From assembly GCA_014730275.1 (NCBI GenBank), contig WJIL01000068.1, positions 87,527-151,526 on the forward strand: a DNA stretch of 64,000 bases. The letters are read 5' to 3'. Below the pieces are notes generated by a model, which saw nothing but the letters and a program-made list of their open reading frames with translations, ran no database searches and was not told the origin of the DNA. This document shows positions 1-64,000 of this stretch, in pieces. Positions within the stretch are counted from its first letter, which is position 1; every line of letters begins with the position of its first letter. Both the position numbers and the translations under genes were made by a program. Source of the stretch: Promethearchaeota archaeon. GTDB lineage: Archaea > Asgardarchaeota > Thorarchaeia > Thorarchaeales > Thorarchaeaceae.

Positions 1-732
1 CAGGGGTGGGATACCGTTTCATATCGAGAAGCAGCTGAAGAACTCATTGACATGGGATACGATCACATCGCAATAGGAGGGCTAACACGGTCGCCCACCA
101 CAACAGTTCTTGATATGTTGAATTCGGTTCACGGCGTCCTTGAGAGGTATGATCAAGATATCTCCGTCCATCTTTTTGGTGTAGCACGTCTCAAAGCCAT
201 ACAAAAACTAATACGATTAGGAGTGACTTCCTTTGATTCTGCATCATATCTGCGTCGTGCCTGGTTAGGAGCAGGAAGCAATTACATGATGCCCGGAGAC
301 AGAGGTTATGCTGCTATTCGCATACCCCAATCCGATCGTAGTCCTTCAGCACGGAAAATTTTGGAAACCGGCCAAGTCGATATTGACACACTTAGAGAAA
401 TTGACAGAGGGTGTATGAACCTGATGAGAAAATACGATCGGGGAGAAGCTGATATCGATGAAGTAATGGACGCTATTCTTTGGTATGATTCTATGCTTGG
501 AGATGATAGAGACCACGAAGAACACTACCTGAAAACACTGAAGGATAAGCCGTGGAAAGAATGTCAATGCGCAATATGCCAGAATATCGGTGTGGAGGTT
601 ATCATCTTTCGTGGCAATAATAGAAACAGGCGAAGGGGATTCCACAATACGAGGGTTTTCTATAACGAGCTCCAACGAATTCTTTCGCAGGAGAAAAAGA
701 AGAGCGGGCAGACTTTCCTCGACGAGTATTAA
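1..732 (+). CDS. tgt: tRNA-guanine transglycosylase family protein (queuine/archaeosine tRNA-ribosyltransferase-like), 5'-truncated by the window edge. Catalytic domain only, with no C-terminal PUA domains.
   Basis: Translation carries the TGT zinc site C-x-C-x2-C-x(about 25)-H (CQCAICQNIG...GFHN) and TGT-like core motifs (IAIGGL). The ORF continues upstream of position 1. The stop falls about 45 aa after the zinc site, so no PUA/C-terminal domains. Confidence 0.6.
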   Translation, partial: QGWDTVSYREAAEELIDMGYDHIAIGGLTRSPTTTVLDMLNSVHGVLERYDQDISVHLFGVARLKAIQKLIRLGVTSFDSASYLRRAWLGAGSNYMMPGDRGYAAIRIPQSDRSPSARKILETGQVDIDTLREIDRGCMNLMRKYDRGEADIDEVMDAILWYDSMLGDDRDHEEHYLKTLKDKPWKECQCAICQNIGVEVIIFRGNNRNRRRGFHNTRVFYNELQRILSQEKKKSGQTFLDEY

Positions 733-796
733 TCGGGGTTCTAACAAAACAACTGATACATATTTGAAGGAGAGGAGGTATGGTCTACTCTGGTGG

Positions 797-1309
797 ATGG
801 CCCCTTTGAAGTCACCTCATGTAACACATCGATTTGATAGTCCTGTAGTACTCAAGTTCACAGAATCAGTAATCGAATCATGGTATCCAAATGAACAACC
901 AATTCTTTTCGTGCCCTGTGCTAAATCGAAGCCCATACAAAACTCCAGGAGTCACAAACAGCTCTTTCATAGATTCCAAGACTGTTGCGAGATGCTCATC
1001 ATATCTGAACCGATGACAGTAATTCCCTATAGCTTCTTTGATTATCCAGCGTATGAATATCCCCCCTCTGCCCTTTGGCGAATTGAAGGAGAAGCTGAGA
1101 AATTCAAACGCAGACTTGCCCGATTCTTACAAAGAAAACGGTTGAACGAAAGGTGTTGTCGTTTTCTGTTACCTCAACATCACCTACTTATTCTCTGGGC
1201 CGCTTGGGAAAGAGCCTTTGGGAATGTGAAGAATCTAGATGGGTATGGCTATACCTATGCAACACGCTGGTTCTTTGCAAAAAAACTCATGCAAGAACTG
1301 TGTGACTAA
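797..1309 (+). CDS. Hypothetical Cys-containing protein immediately downstream of the TGT-family gene, possibly a TGT-associated partner domain.
   Basis: The 590..1309 ORF overlaps the tgt frame. The first in-frame ATG after the tgt stop is at 797, preceded by GGAGGAGG at 771-778. Motif [10 protein letters not shown] recognise no family with confidence. Confidence 0.4.
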
Positions 1310-2706
1310 ATTGGTTCGTACACGCCGCGCTCCTTGGCCCACTCAATGGTATCAGGATCACATCGTTTCAATTCTCGTTCAGGAAATGCACTGAGTAGAT
1401 TCCATCCAAGGTCCAAGGTCTCTTCAAATGTTCTATCTTCGGTTTCTCCCTGGTTGATGAAATTCTCTTCAAAGTCATCCGCAAAATTCAGGTATTTCTG
1501 ATCACGTTCCGTAAGTGCTTCTTCACCTACAACCGCAACAAGATCACGTAAATCTGTACCCTCTGAGTATGCATAGTACAGCTGAGCCTGTACCTCCTTG
1601 TGGTCGAAACGTGTCATACCCTCACCAATTCCTTCTTTCATTAGCCTACTCAATGAAGGACCCGGATCAATGGGAGGGTAGATACCCCTACGATGGAGTG
1701 GTCTTCCCACAATCATCTGTCCCTCAGTTATGTACCCGGTCAAGTCAGGGATAGGATGTGTCATGTCGTCTTGAGGCATTGATAGTATAGGCATTTGAGT
1801 TATTGTTCCTTTTCGACCTTTGATTCTCCCTGCGCGCTCATAGATCAGGCTCAAGTCTGTGTAAAGGTAACCAGGATAGCCCCGTCTTCCAGGGACTTCA
1901 TTTCTTGCGGCACTTATCTCTCGTAGGGCTTCTGCGTAGTTTGTCATATCAGTAAGTATCACAAGAACATGCATATCAGCCTCATAAGCAAGATACTCAG
2001 CCGCAGTAAGCGCAGTCCGAGGAGTAATCATCCGTTCAATTGCTGGATCATTTGCCAGGTTCAAGAACAGAGCTGTATGCTCTAGCGCCCCGGTTTCTTC
2101 AAATGTATTAATGAAATATTGTGCCTCTGTAGCAGTAATCCCCATCGCAGCGAATACTATAGCGAAATTCCCTTCTTCTTCAGTAATCTTTGCTTGTCTA
2201 ACAATCTGTGCAGCGATTCGATTATGTGGAAGGCCTGAACCCGAGAAAATAGGGAGTTTCTGGCCACGTATCAATGTATTTAGACCATCAATCACAGAAA
2301 GACCAGTCTGGATTGGTTGCCGAGGGTACTGTCGGGCGTATGGATTGATTGCAGAACTATAGATGTCCCGTTCTTCTTCCGCGGTTAACGGTGGGCCGTC
2401 ATCCAGAGTATCTCCAGAGCCATCCAAAACACGACCGAGGATGTCAGTTGATACAGGAATCTTGAGTGTTTCACCAATGAAACGTACCGAGGTTCTATCC
2501 GTATCAAGTCCAGTTGTGCCTTCAAAGACCTGTACTACAGCCTTACCTCTTCCAGTCTCCAATACTGTTCCAGTCAGAATCTCTCCATCGGGCGAGCGTA
2601 TTTTCACTACTTCATTATAGGCAACATTGTGAGTGTTCTCTACAACTAGCAGTGGGCCGCTTATGTCTACAACAGTCCGATATACGATTGATGTCTTCTT
2701 AGTCAT
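1306..2706 (-). CDS. atpB: A/V-type ATP synthase subunit B
   Basis: 466 aa, typical A-ATPase B subunit sequence throughout ([48 protein letters not shown]). Confidence 0.95.
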
Positions 2707-2717
2707 ATCAGAAGCCG

Positions 2718-2758
2718 CCTCAACTAGGGATACTGACCCTTTGCGGTCCTAGTTGAGG
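2718..2758. promoter_or_regulatory. Perfect 11-bp inverted repeat CCTCAACTAGG-N19-CCTAGTTGAGG in the atpB 5' leader and downstream of the membrane-protein gene stop. Hairpin or operator.
   Basis: Arms at 2718-2728 and 2748-2758 are exact reverse complements. It lies 12 nt upstream of the atpB start codon. Confidence 0.4.
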
Positions 2759-2793
2759 TATAGTTTTAAGAGTTGCGAACTACCCAGTTGAAA

Positions 2794-3303
2794 TCAAACC
2801 CAAGGGACGACATGAAGAAAAGCAAGGATAGACGCCAATACGAGCCCTCGTATGATAAGCGAGTGCCCCTTCGATTTGAGATCGATTGAACTTGGAGTGA
2901 AGTACAGAATTGCTCCAACGAGTATAGCAATTGCAACGATTATCTCTGCAAATAGTACAAGAACCGATATTACTTCCAGATAACTCAGTCCCAGCACATT
3001 ATACCATACTGAGCTAGCATTCTCAGGTGTTGCGGGGGTAACATTGCAAAAATCAGCGACTGCATGCACCACATAGGGGCCAACGAAATAGAAACCTATA
3101 CCGAAAGCAATCAAATGCTTTGATAGGCCATCGCTCAGTCCAGTTGCAAAAACCATCAGTCCTACGAGAATAAGTAAGAGATACCCTCTAGTCGATAATG
3201 CCAAAAAGAAATTCAGAAGCCAATTCATGATGTTGAACCACTGGGTTGGAGGCTCAAAATCAAATGGGAATTGGAGTAAAGGAAGAGGGAACATACATCT
3301 CAC
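2794..3303 (-). CDS. Hypothetical integral membrane protein (about 4 TM segments)
   Basis: 169-aa ORF with several hydrophobic stretches, co-directional and tightly spaced between udg and atpB. No recognisable family. Confidence 0.5.
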   Translation of the reverse strand: MRCMFPLPLLQFPFDFEPPTQWFNIMNWLLNFFLALSTRGYLLLILVGLMVFATGLSDGLSKHLIAFGIGFYFVGPYVVHAVADFCNVTPATPENASSVWYNVLGLSYLEVISVLVLFAEIIVAIAILVGAILYFTPSSIDLKSKGHSLIIRGLVLASILAFLHVVPWV

Positions 3304-3337
3304 GGGAAGCTATCTATAGAGAGGAATATAACGGCCC

Positions 3338-3895
3338 CTACATCAGTTCAGTTGCCAGCTGGTCAAAATCCTCTTCTATTAGCCTTTTATATTTGGAGAA
3401 ACGCAAAGCTGCAGCAGGATGATAAGTCATGAAATACCGATGGTTCGTATCATCGCAGAACGTACCATGAACACTGGATACTGTTGTGTAACCAAGCAAA
3501 GTGGAAATTGCAACGCCCCCAAGTAAGACAACAATATCGGGCTTAATCAGATTCAACTGTTCTTCAAGATATGGAACACAGGTCTCAATTTCTTCGTTCT
3601 TTGGTGTGCGATTATTAGGAGGGCGACATTTTATCACAGAGGTTATGAAAACATCTTTTCGGCTACAGGGGAGTCGATTTTCTATAAGGTCTGTTAGAAG
3701 CTTCCCGGACCGCCCGACAAAGGGTCTTCCCGTTTCATCTTCTCGTTTTCCTGGTGCTTCACCTATGAAAGCGAGCCTCGTATCTATGCTTCCCTCTCCC
3801 GGGACTGCATTCTTGCGGCCCTTGTGAAGAGGGCACTTTGTACATGACCGTATGGTTTCATGTAGTTTTGCTATTTTTTTCTTAACAGACATCAT
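3338..3895 (-). CDS. udg: Uracil-DNA glycosylase, family 4 (Fe-S type)
   Basis: 185 aa. N-terminal Cys cluster (CTKCPLHKGRKNAVPGEG), FIGEAPG motif, HPAAALR near the C-terminus. All typical of family-4 UDG. Confidence 0.85.
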   Translation of the reverse strand: MMSVKKKIAKLHETIRSCTKCPLHKGRKNAVPGEGSIDTRLAFIGEAPGKREDETGRPFVGRSGKLLTDLIENRLPCSRKDVFITSVIKCRPPNNRTPKNEEIETCVPYLEEQLNLIKPDIVVLLGGVAISTLLGYTTVSSVHGTFCDDTNHRYFMTYHPAAALRFSKYKRLIEEDFDQLATELM

Positions 3896-3950
3896 GTCAT
3901 TGTATCAGGCAAGGGTAGATAAACACACCACGTATGTTCTTAGTGGATAA

Positions 3951-5762
3951 TCAGGCAAAGTCAGACATAACAGTAGCCGATTCAGAGAATTCTCTAAACA
4001 GGGTCTTGAATTCTTGTTCCATCTTCTCTTCAATGGAATCCATAACGTCATTATAGCTATCCCAGGGAGCCAGTTTCATTCGTGCAATATTGTCAAGCAC
4101 GCTGAACTCCAATACTCTCCGTACGCTTACTCCAAGCTTGACTGCTTTTGACATATTCTTGGAGAATTCAATAATAATCCTGAGCATTCTGTATGTTTTC
4201 TCAAGGGGACAATATGTGTCTATTTCATGAAGGGCACTTTGCGTTAGGAAGTCCTCTTTAAGGATTGTAGCTGATTCAAGTACGGCTCGTTCGGACTCGG
4301 GTAAAGCATCAGGGCCGACCAGCTGTACAATTTCACGAAGCTCTTGGTCTTTCTGAAGAATCGCCATCGCTTCCTTTTCCAGCTTTGGCCAATCCTCTCC
4401 AAGATTGTTCTTGTACCAGTCTTTGAGATTTCCCTTGTAAAGGGAATAACTTTGCAATGTGTTGATAGCGGGGAAGAATCGTCGTGCGGCAAGATCCTTA
4501 TCAAGTGCCCAGAATACTTTAACGATTCTCAGTGTGGCCTGTGTTACGGGCTCGGAGAAATCGCCACCAGGTGGGGATACAGCCCCACATATAGTAACGG
4601 AACCTACTCGTTCCTCAGAACCTAGAACTTCGACTTTTCCTCCTCGCTCATAGAATTGGGCCAATCGAGAACCCAGATAAGCCGGATAACCTTCTTCAGA
4701 AGGCAGTTGTCCCAATCGTCCGGAAATCTCACGAAGAGCTTCGGCCCATCGGGAAGTAGAGTCAGCCATGAGGGCAACATCGTACCCTTGGTCCCGGAAA
4801 TACTCCGCTATTGTAACACCCACGTAGATAGATGCTTCACGTGCGGCAACGGGCATATTTGATGTATTAGCTATGAGTACCGTACGTTCCATCAAAGGCC
4901 GACCGGTTTGTGGATCTTCAAGTTCAGGCCAATCCTCCAACGCTTCAGTCATTTCATTTCCACGTTCACCACAACCAACATAGACAACCACCTGAGCATC
5001 TGCCCATTTTGCAAACTGATGTAGAGTCACTGTTTTTCCGGTGCCAAAACCACCAGGAATGGCCCCCGTCCCCCCTTTCGCTTGAGGCATAAATGTGTCA
5101 ATTACTCTCTGTCCCGTTACAAGAGGGGTATCGAGTTCGACGCGTTCTTTAAAGGGGCGCCTTCGTCTAACTGGGGCACGTTGCATCATGATAATCTCAT
5201 GTATTTCGCCTTTTTTATCCTCTATCTCACAAATAGAATCTACAACTGTGTATTTTCCTTCAGGTACAATTTTCGTCACCGTTCCGCCTTTTCCTGCAGG
5301 AACCAAAATCTTGGAAGTGATAATTTCATTCTCTGGTACTTCACCAAGAACATCACCTTCCACAACAGCATCACCCACCTCGACAGCGGGTTTGAAGTCC
5401 CATTCCTTCTCTCTGTCCAGACTTGGTACCGTTAACCCTCGGGATATGAAGTCTCCTGAGGCTTTTCGTAGCTCCGGAAGAGGTCTTTGAATACCGTCAT
5501 AAATGGAGCCGAGAAGTCCAGGACCAAGCTCAACTGAGAGTGTGTCACCAGTGGGTGCAACCGGTTCGCCAGGTGATACTCCGCTTGTCTCCTCGTAAAC
5601 CTGTACAGTGAAGTCCTTTTCGCCAACCTCTATTACTTCTCCAACCAGCTCTTCCTCTCCCACACGTACAACTTCATACATACGGACAGAGGGAATGCCA
5701 CTGCATGTGACAACAGGTCCGGAAATTGATTCGATTTGTCCAGTGCTTCTTGTCAGTATCAA
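3951..5762 (-). CDS. atpA: A/V-type ATP synthase catalytic subunit A
   Basis: 603 aa, Walker A GAIPGGFGTGKT, A-subunit-specific non-homologous region, end-to-end A-ATPase A similarity. Confidence 0.95.
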   Translation of the reverse strand: MILTRSTGQIESISGPVVTCSGIPSVRMYEVVRVGEEELVGEVIEVGEKDFTVQVYEETSGVSPGEPVAPTGDTLSVELGPGLLGSIYDGIQRPLPELRKASGDFISRGLTVPSLDREKEWDFKPAVEVGDAVVEGDVLGEVPENEIITSKILVPAGKGGTVTKIVPEGKYTVVDSICEIEDKKGEIHEIIMMQRAPVRRRRPFKERVELDTPLVTGQRVIDTFMPQAKGGTGAIPGGFGTGKTVTLHQFAKWADAQVVVYVGCGERGNEMTEALEDWPELEDPQTGRPLMERTVLIANTSNMPVAAREASIYVGVTIAEYFRDQGYDVALMADSTSRWAEALREISGRLGQLPSEEGYPAYLGSRLAQFYERGGKVEVLGSEERVGSVTICGAVSPPGGDFSEPVTQATLRIVKVFWALDKDLAARRFFPAINTLQSYSLYKGNLKDWYKNNLGEDWPKLEKEAMAILQKDQELREIVQLVGPDALPESERAVLESATILKEDFLTQSALHEIDTYCPLEKTYRMLRIIIEFSKNMSKAVKLGVSVRRVLEFSVLDNIARMKLAPWDSYNDVMDSIEEKMEQEFKTLFREFSESATVMSDFA

Positions 5763-5773
5763 CTACCTCCAAA

Positions 5774-6109
5774 TTAGAGTTTGACTTCAATGCCGACTGC
5801 TTTGCGAACGAGCTCATTGAGCATGGCTTCATAGGCTCCCGTAGCTCCACTGCGATCTGGAATAAGCAGGATAACTGGTACGGGGGCTTCTGATAGCTCC
5901 ATTATCGTATCTTCAACTTCCGAGGCAAGTGGCTCCGTTATCAGAATAAGACCCATACTGGGATTGCGAAAATACTCTCGAAGAGCTTCCCGTGTATCTT
6001 GCGGTGAATTGGGGATGGTGCAACGTTGGACTCCGGCCATCTTCAGGCCAGTAATTGTATCCCGGTCACCAATAGCCGATATCTCATCACTTGACATATA
6101 GAACTCCAC
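5774..6109 (-). CDS. atpF: A/V-type ATP synthase subunit F
   Basis: About 105-111 aa ORF directly upstream of atpA with a 12-nt gap. Sequence resembles the V/A-ATPase F subunit (ITGLKMAGV...ILLIPD). Confidence 0.75.
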   Translation of the reverse strand: MEFYMSSDEISAIGDRDTITGLKMAGVQRCTIPNSPQDTREALREYFRNPSMGLILITEPLASEVEDTIMELSEAPVPVILLIPDRSGATGAYEAMLNELVRKAVGIEVKL

Positions 6110-6120
6110 GCCACAATCGG

Positions 6121-6140
6121 ACTTCAGGCTGTGCTGAAGT
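6121..6140. other. Hairpin ACTTCAG-N6-CTGAAGT between the pyrI stop and the atpF start
   Basis: 7-bp perfect stem with a 6-nt loop, seen directly in the sequence. Confidence 0.3.
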
Positions 6141-6200
6141 GAAATCCTAAAAAGGGTTTGGAAAGAGTCGATGGGGGTGAGGAATCATTAGAATTCTTGC

Positions 6201-6761
6201 TCATCGCCGCTCCGTAAATTGCGAAATGATGTCGCTTTCTTCGATAAGAGTCCAGCAATATAGGCATTTCAACTGAGTTGGACACCGCGAAAGAACCTGA
6301 TACTTGGGTTCAATGGGTTCTCGTTCTTTGTTGGTAATGCAACGAGCGTTTGGACACTCTACAACATTGGTAATTCTGTCAGGAAGTTGAACACGTGTTT
6401 TTTTCACAACTTCTTCATTCTCAATTACGTTAATGGTTGCGTCTGGTGCTACAAGTGCAATCTTCGCAACCTCTTCATCTTCCAATATACGGTCTTCGAG
6501 TTTCACTATATCCTTTCTTCCGATGCGTGAGCTGGTGATATTCATGGCAAGTGTCATAATGTTATCTTCTTCACCGGTAATGCCAAGGATATTGAGTACA
6601 TCAAGTGCGTGTCCTGCCGCAATGTGATCTATGACAGTGCCAGCAGCAATTTTCACAATCCGAATTTTCTGGCTTCCTTCTTTAGGCACTGAGAGTTCCT
6701 CTTTTTGGTCTCTTCCCCCTGTCCTATCTTTTAGACCTTCCCATATTTGTTCTATCGACAA
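6201..6761 (-). CDS. pyrI: Aspartate carbamoyltransferase regulatory subunit (PyrI) with an N-terminal extension of about 30 aa. Orphan: no pyrB is adjacent.
   Basis: GTVIDHIAAG, GRKDIVKLED, ALVAPDATINVIENEEVV, and a C-terminal zinc domain CPNARC...CLYC. All hallmark PyrI motifs. Confidence 0.8.
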   Translation of the reverse strand: MSIEQIWEGLKDRTGGRDQKEELSVPKEGSQKIRIVKIAAGTVIDHIAAGHALDVLNILGITGEEDNIMTLAMNITSSRIGRKDIVKLEDRILEDEEVAKIALVAPDATINVIENEEVVKKTRVQLPDRITNVVECPNARCITNKEREPIEPKYQVLSRCPTQLKCLYCWTLIEESDIISQFTERR

Positions 6762-6837
6762 TGAATGAAAAATAATATCGCCATATAGGCGAAGCTTGAT
6801 ATTTGTATTTTCAAGACCTCAACGTGAGGTGCCCTAT

Positions 6838-8181
6838 TTGGTACTAGAAGGTCTTGGAAAATCACTCAACTCTGCATTGAAGAAACTCTTTGGTGCCGGA
6901 GTCGTAGATGAAGAGCTAGTGAAAGAGCTCGTCAAGGATATTCAGCGGGCCTTGCTCCAAGCTGACGTAGATGTTAACCTCGTGATGGCAATCACCAAAC
7001 GAGTTGAGGAACAGGCACTAGATGAAGATCTTCCACGTGGTATCTCCAGGCGCGAGCATATAGTACGTGTGGTCTGGGATACACTCGCTCATTTCCTCGG
7101 CGAAAAGCGGGTTCCTCTCAGAATCGAACCCGGGAAGCCCAATCTCGTTATGCTTGTTGGAATACAGGGTTCAGGGAAGACGACAACAACTGCAAAACTA
7201 GCCAGATACTTCCAGAAAAGGGGTATCAAATCAGGGGTCATTTGTGCAGATAATTTCCGACCTGGCGCATATAATCAACTCAAGCAATTAGCTGAGCAAT
7301 CAAATGTCCCATTCTATGGGGACGAAGACGAAGACAGCGCCGTCAAGCTTGCCAAACGAGGCTACAAAGCCATGAAGCAAGCTGGAGTCGAACTTATTCT
7401 CTTAGATACCTCAGGACGACATAGGGAAGAAACAGGCCTCATCAAAGAAATGCAGAACATTTCAAAAGCAGTTAAGCCCCAAGAAATCATACTTGTTATC
7501 GATGGAACACTTGGACAGCAAGCAGGCTCCCAGGCTGCAGCATTCAATGAAGCAACTGATGTGGGTTCAATTATCGTTACAAAATTGGATGGAAGTGCAA
7601 AGGGAGGTGGTGCACTTTCTGCAGTAGCTGCGACAGATGCTCCAATCAAGTTTATTGGCACCGGTGAAGATTTGGACGCACTTGAGCCCTTCAAACCTAC
7701 TAAATTCGTCGGCCGTCTTCTAGGAATGTCAGACATAAAGGGCCTCATTGAGAAAGTGCGCGAGGCGCAAATCGAAGTTGATGATGACGCTGCTATGAGA
7801 ATGATGAAGGGGCAATTCTCTCTGAAAGACATGATGGCTCAACTGAAACAGTTGAAGAAAATGGGACCAATAGGGAAGGTCATGGAGATGTTGGGATTGA
7901 AATATAAGCTACCAGACAATGTGGCTGAAATTCAGCAAGAGAACCTCCAGAATTTCGAAGTCATTATGAACTCAATGACCAAAGACGAACTAGAAGAACC
8001 GGATATCATCAAATCATCCAGAATTGAAAGAATCGCCCAGGGATCAGGTACTAGCAAAAGAGATGTTCGCGAACTCCTAAAGCAACATTCGCAAATGCAG
8101 AAAATGATGAAGAAACTAAGCAAATCTCGTCGCGGAAGAAGAGGCGGCATTCCGGGCATGGAAGGACTTCCAGGGCTCTAA
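6838..8181 (+). CDS. ffh: Signal recognition particle protein SRP54
   Basis: N, G and M domains. GIQGSGKTTT P-loop, DTSGR, TKLDG, Met-rich M domain with a C-terminal RRGRRGG. Likely start is the TTG at 6838 (MVLEGLGKSL); the ORF track starts it at 6796. Confidence 0.95.
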   Translation: MVLEGLGKSLNSALKKLFGAGVVDEELVKELVKDIQRALLQADVDVNLVMAITKRVEEQALDEDLPRGISRREHIVRVVWDTLAHFLGEKRVPLRIEPGKPNLVMLVGIQGSGKTTTTAKLARYFQKRGIKSGVICADNFRPGAYNQLKQLAEQSNVPFYGDEDEDSAVKLAKRGYKAMKQAGVELILLDTSGRHREETGLIKEMQNISKAVKPQEIILVIDGTLGQQAGSQAAAFNEATDVGSIIVTKLDGSAKGGGALSAVAATDAPIKFIGTGEDLDALEPFKPTKFVGRLLGMSDIKGLIEKVREAQIEVDDDAAMRMMKGQFSLKDMMAQLKQLKKMGPIGKVMEMLGLKYKLPDNVAEIQQENLQNFEVIMNSMTKDELEEPDIIKSSRIERIAQGSGTSKRDVRELLKQHSQMQKMMKKLSKSRRGRRGGIPGMEGLPGL

Positions 8182-8217
8182 GCGAAAACATTGTTTTGTG
8201 TTACTTGATGTGATGAC

Positions 8218-8784
8218 ATGAGGCGCCGATTCTTAGTTTCATTCCCAAACTTGCCCATAGACCGTGGAGATGTTAAGAAGGGGGCGAACAAACCGGCGGT
8301 GGCAAGGGCTTGTCGGTGTGTAAATGTTGGTTTGTTCCTTTCTCATGACCTGCGAAGAGATGTTGAGGTTCTTCTGTTGATTGGACCAAAAGAGAATTTG
8401 GGGTCAATAGCATTTCCCGGTAAAACACTGAAGAGAGTTGCACCCGATGAGAGGTCTGTATCATTCTTCTTACTCAAAGCATATAGAATCTTACAGGGTC
8501 TTCAACCAGATTCCTCTGAAACAATGGACAATGGCATAGTTGTAAGTAGGACATCATTGGATAAACTATACAAGTTCAATAGTTCAAAAGCAGTCTATCT
8601 CTCCAGAGATACGAAAGCAAGTCATCTCATTGGAGGCGGCATCAAACAGTATGCAGACTATATCTACGAGTGTGAGGAGGGTTATTTTGGATCACTTAGT
8701 CATTCTTCGCAGATCATCTTCAGACCCCCAAATCCGGAACGAATGATACTAGACGTGAATGTATACTGCGACCAGATGAAGTAG
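8218..8784 (+). CDS. trmY: tRNA (pseudouridine54-N1)-methyltransferase TrmY-like (SPOUT, DUF358 family)
   Basis: ARACRCVNVGLFLSHDLRRDVEVLLLIGP closely matches the conserved TrmY block (RxDxxCRCxxxxFFLSHDLRKDVEVYL). Confidence 0.7.
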   Translation: MRRRFLVSFPNLPIDRGDVKKGANKPAVARACRCVNVGLFLSHDLRRDVEVLLLIGPKENLGSIAFPGKTLKRVAPDERSVSFFLLKAYRILQGLQPDSSETMDNGIVVSRTSLDKLYKFNSSKAVYLSRDTKASHLIGGGIKQYADYIYECEEGYFGSLSHSSQIIFRPPNPERMILDVNVYCDQMK

Positions 8785-8852
8785 CATTAAGAAATCTTCA
8801 TAATGCTAAACTGAGAGTTTCTGTTTGATGACCAGAAGCGAGTGTGAACTGA

Positions 8853-10028
8853 GTGCCAACAAATGTCTCGCCTGAATTCGATGCTCAAAGGAAGGTTTAC
8901 GAGGAGGAAACCAACTTAGAGCAGAAAATTAAGGAGTTGGAGAAGCTAATTTCTCTATTACCCCGTCACAAAGGCGCAGAAAACATGCGAGGGCATTATC
9001 GCAGAAAACTTGCCAAGCTAAAGGAAGAACTACAAAAAAAGAGAGAACAAGAGAAACTAAGACGGAGCGGGAGGGCAGAAGAGGGAGCTGTACGAAAGGA
9101 GGGCGCAGGACAAGTATGTCTTCTTGGGATGGCAAATAGTGGGAAGTCTAGTATCATAAACGCGGTTACAAACGCTGAATTTGACATTGCAGATTATCCC
9201 TATACCACCCCGAAACCCACACCGGCGATGCTCAAACTCGAAGATATCAACATCCAGCTTGTCGAATTGCCTGGCGTATTTAAAGGCAGTTATGATTCCG
9301 ACATGGGTAGAAAGTCATTATCTGTGGCAAGAAATGCTGATTGTATTGCACTCATCATCGATTTATCCAGAAACGTTTTAGACCAGATGGAAACAATCAA
9401 ACGTGAGCTAGACCGTGCGGGAATACGTCTCAACAGAGAACCTAGTGCTGTCAGAGTTGAACGGGTAGGAATGGGAGGGCTGCAGGTATACGGAGTCGAT
9501 AAGTTTCACGGATCCAAGAAAGAAGTCTATGAATTCCTCCAGAAACGAAAAATACGTAATATGATAGTTAGATTCCAGAAAGAAGCAACACTGCAAGACT
9601 TGGAGGATGCCCTTGATGCGAGTGTTGCATACGTTCGAGCACTTATAATAGCAACCAAGGGTGATGCCCCAGGTTCCGAAGAGCAGTATGAATCTCTTCA
9701 AGAACACTATTCTGACAGATTTGAAATAGTTCCAATTTCCATAGCTGAAGATAAGAATATAGAGAAGATGAATTGGGCGCTATATGATAATCTGGATATT
9801 CTACGAGTTTACACGAAGATTCCAGGAAAGGACAGAGAAGACAAACCGATAGTCCTTCCAAAGGGATCGATAGTCGAGGACGCAGCGGAGAAAGTTCACA
9901 AGGAGCTTTTCGTAGAGAGATTTCGTGCTGCAGTTATTATTCGAAACGATGCCAAAGTTCAACGTCGACAGGTCGGCTTGAAGTATCCCCTCAACGATGG
10001 GGATATACTACAGTTAATGCATTCATAA
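8853..10028 (+). CDS. GTP-binding protein of the OBG/DRG family with a C-terminal TGS domain
   Basis: N-terminal coiled/HTH region, GTPase G1 GMANSGKSS, and a C-terminal TGS-like segment (LRVYTKIPGK...DGDILQLM). Confidence 0.8.
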   Translation: MPTNVSPEFDAQRKVYEEETNLEQKIKELEKLISLLPRHKGAENMRGHYRRKLAKLKEELQKKREQEKLRRSGRAEEGAVRKEGAGQVCLLGMANSGKSSIINAVTNAEFDIADYPYTTPKPTPAMLKLEDINIQLVELPGVFKGSYDSDMGRKSLSVARNADCIALIIDLSRNVLDQMETIKRELDRAGIRLNREPSAVRVERVGMGGLQVYGVDKFHGSKKEVYEFLQKRKIRNMIVRFQKEATLQDLEDALDASVAYVRALIIATKGDAPGSEEQYESLQEHYSDRFEIVPISIAEDKNIEKMNWALYDNLDILRVYTKIPGKDREDKPIVLPKGSIVEDAAEKVHKELFVERFRAAVIIRNDAKVQRRQVGLKYPLNDGDILQLMHS

Positions 10029-10046
10029 TTAGGTGGTGCCGTTATT

Positions 10047-10781
10047 GTGAGTGAATTCCCCAATATTATCGTGGTGCTTGTTGAGCCGGAGACACCGGGT
10101 AATGTGGGGTTCACCTCTAGAGTGCTTGCAAATTTTGGGGTATCTAAGCTTAGGATAGTAGGTGTGGATCCTCGATATGATGATGAAGCACAGATATTCG
10201 CAGTTAACGCAAAAGATGTCTTAGAATCAGCACAAATATACGAGACGCTAGATGCTGCTCTTGAAGACATCCATGAAGCGTGGGCAGCAACAGCTAGAAT
10301 TGGAAAAAATCACAACGTGACGCGGGCTGCTGTTCCCTTGCCCGATATACCAAATCCGAAAACTCTCGATGCAAATGTTGCATTGGTATTTGGACGGGAA
10401 AGCAACGGATTGACAAATGATGAGGTTTCTCTTTGTGATTTGATATTCACAATTCCAGCTTCAGAGGAATACAATAGTCTGAATCTAAGTCATGCTGTCG
10501 CAGTGACACTGTATCACCTTTTCGAAAACTATGCTGAAGAAGAGCCTCCTGAGCCCAGTGATGCAAGACCTGCAACCAGACAGCAACGAGAAATCGTCAA
10601 CAGGTTTTTCGAAAAAGCAATCGATTGTGTAGATATCCAAGATTACCGCCGGCCTATAGCAAAGCAAGTCTTCCGCAATCTCCTAGGTCGTGCATATATG
10701 ACTGGCCGGGAAGTAGCAACATTAACCGGAATAATCCGCAAATTCAAGGAATTGGCCTGTGATAGTGAGCCGGAGGATTAG
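10047..10781 (+). CDS. trmJ: SpoU/TrmH-class tRNA 2'-O-methyltransferase (TrmJ-like)
   Basis: IVVLVEPETPGNVGFTSRVLANFG ... VALVFGRESNGLTNDE ... SLNLSHAVAV. A clear SPOUT TrmJ pattern. Confidence 0.75.
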   Translation: MSEFPNIIVVLVEPETPGNVGFTSRVLANFGVSKLRIVGVDPRYDDEAQIFAVNAKDVLESAQIYETLDAALEDIHEAWAATARIGKNHNVTRAAVPLPDIPNPKTLDANVALVFGRESNGLTNDEVSLCDLIFTIPASEEYNSLNLSHAVAVTLYHLFENYAEEEPPEPSDARPATRQQREIVNRFFEKAIDCVDIQDYRRPIAKQVFRNLLGRAYMTGREVATLTGIIRKFKELACDSEPED

Positions 10782-11320
10782 TATGTACCATATCCTAGTT
10801 TTCGGCGGAGCTCAGGATCGATTTCATCAAATTCAATCCTACATGAAGTTGGAAGCTTGTATGAGGCCTTCTTCAGGGCTTTCCTTGCATCTTTTAGGCT
10901 CTCCCGATTACATCGCACAGTAAGAATCGCCTGATGCCTGTCCACTCTTGCGGCCCTTCCAATAACCTTCCCAAATGCTTTCCGCATACCATCTTGAACA
11001 CGGTCTGCACCTGCTCCTGAAATCATTTTGTTCTCCCTGAGGAAATGGAAAGGCTTGATTCTTACCCGCAGATGGTATTTTGGACGAGTTACATTACGAA
11101 GTAGCCATCTATTAGCGGCGACACGAGCTGCTTCAAGTGAATGATGTCGTATCTGGCAGGTTTGAAGAGCCACCAATGATATCTTGATTTCGAAGTCTCC
11201 CTTTGTGTTTCCCATGTCAAAGCTTGTTATCCTCATGGGTGGTTGTCGATGTATGTACTTCTTGCGTACAAAGGGGGGACGGTCTTGAAGTCTGTAACAA
11301 TGTCCGGGTCGTCTTCCCAT
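10778..11320 (-). CDS. rpl10e: Ribosomal protein L10e (uL16)
   Basis: MGRRPGHCYR N-terminus and overall L10e similarity. Confidence 0.9.
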   Translation of the reverse strand: MGRRPGHCYRLQDRPPFVRKKYIHRQPPMRITSFDMGNTKGDFEIKISLVALQTCQIRHHSLEAARVAANRWLLRNVTRPKYHLRVRIKPFHFLRENKMISGAGADRVQDGMRKAFGKVIGRAARVDRHQAILTVRCNRESLKDARKALKKASYKLPTSCRIEFDEIDPELRRKLGYGTY

Positions 11321-11469
11321 TCTACTTCACCTAGTTGTTTGGTCTGAGGCCTTATGCAGCCAACTTATAGCCGCACACTTTGTGAAATCAATAAAAGGAT
11401 TGCGGCATGGAGGGCGAAAGGTGTTCCAAACCATATATGGAGGATAACTAGCAAAACAGGAAACAGAAT

Positions 11470-12411
11470 CTAATTCAACAGCGCGGCAATCATAAACGGA
11501 AAAATGATTGTTGCGTCGCCAATCACCGTCTCAAAAGCACCAGTTTCCTGCACTTTCTCCCATGATACGCCTTCTTTAAGTGGTGCACCACCGAGACTCC
11601 CCCCTTCCGGCCGATCTAGAGTTATTTGTATTGCAAGATCCAACCCACCTCTCAAGATGGTGCTACCCATTGTGAAATGCTTCGTAAGTCCACCGCCCAA
11701 AATCACTGCACCGGTACGGTTAGCTGACTGCACCATTTTACCCAAAATTCTCATATCTTTGACAAAATCCAGTGAGCACATCTTTGTAGTACTGTATGTG
11801 TACAAATGAAAGCCAAGCATGGAATCAATCAAACCAGGTGAAAAGATGGGAACATCTGCTTTCGCAGCCTGAAAGGTAATAGAGTTTTCATCATTCAAAG
11901 AAAGCCCAAGTTTGTAAAGGAACTCGCTTGGTGATATATTCGTTCTTTGTTTCTGAGGAAGACTGTCAAGGAAATCATAGATTTTTCCTTCAAAAAGCTC
12001 GAAATCATCATCCCGAACGGTTATGTCTGCAATGCGACCCAATCCTCCTTTTCGTAATTCGCCATCAGTTTTCCCCCCTGGAACTCTGTAGTGTGAACCA
12101 CCATATGCCTCAATCAAATCATGAACAATGTTGGCACCACTCGTTACTATAGCATCAACCATGCCATTCTCAACAAGGCGTGTTATCACCAATCTAAGAC
12201 CGCCTGGAACCATCGGGCCAGACATCGCTAGGAAAGTGAAACACTGTGGTTCATTAACTATCCGCTCCAAGATTGCCATAGAACGTCCCAGCCTTCCAGC
12301 ACCAAGAACACCAATTTTTCGCATTGAGTGGATGATTTCCTTTGCGGAAGACTCGCTTCGTGGATCGATGTGTTCCACCTTATCCATTCGGTTCACCAAT
12401 TGGAACAGCAT
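11470..12411 (-). CDS. dys: Deoxyhypusine synthase
   Basis: 313 aa, DHS family motifs (SGPMVPGGLR, VDAIVTSGANIVHDL, GGGLTKHF). Confidence 0.85.
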   Translation of the reverse strand: MLFQLVNRMDKVEHIDPRSESSAKEIIHSMRKIGVLGAGRLGRSMAILERIVNEPQCFTFLAMSGPMVPGGLRLVITRLVENGMVDAIVTSGANIVHDLIEAYGGSHYRVPGGKTDGELRKGGLGRIADITVRDDDFELFEGKIYDFLDSLPQKQRTNISPSEFLYKLGLSLNDENSITFQAAKADVPIFSPGLIDSMLGFHLYTYSTTKMCSLDFVKDMRILGKMVQSANRTGAVILGGGLTKHFTMGSTILRGGLDLAIQITLDRPEGGSLGGAPLKEGVSWEKVQETGAFETVIGDATIIFPFMIAALLN

Positions 12412-12651
12412 ATTTCAGGGTGATAAGGGTATTGAAGAAAAAGTAACGCGAGTCCAGATTCATTCCGGGAGGGCATTTATCTGGACACGCGTATCTGCAC
12501 GAAGCATATGATGTGATGAAAGATACAGGATTCAGTCTTTTGCCATGAATGTTTCTTCTTAATCGAACTCCTGTGTTGGGGAGAGGGATAACTGAAAGTA
12601 TTGAGTGCACCACTCAACAAGTTTAAGCGTAGTTGAAGCTCACCTTTCATT

Positions 12652-13302
12652 ATGCAAATAACGATACCCGCGGAGCTGCTCACATATTTGATTATAGGAG
12701 CCGCCTTGCTCATCCAATTCATGTGGATGTGGCTAATCAGAAAAGGGCGTGATTTCTACCTTCGAGATATTGCCCATTTGAGAAAGCCTTCTGGAACACT
12801 ATCAAAATACTATCATTGGCGTATCTCAAAGATACGGAATGCGGTGGGAGAAGGAGTGGCATTCGAATTGATTCTCATAGCGGGGATACTGGGGATTTCC
12901 TATTTGATTTCGTCAATATCTGCCCTCCTTCAAACATTGCCAATAGTATTGATGGTGACAGTATTGTCTCTCATTAGCATCATTCAAGGAGTCAGACGAG
13001 TAAGAAGACTCACTCAAGAAGAACAGAAGGTACTTGGCAGGTTGGAAAAGGCTGAATACAAGGTTGAGGAAGTGCGAGACATCGTTGATAATTTGGCACA
13101 GGCCGGCAAAGAAGGCAGTGGCGAAACTTGGTTTGTGCTATTTAAGCTTGCAACCAAGCAGACCCCAATAGGCGTATCTATCAGAGAAGTATTACAGGAA
13201 AGAGCTAAACAACTGTCCAAGAAAGCGAAAAAAGCACAGCTTGACTTGCCATTGAAAGAGGAATCTGAGGGGGATAAAGGTCCAGCCATTGAATTTGAAT
13301 AA
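12652..13302 (+). CDS. Hypothetical membrane protein with a C-terminal coiled-coil, charged tail
   Basis: Three hydrophobic segments followed by a K/E-rich region. No family recognised. Confidence 0.45.
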   Translation: MQITIPAELLTYLIIGAALLIQFMWMWLIRKGRDFYLRDIAHLRKPSGTLSKYYHWRISKIRNAVGEGVAFELILIAGILGISYLISSISALLQTLPIVLMVTVLSLISIIQGVRRVRRLTQEEQKVLGRLEKAEYKVEEVRDIVDNLAQAGKEGSGETWFVLFKLATKQTPIGVSIREVLQERAKQLSKKAKKAQLDLPLKEESEGDKGPAIEFE

Positions 13303-13376
13303 AATCTTATTCAGCAAGTCTTATATGAAATATATAGAGCGTGAACGAGAACGCCCCAAAAGGAGAAACAAACACA

Positions 13377-13661
13377 ATGTCCAACAATGAAATGCTAAAG
13401 GGTCGAAAAGGCGTTGTAACTAGCTACAGAAGAGGCAAACATAAGCAGCATACAAACCAAGTTCTTCTAAAGTTTCAGGAAATAGATTCTAGATCTACAG
13501 CTTCGGCTCTTATTGGCCGCGGAGTAAAATGGACGTCCCCGAAGGGAAAGGAAATCCAAGGAAAAATCGTGGGCGTTCATGGAAACAATGGTGTTGTCCG
13601 CGCAAGTTTCAGGAGGAACCTCCCCGGGCAAGCAATAGGAACTGGCGTTCAACTGAAATAG
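13377..13661 (+). CDS. rpl35ae: Ribosomal protein L35Ae
   Basis: KGVVTSYRRGKH...ALIGRGVKWTSPKGKEIQGKIVGVHGNNGVVRASFRRNLPGQAIG. AGGAG sits 11 nt upstream of the ATG at 13377. Confidence 0.85.
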   Translation: MSNNEMLKGRKGVVTSYRRGKHKQHTNQVLLKFQEIDSRSTASALIGRGVKWTSPKGKEIQGKIVGVHGNNGVVRASFRRNLPGQAIGTGVQLK

Positions 13662-13855
13662 TCATATCCGTATGTTTTTGATTGATGGATGACTACTGAG
13701 TATTGGCTCCGATGACGATAATGGCTAGCTGAGGGTGTTCAACCCAATGAAGTTTCATAGTTAAGCCGAGGAGTCACTATCATGTTTGAATGTCCCAAGT
13801 GTACCGACTACTTCTTGCCCATAGCTAGACAGCATGACAAATGGAGTGAGTTCAC

Positions 13856-14410
13856 GTGATAGAAGTGGTTTTGTTCTTACTAGCTTATTTCGGGGCAGGT
13901 TTCACTCTGAAAATGGGTGATGATTTTTTGGATGATTATGGACAACCAAGCTACGCGTGGTTGCCATTTGCTGTATCTGGTGCATTGTTCGGGTTTCTGA
14001 TGGCAGAATCCCAATGGGACTTGCTGTTGTTTTCATCGATTGTAATTGGGGTTTTGGTATCCGGGAAAGTGAATAAACCCCAATTTAGTATTGGATTCAT
14101 CATGATTGGAATCATGTTGTTAATACGAGGTTTTCCAATCATTACTTCTCTAACCGAGTGGTTGCTAGTTCTTGTAATCCTCTTGATAGCATCCGTTGTT
14201 GACGAACGAGGAAATGATTGGGCGGACAGACAACAGACCATTTTTGCATCCAATTTTTTCAAATACCGATTCACTTTGAAGATTTCAGTTCTGTTTCTAA
14301 GCGTATTTTGGCCAGGATTCTGGAAAACTGCGGTGGGTTTGTGGTTATTTGATATGGGATACGAAATTGCCGGCATGGTGGATAGAAAACGCGTTCAAGA
14401 CAACCATTGA
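13856..14410 (+). CDS. Hypothetical integral membrane protein
   Basis: 184-aa ORF with 5-6 hydrophobic helices. No family recognised. Confidence 0.45.
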   Translation: MIEVVLFLLAYFGAGFTLKMGDDFLDDYGQPSYAWLPFAVSGALFGFLMAESQWDLLLFSSIVIGVLVSGKVNKPQFSIGFIMIGIMLLIRGFPIITSLTEWLLVLVILLIASVVDERGNDWADRQQTIFASNFFKYRFTLKISVLFLSVFWPGFWKTAVGLWLFDMGYEIAGMVDRKRVQDNH

Positions 14411-15414
14411 TATGCGAGGGTACAACAGACATCTAAGAAGACTGGATGTAGTCCTTTTTCCTTGGCAAAATCTACGCCCTCTTGGCTTGGCAAAGCAATT
14501 CCATTAACACCCGCCTGAATTGCCAATTTATCAGTTTGTATCTTATGGTCTCCAAGGGGTCTCGCACAACCTAGCAAGAGGGGAATTTGTTCTAAACCAA
14601 GTCTTGCGATAGTGAGTATTTTTCCGACAACTTCTGGAGCTGGGGGCGTAACCTCTTCCATGGGGGTATTCCGGACAGGGCTGAGGACAATTATCACAAG
14701 AGCTGCGGGTGAGAAGCCTGCAATCATGTCCAGCGCCTCAAGTTCACCCCCAAGTTTGCCATAATTCAAACCAACCAGAATATGAGGAGCAGTAGGAATC
14801 TTAAAGTTGTTTAACATTCGCAATGATTCAATCATTTTCTCTGGTGCATTATCAATGTGATAGACCTGCTCTGCTACATCTGAGGATCCGATGATATCAA
14901 GCATAACAGCATCAACATCCGCTTTCTTCAGCATAAGAGCTGTATCCTCGGTCACAAGACCTGTATGAACCACGACTTTCAGTCCTAATTCCTTCTTTGC
15001 ATAGGCAATTGCCTCACCGAATTGATTAATGGGTACATGTCCAGAGGGATCTGAGCCCCCACTAATCAGCGCTCCCTCGCCGCCCCGTTCACTAATCTTC
15101 TTGCATTCAGACATCAGTTCCTCAGGAGTCACAGTAGGTTTCATACCGTTGAGCAATCGACCCTTACAATGTTCACACATTAGTGAACATGATAAGCCGG
15201 TTACACTAAGTGAGGGATAATTAAACCGATTTGATTGTTCGTGACTATCTATCTTGTAAGGATAAGCAGTAGGACTATAGCAGAGAAGGTCATTGCCAAA
15301 GCGACTCAGTCGTGATTCAAAAGCTTCTTCCATAAGTGGCATAGTGTATTCAAATGGGGATTCAAGAATCTCTTGTCCTTCCTCTAATATCCTAAAGGTC
15401 AAGTTGGTAGCCAA
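14395..15414 (-). CDS. Radical SAM domain protein (BioB/ThiH/HydE-like size and layout)
   Basis: CSLMCEHC (Cx3Cx2C) cluster motif about 75 aa from the N-terminus. 339 aa. Glycine-rich SAM-binding segment (GGEGALISGGSDP). Confidence 0.7.
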   Translation of the reverse strand: MATNLTFRILEEGQEILESPFEYTMPLMEEAFESRLSRFGNDLLCYSPTAYPYKIDSHEQSNRFNYPSLSVTGLSCSLMCEHCKGRLLNGMKPTVTPEELMSECKKISERGGEGALISGGSDPSGHVPINQFGEAIAYAKKELGLKVVVHTGLVTEDTALMLKKADVDAVMLDIIGSSDVAEQVYHIDNAPEKMIESLRMLNNFKIPTAPHILVGLNYGKLGGELEALDMIAGFSPAALVIIVLSPVRNTPMEEVTPPAPEVVGKILTIARLGLEQIPLLLGCARPLGDHKIQTDKLAIQAGVNGIALPSQEGVDFAKEKGLHPVFLDVCCTLAYQWLS

Positions 15415-15534
15415 ATATCTCTATGTGATGCGGACTATTAGCATTTTGATGTCGGACCGAAATGCCACACACAAAGTTACAAGTATAGCTTCTTCATGGG
15501 GGAACAAGAGCCTCATGACAGTATCTAAGACTGG

Positions 15535-16977
15535 GTGATTGATGTGGCAAACAACAATACTGATGAAATTGATGTCTTCTTCAACGCTAGAAGTGTTGCA
15601 ATTTATGGCGCTTCTCAGTCACCAAATAGCGTTGGACAGGCAATAGTCCAGAATTTCATAAAACCGCAGTATACTGGAAAAGTGTACGCTGTTAATCCGA
15701 AGTATGATCAAGTACTCGGTGTTCCTTGCTTTCCCAACCTACAAGAGATACCAGGCCCTGTCGATCTCGTTGTAGTAGCTGTACCCGCCCGAATAGCACC
15801 ACGTGTTTTCGAAGATATTGGTAAGAAGGGATCAAAAGCTGCAATCGTAATTTCAGGCGGTTTCTCTGAGACTGGGGAGAAGGGGGCACAGTTAGAAAAC
15901 GAGATTGTCGATATCGCACAGAAGTATGGGATTCGCATAATCGGGCCCAATTGTGTTGGTGTTATTGACACGCAAACAAATGTCGATACATTCTTCTTAC
16001 CAGAATACCGGTGCGGTAGGCCAAAACCAAGTAACGTCGCCAATATTTCGCTTGTCTCCCAGTCAGGCGCATTCGCAGCTGCAATTGCAGACTGGACATC
16101 AGAACTAGGACTAGGGATTAGCAAGATTATCAGTTTGGGGAACAAATGCGATGTCGATGATGACGATCTCCTTTCCTACCTCGCTGAGGATGATTCAACA
16201 CAGGTCATCTGTTACTACACCGAAGGCTATGATAAAATGGGAGGGCGTTCCTTCTACAGACATGCAAAAGAGATTACTCATCACAAGCCAGTAATCGTTT
16301 GTAAGTCAGGTAGAGGTGAAAGAGCCAAACGTGCCGCCAGCTCCCACACTGGTTCAATTGCAGGATCAGATAACATTGCAGATGCGGCGTATAAGCAATC
16401 CGGTATTATCCGCGCAGACAACTTCGAGTACATGTTTGATATGGCAAAAGGATTGGCAATGCAACCAGCCGCTAAAGGTGATCGGGTCCTCATAGTAACT
16501 AACGGCGGAGGCCTGGGCGTAATGACCACAGATGCTCTTGAGGCAATTGGATTGGCTATTCCACCACCATCCCCAGAATTGCATGAGAAATTGAACGAAA
16601 GGCTACCCGGCTACTGTGCCATAGGTAACCCAATTGATGTTGTAGGGGATTCGGATTCTAGCCGGTATGATATCGCATTTGAGGAGGCCATCAGTAGCGG
16701 CGAGTATGATATCATTGTTGTAGGGATGTTGCTACAAACACCGAGTCTCGGCATGGATATCACCAACGTAATAGCAAATCACCAACGCCAATCAGAATTC
16801 CCGTTTGTTGTAGTGTCAATGGGCGGGGCTTTTACGACGAAAGCAGGCGAGGTAATGGAATTAATGGGTTGCCCCACATATGCCACAGGAGAAAAAGCAG
16901 CACTGGCAGCTAAGGCACTTGCCGAGTTTGGAGAAGTCAAATTCGGCGATGAATTCAATAAGACTGTAGATGCCTGA
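15535..16977 (+). CDS. acdA: Acetyl-CoA synthetase (ADP-forming), alpha subunit (CoA-binding/ligase-CoA domains)
   Basis: SVAIYGASQSPNSVG, VVVAVPA, GPNCVG, SQSGAF. Typical NDP-forming acyl-CoA synthetase alpha. Confidence 0.85.
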   Translation: MIDVANNNTDEIDVFFNARSVAIYGASQSPNSVGQAIVQNFIKPQYTGKVYAVNPKYDQVLGVPCFPNLQEIPGPVDLVVVAVPARIAPRVFEDIGKKGSKAAIVISGGFSETGEKGAQLENEIVDIAQKYGIRIIGPNCVGVIDTQTNVDTFFLPEYRCGRPKPSNVANISLVSQSGAFAAAIADWTSELGLGISKIISLGNKCDVDDDDLLSYLAEDDSTQVICYYTEGYDKMGGRSFYRHAKEITHHKPVIVCKSGRGERAKRAASSHTGSIAGSDNIADAAYKQSGIIRADNFEYMFDMAKGLAMQPAAKGDRVLIVTNGGGLGVMTTDALEAIGLAIPPPSPELHEKLNERLPGYCAIGNPIDVVGDSDSSRYDIAFEEAISSGEYDIIVVGMLLQTPSLGMDITNVIANHQRQSEFPFVVVSMGGAFTTKAGEVMELMGCPTYATGEKAALAAKALAEFGEVKFGDEFNKTVDA

Positions 16978-17031
16978 GAAACCATAAATATGAGTGACAA
17001 ATGTTCATGATAAAGACAGAGGTCTGATAGA

Positions 17032-17760
17032 TTGAAGATTGCAAAGGAGATATTCGAAACCGCGCGCGAAGAAGGAAGGACCTTCGTTTTGGAACACGAA
17101 GCCAAGAGAATCATGCAGGAGTATGATCTTCCAATACCTGAATTCAGTACGGCTGCAACAGCTGAGGAAGCTGTCAAGGAAAGCAAAAAGATAGGATATC
17201 CAGTAGTTTTGAAGATTCTATCAAAAGATGTACTCCATAAATCCGATGCGGGCGGAGTCAAAGTCAATTTGAATAGTGATGATGAGGTCAAAGAGGCCTT
17301 CCAAGAAATCATGGAGAATGCCAAGAAATATGGGAAAGAGCAAGACCACGAGGTGGATCTCAGCAGGGGCGTATTCATTTCAGACTTCGCAGAAGAAGGA
17401 ACTGAAGTGATTGTAGGGGTTACAGAAGATCCCCAGTTTGGGCATGCACTGATGTTTGGCCTTGGGGGCATATTCGTAGAAGTCCTCAAGGACGTGACCT
17501 TCCGATTGATTCCGCTAACAGAAGTAGATGCACGCGAAATGGTCAAGGAGATAAAGGCCTCCAAGATTCTTGAAGGAGTTAGGGGTGAGCCTCCAAGGGA
17601 TGTTGATGCCCTAGTTGAGATAATCATGGCAGTCTCTAAAATGGTAGAAGAGAATCCAGAGATATCGGAACTGGACTGCAACCCCACATTTGTGTACGCT
17701 GAAGGGAAAGGGGCCACGGTCGTGGATGCCCGGATTCTGATAGAGGAAGAACAGAACTAA
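17032..17760 (+). CDS. acdB: Acetyl-CoA synthetase (ADP-forming), beta subunit (ATP-grasp)
   Basis: ATP-grasp pattern (GYPVVLKILSKDVLHKSDAGGVKVNL), directly downstream of acdA. Confidence 0.85.
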   Translation: MKIAKEIFETAREEGRTFVLEHEAKRIMQEYDLPIPEFSTAATAEEAVKESKKIGYPVVLKILSKDVLHKSDAGGVKVNLNSDDEVKEAFQEIMENAKKYGKEQDHEVDLSRGVFISDFAEEGTEVIVGVTEDPQFGHALMFGLGGIFVEVLKDVTFRLIPLTEVDAREMVKEIKASKILEGVRGEPPRDVDALVEIIMAVSKMVEENPEISELDCNPTFVYAEGKGATVVDARILIEEEQN

Positions 17761-17765
17761 TAGAT

Positions 17766-19004
17766 TTACTTACTCAGAAGCTCATAAACTGCTATCAGAC
17801 CACGCTTCAAATCCGAGTGCGAGAAGGTATCTGCATTCTCGGGTACTGAACCGATTGAGAGTAGAAGAACAAGTGACAGTAAACGGGGAACAAGGGCTGT
17901 GTGCTCAAGCAGAAACTCCCTGTTCCCAGTTGCATCGACAATGAGACCCTCCAATCTACGACTCAGCAAGCTCAAATGATGACCAAGTGTTTCTGAGAAG
18001 GTGATTTCTCTAAACAGTTTCCTAAAACGAGAAGTGTTGTCCAACAACTCTGGTGGCATTCCGGCTTGTTGAAGAAGAGTCATTGCGTTGACAATGGCCG
18101 CTTCGTACTCATTTGGCCCAACTACAGGACGGGCATGCTTGGCATTATCGAGCTGTACAAGAAAACGTAAAGAATTGGTCAAGATGTTCCTTGAGATACT
18201 TGGTAGAGTGGAGGACACCTTGGTGAGCAGTTGACTATGCTCATCTTCGAACTTCGCCGCTTGGGAAGACTCCAGACTATTTTCAAATTCGCTGGATATT
18301 CTGACTTCAACAATTCTGGGTAATTGTTCGTGAGTTCCAATCCTTCGTACCGCAGTCAATGCGAGAAATTCCTCTCGAGAAACATAGAATAGGAGAATCC
18401 GAACCAAATCATATGCAATTTCGAAATCCTCCTCATTGATTCTTGATTTTCCTTTACTCCGAGCCAAAGCTGCACAGAGGATAGCCCACGAGCTGATAGC
18501 CCCGTCACAGATGCTCTTGCGCTGCTTCTGTTCGAAATCATGTTGTTTGAGAAAACGGGAAAGGCGTTCAGCAGCCCCATCAATTCTTCCTAGCGCGCTA
18601 CTTCCCAGTTTTACCTCACTCAACGATTGTAGGAAATCACGAGGGTCACGAGATGGAGGGCGGATAATGAAGCTTGGAGCCGACCTACTCATGCGCCACC
18701 ATTTACTTGTCGAAAGAAAGTAATCAAGAACATCGACAGACAGGGTTACATCAGAGGGGGTAGAGGTATCTCTTGAGTCAAGGTAGGTTACGAGTTGAGA
18801 GAAGAGGGAAAGAAATCGAGACAGGTGAGTGGGTAGATTTTTACCTGCAAATTGATATTCAGAAAATCTTTCAACAAGAGATTTAATTCTATTCAAAGCT
18901 CCTGTTGAAAGCTCACATTTCGCTAAGCCGTGATATACATCTATTGGCTTTCGTGCCAAAGTTCGATATCTCCACTTGTCTCTGTTGTAGAGAGAAGAAA
19001 TCAT
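17766..19004 (-). CDS. Uncharacterised all-alpha protein (412 aa)
   Basis: Long ORF, leucine-rich helical composition, no recognisable catalytic motif. Co-directional downstream of uppS. Confidence 0.5.
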   Translation of the reverse strand: MISSLYNRDKWRYRTLARKPIDVYHGLAKCELSTGALNRIKSLVERFSEYQFAGKNLPTHLSRFLSLFSQLVTYLDSRDTSTPSDVTLSVDVLDYFLSTSKWWRMSRSAPSFIIRPPSRDPRDFLQSLSEVKLGSSALGRIDGAAERLSRFLKQHDFEQKQRKSICDGAISSWAILCAALARSKGKSRINEEDFEIAYDLVRILLFYVSREEFLALTAVRRIGTHEQLPRIVEVRISSEFENSLESSQAAKFEDEHSQLLTKVSSTLPSISRNILTNSLRFLVQLDNAKHARPVVGPNEYEAAIVNAMTLLQQAGMPPELLDNTSRFRKLFREITFSETLGHHLSLLSRRLEGLIVDATGNREFLLEHTALVPRLLSLVLLLSIGSVPENADTFSHSDLKRGLIAVYELLSK

Positions 19005-19047
19005 CCTGTGAATATAAAAGACTGTGTCATTGAGCTAACTAAAGAGG

Positions 19048-19824
19048 TCAGCGGCCATAGCGTCTGGAACGCTGTTCGTAAGCTCGTAGAGCACGCCATA
19101 TATCTATACGCCGCACTGCCGGCCAGTATATTTGAGCAAAGTACAGCTCTGAGTAGGCAGATTGCCAAAGCAGGAAACCAGACAAACGCTCTTCTCCAGA
19201 GGTTCGTATTATCAAATCCGGATCCTTTATGCCATTGGTGTAAAGGTGGTTTTCAACAATGTTTTCATCAATTTCCTCAGGTGAGAGTTCCCCCGATTTA
19301 ATCTCCCGACCAATTTTCTTCACTGCGTCAACGAGTTCAGCTCTACCAGAATAACCTATAGCAACATTGAGAATGTGCTTATCATACTCTTTCGTTTCCT
19401 CTTCTGCCATTTGTATAGCTTCAGCAACTTCGTCGGGTAATAAATCGACTCTGCCAATCGCCCGAATTCGAACTTGGTGTTTGTGGATATCAGGATTTCC
19501 AACTACCTCGGAGAATTTCTCACGAGCTATCTTCATGATTTCGCTGACTTCTCGTTCGGCTCTTTTGAAATTCTCGAGTGAGAAGGCATATATTGTACAT
19601 ATTTTGACGCCAGATTCCCAGAGGATTTTGAGCACTTCCATGACTTTCTGTGCGCCTTTTCGATGGCCATACCATGGTGTATCGAGGCCATGTTCTCTGG
19701 CATATCTTCTATTTCCATCAAGAATCATACCAACATGCTCTGGAGCATTCTCCGTATCCAGCTGGCGATTCAGCCACCACTCATACAGTCGGTAAACTGG
19801 TCCGGCGATATTCATGCTCAGCAC
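19048..19824 (-). CDS. uppS: cis-Prenyltransferase (undecaprenyl-diphosphate synthase family)
   Basis: HVGMILDGNRRYA and RTSGEERLSGFLLWQS, the signature UPP synthase motifs. Confidence 0.9.
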   Translation of the reverse strand: MLSMNIAGPVYRLYEWWLNRQLDTENAPEHVGMILDGNRRYAREHGLDTPWYGHRKGAQKVMEVLKILWESGVKICTIYAFSLENFKRAEREVSEIMKIAREKFSEVVGNPDIHKHQVRIRAIGRVDLLPDEVAEAIQMAEEETKEYDKHILNVAIGYSGRAELVDAVKKIGREIKSGELSPEEIDENIVENHLYTNGIKDPDLIIRTSGEERLSGFLLWQSAYSELYFAQIYWPAVRRIDIWRALRAYEQRSRRYGR

Positions 19825-19887
19825 ATATCCTCGTGAATCAAGCCTGAACTAGACGTTAAAAGATTTAATGATGTAGGACCGCTTCTA

Positions 19888-20271
19888 TCAAATCATGGTT
19901 GCGACTTTTTCTGCCGCTCGTTTCATGTCCAAGAAAACCAAACCCAATTTTGCATCGGCAGTAGTGGATACAGTAAGGCAGGCATTCATGCCAGCTTGAA
20001 TTACAAGAAGCCAACCGTCATTACCCTTGATATTTACCTGCTCCAAATCCCCCTTTCCTAGCTCAATGGCAGCTTTCTCTCCCAAAGTCAACATTGCGGC
20101 CGTCATCGCAGCTACCTTTGCCTCATCAACATTTGTGGGCAGGGCTGAAACGATAGGCAATCCTTCGACACTAACTATCGCACATGCCTGTATTTCAGGA
20201 ATACTACCTTGTAACTCGTTTAGTACGCTTTCCAGCGTTTCACCGCGCGATTCCGCCATCTGTTTTTTCAC
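19888..20271 (-). CDS. mglB: Roadblock/LC7 domain protein, MglB-like partner of the upstream GTPase
   Basis: 127 aa, Roadblock/LC7 fold pattern (ACAIVSVEGLPIVS...GWLLVIQAG). Its start is 3 nt after the mglA stop. Confidence 0.8.
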   Translation of the reverse strand: MKKQMAESRGETLESVLNELQGSIPEIQACAIVSVEGLPIVSALPTNVDEAKVAAMTAAMLTLGEKAAIELGKGDLEQVNIKGNDGWLLVIQAGMNACLTVSTTADAKLGLVFLDMKRAAEKVATMI

Positions 20272-20273
20272 CT

Positions 20274-20837
20274 TTACTTGTACATTCGCTTGAGTATTAC
20301 CTCTCGTGCTATAGCTTGGAACGCCCTCTTAACTCCAACGCCCTGTATAGCAATAGTTTCATACACGGGTATATTCCCGCCTAATCCTAAAACATCGAGC
20401 ATCTCGTCTCGTGACATCCTGTTTGGAAGATCTCTCTTGTTGAGCATGATTACTATGGGGACCTCACGCTGTAAAGCATCGCCCATAAACATCTTCAGCT
20501 CTTCAAAGCTCTCCGCGTTCTCATCTCTCTGATCTGGAGATGAATCAGCAACGAAGAGGATGCCATCGGTACCTTGGAGGACGACCTTTCTCTGATGCCG
20601 ATGTCGCTTTTGGCCAGCCACTGTAAATACGTCAAACAGAACCCGGCCGCCTGCACTCATGGGTACATAGTCGAAGAAGAGTGTTCGGTTTGTCTCATCT
20701 TCAATAGATGTGAAATCACCCTTTTGTAGTCCTTCAACTTTACCGTACAACCATCGTAGTGCTGTGGTCTTTCCACCTAGGCTTGGGCCATAGAATACGA
20801 TTTTCAGATGAATGCGACCTTTATCGTCCTTCCGCAT
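20274..20837 (-). CDS. mglA: MglA-like small Ras-superfamily GTPase
   Basis: KIVFYGPSLGGKTT (G1), TLFFDYVPMS (switch I), FTVAGQ (G3), NKRDLPN (G4), GVGV. Near-collinear with Myxococcus MglA motifs. Confidence 0.85.
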   Translation of the reverse strand: MRKDDKGRIHLKIVFYGPSLGGKTTALRWLYGKVEGLQKGDFTSIEDETNRTLFFDYVPMSAGGRVLFDVFTVAGQKRHRHQRKVVLQGTDGILFVADSSPDQRDENAESFEELKMFMGDALQREVPIVIMLNKRDLPNRMSRDEMLDVLGLGGNIPVYETIAIQGVGVKRAFQAIAREVILKRMYK

Positions 20838-21073
20838 AGCAAACCACCTTTGTATTTTCTACAGTTCCGTAACTGCCAAATGGAGACATGTGAGGGCCCA
20901 AGTCTGGGCCATATGGCAGGGAATATGTAGGGGTAATAATCGTCACGTCCTTTAGTGAAAGGAAGATTCCTAGGTTGTATCCCCTGGTACGGGGTCGGCT
21001 GCCGTAAGAGGTTGCCCTCATAAAAGGCTTTGTGGCACACATCTCAAGGTCCTTGCCAATAATGGGAGATCCC

Positions 21074-21547
21074 CTAGACCTTCTCGAGCTCTTCCAAAGC
21101 CTGTTTGAGTCCTTCCTCGTCAAGCTCTTTACTCTTAGCAGGAGTTGATGTCTCGACTGCCAAGAACTTGTCGAGCTCGTCAGCCAATTCCTTGCCTTGC
21201 TTTTTCATGACAAGACGAATGAGTCCAATGTTTACCTCAGCTCCAGAAACGACGCTAAGAACACCTTTCCCACAAGCCGATGCGAAGATTTTCCCATCGG
21301 AGAACTCAGAGGTGACTATTTCCAAATCACCGATCTGAAGATTCTTACCTTGTTCTTCACTTGCACAGAAAACCGCGCTAGCAATAGCACCAATCGAATC
21401 GGTATCAACAGGGAAAGGGGCCAACTTTGATACGTTGGCAATGGTAAGGCCGGTCTTATCAGTCAAGATAACGCGTTTAATCCCCTTATCCTGCCTAATA
21501 ATCTCAGTCAAGATTTTGTCGAATTGTTTTGGGTCGCTCATAATCAT
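21074..21547 (-). CDS. Roadblock/LC7 domain protein with a C-terminal helical extension
   Basis: N-terminal 110 aa show the Roadblock pattern (VILTDKTGLTIAN...GDLEIVTSEF). The C-terminus is K/E-rich. Confidence 0.75.
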   Translation of the reverse strand: MIMSDPKQFDKILTEIIRQDKGIKRVILTDKTGLTIANVSKLAPFPVDTDSIGAIASAVFCASEEQGKNLQIGDLEIVTSEFSDGKIFASACGKGVLSVVSGAEVNIGLIRLVMKKQGKELADELDKFLAVETSTPAKSKELDEEGLKQALEELEKV

Positions 21548-21561
21548 TACCCTCTCAATCT

Positions 21562-21855
21562 TTATTTCTTAAGGACTATCAGAATCAAGCCCTCTTTCTC
21601 ATCAGGCGCGATATTAATCTGACCTTTAGATGTGTCAAGTGTGAGGAACGACAGCGAGCCCTCTTTGAGCTCTCGTACTGCGTCCAAAGCTTTGCCAACA
21701 AGAGAAGTCACAATTGCTGCGATATTCTCTGTTGTTTGAGCGTCTAGGTCGCTGCTCAGGGGTAGTCCTTCCATGCTTGTTACGATTACGCCGCGAACCC
21801 CTTCCTGAGCTTTGAGCTTGGAAAGGATTGATTGTAGTTTTTCTTGGCTTATCAA
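21562..21855 (-). CDS. Roadblock/LC7 domain protein
   Basis: 97 aa ([13 protein letters not shown]...GLILIVLKK). 15-nt gap to the next Roadblock gene. Confidence 0.75.
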
Positions 21856-22036
21856 CTTCTGGAATCCCCGCTGATGGCAATCATGCTCTTGGCATTTTGA
21901 AGCACACTTTTGCCTATTTTAGACTTGTGGCAATGTGCTATCTGAAATATGTCCTAATTGCGCAAAATATACCATCATTGGTTAAAAGATGGCCAGATTT
22001 AGCATATCGGAACAAGATTTCAGGCGTAGTGAGTTG

Positions 22037-23668
22037 TTACTCTTCGTCCTCATCGTCATCTTTCAGTAGCGCCCGAGAATTTCGCCTCATCTGTGCAAAG
22101 CTCTTTGTTGATGCTAAATCGGCAGCTGCTGATGGCCCCGCGCGAGGTGCTTTTTTCATCATCTCTTGGGTCTGCTGAAGTTCTTCCTCTTCAGAAGCCA
22201 GAGCTTCATCTACCCGCCTTATGTTGTTTTCAATCGATGAGGGTGCTTGTTTCGCGCGGCTTGTCATAGCTTTCCTGAAGGATGCTATTCTCTTTGCGCC
22301 TTCGCTGTGTTTTCCACGGAAAGCTTCTTCACCAGCCTTCTGGGTGGTGAATGTAGCAGCAAGCTTCGGATCAAAACTTGCCATGATTTCATCCTCGTCT
22401 TTTGTGACATTCAAACGGGTCGTTACAGAACGAATACGCCTTGCTCCACTCTTATCGAGGTACTCCACCTGTAGCTGTACAGGAATGCTATCAGTATCGA
22501 GTTCCTCTTCTGGTTCCATTTCAAAGTAGAGTTCGTGATTTTCTCCTACAACGCCCACTTTTCCGGACTTCTTTGATTTCATTTCATCAATCACTGCACG
22601 TGACATACCTGATGCATCCTTGACACGTACACCGGGTGGAGTTATCATGCGGACAGTAACATCTCGTGCAATGGAGGAAGCACCCGCAAGGGCAGACATA
22701 CTTCTGTCAAGCTCATTTGGCGTTACATAGTACATCTGACCGCCTGTTGCCTCTGGAAGGAGGCCAAGCGTCTTAAGCTCCATTCCAGAACCCCCGGCGA
22801 TTCCCACCACATCAAAAGCTGTACCAATATCACGAAACATCTGCCCCATCTGTTCATAGTAATCAGTTGCGGGTGTAACCTGGAATCCTTCCAACGAGCC
22901 AACACCTTCATTGGCAAGACCATCTGTAAGAAGTAAAAGCCGCCCAATATCTCGATGTTTCGCAATAGTATATCCCATAGCAACCGCGGGGCCTAATGCA
23001 GTACCTCCTTTCGGGCCCAAGTCTGCTACGTGCCTTTTTAACCGGTCACTATTTTTCCCGACAGCGACCATTTTCACGTCATCCAATAGAGTCCGACTTG
23101 TTTCTAATATCCGGTTCAAACTGGGGAAAGCCTCCCTTGGAAGATGGACAGCTTCTCCAGTCAGCGGATTTCTATAGGCGACCGAGCTTTCAAACTCAAT
23201 TATGCCGAATAGAGTCTCTGGTGAATTCGCTGCCAGAGAGTCAATTGAATTCCGTAGACTTCTTTTAACGGCCTCAAGATTTGCGCCACCCATCGAGCCA
23301 GATACGTCTATGAGCGCTAAGAAAGCGCCACTGGCAGTTGACACTTCTTGTTCAGTAGATTCATCTTCGGAAGGGGGTGGTGCAATCAGAAAGTCGGATT
23401 CATCTCCTGCTGTAATAATCTCGCCTTCTACGACATTGAGAGTTCCACAGAACGGACAGATGAAATGTTTTCCAACTTTGGGATCTTCCACAATCTGGTC
23501 AGTACTGATAAGATATCCTCCACAACGTTCACAAGCAATTGGTTTTCCTACGATTTTCCTAACCTCGTGGGTAAGACCGCTGAATTCCACACGCATGACA
23601 TAGGGGATATCGTCTAGAATTTTCTTTGAGGCCGGAAATGAGTTAGATGTGGGCTTGAGTAGGGGCAT
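22037..23668 (-). CDS. Zinc-ribbon + von Willebrand A (vWA) + beta-sandwich protein with an acidic disordered tail. Resembles the Sec23/24 zinc finger and trunk.
   Basis: C-x2-C-x21-C-x2-C zinc finger (CERCGG...CPFCG). MIDAS DVSGSM about 30 aa later. LFGIIEFESSV resembles the Sec23 trunk VGLITFGRMV block. Beta-rich segment, then an E/D-rich tail. Confidence 0.55.
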   Translation of the reverse strand: MPLLKPTSNSFPASKKILDDIPYVMRVEFSGLTHEVRKIVGKPIACERCGGYLISTDQIVEDPKVGKHFICPFCGTLNVVEGEIITAGDESDFLIAPPPSEDESTEQEVSTASGAFLALIDVSGSMGGANLEAVKRSLRNSIDSLAANSPETLFGIIEFESSVAYRNPLTGEAVHLPREAFPSLNRILETSRTLLDDVKMVAVGKNSDRLKRHVADLGPKGGTALGPAVAMGYTIAKHRDIGRLLLLTDGLANEGVGSLEGFQVTPATDYYEQMGQMFRDIGTAFDVVGIAGGSGMELKTLGLLPEATGGQMYYVTPNELDRSMSALAGASSIARDVTVRMITPPGVRVKDASGMSRAVIDEMKSKKSGKVGVVGENHELYFEMEPEEELDTDSIPVQLQVEYLDKSGARRIRSVTTRLNVTKDEDEIMASFDPKLAATFTTQKAGEEAFRGKHSEGAKRIASFRKAMTSRAKQAPSSIENNIRRVDEALASEEEELQQTQEMMKKAPRAGPSAAADLASTKSFAQMRRNSRALLKDDDEDEE

Positions 23669-23798
23669 AGTTGTATCAACCTCAGCAGGTTTTATCTTTC
23701 AGTAGTCAAGATGTTATTAAGTGAATCGTCGTACGTTTAGAATAGAGAGGTTGACTACAAGTACGTGGGATTACACGAGCAACCCTCTATCGTAGAAG

Positions 23799-23808
23799 AT
23801 ATATATCC
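23799..23808 (+). promoter_or_regulatory. TATA-like box (ATATATATCC) for the + strand Roadblock gene. SD AAGGAGGA at 23843-23850.
   Basis: AT-rich box about 55 nt upstream of the ATG at 23859. The SD is 9 nt before the ATG. Confidence 0.3.
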
Positions 23809-23858
23809 TGCAACAGCCCAGTAGCAAGAACACGACAGAACCAAGGAGGACAAGAATA

Positions 23859-24224
23859 TTGGTTGATGAAGGTAGAGTTGAAGAGATTATAGCAGAAACC
23901 ATGTCAGAAAATGCCGTAATCGAAGGAATGGTAGCGTGTAACGCAGAAGGAGAGGTAATCTTTGGTCATACGTTATCTGACAGCATAAAGCACAAAAAAG
24001 TAGCAGATTTGGTGGTAAAGCTCAGCTCGCTTTCCTCACAACTCAGTGGAACTGTTGATAAAGGCGAATTGAAAGAAGTGAGCATCACTTCAGAGAATGG
24101 ATATGTCATCATCCTTGGGGATGTGGAGCTAGTACTCGCCGCCATCGTAGGTGAAGAAGGACGGGAATCAATGGGGCTTATCCGGATGACCCTTAGAAGA
24201 GCGCTAGTATCCATGTTGGACTAA
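23859..24224 (+). CDS. Roadblock/LC7 domain protein (divergent from the vWA gene)
   Basis: 121 aa (MVACNAEGEVIFG...GYVIILGDVELVLAAIV). Confidence 0.75.
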   Translation: MVDEGRVEEIIAETMSENAVIEGMVACNAEGEVIFGHTLSDSIKHKKVADLVVKLSSLSSQLSGTVDKGELKEVSITSENGYVIILGDVELVLAAIVGEEGRESMGLIRMTLRRALVSMLD

Positions 24225-24410
24225 ATACTAGTTGAGCGACATTCTTTTCAATCATAAGAGTGAACGCAAAAGTATACTAGGTATATATCAAGTATTACGC
24301 AGATATTACCAAGCGTGATATTCCACATAATATCTCATAATCATGATGGTAGAGCGGACATAATGGACCGTATTTGAATTTGCGCTACAAAAACCGGATG
24401 GGAATGAATA

Positions 24411-27400
24411 TTGGTACACATCGAACGGCTTGAATGTAAAGGCTTCAAATCCTTTGGCCGGAAAAAAGTATCAATAAAGTTCAATCCGGGGTTCACATGT
24501 ATTGTGGGTCCAAATGGGTCAGGCAAGTCCAATGTAGTTGACGCTATTCTTTTTGTACTTGGACAACTCAGCGCTAAAACACTTAGAGCAAATGTTTTTG
24601 CGGATCTACTCTATTCACCTCCAAAGCCGAATATGCCTCCGGAGGCAAAATCAGCAACTGTTAAGCTGTATTTCAACAACAGAGATCGCAAGCTCCAAGT
24701 CGAGTCTGATAAGGTAGTAATCGAGAGAGAACTAGATGAATCGGGAAGGTCAACATGTCGAGTAAATGGAAAGGTTGTTACTCGTTCGACAGTAGTAGAC
24801 ATCCTCGGGGGCATTGGCGTTGATCCCAACGGATACAATCTGGTACTTCAAGGGGAAATAGCTCAGATTGTGAAATCCAGCCCAACACAGAGACGAGAAC
24901 TCATAGAAGAAATAGCAGGCATCTCTGCGTACGATGAGCAAAAGGAGAAAGCGCTGAAGAAGCTTACCGAGAGCGAGAACAATCTTGGAAAAGTGGAAAT
25001 GCAACTCCGAGAACGTCAACGGCAACTTGACAAGCTAGAGGAGGAAAGGGGCGATGCACTACAGTACCAGAAAACACGCCAACTTAAACGAGAGACTAGA
25101 ATTGACAGCCTCGCTTGGAATATTGTGAAATCAGAAAGCCGAATTGAGACGATCAAAGAGACCCTTGCAGAAAAGGCCGAGGAGTATGAACAGCTCGAAA
25201 AGGAGCTCCACAATACTATTCAAAAAATAGAGAATACAGAAGAAGAGATTGGAAGAATAGATGATGAAATTGATCAGATTGCGGGTGAAGATTCAGCGCG
25301 AATATCAGAAAGGTTTGGTGTCGTGTCAGCTGCTGTAGAGCATTTGATAGAGGAACTAGATGAGGCCAATCGTAGTCTCAATGAAGCAAAAACAAGGAAA
25401 GAAAGGAAAGAAGAGAGACTTGAAAAGATTAAAGAAGAAATTCAAAAACTGAATGAGAAACATGGCCTAAAACAGGATTACCTAGAAGAGGTTACCGAAG
25501 AAGTTTCATCAGTAGAAACCAAGATTGAGCGATTGGAAAAGAGATTCGAAGAAGAACAGTCCAATTACTATAGGATTACACAGGAACTACAGCAATACAA
25601 CAACAAGATGCGTTCTCTTGATGAAAGCATAGCACAGATTAGATCCACAATCAAATCAAATAACAGAGAATTGGGCTATGCCTATGAGGAACTTAGAGAC
25701 AGTAAGGAGGGGCTGAAGCGGGTAACGGGAGAGGTAGCACAGCTTGAGAAGGAGATACCAGAGAGGGCCCAGAACATAGAGCAAATGAAAACATCAGAAA
25801 GATCCAAACGAAACGAGTTCCAGGACATCGAAGAGCAACTCGAAAGGGTCAATGCAGAAGTAGATGAAACGACCAAGGTCCTGTCATCTACGAGAGAAGA
25901 GTTAATCAGATTACAGGCCAGACAAGATGCGCTGAAAGAAGCTGAAGAATCGTTCCTGAAACGTAGAGAAGCAGTTGCTAGAGTATTGGAACTACGAGAT
26001 GCAGGTGCTATAGAAGGGATTCATGGCACGGTCGCAGAATTAGGTACGATTGACCCAGATTATGCCGTTGCAATGGAAATAGCGGGTGGTAGCCGTCTTT
26101 CATATGTGGTTGTGGAAAACGAGAAAACTGCAACAAAATGCATAAACGCGTTGAAGACTGAACGGGTTGGAAGAGCCTCATTCATTCCCCTAAATAAGAT
26201 AAAAACGAGGTCTCCTGGAAAACTTCCCGATAATGAGGGAGTAGTTGGATTTGCACTCAATCTTGTGAATTTCGATCCGAAGTTCCGCCCAGCCTTTGAA
26301 TTCGCCTTTTCGGATACTCTGATAACCGAAGATTTCAGAACAACGAAGAGAATGGGATTTAGTGGGTGGAGGGCAGTTTCACTAGAAGGAGATATTGTTG
26401 AACGATCAGGTTTGGTTACGGGTGGACACTATCAGCACAAATCGAGGGGTCTCACCTTACAGGTGAAAGATGAAAGCCCCCAAATCATCGAGAAGCTAAA
26501 TGGTCTCAAGAAAATATTAGGCGACTTGCGAGCTAAGCAGGAATCCCTCCGTAATCGAAAGGAACAGTTGGAGAAAGAAATAAACCAACTCGGAAATGAA
26601 AGATATAGACAAGAAATTAAGCTTGATAGACTAAAGGGGAACTTGTCCGAAAACGAAGAGAGAAGGTCTCGCCTAACTGAGCGAATTCATAAGTTGAATA
26701 TAACAATCGAAGAGCTGGAATCTCAGACTGAAGAGCTCCAAGAGAAGGACGAACAACTGACCAGTGAACGAAATCGAGTAAGAAGAGAACGTGATGATTG
26801 TAACGAGAGATTAGCAAAATCGGATGCAGCACAGATAAACCAAGATCTCAAGGATTTGAAGAAAGTTCTAGAGCACGAGAAACAAAAAAGGGAGAGAACT
26901 GAGAAAGAGATAACAAAAATCAGACTCACTATTGATGAGAGATTGTCACCAAGAGCAGATGAACTGGCAAATGATGTTGAATCTATAGAGAGAACCCTTC
27001 CTGAGCTGAAAGAGCACATACAGGAATTGGAGTACAAACTAAGGAAGAAGAAGAGCGAGTATCAGGAGCTGCAGACCAAAAGAGAAGAAATCGAAGATGC
27101 GGTCAAGGACAAGAGAGTCTATCAACTTGACTTAAAGGAAGAAGTCAGGAATCTCCGCCTTCGTCATGAGGAAATACGAGAAGAGCAGACATCCAATGAG
27201 AAAGCGGTATATCGGCTTCAAACCGAACAGAGTAAGCTGGAAGAAGAAACTGTCGCTTTTTCGGCTGAATTGGATGAAATTGCTGATAAAGACAAGGAAC
27301 TGGAGAAACGAAGAGACGCTGAAGAGTTAACATATAGCGAGATTGAGGATTTGGAGGAGGAGGTTAAAGAATTCCAGCGCGAATTGGAAGAGATGGGGCC

Positions 27401-28001
27401 CGTAAATCTTAAGGCCTTAACAGACTACGATATTGAGAAAGAGAAATACAACGAGATTGTTGAGAAGAAGGCCAGGCTTGAAGAAGAACACAAAGAGATT
27501 CTGAGTTTTATGGAGGAGCTAGAACAGGAAAAGACTCGAAAATTCTTAGAAGTCTATAATGAAATAGCCGACAATTTCTCTGAAGTTTTCGCTAAACTAT
27601 CACCGGGAGGAGAAGCACATCTGATGCTCGAAAATCCCGAACATCCACTCATGGGAGGCATTACGGTCAAATCCAAGCCTAGAGGAAAAGATTTGGTATC
27701 GCTGGAAGCTATGAGTGGTGGGGAGAAAACAATAACAGGTTTGGCACTGATCTTCTCCATCCAAATGTATAACCCTGCGAGTTTCTACATTTTCGATGAA
27801 ATTGATGCCGCCCTGGATGATGTTAATGCTCATAGCGTCGCAACACTCATATCTGAAATGTCCAAGACATCTCAATTCATTGTGATATCACTCAGAGATA
27901 CTACAGTTCGTAAGGCAGATAAACTCGTAGGCGTTTCAAACCAAGATGGTATATCCAGTATTGTCACAGTTGATTTAGAAGAGGTGGCAGCTACAGCATG
28001 A
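24411..28001 (+). CDS. smc: Chromosome segregation protein SMC
   Basis: 1196 aa. N-terminal Walker A GPNGSGKSN, long E/K/R-rich coiled coils, hinge, and a C-terminal signature LSGGEKT plus Walker B IFDEIDAALD. Confidence 0.95.
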   Translation: MVHIERLECKGFKSFGRKKVSIKFNPGFTCIVGPNGSGKSNVVDAILFVLGQLSAKTLRANVFADLLYSPPKPNMPPEAKSATVKLYFNNRDRKLQVESDKVVIERELDESGRSTCRVNGKVVTRSTVVDILGGIGVDPNGYNLVLQGEIAQIVKSSPTQRRELIEEIAGISAYDEQKEKALKKLTESENNLGKVEMQLRERQRQLDKLEEERGDALQYQKTRQLKRETRIDSLAWNIVKSESRIETIKETLAEKAEEYEQLEKELHNTIQKIENTEEEIGRIDDEIDQIAGEDSARISERFGVVSAAVEHLIEELDEANRSLNEAKTRKERKEERLEKIKEEIQKLNEKHGLKQDYLEEVTEEVSSVETKIERLEKRFEEEQSNYYRITQELQQYNNKMRSLDESIAQIRSTIKSNNRELGYAYEELRDSKEGLKRVTGEVAQLEKEIPERAQNIEQMKTSERSKRNEFQDIEEQLERVNAEVDETTKVLSSTREELIRLQARQDALKEAEESFLKRREAVARVLELRDAGAIEGIHGTVAELGTIDPDYAVAMEIAGGSRLSYVVVENEKTATKCINALKTERVGRASFIPLNKIKTRSPGKLPDNEGVVGFALNLVNFDPKFRPAFEFAFSDTLITEDFRTTKRMGFSGWRAVSLEGDIVERSGLVTGGHYQHKSRGLTLQVKDESPQIIEKLNGLKKILGDLRAKQESLRNRKEQLEKEINQLGNERYRQEIKLDRLKGNLSENEERRSRLTERIHKLNITIEELESQTEELQEKDEQLTSERNRVRRERDDCNERLAKSDAAQINQDLKDLKKVLEHEKQKRERTEKEITKIRLTIDERLSPRADELANDVESIERTLPELKEHIQELEYKLRKKKSEYQELQTKREEIEDAVKDKRVYQLDLKEEVRNLRLRHEEIREEQTSNEKAVYRLQTEQSKLEEETVAFSAELDEIADKDKELEKRRDAEELTYSEIEDLEEEVKEFQRELEEMGPVNLKALTDYDIEKEKYNEIVEKKARLEEEHKEILSFMEELEQEKTRKFLEVYNEIADNFSEVFAKLSPGGEAHLMLENPEHPLMGGITVKSKPRGKDLVSLEAMSGGEKTITGLALIFSIQMYNPASFYIFDEIDAALDDVNAHSVATLISEMSKTSQFIVISLRDTTVRKADKLVGVSNQDGISSIVTVDLEEVAATA

Positions 28002-28720
28002 ATGAGAACAATGACCCATTCTGGACGATGCCACCATACGTTCTACTCACAGATATACTACAACTCGATAAAGTTGAGCCATGGAACGTCGACGTTGGGA
28101 AGCTTGTCCGACAGTTTCTTCGAGAGATGAAAAATGTCGGTGATGTCAATTTTCGTGTATCAGGGAATGCACTCTACTCTGCTTCAGTCATTTTTATGAA
28201 GAAAACCAGAGATTTGGTGGACTTGGGTCTCATTCCTGAGGAAGAGGAGGAGCAAGAGGAAGATATCGAGATTCCCCTTATTCGCCCACCGTTCAGGCTA
28301 AATAATCGACGTGTTACTCTTGAAGAACTAGTCGTTGCAATGGACGAAGTCCTTTCTAAAAAATCCCGAAGCAGTTCAAGGTCAAAGAAAAAGAAGTCCG
28401 AACCACCGCCCGAACCTGTTTCGTTCAAGGTGGACATGACGAGGGCAGACATAGAAGAGACCATTGGGGAAGTATACAAAGATCTGCAGGGGCTTATGGA
28501 AGTCGGAGAGACATCGAAATTCATGAATCTTTTGATGAATAATACTCGAAGAGAAATTGTTCGAATTTTCTTCGCATTATTGCATCTTCATTCTAGGGCC
28601 TATGTCGAAATATGGATGGATGAAGACGATATCATCTGGGTGCAGCTTTGTGAACCCCCAGAAGAAGAGGAGAAAGAGAAGATTAGTAAATCAGAAGTTC
28701 AGACACTCCTTTCAGATTAG
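27998..28720 (+). CDS. scpA: Segregation and condensation protein A (kleisin)
   Basis: Overlaps the smc stop by 4 nt. ScpA-like N-terminus (LDKVEPWNVDVGKLVRQFL), acidic linker. Confidence 0.85.
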   Translation: MNENNDPFWTMPPYVLLTDILQLDKVEPWNVDVGKLVRQFLREMKNVGDVNFRVSGNALYSASVIFMKKTRDLVDLGLIPEEEEEQEEDIEIPLIRPPFRLNNRRVTLEELVVAMDEVLSKKSRSSSRSKKKKSEPPPEPVSFKVDMTRADIEETIGEVYKDLQGLMEVGETSKFMNLLMNNTRREIVRIFFALLHLHSRAYVEIWMDEDDIIWVQLCEPPEEEEKEKISKSEVQTLLSD

Positions 28721-28722
28721 AG

Positions 28723-29277
28723 TTGAGAGAAATGGATGAGGATTTGAAGACACTTGAAGCAGCACTGTATGCCGCTGGCAGGCCCCTCACCATAGAAGAG
28801 ATGTCAGAATTAATCGACAAGGCGGAATCATCCACACGGGAATTGGCAGAGGAACTAGGTTATCGCTATCACAAGCGGGACGGGGCCTTAGAGGTTGTGG
28901 AGCTCCCTAGAGACCGATTCGTTCTACAATTGAAACCTGAGCTTACTCCAAGAGTAGGCAAACTCATACCTGGTGGATTGCTTTCGTTTGCAACACTTCA
29001 GACGTTGGTGTACATAGCACTAAAACAGCCCATCCTCCAATCGGATGTTGTCTCTCACAGAGGTACCCACTGTTATGAGCACATACATGAATTAGAAGAG
29101 CTAAAATTTCTAGAGTCGACTCCACATGGTCGAACAAAACTACTGAAGACCACTCGTCTGTTTGCAGACTATTTCGGATTACATCCAGAGAAGGTCAAAA
29201 TGAAAGCGCAGCTCCGGCACAAAATGAAAAAGATACTTGAAGAGCAGAAAGCGAGAGAAGAGAGTTCAAACGCATGA
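28723..29277 (+). CDS. scpB: Segregation and condensation protein B
   Basis: LEAALYAAGRPLTIEEMSELI, a ScpB winged-helix pattern. Immediately follows scpA. Confidence 0.85.
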   Translation: MREMDEDLKTLEAALYAAGRPLTIEEMSELIDKAESSTRELAEELGYRYHKRDGALEVVELPRDRFVLQLKPELTPRVGKLIPGGLLSFATLQTLVYIALKQPILQSDVVSHRGTHCYEHIHELEELKFLESTPHGRTKLLKTTRLFADYFGLHPEKVKMKAQLRHKMKKILEEQKAREESSNA

Positions 29278-29281
29278 TACT

Positions 29282-30301
29282 CTAACAGACCCTTGGAACT
29301 GGTTCACCATACGGGACCTGAATCACTTTTCGCCCACCGATTCCTGTTTCAAGAATGACTCTCGCAGGGCCAGCTTCTACTTTACCGATAGCTTTGGCTT
29401 CTTTGGTTGCAGCGTGACGGTGTAGGACATCAAGTAAATCGTCTGTTTTCTCAGAATCAACGACCATAACTGCGGTACCTTCACAGCTCATATTGAAGAA
29501 ATCTAGGCCTAATATCTCACAGAGTGATCTAACGGCGGGGCGAACAGGTACTTCTCCGTCCTCAATAACAATCTGGGCATTGGATTTTGAAGCAATTTCG
29601 TTGAGAGCAACAGAGCTGCCACCTCTAGTAGGGTCTTTCATTGAATGTACGCCACCAATATCCAGACAGTCGCGCAAAGGTTCCCACAGTGGGGCGACAT
29701 CACTTATCAAGTCGGTATCGAAGTCAAGGCCTTCACGATGAGCTAAGAGGGTGGTGCCATGATCACCAATAGGACCCGTAACAATAACATCATCTCCAGG
29801 AAGGGCACCTCTATCAGTAATCGGTTCTTCAAGGTAACTCACACCTATACCCGTTGTGGAGAAGACCAGTTGATCGATGGTGCCTCGAGGCATGACCTTG
29901 GTATCACCTGCAATCATGGCAATACCAAGTGGCTCAATGATGCTGTTCAAATCCTTGAGAATCTGAGCCAATCGTTGTATTTCGAACCCCTCTTCTACAA
30001 TTATGGTATTGGTCATAGCAAGGGGTTTTGCGCCCATTACAGCCAAGTCATTAACAGTACCGCAGGCGGTCAACGTGCCTATGCTTCCACCGGGGAAACT
30101 CAGAGGCTGTACTGTATGGGCATCGCTACACACAATCAGGTTTCCATGATCAGACAGGAGTGTTGCACCATCATCCATTTCATCTAAGCCAATCGGACCT
30201 AATCTCCGATTACCAAATGATGGGATTATTACCTCTTCCAGGAGCTGTTGCATAATCTTTCCACCAGCCCCGTGTGAATTTTCTATTTTCTCCATGTCCA
30301 T
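29282..30301 (-). CDS. hypE: [NiFe]-hydrogenase maturation protein HypE
   Basis: AIR-synthase-like fold motifs and the diagnostic C-terminal PRVC (PRIC-type) terminus. Confidence 0.9.
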   Translation of the reverse strand: MDMEKIENSHGAGGKIMQQLLEEVIIPSFGNRRLGPIGLDEMDDGATLLSDHGNLIVCSDAHTVQPLSFPGGSIGTLTACGTVNDLAVMGAKPLAMTNTIIVEEGFEIQRLAQILKDLNSIIEPLGIAMIAGDTKVMPRGTIDQLVFSTTGIGVSYLEEPITDRGALPGDDVIVTGPIGDHGTTLLAHREGLDFDTDLISDVAPLWEPLRDCLDIGGVHSMKDPTRGGSSVALNEIASKSNAQIVIEDGEVPVRPAVRSLCEILGLDFFNMSCEGTAVMVVDSEKTDDLLDVLHRHAATKEAKAIGKVEAGPARVILETGIGGRKVIQVPYGEPVPRVC

Positions 30302-30345
30302 AGGGATTCCTCTGAGCCACTTGGTGAATGGAATTGGTAATATTT

Positions 30346-30381
30346 CAAAGAAGCGTTATGACAATCACAACGCTTGCTTTT
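30346..30381. promoter_or_regulatory. Inverted repeat CAAAGAAGCGTT-N11-AACGCTTGCTTTG in the divergent hypE/rps8e intergenic region
   Basis: 12-bp arms with one mismatch, seen directly in the sequence. Confidence 0.3.
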
Positions 30382-30446
30382 GTCACTGAGGAAAATTTAA
30401 AACAGCTTTGAAGTTTGCGTGATTTGATTATTGAAAGGTGGCATAA

Positions 30447-30824
30447 ATGGGTGTCTGGCATCGCAGATCTCGGAGAACTAAGACCGGCGCAAGGAAAAGC
30501 CGATTCAAGAGCAAAAGGAAGTACGAACTTGGACGGACACCGACTGAGACTGTAATGGGCGAACCTAAACGCCGACGGATTGATAGTAGAGGCAGTCACA
30601 AGAAGACACCAGCACTCCGCCTTAACATGGTCAACGTAACAGATCCAGAGAAGGGTGAGACATCGCGTGCAGAATTGGAGGATGTCATCAAAAACCCTGC
30701 AAATATGGATTACCAGCGTAGGAAAGTCATTACAAAGGGTACCATCATCAAGACTTCAAAGGGCAAGGCGAGAGTAACAAGCCGACCGGGTCAAGATGGA
30801 GTATTGAACGCAGTTCTTATCTGA
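30447..30824 (+). CDS. rps8e: Ribosomal protein S8e
   Basis: MGVWHRRSRRTKTGARK...KRRRIDSRG, typical S8e. Confidence 0.9.
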   Translation: MGVWHRRSRRTKTGARKSRFKSKRKYELGRTPTETVMGEPKRRRIDSRGSHKKTPALRLNMVNVTDPEKGETSRAELEDVIKNPANMDYQRRKVITKGTIIKTSKGKARVTSRPGQDGVLNAVLI

Positions 30825-30848
30825 TCCATACTACTATACTCGGATAGG

Positions 30849-31241
30849 TTAGGATTCATCCGAATCGAGCTCTGCTTCTATATTGGTGATTACGAATCCG
30901 CGACCGCCAGTAATGGTGGTATTGCTGCTTTTGCATTTTGGACACTTCATAGGAGCGAAGGCTGCAATTTCAGGGGGAACATCATCTGGGCTCTGTGCTT
31001 CCCCTTCGAAGCCACATTCTGCACACCGAATGCTCCCCTTAACTTTCTCGATATTAAGCTCAGCACCTTCAAGAATGGTACCTTCAGTGGCTATTTCAAA
31101 ATTGAATTTCAGTTGTTGAGGCATCAGAAAGGTGAATTCACCGACCTCCACGTTAACGCCCAGAATCTGCTTCACATCATGGCCTTTTGCTGCTTCCAAT
31201 GCAGTATCACGAATGGAACACGCGGCTGAAAATTCGTGCAT
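30849..31241 (-). CDS. hypA: [NiFe]-hydrogenase nickel-insertion protein HypA
   Basis: MHEFS start, and CxxC...CxxC zinc site (CAECG...CPKC). The ORF-track ORF extends upstream, but the HypA-like start is the MHE at 31241. Confidence 0.85.
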   Translation of the reverse strand: MHEFSAACSIRDTALEAAKGHDVKQILGVNVEVGEFTFLMPQQLKFNFEIATEGTILEGAELNIEKVKGSIRCAECGFEGEAQSPDDVPPEIAAFAPMKCPKCKSSNTTITGGRGFVITNIEAELDSDES

Positions 31242-31365
31242 TATCCCTTTTTCCCTGGAGATGGTCCTTGGTTGTTTGTTAAGGCGTTTTTGTTGTGAAC
31301 ATCTGCTAGACACTCTTTATATACAACCACGAAATATAGATTCGAAAACGGATGGAGGATGTGGA

Positions 31366-31998
31366 TTGAACAAACCACCCAACAAAAAGGCAGACACAAA
31401 AGACAATCCTCCAGATTTTTCCGACATACCAGGCATCGGTCCAACACTCAGTAAACGGCTAAAGAAGGCAGGATATGATTCATTGCAGCAAATTAGTGAA
31501 AGTATCCCTGCTGAAGTAGCAGAAGGTGTGAAAGGAATCAGTAGGGACAAAGCCCGAGAGATAGCGATTAGTGCAAGCAGACTGCTCGAGAAGACTAGTG
31601 AGGGGGAAAAGGCAAAAATAGCCGAGGGGGAAGCCGATTCAGAGATTGATGATCTTGCAAAAGAGTTACGAAGTAAGGATCAGCAAGTCGCTTTAGGAGC
31701 CATTGACAGGTTAGGCAAAATCGAAGATAAGAGAGCCACAGAGCAGCTGATGAGTTGCCTAGAAGATCCAAGATACATGGTAAGAATGTTCGCTGCGGTG
31801 CAGCTTGGAGAACGGGAAGATGAGAAAGCAGTTGATGCTCTAATTCAGGCACTACATGACGATTCACTTTTTGTGCGTCAGACTGTCGCCGGGGCTCTAG
31901 AGAATATTGGCTCTAAGAAGGGTCTAGATGCAATAGCAGATGCAGAAAATGAGGGAATTCTGCTTAACGAGCTTCCCGAAGGCAAAAGACTAAACTGA
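31366..31998 (+). CDS. Helix-hairpin-helix + HEAT/PBS-lyase repeat protein
   Basis: TTG start at 31366 with GGAGGA 7 nt upstream. HhH (DIPGIGPTLSKRLKKAGY), then about three HEAT-like repeats (ALGAIDRLG..., MVRMFAAVQLGE..., FVRQTVAGALENIG). Confidence 0.6.
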   Translation: MNKPPNKKADTKDNPPDFSDIPGIGPTLSKRLKKAGYDSLQQISESIPAEVAEGVKGISRDKAREIAISASRLLEKTSEGEKAKIAEGEADSEIDDLAKELRSKDQQVALGAIDRLGKIEDKRATEQLMSCLEDPRYMVRMFAAVQLGEREDEKAVDALIQALHDDSLFVRQTVAGALENIGSKKGLDAIADAENEGILLNELPEGKRLN

Positions 31999-32034
31999 TT
32001 AGAGATGAATCTGAGGGTATAAACCCCCTTCAAA

Positions 32035-32598
32035 ATGAAACTACAGGAGAACTGTTCAGTGGAAGACCGGTCAGTGGATGAAATTCAAACCAAAATCAGC
32101 GATTTGGATTTAGACTATATGCGTGGATTGGTTTCTGAAGAAGAATACAAAGCTAAGATGGAAGAATTGCAGGAGAAGTTGGAGGCAGCAGGAGGGAAAC
32201 CTTCTGGTCTCTCTGCAGCACAAAAAGCCAAAGAGTCTCTCAAATCGCCACCAGAAGAGGAATTCACTCAGCAACGAGGAGTGGCAACAACAGACCCGGT
32301 TACAGCCGTCAAAAGAGCTGTACAGAAGTTCAGAAGGATTCCAATAGAACGGATTGCCCAAGAAGCTGGTGTGAGCGCAATCAACACAGCTAAGATATTA
32401 ACCGATCTACTGGATGGACGAGAGTTATCTGGGCGGATAGATCGTGAAAGGGGAGATCTGCTATTGGGAACCGGTAGTGGCCCTGCACCGAAAAACATCG
32501 TAGTTTGCCCATTCTGTGGTCGAAAGATGGACAAGATAGCAGTACGGGGAGAAACCGTCACCTGTAATATGTGTCAAGAATCTTTTGTCATTTCATAG
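32035..32598 (+). CDS. Hypothetical protein with a C-terminal zinc ribbon
   Basis: 187 aa, helical N-terminus, C-terminal CPFCG...CNMC. Confidence 0.45.
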   Translation: MKLQENCSVEDRSVDEIQTKISDLDLDYMRGLVSEEEYKAKMEELQEKLEAAGGKPSGLSAAQKAKESLKSPPEEEFTQQRGVATTDPVTAVKRAVQKFRRIPIERIAQEAGVSAINTAKILTDLLDGRELSGRIDRERGDLLLGTGSGPAPKNIVVCPFCGRKMDKIAVRGETVTCNMCQESFVIS

Positions 32599-32674
32599 TG
32601 ATGTTGAATGGGCGATTCAGTCTCCAAAAGGGAGACGGGAGCAGCTGGTCCTACTCCCGGAAGATAGATTGGCC

Positions 32675-34243
32675 TTATTCTCCCTGGCTTCCTTTTCTAT
32701 AGGATTCGAGCAGCAAATCTGGTAGATATAAGGCCTCGATTCCTGTGCCTTGCAGAAGGTCTTTCAGTTGAATTGTACAGAAGGGGCATTCAGTAGTTAC
32801 AAGCTCTGCCCCCGTGTCCAATATATACTCCCGTTTTGTATCAGCGATTTTCATAGAGAGATCCCGTTGTCCAGCTCGTACACCACCACCAGCCCCACAA
32901 CACCGATTCTTGTATGGGTCGTCAATATACTCAATTCCTGGGACCATCTTGAGAATTTCTAGCGGCTCATTGACAACTCCTTGACCTCTGCCCAAGTGGC
33001 AGGGCTCATGATATGTGACTTTCAAATCGAGTTCACCTTTTGGTGGGACCATGTTTTCTTTACCCAGCACCTCAATCAGATATTCGGTAAGGTCCATAAC
33101 CTTGAACTTTGGAGGCTCTCCGCGTTCTTCCTCAATGAGTGGATAGTGGTCTTCCCTCATCGTCTTTCCGCAGCCAGCACATGCAACAATGACTGTGTCG
33201 AAATCCCATTTTTCCATAGCATCTTCAAAAATCTGTGTGGTTTTTCTCGCTGCTTCTTTAGCAGTCTCCATGGCACCCGTTCTGAAGGCAGGACTTGCGC
33301 AGCACCATTGTTCTTTGGGAACCACGACATCGACATTGTTCTGATTAAGAACCTCGATTAGTGCCTCACCCGTATTCTGCATTCTATAATCAATAAGACA
33401 TCCTGTGAAGAACGCTACACGCCCCTGAGGGTTCTCTACGAAGAATTCCTCTGTCTCTATTTCTTCAAGAAGGGGAGTTTCCTTCCGAGATACTGAGCGG
33501 CCGGTTTCCTGCATACGTTCCACGAAAGTCTGTGCCCCCTCTGGGAGTGGATAACCAGCATCTACTGCTTTCGCTCGTAGAAGTTCTACCGCTAGACTTG
33601 GTATCTTAATGTCCTTCGGACAAATGTCCTCACAAAGCTTGCAGGTTGTACAGTAATACACGGATTCGTCAAGAGCCATCGATACTCTGTCTTCAACATC
33701 TCGTGGATCGAGCTCAAGTCGTGCAAGCTGCCGGATAATCATTGGTCCTGCATAATCCCAAGTTTCCTTGATGACCGGACAGTTTGCAATACAAGCGCTA
33801 CATTCGATACATTTCCGAATCTCACGCAGCTTTTCAATCTCACTGGAGTGAATTATCTCAGGGCGTTCTGGTCTTTTATCTCGTGATACATATGGACGAG
33901 TCCGTCGCAGCCTCCCAATAGTTTGTTCTAAATCAACTACCAGGTCCTTTATGACAGGCATCTTATCCATCGGCTCGATAACCAGTTCCTCATCAGGATC
34001 GACCTTTGTCCTGCAGGCAATACGGGCAATTGTGTTTACTGTAACTGCACAGGAACCGCATTGTCCGCCTCTGCATTCCCAGCGGAATGCCAGACTCGAG
34101 TCGTATTTGTCTTGGATGTAAAGAAGTACATCCAGCACGGTCATACCCGGTTCGAATTCTACATCATACTCTTCAAAGTATGGGGCATCATCGACATCAG
34201 GGTTATATCGCTGAACTTTCGTCTTGACAGTTTCCTTGGACAT
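32675..34243 (-). CDS. tfrB: Thiol:fumarate reductase subunit B-like: a succinate dehydrogenase/fumarate reductase Fe-S subunit fused to HdrD-like CCG domains
   Basis: N-terminal [2Fe-2S] (CRGGQCGSC) plus two ferredoxin-type clusters (CIECSACIANCP, CTTCKLCEDICP). C-terminal two Cys-rich CCG motifs (CCASPAF, CCGAGGG). Confidence 0.8.
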   Translation of the reverse strand: MSKETVKTKVQRYNPDVDDAPYFEEYDVEFEPGMTVLDVLLYIQDKYDSSLAFRWECRGGQCGSCAVTVNTIARIACRTKVDPDEELVIEPMDKMPVIKDLVVDLEQTIGRLRRTRPYVSRDKRPERPEIIHSSEIEKLREIRKCIECSACIANCPVIKETWDYAGPMIIRQLARLELDPRDVEDRVSMALDESVYYCTTCKLCEDICPKDIKIPSLAVELLRAKAVDAGYPLPEGAQTFVERMQETGRSVSRKETPLLEEIETEEFFVENPQGRVAFFTGCLIDYRMQNTGEALIEVLNQNNVDVVVPKEQWCCASPAFRTGAMETAKEAARKTTQIFEDAMEKWDFDTVIVACAGCGKTMREDHYPLIEEERGEPPKFKVMDLTEYLIEVLGKENMVPPKGELDLKVTYHEPCHLGRGQGVVNEPLEILKMVPGIEYIDDPYKNRCCGAGGGVRAGQRDLSMKIADTKREYILDTGAELVTTECPFCTIQLKDLLQGTGIEALYLPDLLLESYRKGSQGE

Positions 34244-34259
34244 CGTTATTGGTCCTCCT

Positions 34260-35981
34260 TCATGGTGGCGTGATGCGAGTTATCACGAGATCTTCCTTCC
34301 GGAGCTCGGGTTCCCCGTCTTCGCCTTTTCGAATGACAATATTGTAATAGCCCTTATCATTGCGGTCTGCGTCACTGCGGTAGTGAGCACCTCTGCTGCC
34401 CTTTCGCATGAAAGCAGCTTCAGCGACTAAGCGAGAAGTAATCACCATGTGGCCAAATTCAATAGCCTGATGCCATCCCGGATTGAATCGCTTGATTGGT
34501 ACATCTACTTTGATGTTGGGAACAACCTCTTCTTCAATGCGCTTCAGATCCTCAACAGCTTCTGCGAGACCTTCATCATCTCTGAAAATCTGCACCTTAT
34601 CCCACATCAGACTGGTCAATTCGTCTCGGGCATCAGCTGGCGAAATTCCTTCCTTCCGCCGCAACATCGTCTCAACCCGGCTGAATTCCCCTTTGACATC
34701 GTCAATATCCATTCCGGGGAGACCATGTTCGTTCGCGAATTTGGCTGCATTCTCACCTGCCAGGGCACCGAAAACTTGAGTGTCAGCTAAAGCATTACCA
34801 CCCAAACGGTTTCCACCGTGAAGTCCGCCCATACATTCACCTGCAGCATACAGGCCAGGTAATGTCGATGAAGCGTTCGCATCTACCTTGATGCCGCCCA
34901 TCAAGTGATGAGCCGTGGGTGATACTTGCATAGGCTCTTCGCGGATATCTACTCCAGCGTCACCAAACTGCTCAATCATACTCTCAAGCCGGTATTCGAT
35001 GATTCGCTTTGGTAGATGAGCGATACTGAGGTAAACCCCTCCATCAGGAGATCCACGTCCTTCTCTGACTTCAGTCATGATAGACCTCGCCACTTGGTCT
35101 CGACCAGCCAGCTCCATAACCTTCGGATAGTACTTGTCCATGAAGCGTTCCCCTTCACTATTCAGGAGTATACCACCTTCGCCCCGAACGGCCTCGGTAA
35201 CGAGTCTCCCCTTTGCAGATTCAGGCTTAATCATGCCAGTCGGGTGAAATTGGCACATTTCCATATCAATCATTTCGCAGCCTGCTTCATAGGCCATAGC
35301 ATAACCATCACCGACATCGAGGGCTGCATTGCTTGTGACCTTGAAAATACGACCTGCACCACCTGTGGCCATAACAATTGATTTTGCTCGGAAGACAACA
35401 TAGTCCCCGTACTTGAGATCAATAGCAGTAACTCCTGCAGCTCTGCCGTCCTTCACCAGGATTTTAGTAGCAAACATTTCGTCGAAAACGCGAACAGAGC
35501 TCTTTCGAATCGCTTCGGTAAGTGTGACCATGATTTCTGAGCCTGTGCGGTCTGAAGCATAGGCAGTTCTCCGATAGGTCTGTTTTCCGAATGGGCGCTG
35601 TGCGATTTTGCCCTGTGGAGTTCTATCGAATACTGCACCCATTTCTTCGAGATCGTATATTCGGTCTGGCGCTTCATCAACAAGTATCTCGACTAATTCT
35701 TGGTTGTTGATGTAATTTCCGCCCACAACTGTGTCTTTGAAATGAACTTCAGGATCATCATCAGGATCTACATTTCCGATGGCTACATTCATACCACCTT
35801 CGGCCATGGATGTGTGGGCCTTGCCAAGCATCTCCTTGCTAAGCATAATCACGTCAGCATTGTGCTGTTCTGCTTCAATAGCGGCACGACAGCCAGCACC
35901 ACCAGCACCTACAACCAAAACATCGCATAATATTGTCTTATAACTAGGTGAATCTTCCAAACAAAAGCCTCCGATGGCCAA
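34260..35981 (-). CDS. tfrA: Thiol:fumarate reductase / fumarate reductase flavoprotein subunit
   Basis: VLVVGAGGAGCRAA FAD fold, QFHPTG, HHLMGG, RLGGNALAD. SdhA/FrdA family. Confidence 0.85.
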   Translation of the reverse strand: MAIGGFCLEDSPSYKTILCDVLVVGAGGAGCRAAIEAEQHNADVIMLSKEMLGKAHTSMAEGGMNVAIGNVDPDDDPEVHFKDTVVGGNYINNQELVEILVDEAPDRIYDLEEMGAVFDRTPQGKIAQRPFGKQTYRRTAYASDRTGSEIMVTLTEAIRKSSVRVFDEMFATKILVKDGRAAGVTAIDLKYGDYVVFRAKSIVMATGGAGRIFKVTSNAALDVGDGYAMAYEAGCEMIDMEMCQFHPTGMIKPESAKGRLVTEAVRGEGGILLNSEGERFMDKYYPKVMELAGRDQVARSIMTEVREGRGSPDGGVYLSIAHLPKRIIEYRLESMIEQFGDAGVDIREEPMQVSPTAHHLMGGIKVDANASSTLPGLYAAGECMGGLHGGNRLGGNALADTQVFGALAGENAAKFANEHGLPGMDIDDVKGEFSRVETMLRRKEGISPADARDELTSLMWDKVQIFRDDEGLAEAVEDLKRIEEEVVPNIKVDVPIKRFNPGWHQAIEFGHMVITSRLVAEAAFMRKGSRGAHYRSDADRNDKGYYNIVIRKGEDGEPELRKEDLVITRITPP

Positions 35982-36015
35982 TCGTTTTCACTTTGACATC
36001 GGTCTATGGAGGCGC

Positions 36016-36022
36016 TATATAA
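36016..36022 (-). promoter_or_regulatory. TATA-like box (TATATAA) about 35 nt upstream of the tfrA start. Suggests tfrAB has its own promoter.
   Basis: Seen in sequence. The palindromic hairpin GGGACAGTCCC at about 36055-36065 follows the stop of the upstream sdhA-like gene. Confidence 0.3.
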
Positions 36023-36118
36023 CTTGTAAGGTATGGGAGGACTATCCCCAGAAGACAGATTCAATGGGGACAGTCCCGCACGTTCCTCTTGCAAAGGTCT
36101 ATGCAGGAACGTAGAGTG

Positions 36119-37831
36119 TCAGGCAAATAGGTCGAGGCGCCGCTTGAACGGTTTCTCTTTGCCGTAGCCAGTGGCTTTCATGGTATTCTGTCCGAGATAG
36201 TTGGGGAGGATGATGGGGGTCCTACGCTCAGTCTCTATACCAGCTTTCTCCAGTTCCTTAGAATACCTATCGAGATGGGCAAGAGAAAGATCAGATTTCT
36301 TTGGCATTTTTGCCTTCTTCGCATGCTTGGCCGCGCTTATGCCGGACTTGCGACCAAATACAACGATTTCCAGCCATGAGTTGCCCATCAGACGGTTGTC
36401 GCCATGAACACCACCCGTGGTTTCACCAGAGGCGAAGAGGTTCTCAATCGGGCTGCCGTCGGGTTTCACAACCTGAGTCTCGCGATTGATTGCGATTCCA
36501 CCATTCTGATAGTGGAGTGTGGGATGCACCAAAACAGGGTATTCTGTCGGGTCAATACCAAAACGTGTGAAAAGGCGGTAGATAGCAGCAAGGCCGTCTT
36601 CGAGTGCTCCTTCACCGCGCTTCTCATCAATCATCGGGGTATCGAGCCAAATCCCATCTTGACCCGTGGGAGTAGTAATACCTCTTCCTTCCCCGATTTC
36701 TTTCAATTCTGCCGCAGATTCGACGTCTCGTGGCTCCAATGGATAGATGAAAGCCTCGCCATCATCATTAACCAGCTGGGCTCCCATACTTCTGCACTTT
36801 TCTGTGACTAGCAAACCAACGATTTGCTCAGGGTACGCCGCACCAGTGGGATGATATTGGGTTGATTGCATGTGGATGATATCTGCGCCCACTCTATAAG
36901 CTGAAACCAATCCGTCACAGGTCGCTGCATAGTGGTTAGTGGTAGGAAAGCCAGCAACATGTAGCCGACCAAAGCCACCTGTTGCAATGACGGTAGCCTT
37001 TGAACGTACTACATGATATTCTTCGGTTTCCATGTTCCATAGTAGTCCACCAGCGACAGCACCACTCCCATCCGTTAGAAGAGATACGGTGGGACAAAAC
37101 TCAAGGGTGTTAACATCGCGGCTAAGCGCTTCATCCATAAGGACTCTGGTCAGTTCAAGGCCGGTATAGTCCTTGCAACTGTGTATTCGCTTCCGTGAAG
37201 CACCTCCTGCCATGAGAAGCTGCATATCTCCATCCTGTTCCTTATCGAATGTAGCTCCCAGTGATTCAAGCCATTTGATTGCGAGTGGGCCCTTCTCAAC
37301 TAGGTCTCGAGCCAGCGGCCGGTCATTTGTCCAGTGGCCCCCAGACAAGACATCAAGCCAGTGAATCATTGGAGAATCATCCTCTCCATCGCACGCCTGT
37401 ATGCCGCCTTGGCTCATTTTGCTGTTAGAGTCACCCAATCGAAGGGCAGTCGAAACAAGGATGTCTTCCATTGCTATCCCTTCGTTATTCGCCCAGAGGA
37501 TAGCAGAAAGACCGGCTCCACCAGTGCCAATCACAAGAAGCTCCGTGCTGTACTCTACTTCGGACAAATCTACATCAGCAGGATCCACACGGGGATAGGC
37601 CTCCAAGACATTTGCAACCTCTGTTGGCACGACTTTCCCTTTTGCCGGGCCGATAGCTAGTTCCCGGAAGAAAGCAGGATCCGATTTCCTATAGTCGGGA
37701 TGCCATTGTCTCAGAAGCTCGTCGGATTCCTCCTCCGGAATCCTGTCGAACTCCATGTCTTTGCGTTCATCTCTGGTAGCATTGACTCGCCTTACTGATT
37801 CCATCATATGTTCCGGATATGGGTCTGTCAT
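36119..37831 (-). CDS. Second SdhA/FrdA-family flavoprotein with an N-terminal extension of about 100 aa
   Basis: LLVIGTGGAGLSA at about residue 100, HYAATCDG, QYHPTG, HPTLHYQNGG, DNRLMGNSWLEIVVFGR. Last gene of the hdr-mvh unit. Confidence 0.8.
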   Translation of the reverse strand: MTDPYPEHMMESVRRVNATRDERKDMEFDRIPEEESDELLRQWHPDYRKSDPAFFRELAIGPAKGKVVPTEVANVLEAYPRVDPADVDLSEVEYSTELLVIGTGGAGLSAILWANNEGIAMEDILVSTALRLGDSNSKMSQGGIQACDGEDDSPMIHWLDVLSGGHWTNDRPLARDLVEKGPLAIKWLESLGATFDKEQDGDMQLLMAGGASRKRIHSCKDYTGLELTRVLMDEALSRDVNTLEFCPTVSLLTDGSGAVAGGLLWNMETEEYHVVRSKATVIATGGFGRLHVAGFPTTNHYAATCDGLVSAYRVGADIIHMQSTQYHPTGAAYPEQIVGLLVTEKCRSMGAQLVNDDGEAFIYPLEPRDVESAAELKEIGEGRGITTPTGQDGIWLDTPMIDEKRGEGALEDGLAAIYRLFTRFGIDPTEYPVLVHPTLHYQNGGIAINRETQVVKPDGSPIENLFASGETTGGVHGDNRLMGNSWLEIVVFGRKSGISAAKHAKKAKMPKKSDLSLAHLDRYSKELEKAGIETERRTPIILPNYLGQNTMKATGYGKEKPFKRRLDLFA

Positions 37832-38577
37832 TATTCTTCACCGCCATTCTGGTCGAGACTGAATTCATTGCCAGCGCGCACATCGAGGAAGAGCTCCCGA
37901 ATCCGATCTTCAGGTAGTTCAATTAGTTCATCCATCTGATCATCATATTGGCCTTCCTCAATTTCACTAACACGTTGGGTAACATGTTCCGCCTTTGGCT
38001 GGATATATTTTCCATAAAGCCGGCGAACAAGTTGAAACACATGGTAGTGGGTGATTTCCGCAGGACATCTTGCAGAGCAAGCACCACAGGATATACAATC
38101 AAAACTCAGGTCGGCTGCCTTCTCAAGATCACCCCGCCGTATCGCTTGGATTGCCCTCATTGGCTCCAAATTCTGTGGACAAGCTTGTGTGCAGGTATTA
38201 CAAGAAACGCATCGGGTTATCTCAGGAAATATGCGGATAACTTCCTCAGAAGTGGCCTCTAGTTCATCTAAGTCCCATTCGGGTTTCCGAGCGGGAACAA
38301 AAGGTAACTGAACAAGATACATACCATCTTCCACTTTTGTTTGACATGCTAGGTCGATATAGAGTTTGTAATCATCCTTTTTTCTGTAAATCGTGGTACA
38401 AGCACCACAATAACCACCCCGACAACCCACACCTCTAATGAGCCGATAGCCTGCATATTCTTGTGCCTGCATTATCGTAAGCTCACTTGGCACTTCGTAT
38501 GGTTTTCCCATTATGTAGATTGTTGCCATTTCACTCTCGGGTCGGTCTTTCTTCTCAACTTCTTGATTTTGTGACAT
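37831..38577 (-). CDS. SdhB/FrdB-like iron-sulfur subunit (unfused)
   Basis: [2Fe-2S] CRGGYCGAC, plus CVSCNTCTQACP and CISCGACSARCP ferredoxin motifs. Start overlaps the stop of the flavoprotein gene. Confidence 0.8.
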   Translation of the reverse strand: MSQNQEVEKKDRPESEMATIYIMGKPYEVPSELTIMQAQEYAGYRLIRGVGCRGGYCGACTTIYRKKDDYKLYIDLACQTKVEDGMYLVQLPFVPARKPEWDLDELEATSEEVIRIFPEITRCVSCNTCTQACPQNLEPMRAIQAIRRGDLEKAADLSFDCISCGACSARCPAEITHYHVFQLVRRLYGKYIQPKAEHVTQRVSEIEEGQYDDQMDELIELPEDRIRELFLDVRAGNEFSLDQNGGEE

Positions 38578-38581
38578 GTAA

Positions 38582-39445
38582 TCAACTCCCTTGTAGATTC
38601 TTCAAAACCAATTCTTCCCTTTCGGGTGATAAGTATGAATCAACTTCCAAAGCCATTGCAAGAACCTGTGTGAAGAATAGAACGGGCACATCCTTGCCCA
38701 AGTTCTCCACTCCAAGTCCAAGATTGTATGTACACAGAGGGCATGGAGAAATAATCAGGTCTGCCCCCGCTGAAACAGCGGATTCAACTATCGCTTTGCT
38801 TCGAATCTCTACAATTTCTTTTCTGAAAGCAGCGTGATAGTTTCCGCAGCATTCCATCTTGTAGGGGTAGTCAACTGATGTAGCCCCTATTGCACGGATG
38901 AATTCTTCAATAATCGTAGGGCTTTCACGTTTGTCAACAGCAACATCCTCAGGCCTCAATAGAGCACAACCATAATAGGGTGCAATCTTCAAATCTGAAA
39001 GCGGATTAGTGATTTTGTCGAAGATTGTGTCAAAGCCTATCTTATCTCGGAGTAATTGGAGGAAATGAGAAACCTCAAGATTTCCTTTGTAATTTGGTGC
39101 GTCGTCTATGTAATCATTCACGTTCTCACGGGTATCTTGTTCTGTTTTCAATGCAATATTAGTTCGTTTCAGAACATTGTAACACATAGAGCACAGAGTA
39201 GTAATCTCATTACCTGCTGTTGAACTAAGCTCTTCTTGTGCATCTATCAAGGTACGAACTGCTCCAAGATGGCGCATAATGTTATCAGAAAGACTGAAGT
39301 TAACACCACAGCAGTTCCACTCAGGTATCTCTTCCAGTTCTATGTCCAGCTTCTTACAAACCTCTAGAGCACTCTTTTCGAACTCAGGATAGCTATTTCT
39401 AAGACTACAACCGGGATAGTAGATTACGCGTATCACGATTACCAC
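38582..39445 (-). CDS. hdrB: Heterodisulfide reductase subunit B-like (two CCG domains)
   Basis: CCGVNFS... and ...CCGNYHA CCG-domain cysteine patterns. 287 aa. Confidence 0.85.
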   Translation of the reverse strand: MVIVIRVIYYPGCSLRNSYPEFEKSALEVCKKLDIELEEIPEWNCCGVNFSLSDNIMRHLGAVRTLIDAQEELSSTAGNEITTLCSMCYNVLKRTNIALKTEQDTRENVNDYIDDAPNYKGNLEVSHFLQLLRDKIGFDTIFDKITNPLSDLKIAPYYGCALLRPEDVAVDKRESPTIIEEFIRAIGATSVDYPYKMECCGNYHAAFRKEIVEIRSKAIVESAVSAGADLIISPCPLCTYNLGLGVENLGKDVPVLFFTQVLAMALEVDSYLSPEREELVLKNLQGS

Positions 39446-39810
39446 GTCAGTTTCTGTGCTGCTGCGGTCAAAGCAATTTGCGGCAAATCCTTGAGATTCT
39501 CTATCTTTCTCAAATCTATTGTTTCATAACCCCGCTCTCGGATTCTAAGCTCTCTAAGTGACTCCATTACGGCTGCAACATCGACACCACGTGGACATCG
39601 CACCGAACAAGTAAAACAACTAGCACAAATCCATGGGGTCTCATTGTCAAGCACGCTTTCGTCACCCCGTTGGATATACATGAGTACTTGATGCGGCAAT
39701 AGATCCATATGAGCAGTAAAAAGGCAACCTGCAGAACACTTGCCACACTGATAGCAAGCATCTACATTCACGCCAGATATCTCACTTATCCGTTCTTCCA
39801 ATTCATTCAA
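39439..39810 (-). CDS. hdrC: Heterodisulfide reductase subunit C-like (2x[4Fe-4S])
   Basis: CYQCGKCSAGC and CASCFTCSVRCP motifs. 123 aa. Overlaps the hdrB start. Confidence 0.75.
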   Translation of the reverse strand: MNELEERISEISGVNVDACYQCGKCSAGCLFTAHMDLLPHQVLMYIQRGDESVLDNETPWICASCFTCSVRCPRGVDVAAVMESLRELRIRERGYETIDLRKIENLKDLPQIALTAAAQKLTW

Positions 39811-40373
39811 GCTGATTCACCTGTTAATTCGCATTGTATCAAATTGAGCAAGTTGTTAATTCCTGTTTCAAGTTCATAGGTAATTTCGTTGGTCATCTCT
39901 GGGTTATTGATACACAGACCGTATACAATTACACGGCTAGGAAATCGTAGAGGATAGAGTTCTCTGTAAATCTTCAAAACATCAAGGATACTAGCTGTAT
40001 GCGGAGTAAGCATGCTTAGGGGTTTCTGATCAGCGAGCCCGGTAAACCGGATAATCTCGCCAGATTCTCTATCTGTACCTACAAAAGCGTCTATCAAAAC
40101 AGCTCGGTCATAGCCTAAGAACCGCTCTGCAACAGAGAAGGGTGAAGAGGATGACCATGCCACCTCAACGGTGCTAGGCAGGTTGCATTCATTAAGCTGT
40201 CGGGCGGCTTGAATGCCTGCAGCGTCATCTCCGAATATCGGGTTACCCCATCCATAGATTATGGTCTTCTGCTCTTGAATAGGTTTGGTTACGGTAACTG
40301 CTAATTCGTTCCCCTCCTTATTCGCCGTATCACATTTCCATCGGAATCGCGGAATACTAGTTCCAATGGGCAT
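39807..40373 (-). CDS. Hydrogenase maturation endopeptidase (HycI/FrhD/HyaD family)
   Basis: GWGNPIFGDDAAGI motif. Located immediately after mvhA, which carries a C-terminal extension beyond DPCLSCSTH. Confidence 0.8.
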   Translation of the reverse strand: MPIGTSIPRFRWKCDTANKEGNELAVTVTKPIQEQKTIIYGWGNPIFGDDAAGIQAARQLNECNLPSTVEVAWSSSSPFSVAERFLGYDRAVLIDAFVGTDRESGEIIRFTGLADQKPLSMLTPHTASILDVLKIYRELYPLRFPSRVIVYGLCINNPEMTNEITYELETGINNLLNLIQCELTGESA

Positions 40374-41788
40374 CTACCAGGCAAAGAGTGAGTTGAACAT
40401 GAAAGACAGGGATCATAGGCCCGATATGCCATCTCAACGCGGTTCAGAATTCCTTCAGAAACATCGCCATTGTGCACCAAAGCCTCAGCTGCTTTTCTCA
40501 CGTCCAAGGATATTGCTGCATTATTCATGGTAGTAGGTACTATCAAGTTGGCTGAAGTGATTCGTCCCTTTTTATCAGCCTTGTAGTGATGAATCAATGT
40601 GCCCCGTGGAGCTTCAACACACCCAACACCCTCGCCTGTGAAACTACCATCCTTACTTCGGGGAGTTCCATGAATGATGTCGGGATCATCAAGTATCTCA
40701 AGCATCCGCTCAATGTTGTATACTGATTCAATTAATCGAGCCCAATTATAACCTAGAGTAGCATGAGCGGGTTTGCCTAGCGTATCAATGAATTCCTCGT
40801 ATGCCTCCTGAGCAAGAGGGGTTGGCATTCCATCTGTCACGTTTAACCGAGGTAAGGCATTCACTCGGTAGATGCCACTCTCTTCTCCATCAGCAAAACC
40901 CTTCCAACCGATGTTTTTCAGGTAGGGGAATTTCGAATAGCTCCATGGTTGGCTGACTTCCTCTATGTGGTCAAGGTAATCATTCGGTGAGAATGTGAAA
41001 CTATCATCTCCGCTAGGATTGATGACTTTCAGATTTCCGTCATAGAAATTCATCTGGTCGTTTTCATCAACGAGCCCCATATAGTAGGTTTCAAGCCGAT
41101 ACATGTTACCGAAGAACAAATCATGATACTTCTCGTTCTCGATAATATTTGATTTGAAGAAATCGTGGAAATCTAGCGTAAATTCCAAGATTTCCTTTGA
41201 CATCTCTTCAATAGTGTTTCTCTCTTCCTCGGTTATGAGTCGAGATACTCCTCCAGGTAGGGCGATGACCGGATGAACAGCCTTCCCTGCTATGATTTCT
41301 TGGATTTTTTCTGCATCAGCATGGTACTTGAGAGCATCTTTTGCTATGTCCGGGTGTTCCTGAAGCAATCCAATGATATTCCGAGTTGAGGGTTCACTAT
41401 TTTCGGAGAGAAAGAAGTCAGGGGAAGCTAAAACGAAGAAGTGTAGAAGATGTGAATGCAAATTGTGAGCATTATAGGATAACTCCCGTAGCTTCTTGCT
41501 AGCAGGTGTTGGCTCTAATCCGAAAAGCTGATCCATAGCTTTGGCAGCAGACATATGATGAGCCCAAGAACAAACACCACAAACCCGTGATGCAATCCGT
41601 GGTACTTCTTCTGCTTGCCGTCCCTTTAGAAAGCCTTCAAAGCCACGGTAATCAAGCACTTGGAAGTAGGCATTCTTCACATTGCCTTCATCATCAAGAA
41701 TGATATTGATTTTCCCCTCACCCTCAAGACGGGTACAAGGTTGAATCCTGATGATTTCATCGTCAGATCCTATGTCTAGTTCGGTCAT
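40301..41788 (-). CDS. mvhA: [NiFe] hydrogenase large subunit, F420-non-reducing (Mvh/Vhu type)
   Basis: N-terminal RVCGVCSWAH and C-terminal DPCLSCSTH nickel-binding motifs, followed by a cleavable extension of about 28 aa. Confidence 0.9.
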   Translation of the reverse strand: MTELDIGSDDEIIRIQPCTRLEGEGKINIILDDEGNVKNAYFQVLDYRGFEGFLKGRQAEEVPRIASRVCGVCSWAHHMSAAKAMDQLFGLEPTPASKKLRELSYNAHNLHSHLLHFFVLASPDFFLSENSEPSTRNIIGLLQEHPDIAKDALKYHADAEKIQEIIAGKAVHPVIALPGGVSRLITEEERNTIEEMSKEILEFTLDFHDFFKSNIIENEKYHDLFFGNMYRLETYYMGLVDENDQMNFYDGNLKVINPSGDDSFTFSPNDYLDHIEEVSQPWSYSKFPYLKNIGWKGFADGEESGIYRVNALPRLNVTDGMPTPLAQEAYEEFIDTLGKPAHATLGYNWARLIESVYNIERMLEILDDPDIIHGTPRSKDGSFTGEGVGCVEAPRGTLIHHYKADKKGRITSANLIVPTTMNNAAISLDVRKAAEALVHNGDVSEGILNRVEMAYRAYDPCLSCSTHSLPGRCPLELVFRDSDGNVIRRIRRGTN

Positions 41789-41794
41789 CGTATA

Positions 41795-42775
41795 TCATTT
41801 CTCCTGATGTTTTCTGTTGATTATTGCCACTGGAAGTGCAAACCTGTAGAAGAGTCCAACCGGATCGATAAACCCTTCCGACAGAAGACGCATGAGCTCC
41901 TCTTCACTGATTTGTTTCTCTTTGCCCAACATAATCGATGAAGCTATACTCGAAAGGAATTTTGTTCCTTGGTCGCGTATCTTTGGCGTTGGACCAAAGC
42001 ATCCACGGCAGGGCATATTCCTATACGTGCACCGGGGTTCGTCTCCACATCCAGCCCGCGTTACTGGACCAAGACAGAGAACACCCTGACTCAAAAAGCA
42101 CTCCTCTTCGTTTAAGTCGCTCTCATGAACTCTCATTACTTTGTCAATCGAGATTTTGTCAGGCTTTTCTCGTTCGCAGTACTCACATACTGTCCCTTCT
42201 TTCGCAAGGAAAAGAGCATCCGGAATGTTGCCATTCTCACGGTAGTCTCTTACGAAATCAATCAAATCAATTACAGATTGTACAGGGGGAGGACAGCCAG
42301 GAACAAATACATCGAATTCTACCAAATCTGCGGGAGAAGATGTATAATCCCGTAGCTCGGGCATTTTCAGTTCTTCGATTGTGATTTCTTCAAGGCTAGG
42401 AACACCTTCAGCTCTCGTATTAGGAGCGTTGGAATATGCAGTTGTAAGAAGTGATTCCTTCGTTTCTACATTTCCTAAACCAGGAATCCCTCCGTAACAT
42501 GAACAGGTACCGAAGGCAACAAGGACATCAGATTTTTCCTCCAGAAGACGCAGAACAGTCTCATGTTCATCCGTTCTGACTGCTCCGAAGTACACACCAA
42601 CGTCAATGTTTTTGACAGCCTCTAATTGTTCAATCTTGCCATCTACAACAGCTGGCCAGTACACAATCTCTGCAATCTCAGCCAAATCCGCGAGTTTCGT
42701 ACCTACATCTGTGAAAGCAACATCACAGCCGCCACAGATTGATCCATATCCTACAGCCAGTTTTGCTTTCTTCAT
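41795..42775 (-). CDS. mvhG: [NiFe] hydrogenase small subunit (Mvh/Vhu type)
   Basis: GSICGGC proximal cluster motif, GTCSCYGG, and overall small-subunit Cys pattern. Confidence 0.9.
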   Translation of the reverse strand: MKKAKLAVGYGSICGGCDVAFTDVGTKLADLAEIAEIVYWPAVVDGKIEQLEAVKNIDVGVYFGAVRTDEHETVLRLLEEKSDVLVAFGTCSCYGGIPGLGNVETKESLLTTAYSNAPNTRAEGVPSLEEITIEELKMPELRDYTSSPADLVEFDVFVPGCPPPVQSVIDLIDFVRDYRENGNIPDALFLAKEGTVCEYCEREKPDKISIDKVMRVHESDLNEEECFLSQGVLCLGPVTRAGCGDEPRCTYRNMPCRGCFGPTPKIRDQGTKFLSSIASSIMLGKEKQISEEELMRLLSEGFIDPVGLFYRFALPVAIINRKHQEK

Positions 42776-43200
42776 TGCACTACCTCACTCTGTTCCATGA
42801 CAAAGGGTCCAAGATCACGCAATTCATCAGTAAATGCACTAATTGTCTCAGCGAATTTTCGGCCCTCGCTAGCGCTAATCCAGTCTAAACGGACACGCTT
42901 CGGATTCACTCCCATCTGCTTTAGGAAAGTTTTGAGAACAGTAATCCGTTTGAAGGCCTGATAATTTCCGCGAATATAGTGACAGTCATTGGGAGTGTGA
43001 CATCCTGCGATGAGAACACCATCGGATTCTCGTAGTGCCTCAAGGATATGAGACAAGTCGATCCTTCCAGTACACGGAAAGCGCACTGGAGTCACGGTTG
43101 GGGGATACTTAATTCGACTTGTTCCCGCCATATCGGCACCAGCATATCCGCACCATTTGCACAAGAAAGCAGTTATCTTTGGTTCGAAAGTCATCATCAT
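42772..43200 (-). CDS. mvhD: Methyl-viologen-reducing hydrogenase delta subunit
   Basis: 142 aa. FLCKWCGY...PCTGR...AGCHTPNDCHY MvhD Cys pattern. Overlaps the hdrA stop. Confidence 0.9.
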   Translation of the reverse strand: MMMTFEPKITAFLCKWCGYAGADMAGTSRIKYPPTVTPVRFPCTGRIDLSHILEALRESDGVLIAGCHTPNDCHYIRGNYQAFKRITVLKTFLKQMGVNPKRVRLDWISASEGRKFAETISAFTDELRDLGPFVMEQSEVVQ

Positions 43201-45182
43201 AACCCTCCAGTGATAGCATGAATCATGTCCATAGCCTGTCTATCGGTCATGTTGATTAGCTCGATAGCTCCAGCTGGGCATGTTGATGCACATGAGCCAC
43301 AGCCTTCACATAGCACATCTTCTACTTTCGCTTTACCATTATCCATTGAAATCGCGCCATACGGACATACATTCACACATAATCGACAGCCGGAACAGAG
43401 GTCCCGCTCGATACGTGAGACCATCGGAGGATGTGATATCTGATCGTGTGATAGAAGATCCAGTGCTTTACTAGCTGCTCCACTAGCCTGAGCTACTGTG
43501 GTCTGGATGTCTTTGGGACCATGTGCCAACCCAGCAACAAAGATGCCAGAAGTGGGAGACTCGACAGGCCTCAATTTCGGATGTTCTTCTTTTATCCAGC
43601 CATATTCATCATACTGAGCCCCCAACTTGGTTGCCAGGTCTCTTACACCCTTTGGAGCAACCATGCTCAAAGCTAGTACAACCATATCGAAGTCTTCTTC
43701 CAACCGCTCCCCTTTCAGTGTGTCAACTCCAAATACAGTAACCTTTCCATCCTGCTCAAAAATCTTGGAAACCTTGCCGCGAATATAGTTGACTCCCGCA
43801 TCCTCGCGAACCCGATTGATGAACTGCTCGTAGTTCTTTCCGGAAGCTCTCAAATCGATGTAGAAATTGCATACCTCAGCATTTGGATAATGTTCATGGA
43901 AAAGCAGAGCATGTTTACTTGAATACATACAACAGATTGCCGAGCAGTAATCATTATGATTCTCATCCCGTGAGCCAGCACAATGAATGAAAGCTATTTT
44001 TTCGGGTATTTTTCCATCACTTGGACGTCGAGGAATACCACTTGTCGGACCGTTTGGCGACAGCAATCGCTCGAATTGCAATGATGTAATGACGTCAGGA
44101 TATGTACCTGCGCCGTATTCTCCGATATTCTTGGGAGAATACATCTCATAACCCGTTGCTACAATCATTACTCCTACGTCTTCTTCAACAATCTCGGGCT
44201 TCTGATCATAATCAATTGCATCTGCTTCACAGACTTCTTGACACTTGGAGCAAACTATGTGTTTCATTCCCTTAGGATTCAAACACGCGTCAATATCGAT
44301 TGTGTAAGTAGAAGGAATTGCTTGGGGGAATGGTATGTAAATTGGTCTTCGAAATGTAAGGCCTTCGTCAAAATCAGATAATGTAAACTCCGGACATACA
44401 TCTTCGCACTCAGCACAGAGATTACACGCATCTGGGTCGATATAGGTGGGGTTTTTTCGAATCTTTACATGGAAATTGCCAACATAGCCTTCAACATCCA
44501 CTACTTCTGAAGATGTAAGCAACTTGATATTCGGATGGTTGGCAACTTCCGACATGCGTGGTGTTAGTATGCATGATGCACAGTCGAGTGTCGGAAATGT
44601 TTCTGCTAGTTTGGCCATATGTCCCCCAATTGTAGATTCTTTCTCAACCAGAAGTACCTCGTGACCGGCATCAGCAATATCAAGCGCTGCCTGAATACCG
44701 GCTATTCCCCCACCGATAACTAGGGCTCTTCGATGAAGGTCAACCTGAATAGAATCTAGTTCCTCATTGGAGGCAACTTTTTCAATCATAGTTCTGGCAA
44801 TTCGCACCGCTTTATCTGTCGCCTTCATTCGGTCTTCGTGTACCCATGAGTCTTGTTCGCGTATGTTTGCGATTTCACATTTGTAGCGGTTCATACCGGC
44901 TCGTTCAACCACATCACGAAAAGTGCGCTCATGAAGGGATGGAGAACAAGCTGCGACCACTACAGAAGTGAGATCGTGTTCATTTATGGCGTTCTGAATA
45001 AGTTCTTGGCCAGGTTGGCTGCACATATAGTCATAGTCTTCACTATGCACAACAGAGGGGTGTTTACCAATTCGTGCAGCTACCTCTTCAACATCTACCG
45101 TCTCAGCAATGTTTCTGCCGCAGTGACACACAAATACGCCAATTCTCTCATCGGGTTTTTTCTCGTTATCTGTCAAACTCAC
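43197..45182 (-). CDS. hdrA: Heterodisulfide reductase subunit A (FAD, multiple Fe-S; bifurcating flavoprotein family)
   Basis: VFVCHCGRNI N-terminal cluster, ALVIGGGIAGIQAA FAD site, two ferredoxin domains (CNLCAECEDVCP, CSGCRLCVNVCP, CEGCGSCASTCP). GTG start with a GGAGAG SD. Confidence 0.9.
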   Translation of the reverse strand: MSLTDNEKKPDERIGVFVCHCGRNIAETVDVEEVAARIGKHPSVVHSEDYDYMCSQPGQELIQNAINEHDLTSVVVAACSPSLHERTFRDVVERAGMNRYKCEIANIREQDSWVHEDRMKATDKAVRIARTMIEKVASNEELDSIQVDLHRRALVIGGGIAGIQAALDIADAGHEVLLVEKESTIGGHMAKLAETFPTLDCASCILTPRMSEVANHPNIKLLTSSEVVDVEGYVGNFHVKIRKNPTYIDPDACNLCAECEDVCPEFTLSDFDEGLTFRRPIYIPFPQAIPSTYTIDIDACLNPKGMKHIVCSKCQEVCEADAIDYDQKPEIVEEDVGVMIVATGYEMYSPKNIGEYGAGTYPDVITSLQFERLLSPNGPTSGIPRRPSDGKIPEKIAFIHCAGSRDENHNDYCSAICCMYSSKHALLFHEHYPNAEVCNFYIDLRASGKNYEQFINRVREDAGVNYIRGKVSKIFEQDGKVTVFGVDTLKGERLEEDFDMVVLALSMVAPKGVRDLATKLGAQYDEYGWIKEEHPKLRPVESPTSGIFVAGLAHGPKDIQTTVAQASGAASKALDLLSHDQISHPPMVSRIERDLCSGCRLCVNVCPYGAISMDNGKAKVEDVLCEGCGSCASTCPAGAIELINMTDRQAMDMIHAITGGL

Positions 45183-45586
45183 TTATCTCTCCTAGAATCA
45201 GTAGGGTAAACTCTTGAAAACGGTCGTTTAGTCGGAAAGGTTCTTTTGAACTGAGCAACAACGGGAAATGCCTTCGTATTTTACGAGAGCCCCACACCCA
45301 CTAAATAACTCTGCCGAATCGGCAGAAAAAAAACGATAGTAAACCGATTCTAAGGGCAGAATTTTGCTTTTTTGGTTTTGTTCTGCTTTGCGCATTGGGC
45401 GAGGAGACGAACACATACGTCCAGCGAAGGTTAAATTAGGTCAAATTGCAGAGGATTTGATATCGGGGGTTCAATATCATCGAAAGGGAAGACTTGGCTC
45501 TATTGTTTGCATTGCTTGTACTTGCATTAGTGGCCTTGTATGGCGTATCAGTTCCGATTTTGCGAGCACTTGCAGATTGAGAAAGC

Positions 45587-45630
45587 AAAAAAAAGCAAGA
45601 TTAGTAGCAGGGAAGCGATGTCCCTGCTAC
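45587..45630 (-). terminator. Intrinsic-terminator-like structure for the fumarase operon: 10-bp perfect stem (GTAGCAGGGA/TCCCTGCTAC) followed on the minus strand by a T8 run
   Basis: Stem at 45604-45613/45621-45630. A8 on the + strand at 45587-45594. Lies 30 nt past the fumB stop. Confidence 0.45.
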
Positions 45631-45659
45631 GTGGCTACTCTACATTCTCAATAAGGATT

Positions 45660-46268
45660 CTACTCTTCTACACCAATTATCGAGTACACTTCTGCCTTTT
45701 TTGTACTGACTTGGTCATCTGCATCATCATGCAGGCTGTTACCATGGGAGTCCATAGTTACCATGAGTGGTCCGAATTCCTCGGCTGTGATTACCCATAA
45801 AGCTTCAGGCATCCCAAGATCTGACCATTCATAAGCTCGAACCTCCTTTAGCCCTCGAGCAGCAAGAGCTCCACAACCTCCAGTAAAACTGCAGTAAACC
45901 GCTCCAACCTCCTTTAGAGCCGCCAGTGTTCTATCAGCCATACCACCTTTCCCGATGATAACACGAGCTTTATAGTTCCGTAAGAACTCATCCTCGAAGA
46001 TTTCCATTCGAATACTCGTCGTTGGGCCAGCGGAAACAATATTCCATTCTCCGTCCTTCTTCTGCGCAACTGGACCTACGTGATAGACAACACTGCCTTC
46101 AAATTCGACAGGGGGTTTCTCTCCCTTTTCATACATCTCAAGCGCGCGCTCGTGGGCCTCATCTCTAGCAGTATAGACGTGTTCACCGCTCACATAGATG
46201 ACATCGCCAACCTTTAGCTTGCGAGCTTCTTCTTCTGAAATCGGTGTAGTTAGATGATACTCTGCCAT
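45660..46268 (-). CDS. fumB: Class I (Fe-S) fumarate hydratase, beta subunit
   Basis: 202 aa. CSFTGGCGALAARGL and overall FumB/TtdB similarity. Confidence 0.85.
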   Translation of the reverse strand: MAEYHLTTPISEEEARKLKVGDVIYVSGEHVYTARDEAHERALEMYEKGEKPPVEFEGSVVYHVGPVAQKKDGEWNIVSAGPTTSIRMEIFEDEFLRNYKARVIIGKGGMADRTLAALKEVGAVYCSFTGGCGALAARGLKEVRAYEWSDLGMPEALWVITAEEFGPLMVTMDSHGNSLHDDADDQVSTKKAEVYSIIGVEE

Positions 46269-46269
46269 T

Positions 46270-47157
46270 TTACTTACCCTCCAATGGATGCGTGATATAT
46301 TCTACTTTGAGATCCTTCGAAATAGTAGCTGTGCTCCGTCTCGCAGCCCAGCATTGTACGGCAACTCCAACTGGAAGGCTAGCCGGATGGCGCATAGCAT
46401 AGTCCACCTTTACATCGAGAACAGTGGTCTTACCACCAAGCCCCATTGGGCCGATGCCTGTTGCGTTCAAAGCCTCAATAAGTTCCTCCTCGATTTCTGC
46501 TACTTCAGGTTCGGGGTGCCTTTGATTAAGTGGACGTAACAACTGCTTCTTTGCTATCTTCAAACTAATATCGGCCCCACCGCCAATTCCAACACCGATG
46601 ATATTCGGGGAGCATGCCTTGCCCATGTAATCCATGGCATTATCAACAACTAGCTTCTTTACACCTGCTAGACCGACACCGGGTTTCAGCATTCCAACAA
46701 TGCTTACATTCTCACTACCTCCACCTTTAGGAAATGCAGTAATCTCCAGGGAATCACCAGGTACTAATTCCCAGTTGAGCCATGGGATTTTCTCACCAGT
46801 GTTGTCTCCCGAATTACCTCCAACGATAGGATTCACGGCATTGGGTCTGAGTGGAACGTTCTCAGTTGCCTTCCTCGTCGCTTTCGCTAATGCATCCTCT
46901 ACTTCACTCAAGTAAGGGAAATCGTATCCTGCCTTCAAATAAAAAATCATTATGCCAGTATCTTGGCACATGGGTACACCAGTTGATGCGATTTCCAGAT
47001 TCTTGAGGATAGCAGACAATTGCGTCTTCGCGTTTTCGTTTGTCTCACGCTCATATGCTTCGCGAAGCGCCGTTTCAACTTCATCGGGCAACTCCGTTGC
47101 AGCTTTCGTGAGCAAACGAACTGTAGCGTCTGTGATTACCTGCTGCGGGTCCTTCAT
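46270..47157 (-). CDS. fumA: Class I (Fe-S) fumarate hydratase, alpha subunit
   Basis: 295 aa. GVPMCQDTG and FumA/TtdA pattern. 1-nt gap to fumB. Confidence 0.85.
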   Translation of the reverse strand: MKDPQQVITDATVRLLTKAATELPDEVETALREAYERETNENAKTQLSAILKNLEIASTGVPMCQDTGIMIFYLKAGYDFPYLSEVEDALAKATRKATENVPLRPNAVNPIVGGNSGDNTGEKIPWLNWELVPGDSLEITAFPKGGGSENVSIVGMLKPGVGLAGVKKLVVDNAMDYMGKACSPNIIGVGIGGGADISLKIAKKQLLRPLNQRHPEPEVAEIEEELIEALNATGIGPMGLGGKTTVLDVKVDYAMRHPASLPVGVAVQCWAARRSTATISKDLKVEYITHPLEGK

Positions 47158-47411
47158 TCTATCAGCTTCTTTTTGTGTTTGAAAGAGGGTAATTTCCCTC
47201 TATCTAAGTGAAAGCCGGGAGGGGCTAATCTTTGTTGTGATTTGTAAATGAACATGGCAATACAAACGGATAATTCCATAGTCTTTCTTTCCAAGTCCAC
47301 AATCATAATGTACCAAGACAAGATTAGTTCTTATTCTACTCCGCGGAACCTTTAATCAAGATAGGCAAGTAGGTGTTACAGTCAAATGGTATCAGTGCAG
47401 AATGAATCGAG

Positions 47412-47927
47412 TTGGTGAGGAGTTTGGAACATACGCTTTCGGGAATGCTGGCATTTATCGCGTCAGTAGTGTTTCTTTCACTCGTAAGTTACCAAGATCT
47501 CAAGAATCGTCATGTCGAGAACAAGATAATGATTGCAAGTGCTATTATTGGCACTTTGCTTACGTTAGTATCAGGGCATTTTTTTCAGTTCGTGTGGCAA
47601 CATATACTTGCAATATCAGTCACGTTTCTTCTCGCCACGGTCCTTTTCCGAGCTGGTTCCATTGGTGGAGCAGATTTCAAATCGCTTCTCATTATAGCGG
47701 TCATGAGTCCCGGAGCTGAATTCCATAGTATTGGCAATCCACTATTCGAGAGTGTGATAGTGCCCATGCTACAGGTACTTCTCATGTTAATTATGGGGAA
47801 GATTTGGTGCATTTTCAAATGGGGAAAGAAACTAGATGATGAAGCAGTACCACCCCTATTACCTTTCCTCTTAGCAGGTTATCTTCTGCTCCAGACTCTT
47901 CCGCCTCTAGTGATGATTGCACTATGA
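47412..47927 (+). CDS. A24-family prepilin/preflagellin (pre-archaellin) signal peptidase
   Basis: Polytopic membrane protein with the two catalytic Asp contexts (SYQDLKNRHV and GGADFKSL). Confidence 0.75.
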   Translation: MVRSLEHTLSGMLAFIASVVFLSLVSYQDLKNRHVENKIMIASAIIGTLLTLVSGHFFQFVWQHILAISVTFLLATVLFRAGSIGGADFKSLLIIAVMSPGAEFHSIGNPLFESVIVPMLQVLLMLIMGKIWCIFKWGKKLDDEAVPPLLPFLLAGYLLLQTLPPLVMIAL

Positions 47928-47929
47928 GG

Positions 47930-48640
47930 TTACGCCTCAACCCTGATGCCATTCTCAGAGATTACGAATCTGTGCTTCTTCATGCTATGTGCAGTTCTTC
48001 GCATCTTCCAGATCAATAGATTTCGATTGAGCTTGTCATTGATTATGTCAAGATCCAAGAGAATCAAACCCTGGGTAACGAATTCCTCAACTCCAGTTCG
48101 GCTGAGTGCATTTGGGGTCGTAGTGTCGCAAACCAAAATTGAGGTTACACCAAGCTGTCGAAGAAGCGCACTCAGTTTGTATATCTCTTTTCGAACATTA
48201 GAAGTCTCATCGAAGTTCATATTCAGAGCGGATAAGCTATCTATAACAACCCGATTTGCTCGTACTTCTTCAACAGCATCGTAGATTTCTTGTGCGAGTG
48301 TGCTCAAATCAAAGCCGCGCCTTAAGGCATGAGTCTCTGAAGTTGGCAATCCTGCCTTGCTGGAAGCGGCATCAATCATTACGAGTGTTTCTTCTTGTTC
48401 TAGTGTTCCGATATCCCAATTGAATTGGAGTGCTTCTGCTCTTAGTTCGTCAGGTCTAGATTCAAGCGTAACGAAAACACCTGATTCATCATAGTTTCGA
48501 GCTCCCATACAAAGAAACTGAAGCCCAAAAACTGTTTTCCCAGATCCCGCCGGTCCAGAGAGTAATATGGAGCTGCCTTCTACGAGACCTCCTTCTACTA
48601 GCTCATCGAGGCCTGGAATGCCAGTCTTGACCCGCTTCAT
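47930..48640 (-). CDS. KaiC/RecA-superfamily ATPase (single KaiC-like domain)
   Basis: GIPGLDELVEGGL...LLSGPAGSGKT Walker A, Walker B VVIDSLSAL. 236 aa. Confidence 0.75.
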   Translation of the reverse strand: MKRVKTGIPGLDELVEGGLVEGSSILLSGPAGSGKTVFGLQFLCMGARNYDESGVFVTLESRPDELRAEALQFNWDIGTLEQEETLVMIDAASSKAGLPTSETHALRRGFDLSTLAQEIYDAVEEVRANRVVIDSLSALNMNFDETSNVRKEIYKLSALLRQLGVTSILVCDTTTPNALSRTGVEEFVTQGLILLDLDIINDKLNRNLLIWKMRRTAHSMKKHRFVISENGIRVEA

Positions 48641-49128
48641 TCCGAATCAAACTCCCTAATTTGACTTAGTTCCCAACCCTTAACAACTTCAGCCAAAGAT
48701 ACTGAATCAACCGAAACTACATCAGGAGCCTTTTTGAGTTGGTTAACCTTGTCAGCTATTGCATTCTCGCTGGAGCCCATCAAAACTGCATGAATAACCA
48801 TTGGTTCTTTCGCCACAGCTACCAGTAGATAATCGTCATCCTCAGCCAATTCCTCGGCAAAAGTCAATGTTCGATCTTGGCTGATATCTGGTATTATATG
48901 CCCACCAATTTCGATTCGCAGCAGAGAAGCATCATGATATCCACAAGCTTCAGGTTCAACAAGAGCAGCGAAGCGCGTAACTACACCTTTTTCCTGTAGC
49001 TTCTTTGTTCTGAAATGTACCGTTGTATCAGGACGGCCTACTTCCTCTGCAATTTGAGTAAATGGCTTTCTTGCATCTTCCTGAAGAAGATGAAGCAATT
49101 TTTGGTCTAGTTCATCTAGATTTTCCAT
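48637..49128 (-). CDS. lrp: Lrp/AsnC-family transcriptional regulator
   Basis: HTH (LDELDQKLLHLLQEDARKPFTQIAEEVG) plus a C-terminal RAM domain. Likely start is MENLDE at 49128; the ORF track extends 32 codons further. Stop overlaps the KaiC-like start. Confidence 0.8.
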   Translation of the reverse strand: MENLDELDQKLLHLLQEDARKPFTQIAEEVGRPDTTVHFRTKKLQEKGVVTRFAALVEPEACGYHDASLLRIEIGGHIIPDISQDRTLTFAEELAEDDDYLLVAVAKEPMVIHAVLMGSSENAIADKVNQLKKAPDVVSVDSVSLAEVVKGWELSQIREFDSE

Positions 49129-49353
49129 GCGTCCAAGACCCCAATGCAGGCAGCATGCTGCTGAGCAGATAATCCCCTTAGTCAGTAGCCTATTAAGGGT
49201 TGCCCGATTCGCAACAAAACACAAGGGGATTGAGAGATTCGCGTTTCATCGCAGGTATAATGTGAAGGCCTCAGTTTTTGCAAGATTGAAGATACAAGGG
49301 GTAACAATTCGCAATTTGTGAAACAAATACAAATCACGAACTGAAAGTGGAAT

Positions 49354-49695
49354 CTAGCTCTCAATCAATGATGGGGGTAAAGTGAATGCGTAGATGAGCG
49401 TCCACAATAGAACCCAAAGGAGCAAATATGAAGGTAAGGAATCGGTAACCAGCTTTTGGTAGCCTCCAAGTGCTTCTGGATCCATGTTCATAATGTAGAC
49501 CAATACGTACAGACTTATGACGTAGATGAGCAAGCCAAAGACGATACCCCTTGTCCCTGCAAAAGCAGGCCCAGCAACACCACAGATAATTGCGCTAATG
49601 CAAGCGAAGAAAATTTTGACGTAATAATTGAGATCGCTTGGATCATCTTTCCATCTGTCGAAAATGGTGTGAAAGACTGAGCTAAGGGGGTCCAT
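49354..49695 (-). CDS. Hypothetical small membrane protein
   Basis: 113-aa ORF with three hydrophobic helices. Weak support. Confidence 0.4.
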   Translation of the reverse strand: MDPLSSVFHTIFDRWKDDPSDLNYYVKIFFACISAIICGVAGPAFAGTRGIVFGLLIYVISLYVLVYIMNMDPEALGGYQKLVTDSLPSYLLLWVLLWTLIYAFTLPPSLIES

Positions 49696-49755
49696 TTGGA
49701 ATCACCTATCTGATGTGAATCGTAAATCGACTGTGTTATAAAAGCCTCGGTCTGA

Positions 49756-51765
49756 TTGCTACACATAATGAAGGAGTCGATGAGCAATACAGACATTCGG
49801 GCAATCATGCCGGAGATAAAGGAAGTAGGACAAGGTGCCTTTGTAAACAACGTCTATCAGTACAATGGTATCTTTGTTCTAAAGGTCCATAAAACAACAG
49901 TAGGAACTAGACAAATTCTCATCGAGCCAGGTCGCCGGATACATGTGACACGTTATCGGAGAGACGCTCCGCGTTTTCCTCCCGAATTCTGTATGGTGCT
50001 TCGGAAATACCTCAGGAATCGCGTGATTACGAATATTGAACAATATGATTTGGACAGGATAGTGGTTTTTGAAGTTGGAAACGACGAGAACAAATACAAG
50101 CTTATCGTGGAACTGTTTGGGAAGGGTAATGTCGTACTTGTTGACCCTGATGACGAAATATTCGTTGGGCTTTACTACAAGAAGATGCGTGATCGCAATG
50201 TAGTTCCAAATGCTACGTATCAGTTCCCCCCGCAAAGAGGGCGAGATATACTTGCGGTGGAGCTTCAAGACTTAGAAGATGTAATTGAAGATTCCAATGC
50301 GAGCCTAATACGAACATTAACACGGGGATTCAATGTAGATTCCTTAAGCTGCGAAGAAGTCTGTGCTTTGGCAGGGATTTCTCCAACTGAATCATCCCAG
50401 AATGTCACAGAGAATCAAATTCGCGATTTGATGTACGGTTTCAAGGAATACCTTGGAAAAATAGAGAAGGGGGCTGATGAACCAAGGATAGTCCTAGACG
50501 ATGAAGGGCAATATCTTTCATTCGTTCCCTTCAAATTCGAGACTTACGCGGGGATGTCAGAGGAGGTATTTGACACCTACAGTCAGGCCATTGACGAGTT
50601 CTTTGGCTTCCCGGAGCTTGAGAAAGAAATAGATAAGAAACAAGCAGCATTAAGAGAGGAAAAAGAAAGGCTTGAGACTATTATCGAGAAACAAAAAGAG
50701 AATCTAGATGAACTGGAAGAGGAGGCCAGCCTATTACGAGAGACTGGCGAGGCGATGTACGCAAATTTCCAAGAAATAAATGAGATACTGCACACTGTCG
50801 AACAAGCGAGATCTGATGGCGTTCCGTGGGCGAGAATTCAGGAAAAAATAGAGGTGGGAAAGAAAAAGGAAATTCCATCTGCTGAGATGATTACTGAAAT
50901 CCATCCTGAAAGAGGGGAAGTTATTCTAGAAGTAGATGGTAAAACGACTAGCTTGGATATACGAAAAAGTGTTCAGCAAAATGCGTCGAAGCTGTATAAC
51001 CGGGCAAAGAAAATCGAGGGGAAAATGAAAGGCGCAAGGCAACAAATAGAGAAAACCAGAAAAGAACTCGAGAATCTCGATGAAAGCGAAATTGAACCTA
51101 TAGAAGAACAGAAACCCGTAAAGGTCAGGAGAAAGCACTGGTATGAAAAATACCGGTGGTTCAAGTCTTCCGAGGGGCATTTGGTTTTAGGTGGGAGAGA
51201 TGCTAAAACAAACGAAGAGCTTGCTAAGAAGCACTTGGGTCCGAATGACGTTTTCATACACGCTGCTGTGCACGGTGCTCCTTACGTTATCATAAAAGTC
51301 CCAGATGAGCAACCCGGAGACATAACCCTTAGAGAAGCCGGAAAATTCTCAATTACATTCTCAAAAGCTTGGCAAGAGAATCTTGTAAGCGCGGATGCTT
51401 ATTGGGTAGAACCAAATCAGGTAAGCTTCAGTCCTCCTTCTGGGGAGTACCTTCCTTCAGGTGCCGTTATGATATATGGCTCAAAGAACTACATCGAGAA
51501 CATATCTATTGAGCTGGCAGTGGGATTGTTGTTTGAAGGAGAACACGCGGTACCCATGTCAGGACCATATTCAGCAGTAGAAAGCCACACAGAGTTCAAT
51601 ATCAAAGTAGGTCCAGGAAGGCAGAAGAAGAGCAATCTTGTCAAGTCAATAATGCATCGATTTGAAGAAATGCTGCCCGAAGACAAGGCAAGAATCCTGA
51701 GCCGGACGCCAGAAGAGGAGATTATGAGGGTCCTCCCCCCAGGTGAAGGTCATATTTTGGAGTGA
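49756..51765 (+). CDS. rqcH: RqcH/NEMF (Tae2, FbpA) family ribosome-quality-control protein (NFACT-N, coiled coil, NFACT-R/DUF814)
   Basis: 669 aa. Central coiled-coil. HWYEKYRWFKSSEGHLVLGGRDAKTNEEL...VFIHAAVHGAPYVIIK is the DUF814/NFACT-R signature. Confidence 0.8.
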   Translation: MLHIMKESMSNTDIRAIMPEIKEVGQGAFVNNVYQYNGIFVLKVHKTTVGTRQILIEPGRRIHVTRYRRDAPRFPPEFCMVLRKYLRNRVITNIEQYDLDRIVVFEVGNDENKYKLIVELFGKGNVVLVDPDDEIFVGLYYKKMRDRNVVPNATYQFPPQRGRDILAVELQDLEDVIEDSNASLIRTLTRGFNVDSLSCEEVCALAGISPTESSQNVTENQIRDLMYGFKEYLGKIEKGADEPRIVLDDEGQYLSFVPFKFETYAGMSEEVFDTYSQAIDEFFGFPELEKEIDKKQAALREEKERLETIIEKQKENLDELEEEASLLRETGEAMYANFQEINEILHTVEQARSDGVPWARIQEKIEVGKKKEIPSAEMITEIHPERGEVILEVDGKTTSLDIRKSVQQNASKLYNRAKKIEGKMKGARQQIEKTRKELENLDESEIEPIEEQKPVKVRRKHWYEKYRWFKSSEGHLVLGGRDAKTNEELAKKHLGPNDVFIHAAVHGAPYVIIKVPDEQPGDITLREAGKFSITFSKAWQENLVSADAYWVEPNQVSFSPPSGEYLPSGAVMIYGSKNYIENISIELAVGLLFEGEHAVPMSGPYSAVESHTEFNIKVGPGRQKKSNLVKSIMHRFEEMLPEDKARILSRTPEEEIMRVLPPGEGHILE

Positions 51766-51871
51766 ATCAGCAAGAGGATTATAGCCTGTTCACTAGAACA
51801 AACACATTTAAAGCGAAACCAAAAGCTTGAGCTCAAACGGTACCCAGTACCGAATTAATTGAGGAATTGAG

Positions 51872-52438
51872 ATGGATGACCCGTCGCAATCAATGGCTAT
51901 TCGGGATATCATGACTATGGATGTTGTAAGTACTGCTCCAGACGCCACTGTCCTGGAAGTGGCCAAGTCTATGAGTCGAATGGATATAGGTTCAATCGTA
52001 ATTGTGGATAAAGAAAGGGCAATCGGATTGATTACCGAAGCAGACATTGTAAGACGAGTTGTAGCAAAAGAGCGTGATGTCCGTGCTACACGAGCCAGAG
52101 AAATAATGTCATCACCGATAATACATGTGGAACCTCAAACCGCGCTTACGAAGGCGATGAGGATTATGGCACAGAGCAAAATCCGTCGATTAGCAGTTCT
52201 GAAAAATCATTCACTGGTGGGGATTGTCACATCAAGAGACATTCTCCGATGGTCGCCCGAATTGATTGATATTCTCATTGAATCATTGAAGATTAAAGAG
52301 GGGGAGCATGTATCAGGCCAAGAAGAGAAAGAAGATCGTCTTATCGCATATGGTGGAACCTGTGATATATGTGGCGGGTATTCAACCGAGTTGGCCCTCG
52401 TAGATGGCCAGTATGTTTGCGAGGACTGTAGGAGGTAA
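51872..52438 (+). CDS. CBS-pair protein with a C-terminal zinc ribbon
   Basis: Two CBS motifs (IRDIMTMDVVS..., AREIMSSPIIHV...) and a C-terminal CDICGG...CEDC. Confidence 0.7.
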   Translation: MDDPSQSMAIRDIMTMDVVSTAPDATVLEVAKSMSRMDIGSIVIVDKERAIGLITEADIVRRVVAKERDVRATRAREIMSSPIIHVEPQTALTKAMRIMAQSKIRRLAVLKNHSLVGIVTSRDILRWSPELIDILIESLKIKEGEHVSGQEEKEDRLIAYGGTCDICGGYSTELALVDGQYVCEDCRR

Positions 52439-52501
52439 TTAGCAGAACCAGAAGACCGGTTCTACCCGGTCATGAACTAAACACTCAAGGAGGTCTATGC
52501 T

Positions 52502-53320
52502 ATGGAAGTAGAGAAAATAATGTCTGAGCCGGAAACAATCGACAAGGACCAGCGTTTATCACATGCACTGGATTTGCTGGAGAAGAAAGGTGTGGATAGA
52601 CTGATTGTAACACAAGATAAGGAGCTAACTGGTATACTCACATATGCCGATATTGCAGATAGGTTAGATGTTAGCAAGGTAGTAGCTGTATCTATCAGTA
52701 GACTTCATGTATCAAGTGCAATGAGTAGCTCGGTAATTACTGTCTCGCCAAAGGACGATATAACAGATGTCGCTAAGCTCATGCTCGAGAGAGGAATGAG
52801 CGGATGCCCTGTAGTGGATGAGGAGAATAACATAGTTGGTGTGATTACCAAGATTGAGTTATCCCGACTTGTGCAGAAATTCGACAATGTAGCTGTGGAA
52901 GATTTGATGACCGCAGAAGATCTATTGGTGGCGAGTCCAGTTGACCGTCTCGTAAAAGCAAGATTGGATATGCTAACAGCAGGCTTCTCGGGTCTGCCCG
53001 TGACCGATGGTGGGGCAGTTGTAGGGTTGCTTACTGAGAAGCTGGTTGCCGAGGCAATGGCGAGATTCACATCAGAGGTCCCCGATAAGTATAGATCAAA
53101 TCAGGTAAGACAAATACGGGTAGTTGATGCCATGCAGCAACAACCTCCAGTCGTGAATACGGAAACGTCTATTGCTGAAGCATCTACCAGAATGCTTGAT
53201 GCTAAGCTAAACACTCTACCAGTCGTAGATGAGAACGATAGACTTGTGGGCATAATTAGCGCAACTGACTTTACTCGCTTCGTTGCCAATAATTTTCAAG
53301 TTCCCGAAACTAGCAACTGA
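52502..53320 (+). CDS. CBS domain protein (four CBS motifs)
   Basis: Repeated CBS-like blocks along 272 aa. Confidence 0.7.
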   Translation: MEVEKIMSEPETIDKDQRLSHALDLLEKKGVDRLIVTQDKELTGILTYADIADRLDVSKVVAVSISRLHVSSAMSSSVITVSPKDDITDVAKLMLERGMSGCPVVDEENNIVGVITKIELSRLVQKFDNVAVEDLMTAEDLLVASPVDRLVKARLDMLTAGFSGLPVTDGGAVVGLLTEKLVAEAMARFTSEVPDKYRSNQVRQIRVVDAMQQQPPVVNTETSIAEASTRMLDAKLNTLPVVDENDRLVGIISATDFTRFVANNFQVPETSN

Positions 53321-53373
53321 GCGAAGACATCAAATAGCACGGGTGTATCCAAGGGCCTAAGAGGCCTAAGCAT

Positions 53374-54693
53374 ATGACCGCAGAGTTGATTCTTCGTGGC
53401 GGCAGCATTGTTCAAAATGGGGAATTATGCAAAAGGTCGGTGGTTGTTGATAAAGGGAAGATAGAGGGAATCTACGAAGTTGGACAAGAACCTGCTGCAG
53501 AAACTGACATTGATTGTACGGGATTGTACATTCTGCCAGGAATGATTGATATCCACACCCATCTCAGAGATTTGAAGCAGTCAAACAAGGAGGACTATCG
53601 CTCGGGAACCATGGCCGCTGCCGCTGGGGGTGTAACTACAGTTGTTGATATGCCTAACTCTCAACCTCCTGTTTTGTCCCACAATGTTTTACAGCAAAAG
53701 ATAGAGCGAGCTCGGGAAAACAGTTTCGTCAATATTGGCTTTTACGGAGGCATTCCTAAGAGTGCTAAGGCACCAAATGAGAAATTCTTCAATGATATAC
53801 TCGGATTGAAGGTTTATCCACATGCCCCCCTTGACAAGGACATACAATATACCAAAGAAAGAATCAGAGAATGCCTCAATCTTGCGAGAAGATGGGACCT
53901 TCCACTCCTTCTCCACCCGGATTTCTCGGATCCAGACGCACGACCCGAAACGGTTCAGGATTTCTTTGAGATACATAGTTGCGAAGCTGAGAGGAGGGCA
54001 GTTGTAACTTTCATTGACGCTCTAAAGGAAATTGAGAGCAGAGTACATGTATGTCATGTCAGCTGTGCATTTACTGCCAAGCTGATTAAGAAGCACAGAG
54101 CAGAAAACACACTAACTGCCGAGGTGACGCCCCATCACTTGCTTTTGACCGGGGACAAATTCACAAATAAGAATGGAGAAGCAAAGGTACTACCTCCACT
54201 TAGGTCACCACATGACAGAAGATTCTTGCAGGAATCTGTATCACACTGTGTAATCGATTGTGTTGCTTCGGATCATGCGCCACACACTAAGAAGGAGAAA
54301 CATGCTCCGTTCCTGCATGCATCATCCGGTTTTCCAGGTTTGGAAACAACTGTGCCACTCATGTTAACACGGGTTCTCAAAGGAGAGATGCACTGGGTAG
54401 AATATCTTAGATGCTGCTGTTCAGCCCCTGCGAGAATACTGAATATCCCAGGAAAGGGTATCCTCTGCAAGGGTTATGACGCCGATTTAATAGTAGTAAA
54501 AGAAGACAAATATGAAATCAGGGGCGATAAGTTTCATTCCAAAACAACTGTCACACCCTTTGAAGGTCAAGAAGTGCTCGCACGTCCCGTAATGACCTTT
54601 GTTGGAGGTAGGTTAGTATATCGAGATGGTAGTTTCAAAGTAAGGCCAGGAACAGCAGGCATTGTACCAGTACGTAACGTAATAGAGCATTAA
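53374..54693 (+). CDS. pyrC: Cyclic amidohydrolase, dihydroorotase-like
   Basis: DIHTHLRD metal site, 439 aa, Gly-rich AAAAGGVTTVVDMPN segment, conserved downstream His/Asp. Confidence 0.6.
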   Translation: MTAELILRGGSIVQNGELCKRSVVVDKGKIEGIYEVGQEPAAETDIDCTGLYILPGMIDIHTHLRDLKQSNKEDYRSGTMAAAAGGVTTVVDMPNSQPPVLSHNVLQQKIERARENSFVNIGFYGGIPKSAKAPNEKFFNDILGLKVYPHAPLDKDIQYTKERIRECLNLARRWDLPLLLHPDFSDPDARPETVQDFFEIHSCEAERRAVVTFIDALKEIESRVHVCHVSCAFTAKLIKKHRAENTLTAEVTPHHLLLTGDKFTNKNGEAKVLPPLRSPHDRRFLQESVSHCVIDCVASDHAPHTKKEKHAPFLHASSGFPGLETTVPLMLTRVLKGEMHWVEYLRCCCSAPARILNIPGKGILCKGYDADLIVVKEDKYEIRGDKFHSKTTVTPFEGQEVLARPVMTFVGGRLVYRDGSFKVRPGTAGIVPVRNVIEH

Positions 54694-54731
54694 ACAAATA
54701 ACCCGGGTCGTATACCGTTTCAAGTGAGTGT

Positions 54732-55367
54732 GTGAAAGTGGACCAAGTTTACTCCAAAGATGATGGTGAGTTCCTAGTCAAATTAGCTAGAAGAACTGTA
54801 GAGCAATTTGCTCGGGAAAGCACAAAACCAAACGTTCCAGATGACACACCAAGCCATCTGAAGAGAGAATCCGGTGTATTTGTCACACTGAATTCCACTT
54901 CCTCGAGCAAGAATAATCTTCGGGGATGTATTGGTAGACCATATCCCACGGATCCGTTGGTTCAAGCAACAATAGACTCTGCATTCGATGCCGCAGCCAA
55001 CGATCCTAGATTCTCACCGGTCAAGGAAAAGGAACTCGATTCTATCATAATAGAGGTTAGTTTGTTGACTCCACCCGAAGAAATTGAATGCTCAAACCCG
55101 GACGAGTTGATGAAGGAAATAGAGGTGGGATGTGATGGTTTGATTGCAGCAAAAGGTGGAAGAAGGGGGCTACTATTACCGCAGGTTGCAGTAGAATGGA
55201 ACTGGGATGCCGAGGAGTTTCTCAGACATACTTGCAGAAAGGCAATGCTACCTATGGAAGCTTGGAGAGAACCAGACACCAAGTTCATGAAGTTCCAAGC
55301 AGAGATTTTCGGTGAAGTTTCCCCACGTGGGAATGTAGTTCGTAAAGACAATTCAGCAAAGGAATGA
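54732..55367 (+). CDS. AMMECR1 domain protein
   Basis: LRGCIG hallmark motif. GTG start. Confidence 0.8.
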   Translation: MKVDQVYSKDDGEFLVKLARRTVEQFARESTKPNVPDDTPSHLKRESGVFVTLNSTSSSKNNLRGCIGRPYPTDPLVQATIDSAFDAAANDPRFSPVKEKELDSIIIEVSLLTPPEEIECSNPDELMKEIEVGCDGLIAAKGGRRGLLLPQVAVEWNWDAEEFLRHTCRKAMLPMEAWREPDTKFMKFQAEIFGEVSPRGNVVRKDNSAKE

Positions 55368-55371
55368 GGTC

Positions 55372-56238
55372 ATGAGGAAAATGTACGAATCGCCGCCCTC
55401 TGTGATTGAAAGTCTTGAATCCTTCCTTCAAGAAGATATCAGATCAGGAGACATTACCACCCAAGCTTTAGTCCCATCGTTAAGAAAGGGGGTCGGTGAA
55501 ATTGGAGCAAAGGAGAAAACCGTTGTTGCGGGTTTGAAGGAGATTAGGGACCTTACCCGTCTTACTGATTTGAAATACGAAACAAAGGTCCAAGAAGGCG
55601 TCTGGGTTGATTCTGGAGAAACAGTAATCACATTGTCTGGAAAAGCAGTAGCTCTTCTCACTGTCGAAAGACTGGCTCTGAATATCATCATGAGAATGAG
55701 TGGAATAGCAACAAAGACTCGTAAGATTGTTGATAGAATACGGGAGGTAAATCAAGATGTCCTACTTGCCGCGACCCGCAAGACAACACCAGGTTTCCGA
55801 TATTTCGAGAAGCGGGCAGTGGAAATTGGCGGGGGTGACTCCCATCGGTATGCTCTCGATGACATGGTTTTGATCAAGAACAACCATCTGGTTTCTGTTG
55901 AGAGTATTGAGCAAGCCGTCCTTGAATCAAAGAAAGCAGTCTCATTCTCAAAGAAAGTATCCTGTGAGGTGCGAAGTTTGGAGGGCGCTCTGAAGGCGGC
56001 AAGATCTGGAGCCGACATCATCTTACTGGATAATCAAACACCCTCTTCCGTTACGGAAATATGTCAAGCCCTTGACAAGGCAAACTTGAGAGATGAAGTA
56101 CTTCTGGAAGTATCTGGTGGAATCACAGAGCATAATGCGACTGAGTACGCTGAATGCGATGTGGACATACTATCCTCTGGCGCATTAACGCATTCGTACA
56201 AAAGTGCTGACTTCAGCATGAGTTTGGAGATTACGTAG
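55372..56238 (+). CDS. nadC: Nicotinate-nucleotide pyrophosphorylase (carboxylating) / quinolinate phosphoribosyltransferase
   Basis: 288 aa. RKTTPGFRYFEKRAVEIGGGDSHRYALDDMVLIKNNH is a typical NadC/ModD core. Confidence 0.85.
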   Translation: MRKMYESPPSVIESLESFLQEDIRSGDITTQALVPSLRKGVGEIGAKEKTVVAGLKEIRDLTRLTDLKYETKVQEGVWVDSGETVITLSGKAVALLTVERLALNIIMRMSGIATKTRKIVDRIREVNQDVLLAATRKTTPGFRYFEKRAVEIGGGDSHRYALDDMVLIKNNHLVSVESIEQAVLESKKAVSFSKKVSCEVRSLEGALKAARSGADIILLDNQTPSSVTEICQALDKANLRDEVLLEVSGGITEHNATEYAECDVDILSSGALTHSYKSADFSMSLEIT

Positions 56239-56245
56239 AAATAGT

Positions 56246-56323
56246 TGGTGCCCCGGCCGGGATTCGAACCCGGGTCATAGGGTCGAAAACCCTAGATGCT
56301 GGGCCGAGCTACACTACCGGGGC
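56246..56323 (-). tRNA. tRNA-Glu (anticodon UUC), CCA encoded
   Basis: Reverse complement gives a 7-bp acceptor stem GCCCCGG/CCGGGGC, D-arm, anticodon loop UUUUCGA (UUC), T-arm GGGTTCGAATCCC, and ACCA. Confidence 0.85.
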
Positions 56324-56471
56324 CTGTCGAGGTTTGACAAACTAGCACGGTTATTAAGATTGTGTCGTATGCGATGGTGATAAATAGATTCCGCGCTACT
56401 AATTTGCCGTCACAGTCTTGTTCTATCGGAGGCTGGTTTAAAGTGATGGTCTTCGGAAATGAAACTTGCTT

Positions 56472-56819
56472 TCAAGCGAAAAGATGACCCTCAGGGGCGC
56501 TCTCTTCTTTGGAAGATTCCTGATGGTTCTCGGAGGTGTTTTCGTTCAAAGATAGTTCACCAAAACAAATGCCATCCTCCGAGGAGGCCTGTAGAACGAA
56601 ATTCTGTAAATCGGAAGGTGTGGGAAGACCGGCAAGTGTGCGACCGCCAGCAACTAGGGTCGGAACTACTAGGATTCCAAATGCTCGAGCCAAGCGGCGG
56701 TACCTATCAATGTTGATTTCATACACCGAGATATCAGGCATGCACGTGTCCTCTCGTTGCAGCATCTTGCGTACAACTTCACACCAAACACAGTGATCGG
56801 ACGTGAACATGAGTATCAT
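56472..56819 (-). CDS. Thioredoxin-fold protein (glutaredoxin/thioredoxin-like, CxxC)
   Basis: CVWC active-site motif near the N-terminus, about 80-aa Trx-like core, then an acidic/Ser-rich tail. Confidence 0.6.
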   Translation of the reverse strand: MILMFTSDHCVWCEVVRKMLQREDTCMPDISVYEINIDRYRRLARAFGILVVPTLVAGGRTLAGLPTPSDLQNFVLQASSEDGICFGELSLNENTSENHQESSKEESAPEGHLFA

Positions 56820-57038
56820 TCGCTAGGCTCTCGCTGAGTTTTCCCGTAGTTCCAATCTTGAGATTTAAACTCAAACCAATCAGCCCCCTTCATCTTTGCA
56901 TCCAGTTGTGTGAATCAGCTACTTGGGGGCTCAGGGTCGCGAACCAGTATCAGTCTTCGGAGCCTGTATACGGTGATTCCCTCTTTCGCAACCTTTATCT
57001 CATTCCTTCAACCAAATCGTGTTTGAGTACGTAACCAC

Positions 57039-57143
57039 GGGCCCATAGCTCAGGTTGGTAGAGCGTCAGGCTCATAACCTGCCGGTCGAGCGTTCAAGAC
57101 AGTAGGGATTTCCCGCTGTGAGCAAATCGCTCTGGGCCCACCA
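57039..57143 (+). tRNA. tRNA-Met/Ile2-type (anticodon CAU) with an intron of about 28 nt at a non-canonical T-loop position. CCA encoded.
   Basis: Acceptor GGGCCCA/TGGGCCC + A + CCA. D-arm GCTC-AGGTTGGTA-GAGC. Anticodon loop CTCATAA. T-stem GAGCG...CGCTC interrupted by GACAGTAGGGATTTCCCGCTGTGAGCAA, whose removal restores a TTCAAAT T-loop. Followed by a T5 tract. Confidence 0.7.
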
Positions 57144-57165
57144 TTTCAACCTAAAATCCGCGCTC

Positions 57166-57170
57166 TTTTT
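57166..57170 (+). terminator. Oligo-T tract 23 nt after the tRNA-Met
   Basis: CTCTTTTTA seen in the sequence. Confidence 0.3.
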
Positions 57171-57184
57171 ACCCGGAATATCTT

Positions 57185-57565
57185 TCAATCATTCTGCCTG
57201 TCATCTTTTCTGGGATGATCTTTGTTATCCTCCCTCATAATCAGGAGTTCCTTTTCGTAGGCTTTCCGATCAGCTTCTGCCATAGCTTTCTTGTATTCTT
57301 CAGTCCGTTCGTACCATGGAGTGAGATAGTACCACTTTCTCGGCTTTGCACCCTTCCTATTGTAGGAGACAGATGTTTCCCCTTTAATCCAGGGAACACG
57401 ATCCACATCGAAGCCTCGTTCGCGAAGTTTCTGGATTGCGGCATCTTCCCCGATATTTCCAAGTAATTTTTCGGATTCACAGGATTGAAGCAGCCTCAAA
57501 AGGGTCTGTTCTACTTCAGGTAGGTTTCGCCATTTTTCTGACATCGATTGCAATGGGCATGACAT
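57185..57565 (-). CDS. Hypothetical small basic protein (weak)
   Basis: 126-aa ORF. Its 5' end overlaps the 3' end of the large downstream gene by 50 nt in another frame. No family recognised. Confidence 0.3.
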   Translation of the reverse strand: MSCPLQSMSEKWRNLPEVEQTLLRLLQSCESEKLLGNIGEDAAIQKLRERGFDVDRVPWIKGETSVSYNRKGAKPRKWYYLTPWYERTEEYKKAMAEADRKAYEKELLIMREDNKDHPRKDDRQND

Positions 57566-59816
57566 TACGGTAAGCCTTTGATGAGGAATTTCGTCTCATC
57601 TCAGGATCATTGTACGCATTGTGGGAAGCAGAAAGGTCTGAAGTTTCAGAAATTCCGAGCACGAAAGACCCCATCCAGTCATCCATCGACGGTGCAGACT
57701 CTTCTTCCAGCATCTGCCACCACGCCTCATCCGTCAGCCTTTCACTCATGGGCCATGCGAACTCATAGTGAGAATACATTGCCCCTCTCGCAAGGAAGAC
57801 CTTATCCTCCTCATTGGGAACCGCAACTAAAATCACCATTGGGTTCCCTGTAGCCTCTTCCAGCACTTTTCCGGACATGGGATCGGTGTGGACATCAGCA
57901 ACCAATGCCGCCCTTCCTCCCTCATTGTAGGTTCCCTCAATGTGCGCCAGTATACCTCCGATGTTCTCAAGCAGGGACCACTCCGTTGCGTTCAAGGGTG
58001 TCTGCGAGAGCTCCTTTTCAGAAATAACTTGGAATTCACGAAGCAGGTCATGCAATCTCACGAGTCGCTCCGTAAAATCATCTACAACAAGACCACGGCT
58101 GTCCAAACCTTGTAGCATCATCCTACACAGGGAGGCAAGCTTGGCATAGAACTTAGGGACGGGTTCTACATATCCAGGAGGGGGATAGGAAGCACCATAT
58201 GTTTGGGAATAGGATTGCTTAGCGTAGAGAATGGTGTCATGTCTCAATTCTGTCCACGTTCCCAAACAAGTCGTAAGCTGTTTGTCAATCCACTGGTCAG
58301 TGAGCATGAAAGAAGGATGACCAAGCTCTGGCTCATCAAGCAAGGTTTTGAAGCTGTAAAGCCATGACCAGTAAAGGCTCTGTGTCCAGTTGCTAAGATT
58401 CAAATCACCATAAGTCTCTTTGAGACGGTTCATCTGCGTGGTATAGTTCAGATAGTCCTTCTGATCATCTAGCAAGTCCCAAGCTCTTTGGGAGCCTAGT
58501 ACAGCCATGACATCTAATGCCTTGGGCATCATTCGATACTTCACTGCTGCATGCGTTAGTTCGCTGAACATGTAGGAGTCCGGGACAAATCGTTGCCCCA
58601 TGAATCGGAGACCCTTGGTGACATTGATGCTTTGCGAATCCCACACCCAACCGGATATAATCTGTGGGCTTCGTGACTCCCTTGCTGTTGCGATGAATGT
58701 CCCAAGTTTCGTTCTATTGCACAGCTCAACGATGTTGACCGGATCATCATATATGGCGTTGAAGATAGTGAGATACTCATCCACCGTGAGGTCATCACTC
58801 GTACTCACAAAGAACGAGGTCGTATCGTATAGTTCTCGCCATAGGCGAAGAGGTGTTTCCCCGTCGATGAATAGATGGCTAGGTTGCTCGAAAGCTCGAC
58901 ACAACAAAACTGCCTGCCCAGTCTCATTCTCAGCCCGTTCTGCGTTCTGCTCCGCTGTGAGCCCGTCGTCATCAGGCTGTACACGGAATGCAACCCGAGA
59001 TAACCACATTATGGTCTTGAAGAATCGTTTCAGGGATTCAGTCCGAGTGTAGTGCCCCCGGGGAATAAACTGACTGAAGTCCAATCGCTGGTTCATGAAC
59101 CAGTCCGTGGTGAATCCCCCGGCGTTTTCTATGAAGTGGAGGGTTTGATAGACCCAACCGGTCACCGGATCAGGAACTGTCCAGTCAGGGTCATGTAGCT
59201 TCGCAGCGACCGAGAAGAAGGCGGCATTCTTCTTTGCAAGGGCCCGCCATAAATCACTCTCCAATAGATTGTACTGATCCAGTGAGACGTTTACCATATG
59301 TCTGGAGAGATTTCCTATGTGGTTCATGAAATGAGTTTCCTCAATTTCCCGTAGGGCAAGGTCATAGAGTACATGATAGGCATGCAGTACAGAATCGGAA
59401 GTCACGAATGAAGGGAGCTCGTAGTCGTCATTCATGCAATATATATCTGCGAACATCTTGAAGTTTGAAGGAACGGCGAAGAAGTAGTGATCAACGATTG
59501 CGTTTCTGGCATTCTCCGGGAGGTAAGAAAAGGAGTCCAGGTTGATAATGTTGGAGAGGTCGGAGTTGATATCATAGGATGAAACGTTAAGAGTAAAATC
59601 TGTTTCATACTCCTCGTAGTCAGCAAACGGCTGAGACTCAAAGCGAATAGGCAATGGGTCCCCAAAAGGCTCATCCACAAAAGAGTCCGCTGACTGATTT
59701 GGTCGAAACAAGCTCCCGATGAGAGCACCTGAAACACCGGATACCGCGATTATTATAGTAATCACAATTGTTATGAATTCGTTGGATTTTCCCTCAAACT
59801 GACCGCGTGGAGACAT
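57516..59816 (-). CDS. Large N-terminally membrane-anchored extracellular protein (766 aa). Size and layout suggest a DUF3160-like family.
   Basis: Single N-terminal TM (FITIVITIIIAVSGVSGALIG), then a 740-aa Trp/Tyr-rich soluble domain. The family assignment is only a recollection of the size class. Confidence 0.55.
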   Translation of the reverse strand: MSPRGQFEGKSNEFITIVITIIIAVSGVSGALIGSLFRPNQSADSFVDEPFGDPLPIRFESQPFADYEEYETDFTLNVSSYDINSDLSNIINLDSFSYLPENARNAIVDHYFFAVPSNFKMFADIYCMNDDYELPSFVTSDSVLHAYHVLYDLALREIEETHFMNHIGNLSRHMVNVSLDQYNLLESDLWRALAKKNAAFFSVAAKLHDPDWTVPDPVTGWVYQTLHFIENAGGFTTDWFMNQRLDFSQFIPRGHYTRTESLKRFFKTIMWLSRVAFRVQPDDDGLTAEQNAERAENETGQAVLLCRAFEQPSHLFIDGETPLRLWRELYDTTSFFVSTSDDLTVDEYLTIFNAIYDDPVNIVELCNRTKLGTFIATARESRSPQIISGWVWDSQSINVTKGLRFMGQRFVPDSYMFSELTHAAVKYRMMPKALDVMAVLGSQRAWDLLDDQKDYLNYTTQMNRLKETYGDLNLSNWTQSLYWSWLYSFKTLLDEPELGHPSFMLTDQWIDKQLTTCLGTWTELRHDTILYAKQSYSQTYGASYPPPGYVEPVPKFYAKLASLCRMMLQGLDSRGLVVDDFTERLVRLHDLLREFQVISEKELSQTPLNATEWSLLENIGGILAHIEGTYNEGGRAALVADVHTDPMSGKVLEEATGNPMVILVAVPNEEDKVFLARGAMYSHYEFAWPMSERLTDEAWWQMLEEESAPSMDDWMGSFVLGISETSDLSASHNAYNDPEMRRNSSSKAYRNVMPIAIDVRKMAKPT

Positions 59817-60018
59817 TTATTCCATCACCACTCGTAAACCTTCGTATAGTAGGGGCACCATTTGAACTCTGTTGTGTATGGTTGGGCACCTCATTTCAGC
59901 GAAAAATCCGAATGAGCTTCGATTGTAGGGGTGAATGGTGATTGATAATTGATGGTTTCTGCTCTTCAAAGCGGATTCAAGTGCGCAAAATACTGTTCAC
60001 AAGAGAATGCGAGACAAA

Positions 60019-60453
60019 TCATTCACTCTGCTTGTTTTGGCAGTCCCCACACATGCCATAGACCTCAAAGCTTCCGCCAGTCACCTTGAAATCGGTGTCT
60101 GCTTCTATTGCATTATTGATATCCCGTAGATTTTCACAGAAGACGTCCTGGATCTTCCCACACATATTGCAGATGAGATTGATATGAGCTTCATCTCGCA
60201 GGTCATATCGGGTTGATTCCTCTTTGAGGGCCATCTCCCTTGCAAGACCAACCTTTGTGAAAATCTGCAGAGTTTTGTATACTGTAGCCAGACTGATAGT
60301 TGGATGCTCTTCTGCAACAGATTCATGGACGGCGGCCACAGTTGGATGCGAATCAGCAGTACGAAGTGCTTCGTAAATGGCCAACCGTTGCGACGTAGCA
60401 CGGTACCCGTTCTCACGGAGGATTCTTGCTACATCTTCCTTCTGCGGCTTCAT
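60019..60453 (-). CDS. fur: Fur/PerR-family metal- or peroxide-responsive transcriptional regulator
   Basis: 144 aa. TSQRLAIYEALRTADSHPTVAAV (DNA-binding helix), HINLICNMCG, C-terminal CGDC. The Fur-family His/Cys pattern. Confidence 0.85.
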   Translation of the reverse strand: MKPQKEDVARILRENGYRATSQRLAIYEALRTADSHPTVAAVHESVAEEHPTISLATVYKTLQIFTKVGLAREMALKEESTRYDLRDEAHINLICNMCGKIQDVFCENLRDINNAIEADTDFKVTGGSFEVYGMCGDCQNKQSE

Positions 60454-60532
60454 GACTGTACAGAGATAAGTATAGGTTCTAATAAGGATTATTAAGAAGG
60501 AAGCTTCCTCAATTAGGAAAATTTATTAAATA

Positions 60533-60556
60533 ATAATTATTATCGATAATTAAGCG
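60533..60556. promoter_or_regulatory. Fur-box-like palindrome (core ATTATCGATAAT) in the divergent fur/peroxiredoxin promoter region
   Basis: Inverted GATAAT hexamers at 60539-60550 within an AT-rich spacer. Confidence 0.45.
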
Positions 60557-60634
60557 ATGCCAAGAACCCAGATCACGAAACCATGTTTCTTGGTAGAGAA
60601 GAAAATACTGTGAAAAAACAGGATGTAACTAAAA

Positions 60635-61300
60635 ATGAGTGAAGTTGAAACTGAAACCAAACCAGAACAACGAAGAATGCTGCTTATTGGTGAAAAGGTG
60701 CCTGATTTTGAAACGAATACTACTGATGGCCCGATTAAATTCAGCGAGTGGGCGAAAGACAGTTGGGTGATTCTCTTTTCACACCCAGCGGACTTTACAC
60801 CGGTATGCACGACCGAATTTATGGCCTTCACCGACATTGAGCCAGAACTGACGGAGCGAAATGTGAAGCTGATTGGACTCAGTGTGGACAGCAACTACAG
60901 TCACATTGCCTGGATCCGTACTATCAAGGAGAAAATGGGTGTCGATGTCCCATTCCCAATCATCGAAGATTTGAGCATGGATGTGGCCCGAAAATACGGC
61001 ATGATTCATCCAGCCCAGAGTGGAACATCCGCGGTCAGAGCGGTTTTCTTCATTGACCCTGACTTCAAGCTGCGCGCGCTGATCTATTACCCGCTTAGTA
61101 ACGGCCGAAACATGCAAGAAATCCTACGTGTGATTGATGCGTTCCAGACCAGCGATGAGCACAGTGTTGCTACTCCTGCGAATTGGGAGCCTGGCCAAGA
61201 AGTTATTGTGCCCCCTCCGAAGACAAAGGAGCAAGCAGAGAAGCGCATGGCAGAAGGTTTCGATTGCAAAGACTGGTTCTTCTGTAAGAAGAAACTGTAG
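60635..61300 (+). CDS. 1-Cys/archaeal-type peroxiredoxin (AhpC/Prx6 family)
   Basis: FTPVCTTE peroxidatic Cys motif, SHPADFTPV, 221 aa. Confidence 0.9.
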   Translation: MSEVETETKPEQRRMLLIGEKVPDFETNTTDGPIKFSEWAKDSWVILFSHPADFTPVCTTEFMAFTDIEPELTERNVKLIGLSVDSNYSHIAWIRTIKEKMGVDVPFPIIEDLSMDVARKYGMIHPAQSGTSAVRAVFFIDPDFKLRALIYYPLSNGRNMQEILRVIDAFQTSDEHSVATPANWEPGQEVIVPPPKTKEQAEKRMAEGFDCKDWFFCKKKL

Positions 61301-61394
61301 ATTACAGTACAAAGACTTCGGGGCCTCTCGCCCCGATTTTACTTTTCTTTTTGACCGAAAGTATCTTAGCGAGAACACAACCCGTTAATCTGTA

Positions 61395-62456
61395 ATGGAA
61401 GAGCGAAGGCCCTACGTCAAAGTGCCCGTACAATCGGGTGAAAGAGTACGTAGCATATTAGCAGATGAAGGGCTATTGGACAACGATTACCGAATAGTTC
61501 GGATTGAAGACAGTCTCTATCTTCCGCTTATCGGCAACGCATCAAAAAACGACGTTGAAGAGACTATTGACCTCGCCGATTACGAATTTGGTACGAGGAA
61601 ATTCGAAACGATTATAGAGGGTCCACGGAGTTTGGAAGAAGCCCTAGAGGACGAACTGGATTCAGAAGAGCTTGAATTGCTTCCTCGAGCTTATGATTTG
61701 GTTGGAGATATCGCGGTATTGGAGATACCCGAAGAGCTAGAGGAATATGACGAAGTAATAGGCCACGCCTTCCTGTCAATCTACCCGCACTTCTCTACGA
61801 TCCTCTCAAAGAAAGGCGCTATTTCCGGTGTCAAAAGGACACGTTCATACAAGTTTCTTGCAGGAGAGAAGAAGACCTCAACGGTTCACACTGAATACGG
61901 GATTGATATGGCTGTAGACCTTTCCAAGGCTTATTTCAGTCCCCGGCTTCTTGAAGAACATCGAAGAGTTGCAGAGCAAGTTCATGACGACGAACTCGTT
62001 GTGGATATGTTCACGGGCGTCGGCCCCTTTGCTCTTCATATTGCAAAACGGACAGCAGCAAAAATCGTAGCGATTGATATTAATCGTGATGCAATCGATC
62101 TTCTTGAGAAGAGTATCGGTCTCAACCGACTGAAAGGGGACATAGAATGCGTCGCGGCTAATGCAGAAGAATATGTTCAATCGCGTTTCCACAAAGATGT
62201 TGATCGAATTATTATGAATCATCCATCTGCAGCAGATGATTATGTAGATGTTGCTTCAAATGCATTGATGCCGGGGGGCATGCTCCATTACTATGAATTC
62301 ATATCTGAGCCGGAGCCAGAGAAAAAGGCACATGACAAGATCACGCGACTAATCAAAGAATCACACCGTCAAGTTGATGAAATCCTCGAGATTCGGAGGG
62401 TTAGAGATAGCGCGCCATACGAGTATCAAATGGCTATTGAGGTGAGGGTTATTTGA
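61395..62456 (+). CDS. trm5: Trm5/TYW2-family SAM-dependent tRNA methyltransferase (Met-10+ like)
   Basis: DMFTGVGPFALHIAK class-I MTase motif, NHP motif, 353 aa. Confidence 0.8.
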   Translation: MEERRPYVKVPVQSGERVRSILADEGLLDNDYRIVRIEDSLYLPLIGNASKNDVEETIDLADYEFGTRKFETIIEGPRSLEEALEDELDSEELELLPRAYDLVGDIAVLEIPEELEEYDEVIGHAFLSIYPHFSTILSKKGAISGVKRTRSYKFLAGEKKTSTVHTEYGIDMAVDLSKAYFSPRLLEEHRRVAEQVHDDELVVDMFTGVGPFALHIAKRTAAKIVAIDINRDAIDLLEKSIGLNRLKGDIECVAANAEEYVQSRFHKDVDRIIMNHPSAADDYVDVASNALMPGGMLHYYEFISEPEPEKKAHDKITRLIKESHRQVDEILEIRRVRDSAPYEYQMAIEVRVI

Positions 62457-62874
62457 ATGTCAGAACACATCGTAATAGCGAGTTCGGGTTCTGCAGCTTG
62501 GTTATGAAGGCCCGATTCAAATTAGACGCAGCCTTGTTAGCCGACACCATCAAAGTGCGATCACACTGATAGTTGCTCGTTCTAGCTACCATACTTGTGC
62601 TATCATCATACGTTAGGCCCTGGGCTCCATGCCCGATTACAGTCTCGGTGTGCCCTTCAACAGTCATTCTAAGCTCAATTACTGTCTCACTTGACTTTAC
62701 TGCAGATTTGATATCTGAACTCAAGTCTGAAAGTGCTAATTCCGCATCTACGCCGACAATACACGTACCTCGGCGGGTCAACTGGTTTTCAGTTGTTAAT
62801 TCAAGAGTTGAATTGTGTTTACCAACGATATTCTTGTGGCCATGAGCAACAAATGATACTCTGAGCATATACAT
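62449..62874 (-). CDS. Small archaeal protein, DUF371-like
   Basis: 141 aa. N-terminal HGHKN...RRGTCIVGVDAE pattern, recalled as DUF371-like. Unverified. Confidence 0.45.
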   Translation of the reverse strand: MYMLRVSFVAHGHKNIVGKHNSTLELTTENQLTRRGTCIVGVDAELALSDLSSDIKSAVKSSETVIELRMTVEGHTETVIGHGAQGLTYDDSTSMVARTSNYQCDRTLMVSANKAASNLNRAFITKLQNPNSLLRCVLTFK

Positions 62875-62915
62875 TGTATTTCGATAATCCTTTTTATGAA
62901 TGAATCTAACACATC

Positions 62916-63602
62916 ATGATTGGAATGCCTGAAGATAATCTACAGAAACAGAAAGAACGCCTGATCAAGCGGTTGAAAAGAGGAGGGTATTTGGAGACAG
63001 AATCTGTCGAAAGAGCATTCAGAGAAGTACCCCGGTCACAATTCCTTCAACCAGGTCATCAGGATGCAGCATATCGAGATACGCCCCAACCAATATCGCA
63101 TGGGCAGACCATATCGGCACCACACATGTGTGTGATAATGTGTGAGAAACTAGATCTTAGAGAGGGGTTGAAAGTCCTAGAGGTTGGCGCGGGTTCAGGG
63201 TATCATGCAGCATTATGTGCCGAACTCGTTGCCCCTGAAGGCGCAGAAAATCCAGGGCATGTGTATACAGTCGAAATTGTAGAACATTTGATAGAATTTG
63301 CGGAGACCAATCTAGAACGGGCAGGATACATGGACAGGGTAACACTGATACATGGAGATGGTGCAAAAGGACTTCCTGATAAAGCTCCTTTCGATAGGAT
63401 ATTGGTAACAGCTGCGGCGCCCGGTATTCCGGATCCTCTGACTGAGCAATTGGATAAAGGGGGCAAGATGCTGATACCAGTTGGAGGAAGAGGGTTCTTT
63501 CAAGAACTCATCAAAGTTAAGAAGGATCAAGATGGAGATATATCCAAAGAGAAATGGGGCGGAGTCGCGTTTGTACCACTTACAGGCGAATTTGGGGCCT
63601 AA
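62916..63602 (+). CDS. pcm: Protein-L-isoaspartate O-methyltransferase
   Basis: VLEVGAGSGY SAM motif, QTISAPHM, overall PIMT pattern. Confidence 0.9.
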   Translation: MIGMPEDNLQKQKERLIKRLKRGGYLETESVERAFREVPRSQFLQPGHQDAAYRDTPQPISHGQTISAPHMCVIMCEKLDLREGLKVLEVGAGSGYHAALCAELVAPEGAENPGHVYTVEIVEHLIEFAETNLERAGYMDRVTLIHGDGAKGLPDKAPFDRILVTAAAPGIPDPLTEQLDKGGKMLIPVGGRGFFQELIKVKKDQDGDISKEKWGGVAFVPLTGEFGA

Positions 63603-63606
63603 GGCA

Positions 63607-64000
63607 TTACGTGGCTTTGTGCAGAGGAATTACGCGGAGTTCGATTTCGTCTTCATCCTCTAGGTCTAGAGCATCTCTGAGCTTCACAGGTGCAATGACC
63701 TCAAGAATATCTGGGCTGTGATGAGTGCGCTGGGCAATAACGATTGCGCCCTCAATGCGATCCTCTATCCGCGCGCGGTAGCAGATAACATCACCAAAAG
63801 TGCGATCTTTGTGACTGAATCCAGGCACGACCAAAGGAGTGCTGTGTTTCATTCGCTTTACTGCCTGTCGAGACATTTCGCCCGTTACTCTCACATTTAA
63901 CGTTCCAGAATACGGTTCAAAACCGAGTGCCTTTTTGAAACGAGGGGCGTACATATCAACATAGTATGCTCCTTCGCCAATACCATCTACAACCTCGCCC
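63607..64000 (-). CDS. ribK: CTP-dependent riboflavin kinase (archaeal RibK), 5' end beyond the window
   Basis: LGFEPYSGTLNV and GAIVIAQRTHHSPDILEVIAPVKLR match the MJ0056-type RibK. The reading frame continues to the window edge. Confidence 0.8.
   Translation of the reverse strand, partial: GEVVDGIGEGAYYVDMYAPRFKKALGFEPYSGTLNVRVTGEMSRQAVKRMKHSTPLVVPGFSHKDRTFGDVICYRARIEDRIEGAIVIAQRTHHSPDILEVIAPVKLRDALDLEDEDEIELRVIPLHKAT

What the first reader, a model, noticed from the sequence alone, without database searches (positions are those of the whole stretch)
19888..24224. MglA-MglB GTPase/Roadblock module expanded with three more Roadblock paralogs and a zinc-finger + vWA (Sec23/24-trunk-like) protein
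An MglA-type GTPase with the full set of MglA signature blocks is translationally coupled to an MglB-like Roadblock protein. Within 4 kb lie two more tandem Roadblock genes, a 543-aa Zn-ribbon + vWA + beta-sandwich protein with an acidic tail, and a divergently transcribed fourth Roadblock gene.

The Zn finger (C-x2-C-x21-C-x2-C), the MIDAS DxSxS, and the LFGIIEFESSV block resemble the Sec23/Sec24 zinc-finger and trunk domains that bind the Sar1 GTPase in COPII.

This could be a GTPase-GAP/GEF-effector system in which a Sec23/24-like scaffold is controlled by MglA/Roadblock(longin-like) proteins. That would be a plausible prokaryotic antecedent of coat or polarity machinery.
Basis: partly seen in the sequence, partly recalled or inferred. 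Interest (0 to 1): 0.8.

Follow-up and report, generated by a model that had tools for sequence, protein, structure and literature searches.

The report
Thorarchaeal MglA-Roadblock module beside Sec23/24-like gene
This stretch of a Thorarchaeota (Asgard archaeon) genome puts an ancient MglA GTPase and four Roadblock proteins next to the already-known archaeal relative of the COPII coat proteins Sec23/24, which names a candidate partner GTPase to test, though the adjacency itself is confined to Thorarchaeota.

Summary
In detail: all six genes are real, at the stated coordinates, with the stated motifs. The GTPase is MglA-type. All four small genes are Roadblock/LC7 proteins.

The 543-aa protein is homologous to Sec24/Sec23: zinc finger, trunk, beta-sandwich and helical region, but no gelsolin domain. 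That protein family is already known in Thorarchaeota.

- Sec23/24-like plus MglA/Roadblock adjacency holds in 21 of 21 Thorarchaeal loci, but the housekeeping flanks are equally syntenic.
- It is absent from about 20 loci of more distant Sec23/24-like genes.
- The MglA module (RB2-MglA, usually with RB1, sometimes RB3) is pan-Asgard and occurs without the Sec23/24-like gene.
- Conserved promoter-like motifs and tolerated insertions indicate several transcription units, not one operon.
- RB2, not the coupled RB1, is the better MglB equivalent.

Independent hints link this vWA family to small GTPases. Lokiarchaeal orthologues keep an atypical Rab-like GTPase gene nearby. The closest eukaryotic relatives include fusions to a circularly permuted Ras domain (cpRAS).

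I rate it a new variant of known kinds, of moderate interest.

The parts
19888..20271 (-). RB1: a Roadblock/LC7 protein of 127 aa, tightly coupled downstream of mglA.
   Evidence: - Pfam Robl_LC7 62.6 bits.
- Solved relatives 7f8m (E 2e-23) and 9jue.
- Orthologues 45-52% identical lie downstream of mglA in Jord-, Heimdall- and Hodarchaeia.
- 83-90% identical across Thorarchaeota.
20274..20837 (-). MglA-type small GTPase, 187 aa.
   Evidence: - Best solved relatives are Thermus and Myxococcus MglA (E 2e-39 to 1e-38); Arf reaches 1e-12.
- P-loop G17-x5-K23-T24.
- R51 aligns with the MglA switch-I arginine.
- G3 motif is T72-V-A-G-Q76, with Thr in place of Asp.
- 89-93% identical across Thorarchaeota and 57-63% to other Asgard classes.
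21020..21035 (-). Conserved promoter-like motif CCACAAAGCCTTTTAT, 183 nt upstream of the mglA ATG.
   Evidence: - The block CCACAAAGGCTTTTATGAGAC is conserved in 10 Thorarchaeal spacers that are otherwise unalignable.
- It occurs once in the window; 0.02 matches are expected by chance.
- Function as a BRE/TATA promoter is inferred.
21074..21547 (-). RB2: an MglB-like Roadblock protein of 157 aa with a C-terminal extension.
   Evidence: - Pfam Robl_LC7 37.0 bits and MAPKK1_Int/LAMTOR3 35.2 bits.
- Top solved matches are M. xanthus MglB, E 4e-4, over residues 8-138.
- NCBIfam MglB 19.7 bits, far below the 200-bit cut-off.
- Orthologues 53-57% identical lie directly upstream of mglA in Jord-, Heimdall-, Hod- and Odinarchaeia.
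21562..21855 (-). RB3: a short Roadblock protein of the 'RBLC7' type, 97 aa, 14 nt upstream of RB2.
   Evidence: - Pfam Robl_LC7 58.5 bits and LAMTOR5 32.5 bits.
- Solved relatives: 7f8f (94 aa; presumably the Odin-RBLC7 of PMC10933270, identity inferred from its length), E 6e-27, and eukaryotic dynein light chain Roadblock, E 4e-14.
- A 55% identical orthologue sits at the same position in Jordarchaeales.
21914..21930 (-). Conserved promoter-like motif CCACAAGTCTAAAATAG, 59 nt upstream of the RB3 TTG start.
   Evidence: - Nearly invariant in 10 Thorarchaeal loci.
- Unique in the window.
- Function as a BRE/TATA promoter is inferred.
22037..23668 (-). Sec23/24-like protein, 543 aa. Domain order:
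- N-terminal strands.
- Zn finger (46-74).
- Acidic linker.
- vWA/trunk with a complete MIDAS (115-327).
- Beta-sandwich (337-422).
- Helical region (425-535).
- Acidic tail.

There is no gelsolin domain.
   Evidence: - Pfam hits.
- AlphaFold model, pLDDT 68.4.
- Foldseek top 46 hits are all Sec23/24, E down to 2.5e-25.
- Profile of Asgard homologues against yeast Sec24, E 3e-24.
- An orthologue in Thorarchaeota SMTZ1-45 is already named 'SEC24 family transport protein'.
23859..24224 (+). RB4: a divergently transcribed Roadblock protein, 121 aa, seen only in Thorarchaeal loci among those examined.
   Evidence: - Pfam Robl_LC7 24.4 bits against a cut-off of 23.
- Solved relative 9jq8, E 2.6e-10.
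- 52-61% identical across Thorarchaeota.
- The adjacency is lost in L005/L006 and interrupted by TnpB-like insertions in L003 and L008.

Best explanation
The locus juxtaposes two Asgard modules.

**Module 1: an MglA switch.**
- It is ancient and found across Asgard classes.
- MglA cycles between GTP and GDP using its own switch-I arginine.
- A Roadblock dimer built from the MglB-like RB2, possibly together with RB1, acts as its GAP and regulator.
- The short RB3 (and RB4 in Thorarchaeota) serves as a helix-binding adaptor.

**Module 2: the Thorarchaeal orthologue of the known Asgard Sec23/24-like protein.**
- I think it is a metal-dependent (MIDAS) adaptor that is recruited by, or scaffolds, a small GTPase.
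- It is not a GAP and not a complete coat subunit.
- In Thorarchaeota its most likely partner is the neighbouring MglA.

**Shown:** the gene identities, domain architecture, homologies and distribution.

**Inferred:** the GAP role of RB2/RB1, the adaptor roles of RB3/RB4, and any MglA to Sec23/24-like coupling.
For: **Identities.**

**The MglA module is ancient.**
- Order RB3-RB2-MglA-RB1 in Jordarchaeales, RB2-MglA-(YhbY)-RB1 in Heimdall- and Hodarchaeia, and RB2-MglA in Odinarchaeia.
- The four Roadblock paralogues are only 21-28% identical to each other, so they are old.
- Module proteins are 77-93% identical across Thorarchaeota, against 52-65% for SMC.

**Adjacency in Thorarchaeota.**
- Sec23/24-like, RB3, RB2, MglA and RB1 lie on the same strand in 21 of 21 Thorarchaeal loci.
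- This includes L005/L006, where the left flank was rearranged.

**Family-level link to small GTPases.**
- An orthologous atypical Rab-like GTPase gene lies within 4 bp to 1.5 kb of the Lokiarchaeal Sec23/24-like gene in 5 of 6 loci. This holds despite inversions and different intervening genes.
- The closest eukaryotic sequence relatives include cpRAS1-like proteins. In these a Ras-like GTPase domain is fused in front of the whole Zn-finger/vWA/beta-sandwich/helical module (PMC2430557).
- Eukaryotic Sec23/24 binds Sar1 (PMC11914678).

**Consistency.** MglA carries its own arginine, so an effector without the gelsolin arginine fits.
Against: - The adjacency is restricted to one class, and there the housekeeping flanks (SMC/ScpA, UPP synthase) are just as conserved. 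Inherited synteny alone could explain it.
- The genes form at least four transcription units.
  - There are separate conserved promoter-like motifs before RB3 and before mglA.
  - Other Thorarchaeal loci have terminator-like hairpins after the Sec23/24-like gene.
  - Insertions of 1.5-1.8 kb are tolerated between RB4 and the Sec23/24-like gene, and between RB2 and mglA.
- Other Asgard classes have both modules unlinked.
- PMC11914678 found that Asgard Sec23-like proteins lack Sar1-contact residues. It also found they bound an Asgard Arf only weakly and independently of nucleotide state.
- Asgard genomes are rich in small GTPases (my own knowledge, about 2% of genes). Some proximity is therefore expected by chance, and the Lokiarchaeal loci are not independent of each other.
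Confidence: 0.45

Rival explanations
1. The two modules are neighbours by descent only. The Sec23/24-like protein works independently of MglA. It might be an ArnB-like regulatory scaffold, or it might work with a GTPase encoded elsewhere. The MglA/Roadblock module does its own job, such as polarity or localisation.
For: - Linkage is absent outside Thorarchaeota.
- The MglA module is conserved without the Sec23/24-like gene.
- Flanking housekeeping genes are equally syntenic.
- There are separate promoter-like motifs and tolerated insertions.
- The RB3 and mglA upstream motifs share CCACAA, which the Sec23/24-like upstream region lacks.
- ArnB is a solved archaeal vWA/beta-sandwich relative that acts in phospho-signalling (PMC12852372).
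Against: - There is independent GTPase adjacency in Lokiarchaeia.
- Eukaryotic relatives are fused to a GTPase domain.
- The left flank was rearranged in L005/L006 without separating the Sec23/24-like gene from RB3-RB2-MglA-RB1.
Confidence: 0.35
2. This is a true proto-COPII system. The Sec23/24-like protein polymerises on membranes as an inner-coat-like layer. MglA plays the part of Sar1, and the Roadblock proteins supply GAP and GEF functions.
For: - The domain order matches the Sec23/24 inner coat, and the homology to Sec24 is strong at profile level.
- A GTPase gene lies nearby.
- PMC11914678 argues that these proteins are ancestors of Sec23.
Against: - There is no gelsolin domain.
- Only a single gene is present in the window, not a Sec23/Sec24 pair.
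- MglA has no N-terminal amphipathic helix of the Sar1/Arf type in its sequence (read).
- The complete, invariant MIDAS points to ligand binding.
- The nearest eukaryotic relatives by sequence are the Zn-finger-VWA/cpRAS family, not Sec23/24: 115-150 bits against 25-29 bits with the same profile.
Confidence: 0.1
3. This is a Ragulator-like scaffold. The four Roadblock paralogues form heterodimer pairs, as LAMTOR2/3 and LAMTOR4/5 do, and these dock a GTPase for nutrient or positional signalling.
For: - RB2 passes the Pfam MAPKK1_Int (LAMTOR3) cut-off, and RB3 passes the LAMTOR5 cut-off.
- Full-length and truncated Roadblock forms coexist, as in Ragulator (PMC10933270).
Against: - MglA has a single domain and lacks the C-terminal Roadblock domain of Rag GTPases.
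- No LAMTOR1-like anchor was identified.
- RB2's best solved match is bacterial MglB.
Confidence: 0.15

Closest known systems
MglA-MglB polarity switch of Myxococcus xanthus and Thermus thermophilus
   Same: - MglA signature motifs are present: the P-loop, the switch-I arginine and the TxxGQ G3 motif.
- E 2e-39 to solved MglA.
- A Roadblock gene of MglB length sits directly upstream, as in the mglBA operon (operon order is from my own knowledge).
- RB2's top solved matches are MglB.
   Different: - The host is an archaeon.
- There are three further ancient Roadblock paralogues.
- RB2 is far below the NCBIfam MglB equivalog cut-off (19.7 against 200 bits).
- In Thorarchaeota a spacer of about 165-490 nt with its own promoter-like motif separates RB2 from mglA.
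- No RomR/RomX-type partner is evident.
COPII inner coat Sec23/Sec24 with Sar1
   Same: - The order N-terminal strands, Zn finger, vWA trunk, beta-sandwich, helical domain is the same.
- Profile E 3e-24 to yeast Sec24.
- Best fold matches are Sec23/24.
- A small GTPase gene is nearby.
   Different: - There is no gelsolin domain, and so no Sec23-type GAP residue (PMC11914678).
- The protein is 543 aa rather than about 770-930 aa.
- It has a complete, invariant MIDAS.
- There is one gene rather than a paralogue pair.
- The neighbouring GTPase is MglA, not Sar1 or Arf.
Asgard Sec23-like proteins described in PMC11914678 (Nat Commun 2025) and annotated in Thorarchaeota SMTZ1-45
   Same: It is the same protein family. 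The SMTZ1-45 orthologue is 63% identical and named 'SEC24 family transport protein'. The architecture is the same, without gelsolin.
   Different: That paper tested Asgard Arf proteins as partners and does not discuss gene neighbourhoods (the word stem 'neighbo' has 0 occurrences). The MglA/Roadblock adjacency in Thorarchaeota and the Rab-like adjacency in Lokiarchaeia are not mentioned there.
Eukaryotic cpRAS-VWA and Zn-finger-VWA proteins (PMC2430557)
   Same: - Full-length collinear similarity: 24% identity over 512 aa, E 3e-37, to an Entamoeba 520-aa protein.
- 23% identity over 578 aa, E 3e-33, to Diadema cpRAS1-like.
- They share the Zn finger, MIDAS, beta-sandwich and helical tail, and also lack gelsolin.
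   Different: - In cpRAS proteins the GTPase is a circularly permuted Ras domain fused in the same chain.
- Their function is unknown.
- They are eukaryotic.
ArnA/ArnB archaellum regulators of Sulfolobus (PDB 8s05; PMC12852372)
   Same: - Zn-ribbon plus vWA plus beta-sandwich plus helical elements.
   Different: - The Zn-ribbon is on a separate FHA protein (ArnA).
- The system is regulated by phosphorylation.
- The sequence match to the Asgard profile covers only about 60 residues.
Ragulator (LAMTOR2-5) with Rag GTPases
   Same: Several Roadblock paralogues are present, including a truncated form. Pfam LAMTOR5 and MAPKK1_Int hits are above their cut-offs.
   Different: - The GTPase lacks a Roadblock domain.
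- No LAMTOR1-like anchor was found.
- Pairing among the four Roadblock proteins is unknown.

Membership tests
MglA family of small GTPases | Closest solved or characterised relatives are MglA rather than Arf, Ras or Rab. | tested here: met
   Thermus and Myxococcus MglA score E 2e-39 to 1e-38. The best Arf scores 1.5e-12.
MglA family of small GTPases | G3 motif TxxGQ (Thr replaces the canonical Asp) and an intrinsic switch-I arginine. | tested here: met
   T72-V-A-G-Q76 is present. R51 aligns with the ...ERTLFFD... arginine of T. thermophilus MglA in the printed alignment. The meaning of these motifs comes from my own knowledge of the family.
MglA family of small GTPases | Genomic association with an MglB-type Roadblock gene. 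| tested here: met
   RB2 lies upstream and RB1 downstream. Both associations are conserved in other Asgard classes.
MglA family of small GTPases | GTP hydrolysis stimulated by the Roadblock partner. | not testable with these tools
   This needs biochemistry.
Roadblock/LC7 (including MglB) | Robl_LC7 domain above the Pfam gathering score. | tested here: met
   RB1 62.6, RB2 37.0, RB3 58.5 and RB4 24.4 bits, against a cut-off of 23.
Roadblock/LC7 (including MglB) | MglB equivalog (NCBIfam NF052242). | tested here: not met
   Only RB2 hits it, at 19.7 bits against a cut-off of 200. RB2's best solved match is nevertheless MglB, E 4e-4.
Sec23/Sec24 (COPII inner coat) | Sec23/24 zinc finger. | tested here: inconclusive
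   - Pfam zf-Sec23_Sec24 scores 24.0 bits against a cut-off of 25.
- The four Cys are invariant in 30 homologues.
- The Asgard profile aligns to yeast Sec24 from profile position 41, which is the finger region.
Sec23/Sec24 (COPII inner coat) | Trunk (vWA) domain. | tested here: met
   - Sec23_trunk scores 32.1 bits against a cut-off of 27, but over only 51 residues in this protein.
- Homologues match about 200 of the 241 profile positions.
Sec23/Sec24 (COPII inner coat) | Beta-sandwich and helical domains following the trunk. | tested here: inconclusive
   - Sec23_BS scores 29.7 bits against a cut-off of 33.5, over the full 86-position profile.
- The model shows strands 337-422 followed by helices 425-535.
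- There is no Pfam hit to the Sec23 helical domain.
Sec23/Sec24 (COPII inner coat) | C-terminal gelsolin-like domain (carries the Sec23 GAP residue). | tested here: not met
   - The protein ends at residue 543 after the helical region.
- There is no gelsolin hit.
- This agrees with PMC11914678.
Sec23/Sec24 (COPII inner coat) | Sec23 plus Sec24 paralogue pair forming a heterodimer. | tested here: inconclusive
   There is no second copy in the 64-kb window. The rest of the genome was not available.
Sec23/Sec24 (COPII inner coat) | Binds a Sar1/Arf-family GTPase in its GTP state. | not testable with these tools
   The neighbouring GTPase is MglA-type, not Sar1/Arf. PMC11914678 reports only weak, nucleotide-independent binding of Asgard Sec23-like proteins to an Asgard Arf.
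Ragulator-like Roadblock scaffold | LAMTOR-type Roadblock subunits. | tested here: met
   RB3 scores 32.5 bits on LAMTOR5 (cut-off 27). RB2 scores 35.2 bits on MAPKK1_Int (cut-off 25).
Ragulator-like Roadblock scaffold | Rag-type GTPase with a C-terminal Roadblock domain. | tested here: not met
   MglA is a 187-aa single-domain GTPase.

The most novel reading that the evidence does not exclude
In Thorarchaeota the Sec23/24-like protein is a nucleotide-state-dependent effector of MglA. A Ragulator-like set of four Roadblock proteins tunes that MglA.

More generally, the archaeal ancestors of Sec23/24 were already small-GTPase effectors before the gelsolin GAP domain and Sar1 were recruited. The partner GTPase was swapped between lineages: MglA in Thorarchaeota, an atypical Rab-like GTPase in Lokiarchaeia, and a fused cpRAS domain in eukaryotes.
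Probability: 0.25. Interest if true: 0.8.

Novelty: new variant of a known kind. Interest (0 to 1): 0.5.

Why it matters
How GTPase-controlled vesicle coats arose is an open question in eukaryogenesis. Asgard Sec23-like proteins are known, but no cognate GTPase has been found. The one experimental test used Asgard Arf proteins and was negative for nucleotide dependence (PMC11914678). Tran et al. (PMC10933270) noted that in the one Lokiarchaeon they examined (MK-D1), small-GTPase genes generally do not sit in operons with their regulators, which makes pairings hard to predict.

This locus gives one well-defined GTPase/Roadblock pairing that is conserved across Asgard classes. It also gives two neighbourhood-derived candidate GTPases for Sec23/24-like proteins: MglA in Thorarchaeota and a Rab-like GTPase in Lokiarchaeia. 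These can be tested directly with recombinant proteins.

It also suggests that the nearest eukaryotic kin of these archaeal proteins may be the little-studied Zn-finger-VWA/cpRAS family rather than Sec23/24 themselves.

Tried and rejected
- **Rfam scan of 19000-25000, permissive threshold:** no RNA family. The long spacers are not explained by a known RNA.
- **Literature search by PDB codes** (9JUE, 9JQ8, 7F8M, 7YH1): essentially nothing useful.
- **Genome-collection scan with the single protein:** reached only close Thorarchaeal relatives. I used the metagenome scan with a 30-sequence alignment to reach distant ones.
- **Roadblock HMM built from 22 Asgard Roadblock sequences:** no hit even at E <= 1 in any distant Sec23/24-like locus. 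The absence of linkage there is not a sensitivity artefact.
- **afdb50 fold library:** unavailable.
- **Multimer prediction of MglA with the Sec23/24-like protein:** not attempted. The structure tool takes single chains from the window only and returns no inter-chain error estimates.
- **'Single operon':** considered and rejected.
- **'GTPase fusions are Asgard proteins':** my first reading, rejected. They are eukaryotic cpRAS proteins.

Full report
**What is in the sequence**

The interval 19888-24224 holds six genes. Five are on the minus strand, in this order of transcription:
- a 543-aa protein (22037-23668)
- RB3 (21562-21855, 97 aa)
- RB2 (21074-21547, 157 aa)
- a GTPase (20274-20837, 187 aa)
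- RB1 (19888-20271, 127 aa)

RB4 (23859-24224, 121 aa) is transcribed divergently from the 543-aa gene. The flanks are housekeeping genes. UPP synthase and a 412-aa protein with no Pfam hit lie downstream. SMC, ScpA and ScpB lie on the other side.

Close homologues of the 543-aa protein are all from Thorarchaeota. One, from SMTZ1-45, is already named "SEC24 family transport protein".

**Identity of the parts**

- The GTPase is MglA-type. Solved MglA proteins score E 2e-39 to 1e-38, against 1.5e-12 for the best Arf. The printed alignment shows the MglA switch-I arginine (R51 here) and the TxxGQ G3 motif (T72-Q76).
- All four small proteins pass the Pfam Robl_LC7 cut-off. They are only 21-28% identical to each other, so they are old paralogues and not recent tandem copies.
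- RB2 has MglB length. Its best solved matches are M. xanthus MglB, and it also passes the MAPKK1_Int (LAMTOR3) model.
- RB3 is the truncated form. It is closest to 7f8f (94 aa; presumably the Odin-RBLC7 structure of PMC10933270, identity inferred from its length), E 6e-27, and to eukaryotic dynein light chain Roadblock, E 4e-14. It passes the LAMTOR5 model.
- RB1 and RB4 match other Asgard Roadblock structures.

**The 543-aa protein**

- The four Cys and a complete MIDAS (D121, S123, S125, T223, D249) are invariant across 30 diverse Asgard homologues.
- Pfam gives Sec23_trunk above its cut-off, and the Sec23/24 beta-sandwich and zinc finger just below theirs.
- A single-sequence search of solved structures finds only Sec24, weakly (E 0.002).
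- A profile of the 30 Asgard homologues gives yeast Sec24 E 3e-24 over profile positions 41-470. It gives human Sec24A 3.6e-23, Sec23A 2e-8 and ArnB 2.6e-11.
- The AlphaFold model is of moderate quality (pLDDT 68.4). Its elements follow the Sec23/24 order: N-terminal strands, finger, trunk, beta-sandwich, helices.
- The top 46 Foldseek hits are all Sec23/Sec24 (E 2.5e-25 to 2.6e-17), ahead of a bacterial vWA protein and ArnB.
- There is no gelsolin domain.

All of this agrees with PMC11914678. That paper describes Asgard Sec23-like proteins as having every Sec23 domain except gelsolin, and as lacking Sar1-contact residues. From memory, Sec23/24-domain proteins in Thorarchaeota were first reported by Zaremba-Niedzwiedzka et al. 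in 2017. That paper is not in the searchable library.

**Is the linkage conserved?**

Within Thorarchaeota it is fully conserved.
- Nine genome loci and twelve metagenome loci keep the gene order, as far as each contig reaches. Their Sec23/24-like proteins are 58-66% identical to the window's.
- The SMC/ScpA and UPP-synthase flanks are equally syntenic. Conservation of order therefore does not by itself show selection for linkage.
- One rearrangement is informative. L005/L006 lost the RB4-SMC side but kept Sec23/24-like-RB3-RB2-MglA-RB1.

Outside Thorarchaeota the linkage disappears.
- Orthologues or paralogues 24-42% identical have no MglA and no Roadblock gene nearby. These are named Hermod-, Frey-, Sigyn-, Hel- and Lokiarchaeia where a name exists.
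- My own Roadblock HMM finds nothing there even at E <= 1.

Conversely, the MglA module exists without a Sec23/24-like neighbour:
- Jordarchaeales: RB3-RB2-MglA-RB1
- Heimdall- and Hodarchaeia: RB2-MglA-(YhbY)-RB1
- Odinarchaeia: RB2-MglA

So the MglA/Roadblock module is ancient and pan-Asgard. Its placement next to the Sec23/24-like gene is a Thorarchaeal feature.

**Transcription units**

- Spacings are conserved: RB3-RB2 13-26 nt, MglA-RB1 0-7 nt in nearly all loci, Sec23/24-like-RB3 158-348 nt, and RB2-MglA 165-491 nt.
- The long spacers are unalignable except for sharp conserved blocks. CCACAAGTCTAAAATAG lies 59 nt before RB3. CCACAAAGGCTTTTATGAGAC lies 60-190 nt before mglA. Both look like BRE/TATA promoters and share CCACAA.
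- Most other Thorarchaeal loci have a GC hairpin and a T-run right after the Sec23/24-like stop codon.
- TnpB-like elements are inserted between RB4 and the Sec23/24-like gene in L003 and L008. Unrelated genes of 1.8 kb are inserted between RB2 and mglA in L008 and L023.

The cluster is therefore at least four units: RB4 | Sec23/24-like | RB3-RB2 | MglA-RB1.

**Independent links between this vWA family and small GTPases**

- The Thorarchaeal profile hits a eukaryotic family at 115-150 bits. Canonical Sec24 reaches only 25-29 bits with the same profile.
- These eukaryotic proteins are Zn-finger-VWA proteins of Entamoeba, Platysulcus, Cantina and Chrysoparadoxa, and "circularly permutated Ras protein 1-like" of a sea urchin.
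- Pairwise BLASTP is collinear over the whole archaeal protein, E 3e-37 and 3e-33.
- In cpRAS proteins a Ras-like GTPase domain is fused in front of this module. This architecture was described in 2008 (PMC2430557).
- In Lokiarchaeia the ~549-aa subfamily keeps an orthologous atypical Rab-like GTPase gene within 4 bp to 1.5 kb in five of six loci. This GTPase has G3 WDF[GA]GE, with Glu in place of the catalytic Gln.
- That association holds across 58-95% Sec23/24-like identity and despite changes of orientation and of intervening genes. The sixth locus has an Arf-like GTPase 2.7 kb away.
- Other subfamilies show no GTPase within their flanks.
- Caveats: Asgard genomes are rich in small GTPases, and these loci share ancestry. 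This is suggestive evidence, not statistical evidence.

**Most likely mechanism**

Shown: the identities, architectures and distributions above.

Inferred:
- MglA acts as a GTP/GDP switch with its own arginine.
- An RB2 dimer, or an RB2/RB1 heterodimer, is its GAP and regulator, as MglB is.
- RB3 and RB4 are adaptor subunits that offer a helix-binding groove, as PMC10933270 proposes for the truncated form.
- The Sec23/24-like protein is a MIDAS-dependent adaptor that works with a small GTPase. In Thorarchaeota the neighbouring MglA is the best candidate. Because MglA does not need an arginine supplied in trans, an effector without the gelsolin domain would be consistent.

I put this at about 0.45, against 0.35 for the two modules being unrelated neighbours. 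A true proto-coat (0.1) or a Ragulator-like scaffold (0.15) are more specific readings.

**Novelty and verdict**

The components are known:
- Asgard MglA and Roadblock proteins (PMC10933270)
- Asgard Sec23-like proteins (PMC11914678)
- the annotation already present in a public genome

I found no paper that describes the adjacency. All three full-text searches that combined 'Sec23' with 'archaea', 'Asgard' or 'Thorarchaeota' plus a further term returned nothing on it, and PMC11914678 does not discuss neighbourhoods.

Its interpretation is partly right and overstated on conservation and on operon structure. I rate the locus a new variant of known kinds. Its interest is moderate, mainly because it names testable GTPase candidates for the archaeal Sec23/24 relatives.

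Noticed in passing
window 22037-23668(-); proteins P0163, P0184, P0165, P0167, P0168, P0176: With the same Thorarchaeal profile, eukaryotic Zn-finger-VWA proteins (Entamoeba, Platysulcus, Cantina, Chrysoparadoxa) and cpRAS1-like fusions score 115-150 bits. Canonical Sec24 scores only 25-29 bits. The nearest eukaryotic kin of Asgard 'Sec23-like' proteins may therefore be this obscure family, not Sec23/24.
   Followed up: partly
L043 6338-6853 and 6953-8515; L038, L101, L103, L104: The Lokiarchaeal Sec23/24-like genes (~549 aa) keep an orthologous atypical Rab-like GTPase within 4 bp to 1.5 kb. This GTPase has G3 WDF[GA]GE (Gln replaced by Glu) and G4 [GS][SG]K[LK]D. A CPBP/Rce1-like protease gene (PF02517) recurs in four of these neighbourhoods.
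   Followed up: partly
window 21914-21930(-) and 21020-21035(-): Two sharply conserved promoter-like blocks lie upstream of RB3 and of mglA. Both begin with CCACAA followed by an A/T-rich box. The Sec23/24-like upstream region lacks this motif. mglA seems to have a leader of 60-190 nt.
   Followed up: partly
L003 6547-7769; L008 6661-7914: TnpB/IS200-605-like genes are inserted in the divergent spacer between RB4 and the Sec23/24-like gene in two Thorarchaeal genomes. L008 and L023 carry unrelated 1.8-kb insertions between RB2 and mglA.
   Followed up: partly
window 20274-20837(-) and neighbours, compared with L001-L032: MglA is 89-93% identical across Thorarchaeal genomes, RB1 83-90%, RB2 81-86% and RB3 77-84%. 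In the same genomes SMC is only 52-65% identical and the Sec23/24-like protein 58-66%. Constraint on the switch module is unusually strong.
   Followed up: no
window 17766-19004(-): A 412-aa protein with no Pfam or NCBIfam hit is conserved (40-46% identity) at the downstream end of the cluster in all Thorarchaeal loci that reach that far.
   Followed up: no
proteins P0360-P0390: Thorarchaeota carry a second MglA-like paralogue family of 268-306 aa. It is 50-55% identical to the window MglA and has an extension of about 100 aa of unknown nature.
   Followed up: no
window 32035-32598(+): A 187-aa protein has a borderline PCI-domain hit (22.9 bits, cut-off 22). This domain is typical of the eukaryotic proteasome lid, CSN and eIF3.
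   Followed up: no
L001, L022, L024, L032 just downstream of the Sec23/24-like stop codon: A GC-rich hairpin (for example GCCGTGCT...AGCACGGC) followed by a T-run is conserved in position in several Thorarchaeal loci. It is not obvious in the window itself.
   Followed up: no

Follow-up and report, generated by a model that had tools for sequence, protein, structure and literature searches.

The window analysed here, a stretch of 64,000 nucleotides of Thorarchaeota DNA, encodes a protein that our profile and structural comparisons show to be a true homolog of Sec23/24. Its closest eukaryotic relatives, as judged by profile scores, are nevertheless not Sec23/24 but the ZnF-vWA/cpRAS-VWA proteins, a little-studied family whose cpRAS-VWA members have been described as 'circularly permuted Ras protein 1' (Elias & Novotny 2008, PMC2430557). 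We think it probable that the protein, a Thorarchaeota member of an Asgard-wide soluble family, works as a cytosolic, metal-dependent adaptor or scaffold and not as a Sar1-GAP coat subunit.

The 543-aa open reading frame is real, and the likeness to Sec23/24 noted in the initial annotation is upheld. The frame begins with ATG, some 10 nt ahead of which lies a GAGGT box, and has 316 homologs, for the most part from Thorarchaeota, at about 62% identity. With a pI of 5.1 and no transmembrane-like segment, the product is predicted to be soluble, and its AlphaFold2 model has a pLDDT of 89 and a pTM of 0.88. The family spans the Thor-, Hermod-, Frey-, Jord-, Odin-, and Heimdallarchaeota. Because full-length homologs occur across Asgard lineages and in eukaryotes, while bacterial matches cover just the vWA core, the suggestion that this is a eukaryotic-signature protein is reasonable. 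No second Sec23/24-like paralog, as would be needed for a Sec23-Sec24-type heterodimer, was found within the window. The gene and its parts are as follows.

22037..23668, (-) strand: whole Sec23/24-like gene, 543 aa plus stop codon (ORF list)
23549..23668, (-) strand: N-terminal beta strands, aa 1-40, part of a split beta-barrel/sandwich (model strands at aa 4-6, 10-12, 23-28, and 38-40)
23426..23542, (-) strand: C4 zinc finger of the Sec23/24 type, aa 43-81, C46-x2-C49 ... C71-x2-C74 (PF04810)
23327..23380, (-) strand: acidic, Ser/Thr-rich flexible linker, aa 97-114 (pLDDT < 50 for aa 103-113; poorly conserved in the alignment)
22679..23326, (-) strand: vWA 'trunk' with a predicted complete MIDAS, aa 115-330 (PF04811; PF13519/PF00092 also match)
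22400..22678, (-) strand: Sec23/24-type beta-sandwich, aa 331-423, C-terminal part of the split barrel (PF08033; model strands within aa 332-422)
22064..22399, (-) strand: C-terminal helical domain of five helices, aa 424-535 (confident helices at aa 425-535 in the AlphaFold2 model)
22040..22063, (-) strand: acidic tail KDDDEDEE, aa 536-543 (low pLDDT)

Pfam, profile alignment, and structural superposition agree on the domain order that had been proposed from the sequence, in which the zinc finger (zf-Sec23_Sec24) is followed by the vWA trunk (Sec23_trunk) and then by the beta-sandwich (Sec23_BS). The trunk match exceeds its cutoff (PF04811, 32.1 bits; cutoff, 27), and homologs match this 241-position model over as much as positions 9-221. 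The zinc finger scores slightly below its cutoff (PF04810, 24.0 bits, E = 4e-5; cutoff, 25), and the sandwich does not reach its own (PF08033, 29.7 bits; cutoff, 33.5), with positions 3-86 of the 86 in the model matched. That two of the three Sec23/24 matches fall slightly under the gathering cutoffs, that VWA_2 and VWA models match as well, that the NCBIfam match is local and of the vWA type only, and that weak vWA-core matches occur in bacterial genomes would all be expected if the Sec23/24 likeness were made up of a common vWA fold and an unrelated zinc ribbon and implied no kinship with COPII proteins in particular. We consider this explanation highly improbable, as it is contradicted by the structural neighbors, by the profile alignment with Sec24A, and by the extent of the superposition. 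The family profile aligns with human Sec24A nearly end to end (E = 2e-27), beginning at profile position 8, which corresponds to Sec24A residue 46, and running from the N-terminal strands through the zinc finger, trunk, and sandwich into the first part of the helical domain. The solved structures closest to the model are those of Sec24/Sec23 rather than of vWA-only proteins, with about 485 residues aligned to Sec24/Sec23A versus about 170-190 to vWA-only proteins, and the sandwich is present, aa 331-423 superposing on Sec23/24 and on ArnB.

Two other vWA-related assignments were rejected. The NCBIfam match, to 'marine sortase target', is a local vWA match far under cutoff, and membership in a vWA-MoxR system was suggested by a VMAP-M8 match that is not significant (E = 0.08), with no AAA+/MoxR neighbor seen.

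The protein had also been thought to lack both the helical and the gelsolin modules of Sec23/Sec24, of which the second absence was borne out and the first was not. PF04815 has no match, yet five confident model helices span aa 425-535, and since the 485-486 of 543 residues that superpose on Sec24/Sec23A amount to more than zinc finger, trunk, and sandwich, the helical module is not missing; according to the model, then, helices form a domain at the C-terminus. What the protein does lack is the gelsolin-like domain alone, since the chain stops at residue 543, immediately past the helical domain, and Pfam gives no gelsolin match. The protein has the order and spatial arrangement of beta-barrel, zinc finger, trunk, and, probably, helical domains in common with Sec23/Sec24, and its profile-level homology is significant to both COPII subunits, although stronger for Sec24 than for Sec23. 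It differs from them in being without gelsolin and about 200 residues shorter, at only about 15-18% identity, and in having no Sar1, Sec13, or Sec31 context around its gene.

The protein is already known, from published work as well as from database annotation. An ortholog from SMTZ1-45, with 63% identity and an identical gene neighborhood, is listed at NCBI as 'SEC24 family transport protein', while Sec23-like proteins of Asgard archaea have been described in PMC10307638 and analysed in Nat Commun 2025 (PMC11914678). According to the latter report, those proteins have all Sec23 domains but gelsolin and lead to Sec23 in Foldseek searches; the features match those of the Thorarchaeota protein with no substantive difference, and the two very probably belong to the same family, matched here by description and not by accession. 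The passages of that report consulted here mention neither an intact MIDAS nor the cpRAS-VWA relatives, which we consider next.

The zinc ligands (C46, C49, C71, and C74) and the MIDAS residues (D121-x-S123-x-S125, T223, and D249) are invariant in 35/35 archaeal homologs, so that the conservation of both sites, which the initial annotation had proposed as a check, is complete in this set. The four zinc cysteines align with those of Sec24A. The MIDAS positions of Sec24A, in contrast, read D, S, A, S, and T and are degenerate. The metal site of the Thorarchaeota protein appears to be complete, unlike that of Sec24A, with a MIDAS geometry predicted from these residues.

An intact MIDAS is also found among the eukaryotic ZnF-vWA relatives, of which about 95-100% (of 80) retain both the MIDAS and the zinc ligands. 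An archaeal HMM built from 35 strictly archaeal sequences scored 200-277 bits for these 80 eukaryotic ZnF-vWA/cpRAS-VWA members, compared with 82 bits for Sec24A, and a eukaryotic ZnF-vWA HMM scored 291 bits against the Thorarchaeota protein. In hhalign, the two families align with a probability of 100% (E = 1e-97) over 471 columns. The conserved half of the ZnF-vWA family, a four-Cys finger upstream of the vWA/Sec23-trunk, is found in the Thorarchaeota protein, and the features in common comprise this finger, the intact MIDAS, a TDGLANxGxG motif, the sandwich, and a helical C-terminus. Many eukaryotic members differ in having an N-terminal cpRAS, an insertion that follows the first strand of the vWA domain, or modules of other kinds fused to them, none of which the Thorarchaeota protein has, and Pfam finds no GTPase domain within its 543 residues. 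A cpRas-like domain is present in at least 21 of about 110 long eukaryotic representatives, in the fusion described in PMC2430557. Stand-alone eukaryotic members without cpRAS, from Entamoeba and Pellita, are 520-547 aa long. Among the papers searched, none names cpRAS together with Asgard. It is possible, although we offer this only tentatively, that the Asgard Sec23/24-like proteins are archaeal counterparts of the MIDAS-intact ZnF-vWA/cpRAS-VWA proteins and not stripped-down Sec23/24; Sec23 and Sec24 would then be derived forms that evolved fast, losing the metal site and acquiring gelsolin, and the fold would ancestrally have served to bind partners in a metal-dependent way, with coupling to a Ras-superfamily GTPase.

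The architecture of the family resembles the COPII Sec23/Sec24 core, with a split beta-barrel, a C4 zinc finger, a vWA 'trunk', and a helical domain, and no gelsolin. In the adaptor or scaffold role that we favor, D121, S123, S125, T223, and D249 would hold Mg2+ or Mn2+, to which a partner protein would bind through an acidic side chain, and further contact surfaces would come from the zinc finger, the sandwich, and the helical domain, much as in ArnB and the cargo adaptor Sec24. A Sar1-type GAP role is impossible, because the missing gelsolin domain is the one that carries the catalytic residue of Sec23.

ArnB provides a precedent in which the same core serves as a regulatory scaffold with its MIDAS occupied. 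The core seen in the Thorarchaeota protein, a MIDAS-bearing vWA domain with a split beta-sandwich and a helical bundle at the C-terminus, is common also to crenarchaeal ArnB and to bacterial vWA proteins. In Sulfolobus acidocaldarius, ArnB (about 380 aa) pairs with a separate Zn-ribbon protein with FHA, ArnA (grouped here with VWA2/ArnE; PDB 8s05 and 5a8j), and ArnAB, controlled by a Ser/Thr kinase and a phosphatase, regulate the archaellum through phosphorylation. The Thorarchaeota protein could similarly be a switch, in which phosphorylation of the C-terminal helical bundle alters partner binding and thereby controls a cellular program. The shared core with its occupied MIDAS, the docking of the ArnA Zn ribbon at the very place where Sec23/24 have their own zinc finger, and the presence of conserved S513, T521, and S531 in the C-terminal helices are consistent with such a switch. 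However, the zinc finger here is fused in cis, in the Sec23/24 fashion, and the match of the profile to ArnB is confined to the MIDAS strand (positions 109-168, E = 6e-12), whereas Sec24A is matched over nearly its full length. Neither an FHA-domain protein nor a kinase gene was found among the neighbors examined, and we regard the switch as distinctly unlikely.

The Ras-like GTPase fusions in some eukaryotic relatives suggest, if weakly, that the family may act together with small GTPases. The neighbors of the Thorarchaeota gene are as follows.

19888..20271, (-) strand: RoblC, Roadblock/LC7, 2 nt downstream of the MglA gene in an MglB-like position (PF03259, 62.6 bits)
20274..20837, (-) strand: MglA-type small GTPase, labeled Arf/Ras by Pfam (PDB phmmer)
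21074..21547, (-) strand: RoblB, Roadblock/LC7 with MAPKK1_Int/MP1-like matches (PF03259, 37 bits; PF08923, 35 bits)
21562..21855, (-) strand: RoblA, Roadblock/LC7 with LAMTOR5-like Pfam matches (PF03259, 58.5 bits)
23859..24224, (+) strand: RoblD, divergent, weakly scoring Roadblock-like (PF03259, 24.4 bits; cutoff, 23)

We surveyed neighborhoods with tblastn and jackhmmer at 46 loci; the loci examined from outside Thorarchaeota number 21. In all Thorarchaeota loci with sufficient flank, the Sec23/24-like gene is followed by two Roadblock genes, the MglA-type GTPase, and a third Roadblock gene. RoblA, a Thorarchaeota-specific neighbor with at most a putative functional link, lies about 200 nt downstream in each of these loci (in the window the intergenic gap is 181 nt, 21856-22036), and RoblD is conserved upstream of the gene in Thorarchaeota. 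RoblB has a weak NCBIfam MglB match (E = 7e-4) that does not reach the curated cutoff. The GTPase, which is 90-93% identical across Thorarchaeota, might be taken from its Pfam label for an Arf/Sar1 analogue, but phmmer against the PDB places it with Thermus MglA (E = 2e-39, 138 bits, versus about 50 bits for Arf).

Given this arrangement, the protein might be imagined as a proto-COPII inner coat that a small GTPase in its GTP-bound state (the Roadblock-regulated MglA-type enzyme in Thorarchaeota) would bring to membranes, where it would select cargo or bend the membrane, as Sec23/24 do with Sar1. Beyond the linkage itself, this would fit Sec24/Sec23 being the nearest solved structures, the Ras-like fusions of the eukaryotic relatives, the WD40 gene that accompanies one homolog (described below), and a polybasic tail in most non-Thorarchaeota members, which would suit binding to acidic membranes. 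We nonetheless judge it unlikely. Without gelsolin, the Sec23-type GAP residue is missing, and the GTPase is of the MglA rather than the Arf/Sar type and adjoins Roadblock (MglB-family) genes that could supply its GAP. The MglA/Roadblock linkage occurs in Thorarchaeota only (0/21 loci from other lineages), and in several Thorarchaeota genomes insertions split the Sec23/24-like gene, RoblA, and RoblB from MglA and RoblC. A small GTPase lies nearby in 4/21 non-Thorarchaeota loci, which is about what chance would give with GTPases making up roughly 2% of genes, and the Ras-family GTPases near three related non-Thorarchaeota loci are likewise at about chance level. Because the entire Thorarchaeota region is syntenic, the flanking housekeeping genes and those for SMC and UPP synthase included, adjacency to MglA and Roadblock genes is weak evidence, and we set aside the idea that a conserved operon with a small GTPase indicates function. 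Finally, in yeast, three Asgard Sec23-like proteins and one Asgard Arf gave low, nucleotide-independent co-precipitation (PMC11914678), which argues against simple GTPase-effector behavior, at least with that Arf. Outside Thorarchaeota, the neighborhood comparison revealed no conserved partner gene.

The tail also differs between lineages. The acidic stretch DDDEDEE, likened to interaction tails in the initial annotation, is indeed present (aa 537-543, pLDDT < 50). However, it is acidic only in Thorarchaeota orthologs and close relatives and polybasic in most other family members, which rules it out as a conserved interaction motif, and the acidic Thorarchaeota version fits poorly with the membrane-bound coat considered above.

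Asgard Sec23/24-like proteins count among the arguments that components of the eukaryotic vesicle-coat machinery are older than eukaryotes. Since earlier work has made this argument, with Thorarchaeota and further Asgard lineages as examples, the window adds one more ortholog. The added value is modest and lies in the MIDAS, invariant in archaea and lost in Sec24A, and in the apparent position of cpRAS-VWA/ZnF-vWA proteins as nearest eukaryotic relatives, which together warn against viewing the proteins from Asgard archaea as 'almost COPII'.

In one non-Thorarchaeota lineage, the 3' end of the homolog's gene shares 14 nt with a gene for a WD40 beta-propeller.

The Sec23/24-like protein is encoded by an ORF with a GAGGT box about 10 nt 5' of its start codon, and Pfam places three domains along it in the order Zn finger, vWA trunk, beta-sandwich, so that the initial annotation was correct in the ORF, its coordinates and its domain order.

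22037..23668, minus strand: Sec23/24-like ORF, ATG start, 543 aa
aa 43-81: zf-Sec23_Sec24 (Pfam, 24.0 bits, cutoff 25)
from aa 115: Sec23_trunk/VWA (Pfam, 32.1 bits, cutoff 27)
aa 336-422: Sec23_BS (Pfam, 29.7 bits, cutoff 33.5)

We modeled the protein with AlphaFold2 from a 41-member family alignment (mean pLDDT 89, pTM 0.88), with uncertainty confined to the linker (aa 103-113) and the seven C-terminal residues. When this model was used as a Foldseek query against the PDB, each of the top 46 matches was a chain of Sec23 or Sec24 (E 7e-31 to 4e-21, TM-score on query 0.65-0.73); the protein thus has the Sec23-type sandwich, and Sec23 and Sec24, rather than integrin- or copine-type vWA proteins only, lead its structural neighbors. 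The protein had been thought to lack both the helical and the gelsolin modules of Sec23/24, and the first half of that claim was wrong. Residues 425-535 are predicted with high confidence to form five helices, and the superposition on Sec23/24 spans ~485 residues, more than the ~400 ordered residues that the Zn finger, trunk and sandwich can supply, so a helical domain is present, although Pfam gives no PF04815 match; sequence alignments to Sec24 also reach the first helices of its helical domain. The fold comprises four domains, and the gelsolin-like domain is the sole missing module. We conclude that the protein is soluble and cytosolic, since it lacks any TM-like segment and its pI is 5.1.

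Sequence comparisons bore out the Sec23/24-like identity. With the single sequence as query, the best PDB matches were yeast and human Sec24 (E ~2e-3, over aa 111-453), while the 41-member profile aligned nearly end to end with human Sec24A (positions 8-458 to residues 46-522, E = 2.3e-27), followed by other Sec24 paralogs (1e-26 to 1e-17) and Sec23 (~1e-12 to 1e-10). Generic vWA proteins scored behind all of these, and we give almost no credence to the idea that this is simply another vWA protein without any particular tie to Sec23/24, which the Foldseek ranks, the Sec24A profile alignment and the extent of the superposition all contradict. The resemblance is above chance, and these results support the view that this Asgard archaeon has a true Sec23/24-like protein.

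The fold itself is not exclusive to eukaryotes and Asgard archaea, as ArnB, an archaellum regulator of Sulfolobus acidocaldarius, has a vWA domain, a split sandwich and a helical bundle, a core also seen in bacterial vWA proteins. ArnA, whose Zn ribbon docks on the sandwich and helical domains, is a separate protein (PMC12852372), and ArnB matches our family profile over positions 109-168 only. What ties our protein specifically to Sec23/24, as opposed to ArnB, is a Zn finger within the same polypeptide and a profile similarity that spans nearly the full length. We regard a phospho-switch of the ArnB kind as quite improbable.

A word-indexed search returned 316 homologs at E <= 1e-3, nearly all ~540 aa long, ~62% identical and from Thorarchaeota, and an exhaustive HMMER scan of 1.84 billion cluster representatives returned 918 relatives. 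The closest sequences were a JGI metagenome protein (99% identical) and an NCBI protein (82%), followed by a large set named Candidatus Thorarchaeota (59-65%). Among GTDB species representatives, full-length homologs occurred in many species of Thorarchaeota and in Hermodarchaeota, Freyarchaeota, Jordarchaeum, Odinarchaeota, Heimdallarchaeota and unclassified "Promethearchaeota," and bacterial matches were confined to the vWA core (E ~1e-8 or weaker). One MAG labeled Undinarchaeota also carried a full-length homolog (L043 6001-7605, contig CAZFHY010000012.1; 28% identity over query residues 1-542), and either horizontal transfer or misbinning could account for this DPANN occurrence.

The existence of such proteins is already known from both database annotation and the literature. 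The ortholog in Thorarchaeota SMTZ1-45, at a locus where the genes are ordered as in the window, is named "SEC24 family transport protein" in NCBI, and Sec23/24-like proteins were reportedly first described for Thorarchaeota by Zaremba-Niedzwiedzka et al. in Nature in 2017. COPII Sec23/24-related proteins are counted among the Asgard eukaryotic signature proteins (PMC8382908; PMC10307638; PMC6141808). According to one study (PMC11914678), modeled Asgard Sec23-like proteins have Sec23 as their Foldseek neighbor, have neither the gelsolin domain nor the Sar1-contact residues, and co-precipitate with an Asgard Arf only weakly and independently of nucleotide. What may be under-appreciated is the intact MIDAS, together with a sequence kinship much closer to the eukaryotic cpRAS-VWA/ZnF-vWA proteins (four-Cys finger plus vWA, some with a circularly permuted Ras domain) than to Sec23/24.

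In the exhaustive search, many proteins of 600-1000 aa matched aa ~130-500 at E 1e-33 to 1e-20, far more strongly than Sec24 did with the same single query (E ~2e-3). The named members of this set were all eukaryotic: a nemertean "circularly permutated Ras protein 1-like," the stramenopiles Chrysoparadoxa and Platysulcus, the amoebozoans Rhizamoeba, Pellita and Entamoeba invadens, and the choanoflagellate Acanthoeca. Pfam assigned them either Ras plus Sec23_trunk or zf-Sec23_Sec24 plus trunk plus BS, a cpRas-like domain was found in at least 21 of ~110 long representatives, and stand-alone Entamoeba and Pellita versions (520-547 aa) can be aligned with the Thorarchaeota protein from one end to the other. 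These relatives are the cpRAS-VWA family and its GTPase-less paralogs, described by Elias & Novotny (2008, PMC2430557), who had recorded the four-Cys finger and the VWA/Sec23-trunk annotation but were unable to assign a function. We found no paper treating cpRAS and Asgard together in the literature searched.

Profile comparisons among the Asgard, eukaryotic ZnF-vWA and Sec24A sequences
HMM of 35 strictly archaeal sequences, scored on 80 eukaryotic ZnF-vWA proteins: 200-277 bits, median 236
Same archaeal HMM, scored on the aligned Sec24A fragment: 82 bits
Eukaryotic-group HMM vs Sec23/24-like protein of the window: 291 bits
Eukaryotic-group HMM vs Sec24A fragment: 67 bits
hhalign, family alignment A2 (not strictly archaeal; includes six eukaryotic stand-alone sequences) vs eukaryotic-group profile: probability 100%, E = 1e-97, 471 columns

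Judged by sequence, the Asgard and eukaryotic ZnF-vWA proteins appear to form one MIDAS-intact family to which Sec23/24 are more distant relatives, and this greater similarity could mean orthology or simply faster evolution of Sec23/24. Other architectures included a 1089-aa JGI metagenome protein (P0173) in which Kelch and ankyrin repeats come after ZnF-vWA, and two Acanthoeca proteins (P0258/P0288; 834/1094 aa) whose vWA part is joined to an actin-like N-terminus, possibly a gene-model artifact.

The Zn ligands (C46, C49, C71 and C74) and the MIDAS (D121-x-S123-x-S125, T223 and D249) were invariant in three homolog sets: 32 close homologs, 41 homologs with identity down to 20%, and 35/35 strictly archaeal sequences. 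In the eukaryotic ZnF-vWA group the same residues occur in 75-80 of 80 proteins, and the TDGLANxGxG motif is shared as well. Human Sec24A, placed on the same HMM, keeps the four cysteines but has D, S, A, S and T at the MIDAS positions, and thus retains only the D121 and S123 equivalents of a motif that is complete in the archaeal protein. The acidic tail (KDDDEDEE) is present as initially described, although it is a lineage feature and so does not stand as a family interaction motif: acidic tails belong to the Thorarchaeota orthologs and a few sequences close to them, whereas most other members, archaeal and eukaryotic alike, have a net charge of +4 to +8 over their final 12 residues (alignments A2 and A3; P0124-P0171, P0160-P0217). 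In Thorarchaeota the tail comes after a conserved K/R-x-L-F motif, with its charge reversed relative to the polybasic relatives.

The gene lies among four Roadblock/LC7 genes (RoblA-RoblD) and a small GTPase gene, with a minus-strand UPP synthase gene after RoblC on the downstream side and SMC, ScpA and ScpB beyond RoblD on the upstream side.

21562-21855, minus strand: RoblA, Roadblock/LC7 with LAMTOR5-like matches; 181-nt gap 3' of the Sec23/24-like gene
21074-21547, minus strand: RoblB, Roadblock with MAPKK1_Int-like (MP1/LAMTOR3-like) Pfam matches; 14-nt gap after RoblA
20274-20837, minus strand: small GTPase (MglA-type); 236-nt gap after RoblB
19888-20271, minus strand: RoblC; 2-nt gap after the MglA gene
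23859-24224, plus strand: RoblD, weak Roadblock-like; upstream of and divergent from the Sec23/24-like gene

Pfam labels the GTPase Arf/Ras, a label we rejected because the protein is clearly MglA by PDB match (Thermus MglA E = 2e-39, 138 bits; Arf about 50 bits); its sequence reads TVAGQ at the G3 motif. With the Roadblock (MglB-family) genes around it, the module is of the prokaryotic MglA/MglB type rather than the Arf/Sar type. All Thorarchaeota loci with enough flank keep this arrangement, and SMC and UPP synthase are conserved there too, so the synteny is regional. In several Thorarchaeota genomes (L014, L017, L019, L024, L027, L039), insertions of 0.5-4 kb separate RoblB from MglA, while the distances between the Sec23/24-like gene, RoblA and RoblB do not vary. 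Across Thorarchaeota, MglA is 90-93% identical versus 59-65% for the neighboring Sec23/24-like gene.

Among 21 non-Thor Asgard loci, none had a Roadblock gene within 6 kb, and four had a small GTPase gene nearby. Three of the four belong to one clade (L035 3396-7611, L037 3930-7653, L038 ~4181-7443), in which an Rce1-like CAAX prenyl protease and a Ras-family GTPase (Pfam Ras ~152 bits) are adjacent on the same strand ~1.3-2 kb upstream of the Sec23/24-like gene, with variable genes between. Since small GTPases make up to ~2% of genes in Asgard genomes (PMC10307638), we roughly estimate a ~20% chance of finding one in a 12-kb window, and 4/21 is therefore no enrichment. Gene context gives no family-wide partner, and the Thorarchaeota-specific adjacency is a lead only.

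That eukaryotic relatives are recurrently fused to a Ras-like domain is a weak hint that the family is coupled to small GTPases. We think it unlikely that the protein forms a proto-COPII coat together with MglA or some other GTPase, and a Sec23-type GAP role would not be possible for it. We favor a divalent-cation-dependent adaptor or scaffold, whose MIDAS would capture an acidic residue on a partner protein, as vWA domains with a MIDAS, such as integrin I domains, generally do. The Zn finger, sandwich and helical domains may offer further recognition surfaces, as they do when Sec24 binds cargo and in ArnB.

In one non-Thor lineage only (metagenome contigs from ENA, L005 6001-9049 and L006; P0145, 28% identity), the homolog's gene shares 14 nt with the gene downstream of it, which encodes a 481-aa WD40 beta-propeller protein; the overlap suggests translational coupling, and the propeller may bring to mind those of Sec13/31. 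A 412-aa ORF in the window (17766-19004, minus strand) has no Pfam or NCBIfam match, and two other Thorarchaeota loci, L001 and L002, have 398-399-aa ORFs, also without Pfam matches, at the same place after UPP synthase. Elsewhere in the window, a HEAT-repeat plus helix-hairpin-helix protein (31132-31998, plus strand) is followed by a 187-aa protein (32035-32598, plus strand) with a marginal match (22.9 bits, cutoff 22) to the PCI domain, which is typical of the eukaryotic proteasome lid, COP9 and eIF3.

Follow-up and report, generated by a model that had tools for sequence, protein, structure and literature searches.

The enzyme TfrAB of Methanothermobacter is a thiol:fumarate reductase (Heim et al. 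1998, as cited in PMC8163825 and PMC11237513), and the methanogen complex MvhADG–HdrABC is represented by PDB entry 5ODC (Wagner et al. 2017, as cited in PMC9723716). In Pseudoclostridium thermosuccinogenes, a putative electron-bifurcating fumarate reductase was proposed for a "succinate operon" of fumarase, Flx–Hdr and fumarate reductase genes, in which succinate formation would be coupled to ferredoxin reduction (PMC7282089). In rTCA clusters, tfrAB and korABCD are interspersed with flxABCD-hdrABC (PMC6315080). For Asgard archaea, TfrAB was proposed to work with Hdr–Mvh (PMC9723677, PMC9635834), and the literature leaves CoM/CoB biosynthesis in this group open (PMC8163825).

Here, we analysed a 64-kb stretch of DNA (64,000 nucleotides, hereafter the window) from an archaeon of the Thorarchaeia, a non-methanogenic Asgard host, unlike Methanothermobacter. 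Our preferred reading, with a probability of roughly 0.6, is that the locus in Table 1 encodes a soluble TfrAB reductase together with an inserted cassette that contains a second, fumarate-reductase-like pair wired to Hdr. TfrAB alone is routine; its juxtaposition with an Hdr-wired reductase is moderately interesting, and the locus offers a testable answer to what Hdr–Mvh complexes reduce in organisms making no methane.

Table 1. Features of the locus, with positions in the window.
Feature	Position	Strand	Description	Basis
tfrB	32675..34243	-	522-aa Fe-S subunit, SdhB/FrdB-like N-half and HdrB-like C-half	ORF, Pfam, NCBIfam, alignment
tfrA	34260..35960	-	flavoprotein, 566 aa from TTG 35960	ORF, Pfam, NCBIfam, gene calls in relatives
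GGAGG	35968..35972	-	Shine-Dalgarno-like, 7 nt 5′ of TTG 35960
TTATATA	36016..36022	-	TATA-like box, putative tfrAB promoter
Cassette flavoprotein	36119..37831	-	570 aa, Hdr-linked family	Pfam, alignments, structure search
Cassette Fe-S protein	37831..38577	-	248 aa	[2Fe-2S] C52/57/60/78; CxxCxxCxxxCP C123-133, C161-171
HdrB-like	38582..39445	-	two CCG domains	CoB_CoM_SS_B, 155.5 bits (cutoff 345)
HdrC-like	39439..39810	-	short, 123 aa, 2x[4Fe-4S]	Pfam, NCBIfam
Hydrogenase maturation protease (putative)	39807..40300	-		GWGNPxxGDD motif
MvhA-like	40301..41788	-	[NiFe] hydrogenase large subunit	motifs RVCGVC...H and DPCLSCSTH
MvhG-like	41795..42775	-	hydrogenase small subunit	Oxidored_q6 on orthologue
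MvhD (FlpD)	42772..43200	-		orthologue comparison
HdrA	43197..45182	-	661 aa	HdrA2 model, 825.5 bits (cutoff 1100)
fumB	45660..46268	-	class I fumarate hydratase beta subunit	Pfam, NCBIfam
fumA	46270..47157	-	class I fumarate hydratase alpha subunit	NF004885, 325 bits (cutoff 276)

TfrAB and its upstream signals

The fusion of an SdhB part with an HdrD-like CCG part, named in the original prediction, is borne out in TfrB. The N-terminal half carries the ligands of a [2Fe-2S] cluster (C57/62/65/77) and two CxxCxxCxxxCP motifs (C145-155 and C198-208), and the C-terminal half two CCG motifs (C282/314/315/355/358 and C415/448/449/486/489) with spacings of 31/39 and 32/36; the TfrB pattern is CX31-39CCX35-36CXXC. 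All 22 cluster-ligand cysteines are invariant in an alignment of 11 sequences. The Pfam domains are Fer2_3, Fer4_8 and two CCG; E. coli FrdB matches residues 5–220 (E = 3.5e-36) and HdrB residues 276–493 (E = 3.7e-14), and the NCBIfam TfrB equivalog, NF004898, is passed with 533.6 bits (cutoff 385). Close Asgard homologues are already named TfrB by NCBI; an exact-sequence look-up with the window protein gave no match. A metagenome scan with the TfrB alignment was dominated by CCG-motif patterns, so that its output consisted mostly of unrelated CCG proteins, with true TfrB at only about a dozen loci.

TfrA is likewise the standard flavoprotein that had been predicted, combining FAD_binding_2 with the Sdh/Frd C-terminal domain (Succ_DH_flav_C). 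The fumarate site is complete, a histidine occupies the covalent-FAD position (GKAHT), and the motifs HPT, RGEGG, HxxMGG and NRLGGN are present. Its score narrowly misses the TfrA equivalog, NF004900 (682.9 bits, cutoff 718), and passes the broader sdhA_frdA model TIGR01812 (569 bits, cutoff 567.3). The pair resembles Methanothermobacter TfrAB in having two soluble subunits, an FrdA-like TfrA, no membrane anchor and a TfrB with one [2Fe-2S], two [4Fe-4S] and two C-terminal CCG motifs; it differs in the score of TfrA just under the equivalog cutoff and in the linkage of its genes to fumAB. Within the window, none of the 13 proteins of the locus (TfrA, TfrB and the products of neighbouring genes) has a transmembrane helix.

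The listed tfrA ORF extends to TTG 35981 (573 aa), and the 137 bp given originally as the distance to the upstream gene is correct from that codon. However, translation more probably starts at TTG 35960, because a conserved GGAGG precedes it and TTG 35981 is lost in L169; gene calls in L165 and L169 give 566 aa, and CGGAGG upstream of tfrA is invariant in alignments of four Thor loci and two close relatives. The predicted TATA-like box proved real as a conserved footprint: it lies in a block of about 45 nt in which three species agree at every position (100% identity), against 83–89% identity in the surrounding DNA. TATA-like elements stand at a similar distance from tfrA in L168, L167 and L001.

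The cassette and its flavoprotein family

The upstream pair had been taken for an unfused SdhA/SdhB, a description that does not hold. The flavoprotein has FAD_binding_2 alone, without Succ_DH_flav_C, a conserved N-terminal extension of about 95 aa, and Asn136 in place of the covalent-FAD histidine; it falls far under every NCBIfam Sdh/Frd/NadB cutoff. The 12 cysteines of the Fe-S protein are invariant in the family alignment, and its score on TIGR00384 (dhsB) is 38.8 bits (cutoff 88). Foldseek with its model returned RnfC, HdrC and SdhB among the matches, all with TM of about 0.2–0.3; it appears to resemble SdhB in cluster architecture only, with homology to SdhB not demonstrable. By sequence, then, a flavoprotein of about 550 aa (N-extension, Asn, no Succ_DH_flav_C) and a partner of about 230–250 aa ([2Fe-2S] plus two [4Fe-4S]) make up a separate and highly conserved family, distinct from standard SdhA/SdhB.

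What the flavoprotein retains is the dicarboxylate site. H327-P-T329, E344, R347, H440 and R480 are invariant, and these residues (HPT, E, R, H, R) do not vary across 16 family sequences from archaeal and bacterial phyla. E. coli FrdA is the best structural match (TM 0.60), and bacterial orthologues are 48–58% identical. Shewanella flavocytochrome c3 fumarate reductases, which also match it comparatively well in sequence and structure, share with it a predicted non-covalent FAD and one-way reduction; there, electrons enter by a haem domain, whereas in the cassette they would arrive through a separate Fe-S protein and Hdr.

The Hdr complexes of this subfamily occur in Asgard archaea, TACK, Thermoplasmatota and many anaerobic bacteria. 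The flavoprotein family was found at no fewer than 593 genome loci, nearly always beside HdrCB/HdrA/MvhD together with MvhAG or, alternatively, Flx-like genes; fumarase is often adjacent. The Fe-S partner gene lies directly upstream of the flavoprotein gene in 78 of 80 loci. For 55 loci, 8 kb or more of upstream sequence was available; of these, 40 have HdrBC as neighbours, 41 HdrA, 11 MvhAG and 13, from many phyla, fumarase. The window fits this context, with hdrCB, hdrA, mvhD and the input module MvhAG adjoining the pair. In bacterial family loci, FlxA/B/C-like genes replace MvhAG, giving exactly the layout of P. thermosuccinogenes; from the matching gene order, we infer that its reductase may belong to the same family. 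The window shares with that operon the fumarase, HdrABC, MvhD/FlxD and a two-gene fumarate reductase, and differs in its input module, an MvhAG [NiFe] hydrogenase (H2) rather than FlxABC (NADH), and in the adjoining TfrAB.

The Mvh–Hdr part has the six subunit types of methanogen MvhADG–HdrABC in the same functional order, with [NiFe] and CCG motifs intact. The architecture is thus that of the methanogen complex, but the subfamily is a different one: HdrA, HdrB (Table 1) and the short HdrC (59.7 bits, cutoff 160) are well under the methanogen equivalog cutoffs. Two additional genes, for the Fe-S protein and the flavoprotein, follow hdrB in tight translational packing. The MvhA orthologue in L164 carries the Pfam domain NiFeSe_Hases/HoxH. 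The start of the protease ORF is uncertain because it overlaps the mvhA 3′ end; this ORF had no Pfam match at 1e-5, and the position of the gene is conserved in Thor and Heimdall loci.

Insertion between fumB and tfrA

Pfam and NCBIfam confirm the class I fumarase foreseen on the far side of the cassette. The genes fumA-fumB-tfrA-tfrB form an unbroken run between the same flanks in four Thorarchaeia-like loci (L001, L084, L167 and L168), and likewise in the more distant L086; by gene order, tfrAB belongs to an old four-gene unit. In the window and two related species, a nine-gene cassette of about 9.7 kb (HdrA-MvhD-MvhG-MvhA-protease-HdrC-HdrB-FeS-flavoprotein) stands between fumB and tfrA, a junction that spans 440 bp in L001. 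The resulting 13-gene order is common to L164/L165 (89% nucleotide identity) and L169/L170 (83%). Elsewhere, in L002/L003, L171 and L069, the cassette is located without tfrAB.

These comparisons indicate that the adjacency arose in one lineage, when a self-contained cassette was inserted into fumAB-tfrAB. The original prediction of two fumarate-reductase systems in tandem beside Hdr/Mvh thus stands as far as a second pair does lie upstream, but the tandem is not ancestral. Nucleotide alignment of the intergenic regions against the four Thorarchaeia-like loci and L002 gave chance-level short matches only, and exact breakpoints are therefore not definable. No direct or inverted repeats were found to flank the cassette, so that nothing points to a mobile element. 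TfrAB is near the cassette in none or one of the 55 loci, and most Thor loci with tfrAB have no cassette nearby; neither, therefore, requires functional coupling to the other.

Also proposed was a fumarate-respiration or reductive-branch island. The conserved fumAB-tfrAB unit is consistent with a reductive branch from malate via fumarate to succinate, but we rejected the respiratory island: the 13 proteins lack transmembrane helices, and the flanks consist of housekeeping genes and Asgard signature genes whose synteny is conserved. The Rfam search matched tRNA-Glu alone.

Proposed electron routes and alternative readings

We hypothesize that TfrAB is a soluble fumarate reductase working without an anchor, which with the class I fumarase would form a cytoplasmic path from malate via fumarate to succinate. 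Electrons from a thiol pair would enter TfrB at its HdrB-like CCG half and reach the FAD of TfrA by way of the three SdhB-like clusters. In methanogens, the thiol pair used by TfrAB is CoM-SH plus CoB-SH. The ancestor of the small clade around the window gained the self-contained cassette between fumB and the tfrA promoter, and with it a distantly related fumarate-reductase-like pair with a predicted non-covalent FAD. Most likely, this pair would serve an electron-bifurcating complex as its high-potential acceptor arm, for which we propose the reaction 2 H2 + fumarate + oxidised ferredoxin → succinate + reduced ferredoxin. With the cassette arm and TfrAB, the locus would therefore hold two routes from H2 to succinate, one direct and one through TfrAB, whose disulfide product may be re-reduced by Mvh–Hdr. 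What the sequence comparisons establish are the gene identities, the motifs, the insertion, the conservation of gene linkage and the footprint at the promoter; substrates, direction, the identity of the thiol, complex formation and bifurcation are our proposals on that basis.

The linkage of HdrBC/HdrA to the reductase-like pair, to fumarase and, once, to sucCD and 2-oxoglutarate synthase suggests that H2 or NADH drives a reduction of fumarate which also yields reduced ferredoxin. If true, this bears on models of Asgard hydrogen metabolism and on how anaerobes power reductive TCA branches. Our literature searches turned up no biochemical work on a TfrAB from Asgard archaea or on a protein of the cassette flavoprotein family, and no characterised bifurcating fumarate reductase. 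A further-reaching version, which we hold only tentatively, is that fumarate, reached via the Fe-S/flavoprotein arm, is in this subfamily the high-potential acceptor long sought for the "orphan" Mvh–Hdr of non-methanogens, instead of heterodisulfide, and that TfrAB came to lie beside it in this Thorarchaeia clade because both cooperate in an H2-driven, ferredoxin-generating reduction of fumarate without CoM/CoB; cooperation could run through a thiol, a protein disulfide or direct docking.

The cassette pair might act on another substrate, such as L-aspartate or a different enoate or dicarboxylate; TfrAB would in that event be the sole fumarate reductase and the reading of two systems would fail. 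The low scores on curated Sdh/Frd/NadB models, the missing Sdh C-terminal domain and a partner that is not clearly SdhB leave room for this, and aspartate oxidase and urocanate reductase belong to the superfamily as well. The invariant dicarboxylate site, the structural match to FrdA and fumarase adjacency across many phyla argue the other way, as do a locus (L066) where the cassette lies between fumAB and sucCD-korABG, the genes of succinyl-CoA synthetase and 2-oxoglutarate synthase, and the matching operon layout in a succinate-producing Clostridium (PMC7282089). We consider another substrate unlikely.

Succinate-oxidising enzymes need the covalent-FAD histidine, as E. coli FrdA H44 variants illustrate. 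TfrA keeps this residue, and TfrAB could be a soluble succinate dehydrogenase, for instance in amino-acid or propionate breakdown, with Hdr–Mvh running in reverse as a confurcating, H2-evolving complex. H2-evolving Hdr–Mvh was proposed in Asgard archaea (PMC9723677), and succinate oxidation coupled to H2 was suggested for a Culexarchaeia HdrBC/SdhA hydrogenase cluster (PMC9723716). By calculation, however, succinate/fumarate (+33 mV) could reduce a disulfide at about -140 mV, or protons, only at a large cost in energy. The asparagine in the cassette flavoprotein favours reduction only, and the conserved linkage to fumarase, sucCD and korABG suits a reductive branch, so that the oxidative direction seems improbable.

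Type-E succinate:quinone reductase and methylmenaquinol:fumarate reductase (MFR), both SdhABE enzymes, also bring together a flavoprotein, a CCG protein and a protein with [2Fe-2S]+2x[4Fe-4S]; they correspond to an unfused TfrAB, and likewise to the cassette Fe-S protein plus HdrB. TfrAB might be a monotopic quinone-linked enzyme, its CCG half an SdhE "anchor" with no thiol involved. Type-E CCG proteins are homologous to the C-terminal half of TfrB, the cassette HdrB matches the MFR SdhE model (128.8 bits, cutoff 500), and a type-E SdhABE set, unfused, adjoins the cassette in L066. SdhABE enzymes differ in that they associate with the membrane and are linked to quinones. Neither a transmembrane nor an obviously amphipathic anchor was found at the locus, the 64-kb window has no quinone-related genes, and TfrB, which passes its own equivalog, scores 103.6 bits on the MFR model (cutoff 600), far below; we regard quinone linkage as quite doubtful.

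Simple recent tandem duplication, suggested by two adjacent, co-oriented sets of one superfamily, can be rejected with near certainty on 33% identity of the A subunits (413 aa) and 27% of the B subunits (166 aa), the different domain architectures and the origin of the adjacency by insertion. Between recent duplicates and distinct lineages, alternatives already raised in the original prediction, the comparison speaks for ancient paralogues: each A subunit has nearer relatives in other domains of life than in the gene beside it, with 449.5 bits for TfrA against M. smegmatis Sdh1 SdhA and 192 bits against the adjacent flavoprotein, which in turn is 48–58% identical to its bacterial orthologues.

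TfrAB and the 13-gene run

The gene identities of the original prediction, a fused TfrB beside a flavoprotein TfrA, are essentially right. The observation is confirmed for TfrB by its Pfam domains (Fer2_3, a 4Fe-4S dicluster domain and two HdrB-type CCG domains), by its score against the NCBIfam TfrB equivalog (533.6 bits; cutoff 385), by the likeness of its N-terminal half to E. coli FrdB (E 3.5e-36) and of its C-terminal half to HdrB (E 3.7e-14), and by cluster-ligand cysteines that are all invariant (22/22) in an alignment spanning 45–98% identity. TfrA combines FAD_binding_2 with the Sdh/Frd C-terminal domain (Pfam), matches mycobacterial SdhA at 449.5 bits and reaches 682.9 bits against the TfrA equivalog, below the cutoff of 718. 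TfrAB is a routine member of a known enzyme type, and NCBI and JGI have already named many homologues of this TfrB as such. The closest homologues are metagenomic (98% identity), followed by those of Thorarchaeota, Hermodarchaeota and Lokiarchaeota (71–80%) and, more distantly, of Atabeyarchaeia, Hodarchaeota and Bathyarchaeia (45–51%). One metagenomic contig, L091, carries two separate tfrA-tfrB pairs ~7 kb apart (8322-20186), 35–40% identical to the window proteins.

Both genes belong to a continuous series of 13 genes in the same orientation, in which a nine-gene cassette (hdrA to the flavoprotein gene) lies between fumB and tfrA. All 13 proteins lack transmembrane helices, which argues for cytoplasmic redox chemistry and against the fumarate-respiration island first proposed.

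Genes of the co-oriented run, from the ORF listing of the window
Feature	Position	Strand	Remark
fumA	47157-46270	-	
fumB	46268-45660	-	
hdrA	45182-43197	-	
mvhD, mvhG, mvhA	43200-40301	-	
small protease-like ORF		-	between mvhA and hdrC
hdrC	39810-39439	-	
hdrB	39445-38582	-	
Fe-S protein	38577-37831	-	248 aa
flavoprotein	37831-36119	-	570 aa
tfrA	35981 or 35960 to 34260	-	after gap downstream of flavoprotein gene
tfrB	34243-32675	-	

Upstream of tfrA, TTATATA (36022-36016) lies in a block of ~45 nt that is 100% identical in three related species (locus DNA 83–89% identical). The TATA-like box claimed for tfrAB is present in the sequence, and the pair very probably has a promoter of its own. 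Since no oligo-T terminator follows the flavoprotein gene, read-through into tfrAB may occur as well. TfrA is more likely 566 aa long, because GGAGG is kept in the same three species 7 nt upstream of TTG 35960 and TTG 35981 is absent in L169, a relative's locus; three Thor loci further removed also have CGGAGG ahead of the called tfrA start.

The host belongs among the Asgard archaea and is of Thorarchaeia type. An Arf/Ras-family small GTPase (20274-20837, minus strand) and a protein weakly matching the Sec23/Sec24 trunk and beta-sandwich domains (22037-23668, minus strand), both Asgard ‘eukaryotic signature’ proteins, stand amid the window's housekeeping genes, in conserved synteny with SMC/ScpAB genes. 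Adjoining tfrB downstream is a 187-aa ORF (32035-32598, plus strand) with a C-terminal CxxC...CxxC pair and no match in a Pfam search; the gene at its place in L168 and L169 has a weak PCI-domain match.

The Hdr-linked pair upstream of tfrA

The more interesting object, the Fe-S protein and flavoprotein of the cassette, lies just outside the region originally flagged. The pair had been taken for standard SdhA/SdhB, which does not hold: the flavoprotein has FAD_binding_2 alone with a ~95-aa N-terminal extension, falls far under every curated cutoff, and carries an invariant Asn136 in place of the covalent-FAD His of Sdh/Frd, a residue that TfrA keeps. Across the 16 sequences aligned, the residues of the dicarboxylate site (H327-P-T329, E344, R347, H440 and R480) do not vary either, and the best structural match of the modeled protein is E. 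coli FrdA (E 4.9e-27, TM 0.60). Twelve Cys of the Fe-S protein are invariant and make up one [2Fe-2S] and two [4Fe-4S] motifs; in sequence and fold searches the protein is no closer to SdhB than to HdrC, RnfC and generic ferredoxin modules. The G+C content of the window peaks at 36001-38000, the flavoprotein gene region (0.505 vs 0.43–0.49 elsewhere).

Recent duplication is not what the two pairs reflect: identity is 33% between TfrA and the flavoprotein (413 aa), 27% between TfrB and the Fe-S protein (166 aa) and 20% between the C-terminal half of TfrB and HdrB. The two systems are ancient paralogues. Of the ‘two fumarate-reductase systems in tandem’ announced in the original prediction, TfrAB stands; the second is a distinct, Hdr-wired reductase-like pair, joined to it by insertion.

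The flavoprotein family comprises at least 593 loci in species-representative genomes, and members from other groups are 48–58% identical to the window protein. They occur in archaea (Methanomethylicia, Culexarchaeia, Thermoplasmata, Bathyarchaeia, Heimdall- and Njordarchaeia, Thermococci) and in Bipolaricaulota, WOR-3, Cloacimonadota, Aminicenantes, Clostridia and further groups. When all window proteins were compared with 80 genome loci of the family, the Fe-S gene was found directly upstream of the flavoprotein gene in 78. In the subset of 55 with 8 kb or more of sequence upstream, HdrB and HdrC are present in 40, HdrA in 41, MvhD in 37, MvhA and MvhG in 11, class I fumarase in 13 and a true TfrB in at most one.

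Two bacterial loci lacking MvhAG were examined, L019 and L044. In each, the interval from MvhD to the Fe-S gene encodes a Flx-type NADH input module, made up of an NAD/FAD-binding protein and two Fe-S proteins. The layout matches that of the Pseudoclostridium thermosuccinogenes ‘succinate operon’ (fumarase, Flx-Hdr, two-gene fumarate reductase), in which succinate formation has been proposed to be coupled to ferredoxin reduction (PMC7282089). In L019 (Eubacteriales MAG), three 2-oxoacid:ferredoxin oxidoreductase subunits are encoded between hdrB and hdrA of the cassette (1171-3896), a hint that reduced ferredoxin is consumed by a neighboring synthase. Locus L066 (Thermodesulfobacteriota) has fumAB, hdrCBA-flx, the Fe-S/flavoprotein pair, sucCD, korABG and type-E sdhA-sdhB-sdhE in series, all in one direction (1-21626) and apparently complete as a cluster; its gene content is that of a reductive TCA branch, and it offers another, independent instance of a CCG-type reductase with an Hdr-linked one nearby. 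In tubeworm symbionts, tfrAB and korABCD are interspersed with flxABCD-hdrABC (PMC6315080), and in Culexarchaeia SdhA lies next to HdrBC and hydrogenase (PMC9723716). Our literature search found no biochemical characterization of the flavoprotein family or of a bifurcating fumarate reductase.

Two possible routes to succinate

FumAB would convert malate to fumarate, from which two routes could lead to succinate. In the first, TfrAB would reduce fumarate with electrons that a putative thiol donor passes to the CCG half of TfrB, where they also enter in Methanothermobacter TfrAB. In the second, MvhAG would oxidize H2 and HdrA would split the electron pairs, one branch reducing ferredoxin and the other passing through HdrC/HdrB and the Fe-S protein to a non-covalent FAD and fumarate. 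The gap between the standard potentials of H2 (-414 mV) and fumarate (+33 mV) is more than enough to drive the uphill branch to ferredoxin; in reverse, from succinate and reduced ferredoxin to H2, the reaction would be unfavorable. Frd/Sdh variants that lose covalent FAD no longer oxidize succinate and still reduce fumarate, and Asn136 thus agrees with a cassette enzyme that works in the reductive direction only. As has been proposed for Asgard archaea (PMC9723677), the disulfide that TfrAB forms could in addition be re-reduced by Mvh-Hdr. Such coupling is optional at best, since loci with one of the systems usually lack the other.

The only other CoA/acid-linked enzyme of the window is an ADP-forming acyl-CoA synthetase (15535-17760, plus strand; alpha and beta subunits, Succ_CoA_lig and ATP-grasp_5), with sucCD, kor and mdh all missing from its vicinity.

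Insertion of the cassette

TfrAB and the cassette are neighbors through a lineage-specific insertion, confined to one small clade. The order fumA-fumB-tfrA-tfrB is found in four further Thorarchaeia-like loci (L001, which comes from the complete genome CP070761.1, plus L084, L167 and L168) and in the more distant L086. The flanks listed for L001, L167 and L168 are those of the window, with SMC/ScpAB/AIRS/S8e/HypA at one end and peptidase A24/NFACT/CBS/amidohydrolase at the opposite end, and the ~9.7 kb of the window (45660 to 35927) correspond to 440 bp in L001. An assembly artefact is excluded, and the arrangement is older than these species, because independent assemblies of two relatives share the 13-gene order (L164/L165, 89.4% nt identity; L169/L170, 82.8% over 14.6 kb).

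Other Thor MAGs carry the cassette elsewhere among unrelated neighbors (L002/L003, L171, L069), its proteins 61–82% identical to those of the window and the poorly conserved protease 44–45%. As this divergence is similar to that of Fum/Tfr, relocation inside Thorarchaeia seems more likely than recent import; no repeats were found flanking the cassette. Comparison with L164, the closest relative, shows HdrB (87%) and the protease-like ORF (86%), within 38582-40373, to be clearly more diverged than the other cassette proteins (94–98%).

Elsewhere in the window, a DUF3160 protein of 766 aa is encoded at 57516-59816 (minus strand; E 6.7e-178). Antisense between fumB and the next gene lies a hydrophobic micro-ORF of ~28–39 aa (45461-45580, plus strand; probable start TTG 45494), and similar ones (…LLVLAIVVLVLMIAYGVTIPF… and alike) occur at the same site in L001, L167 and L168; the cassette is inserted on its tfrA side.
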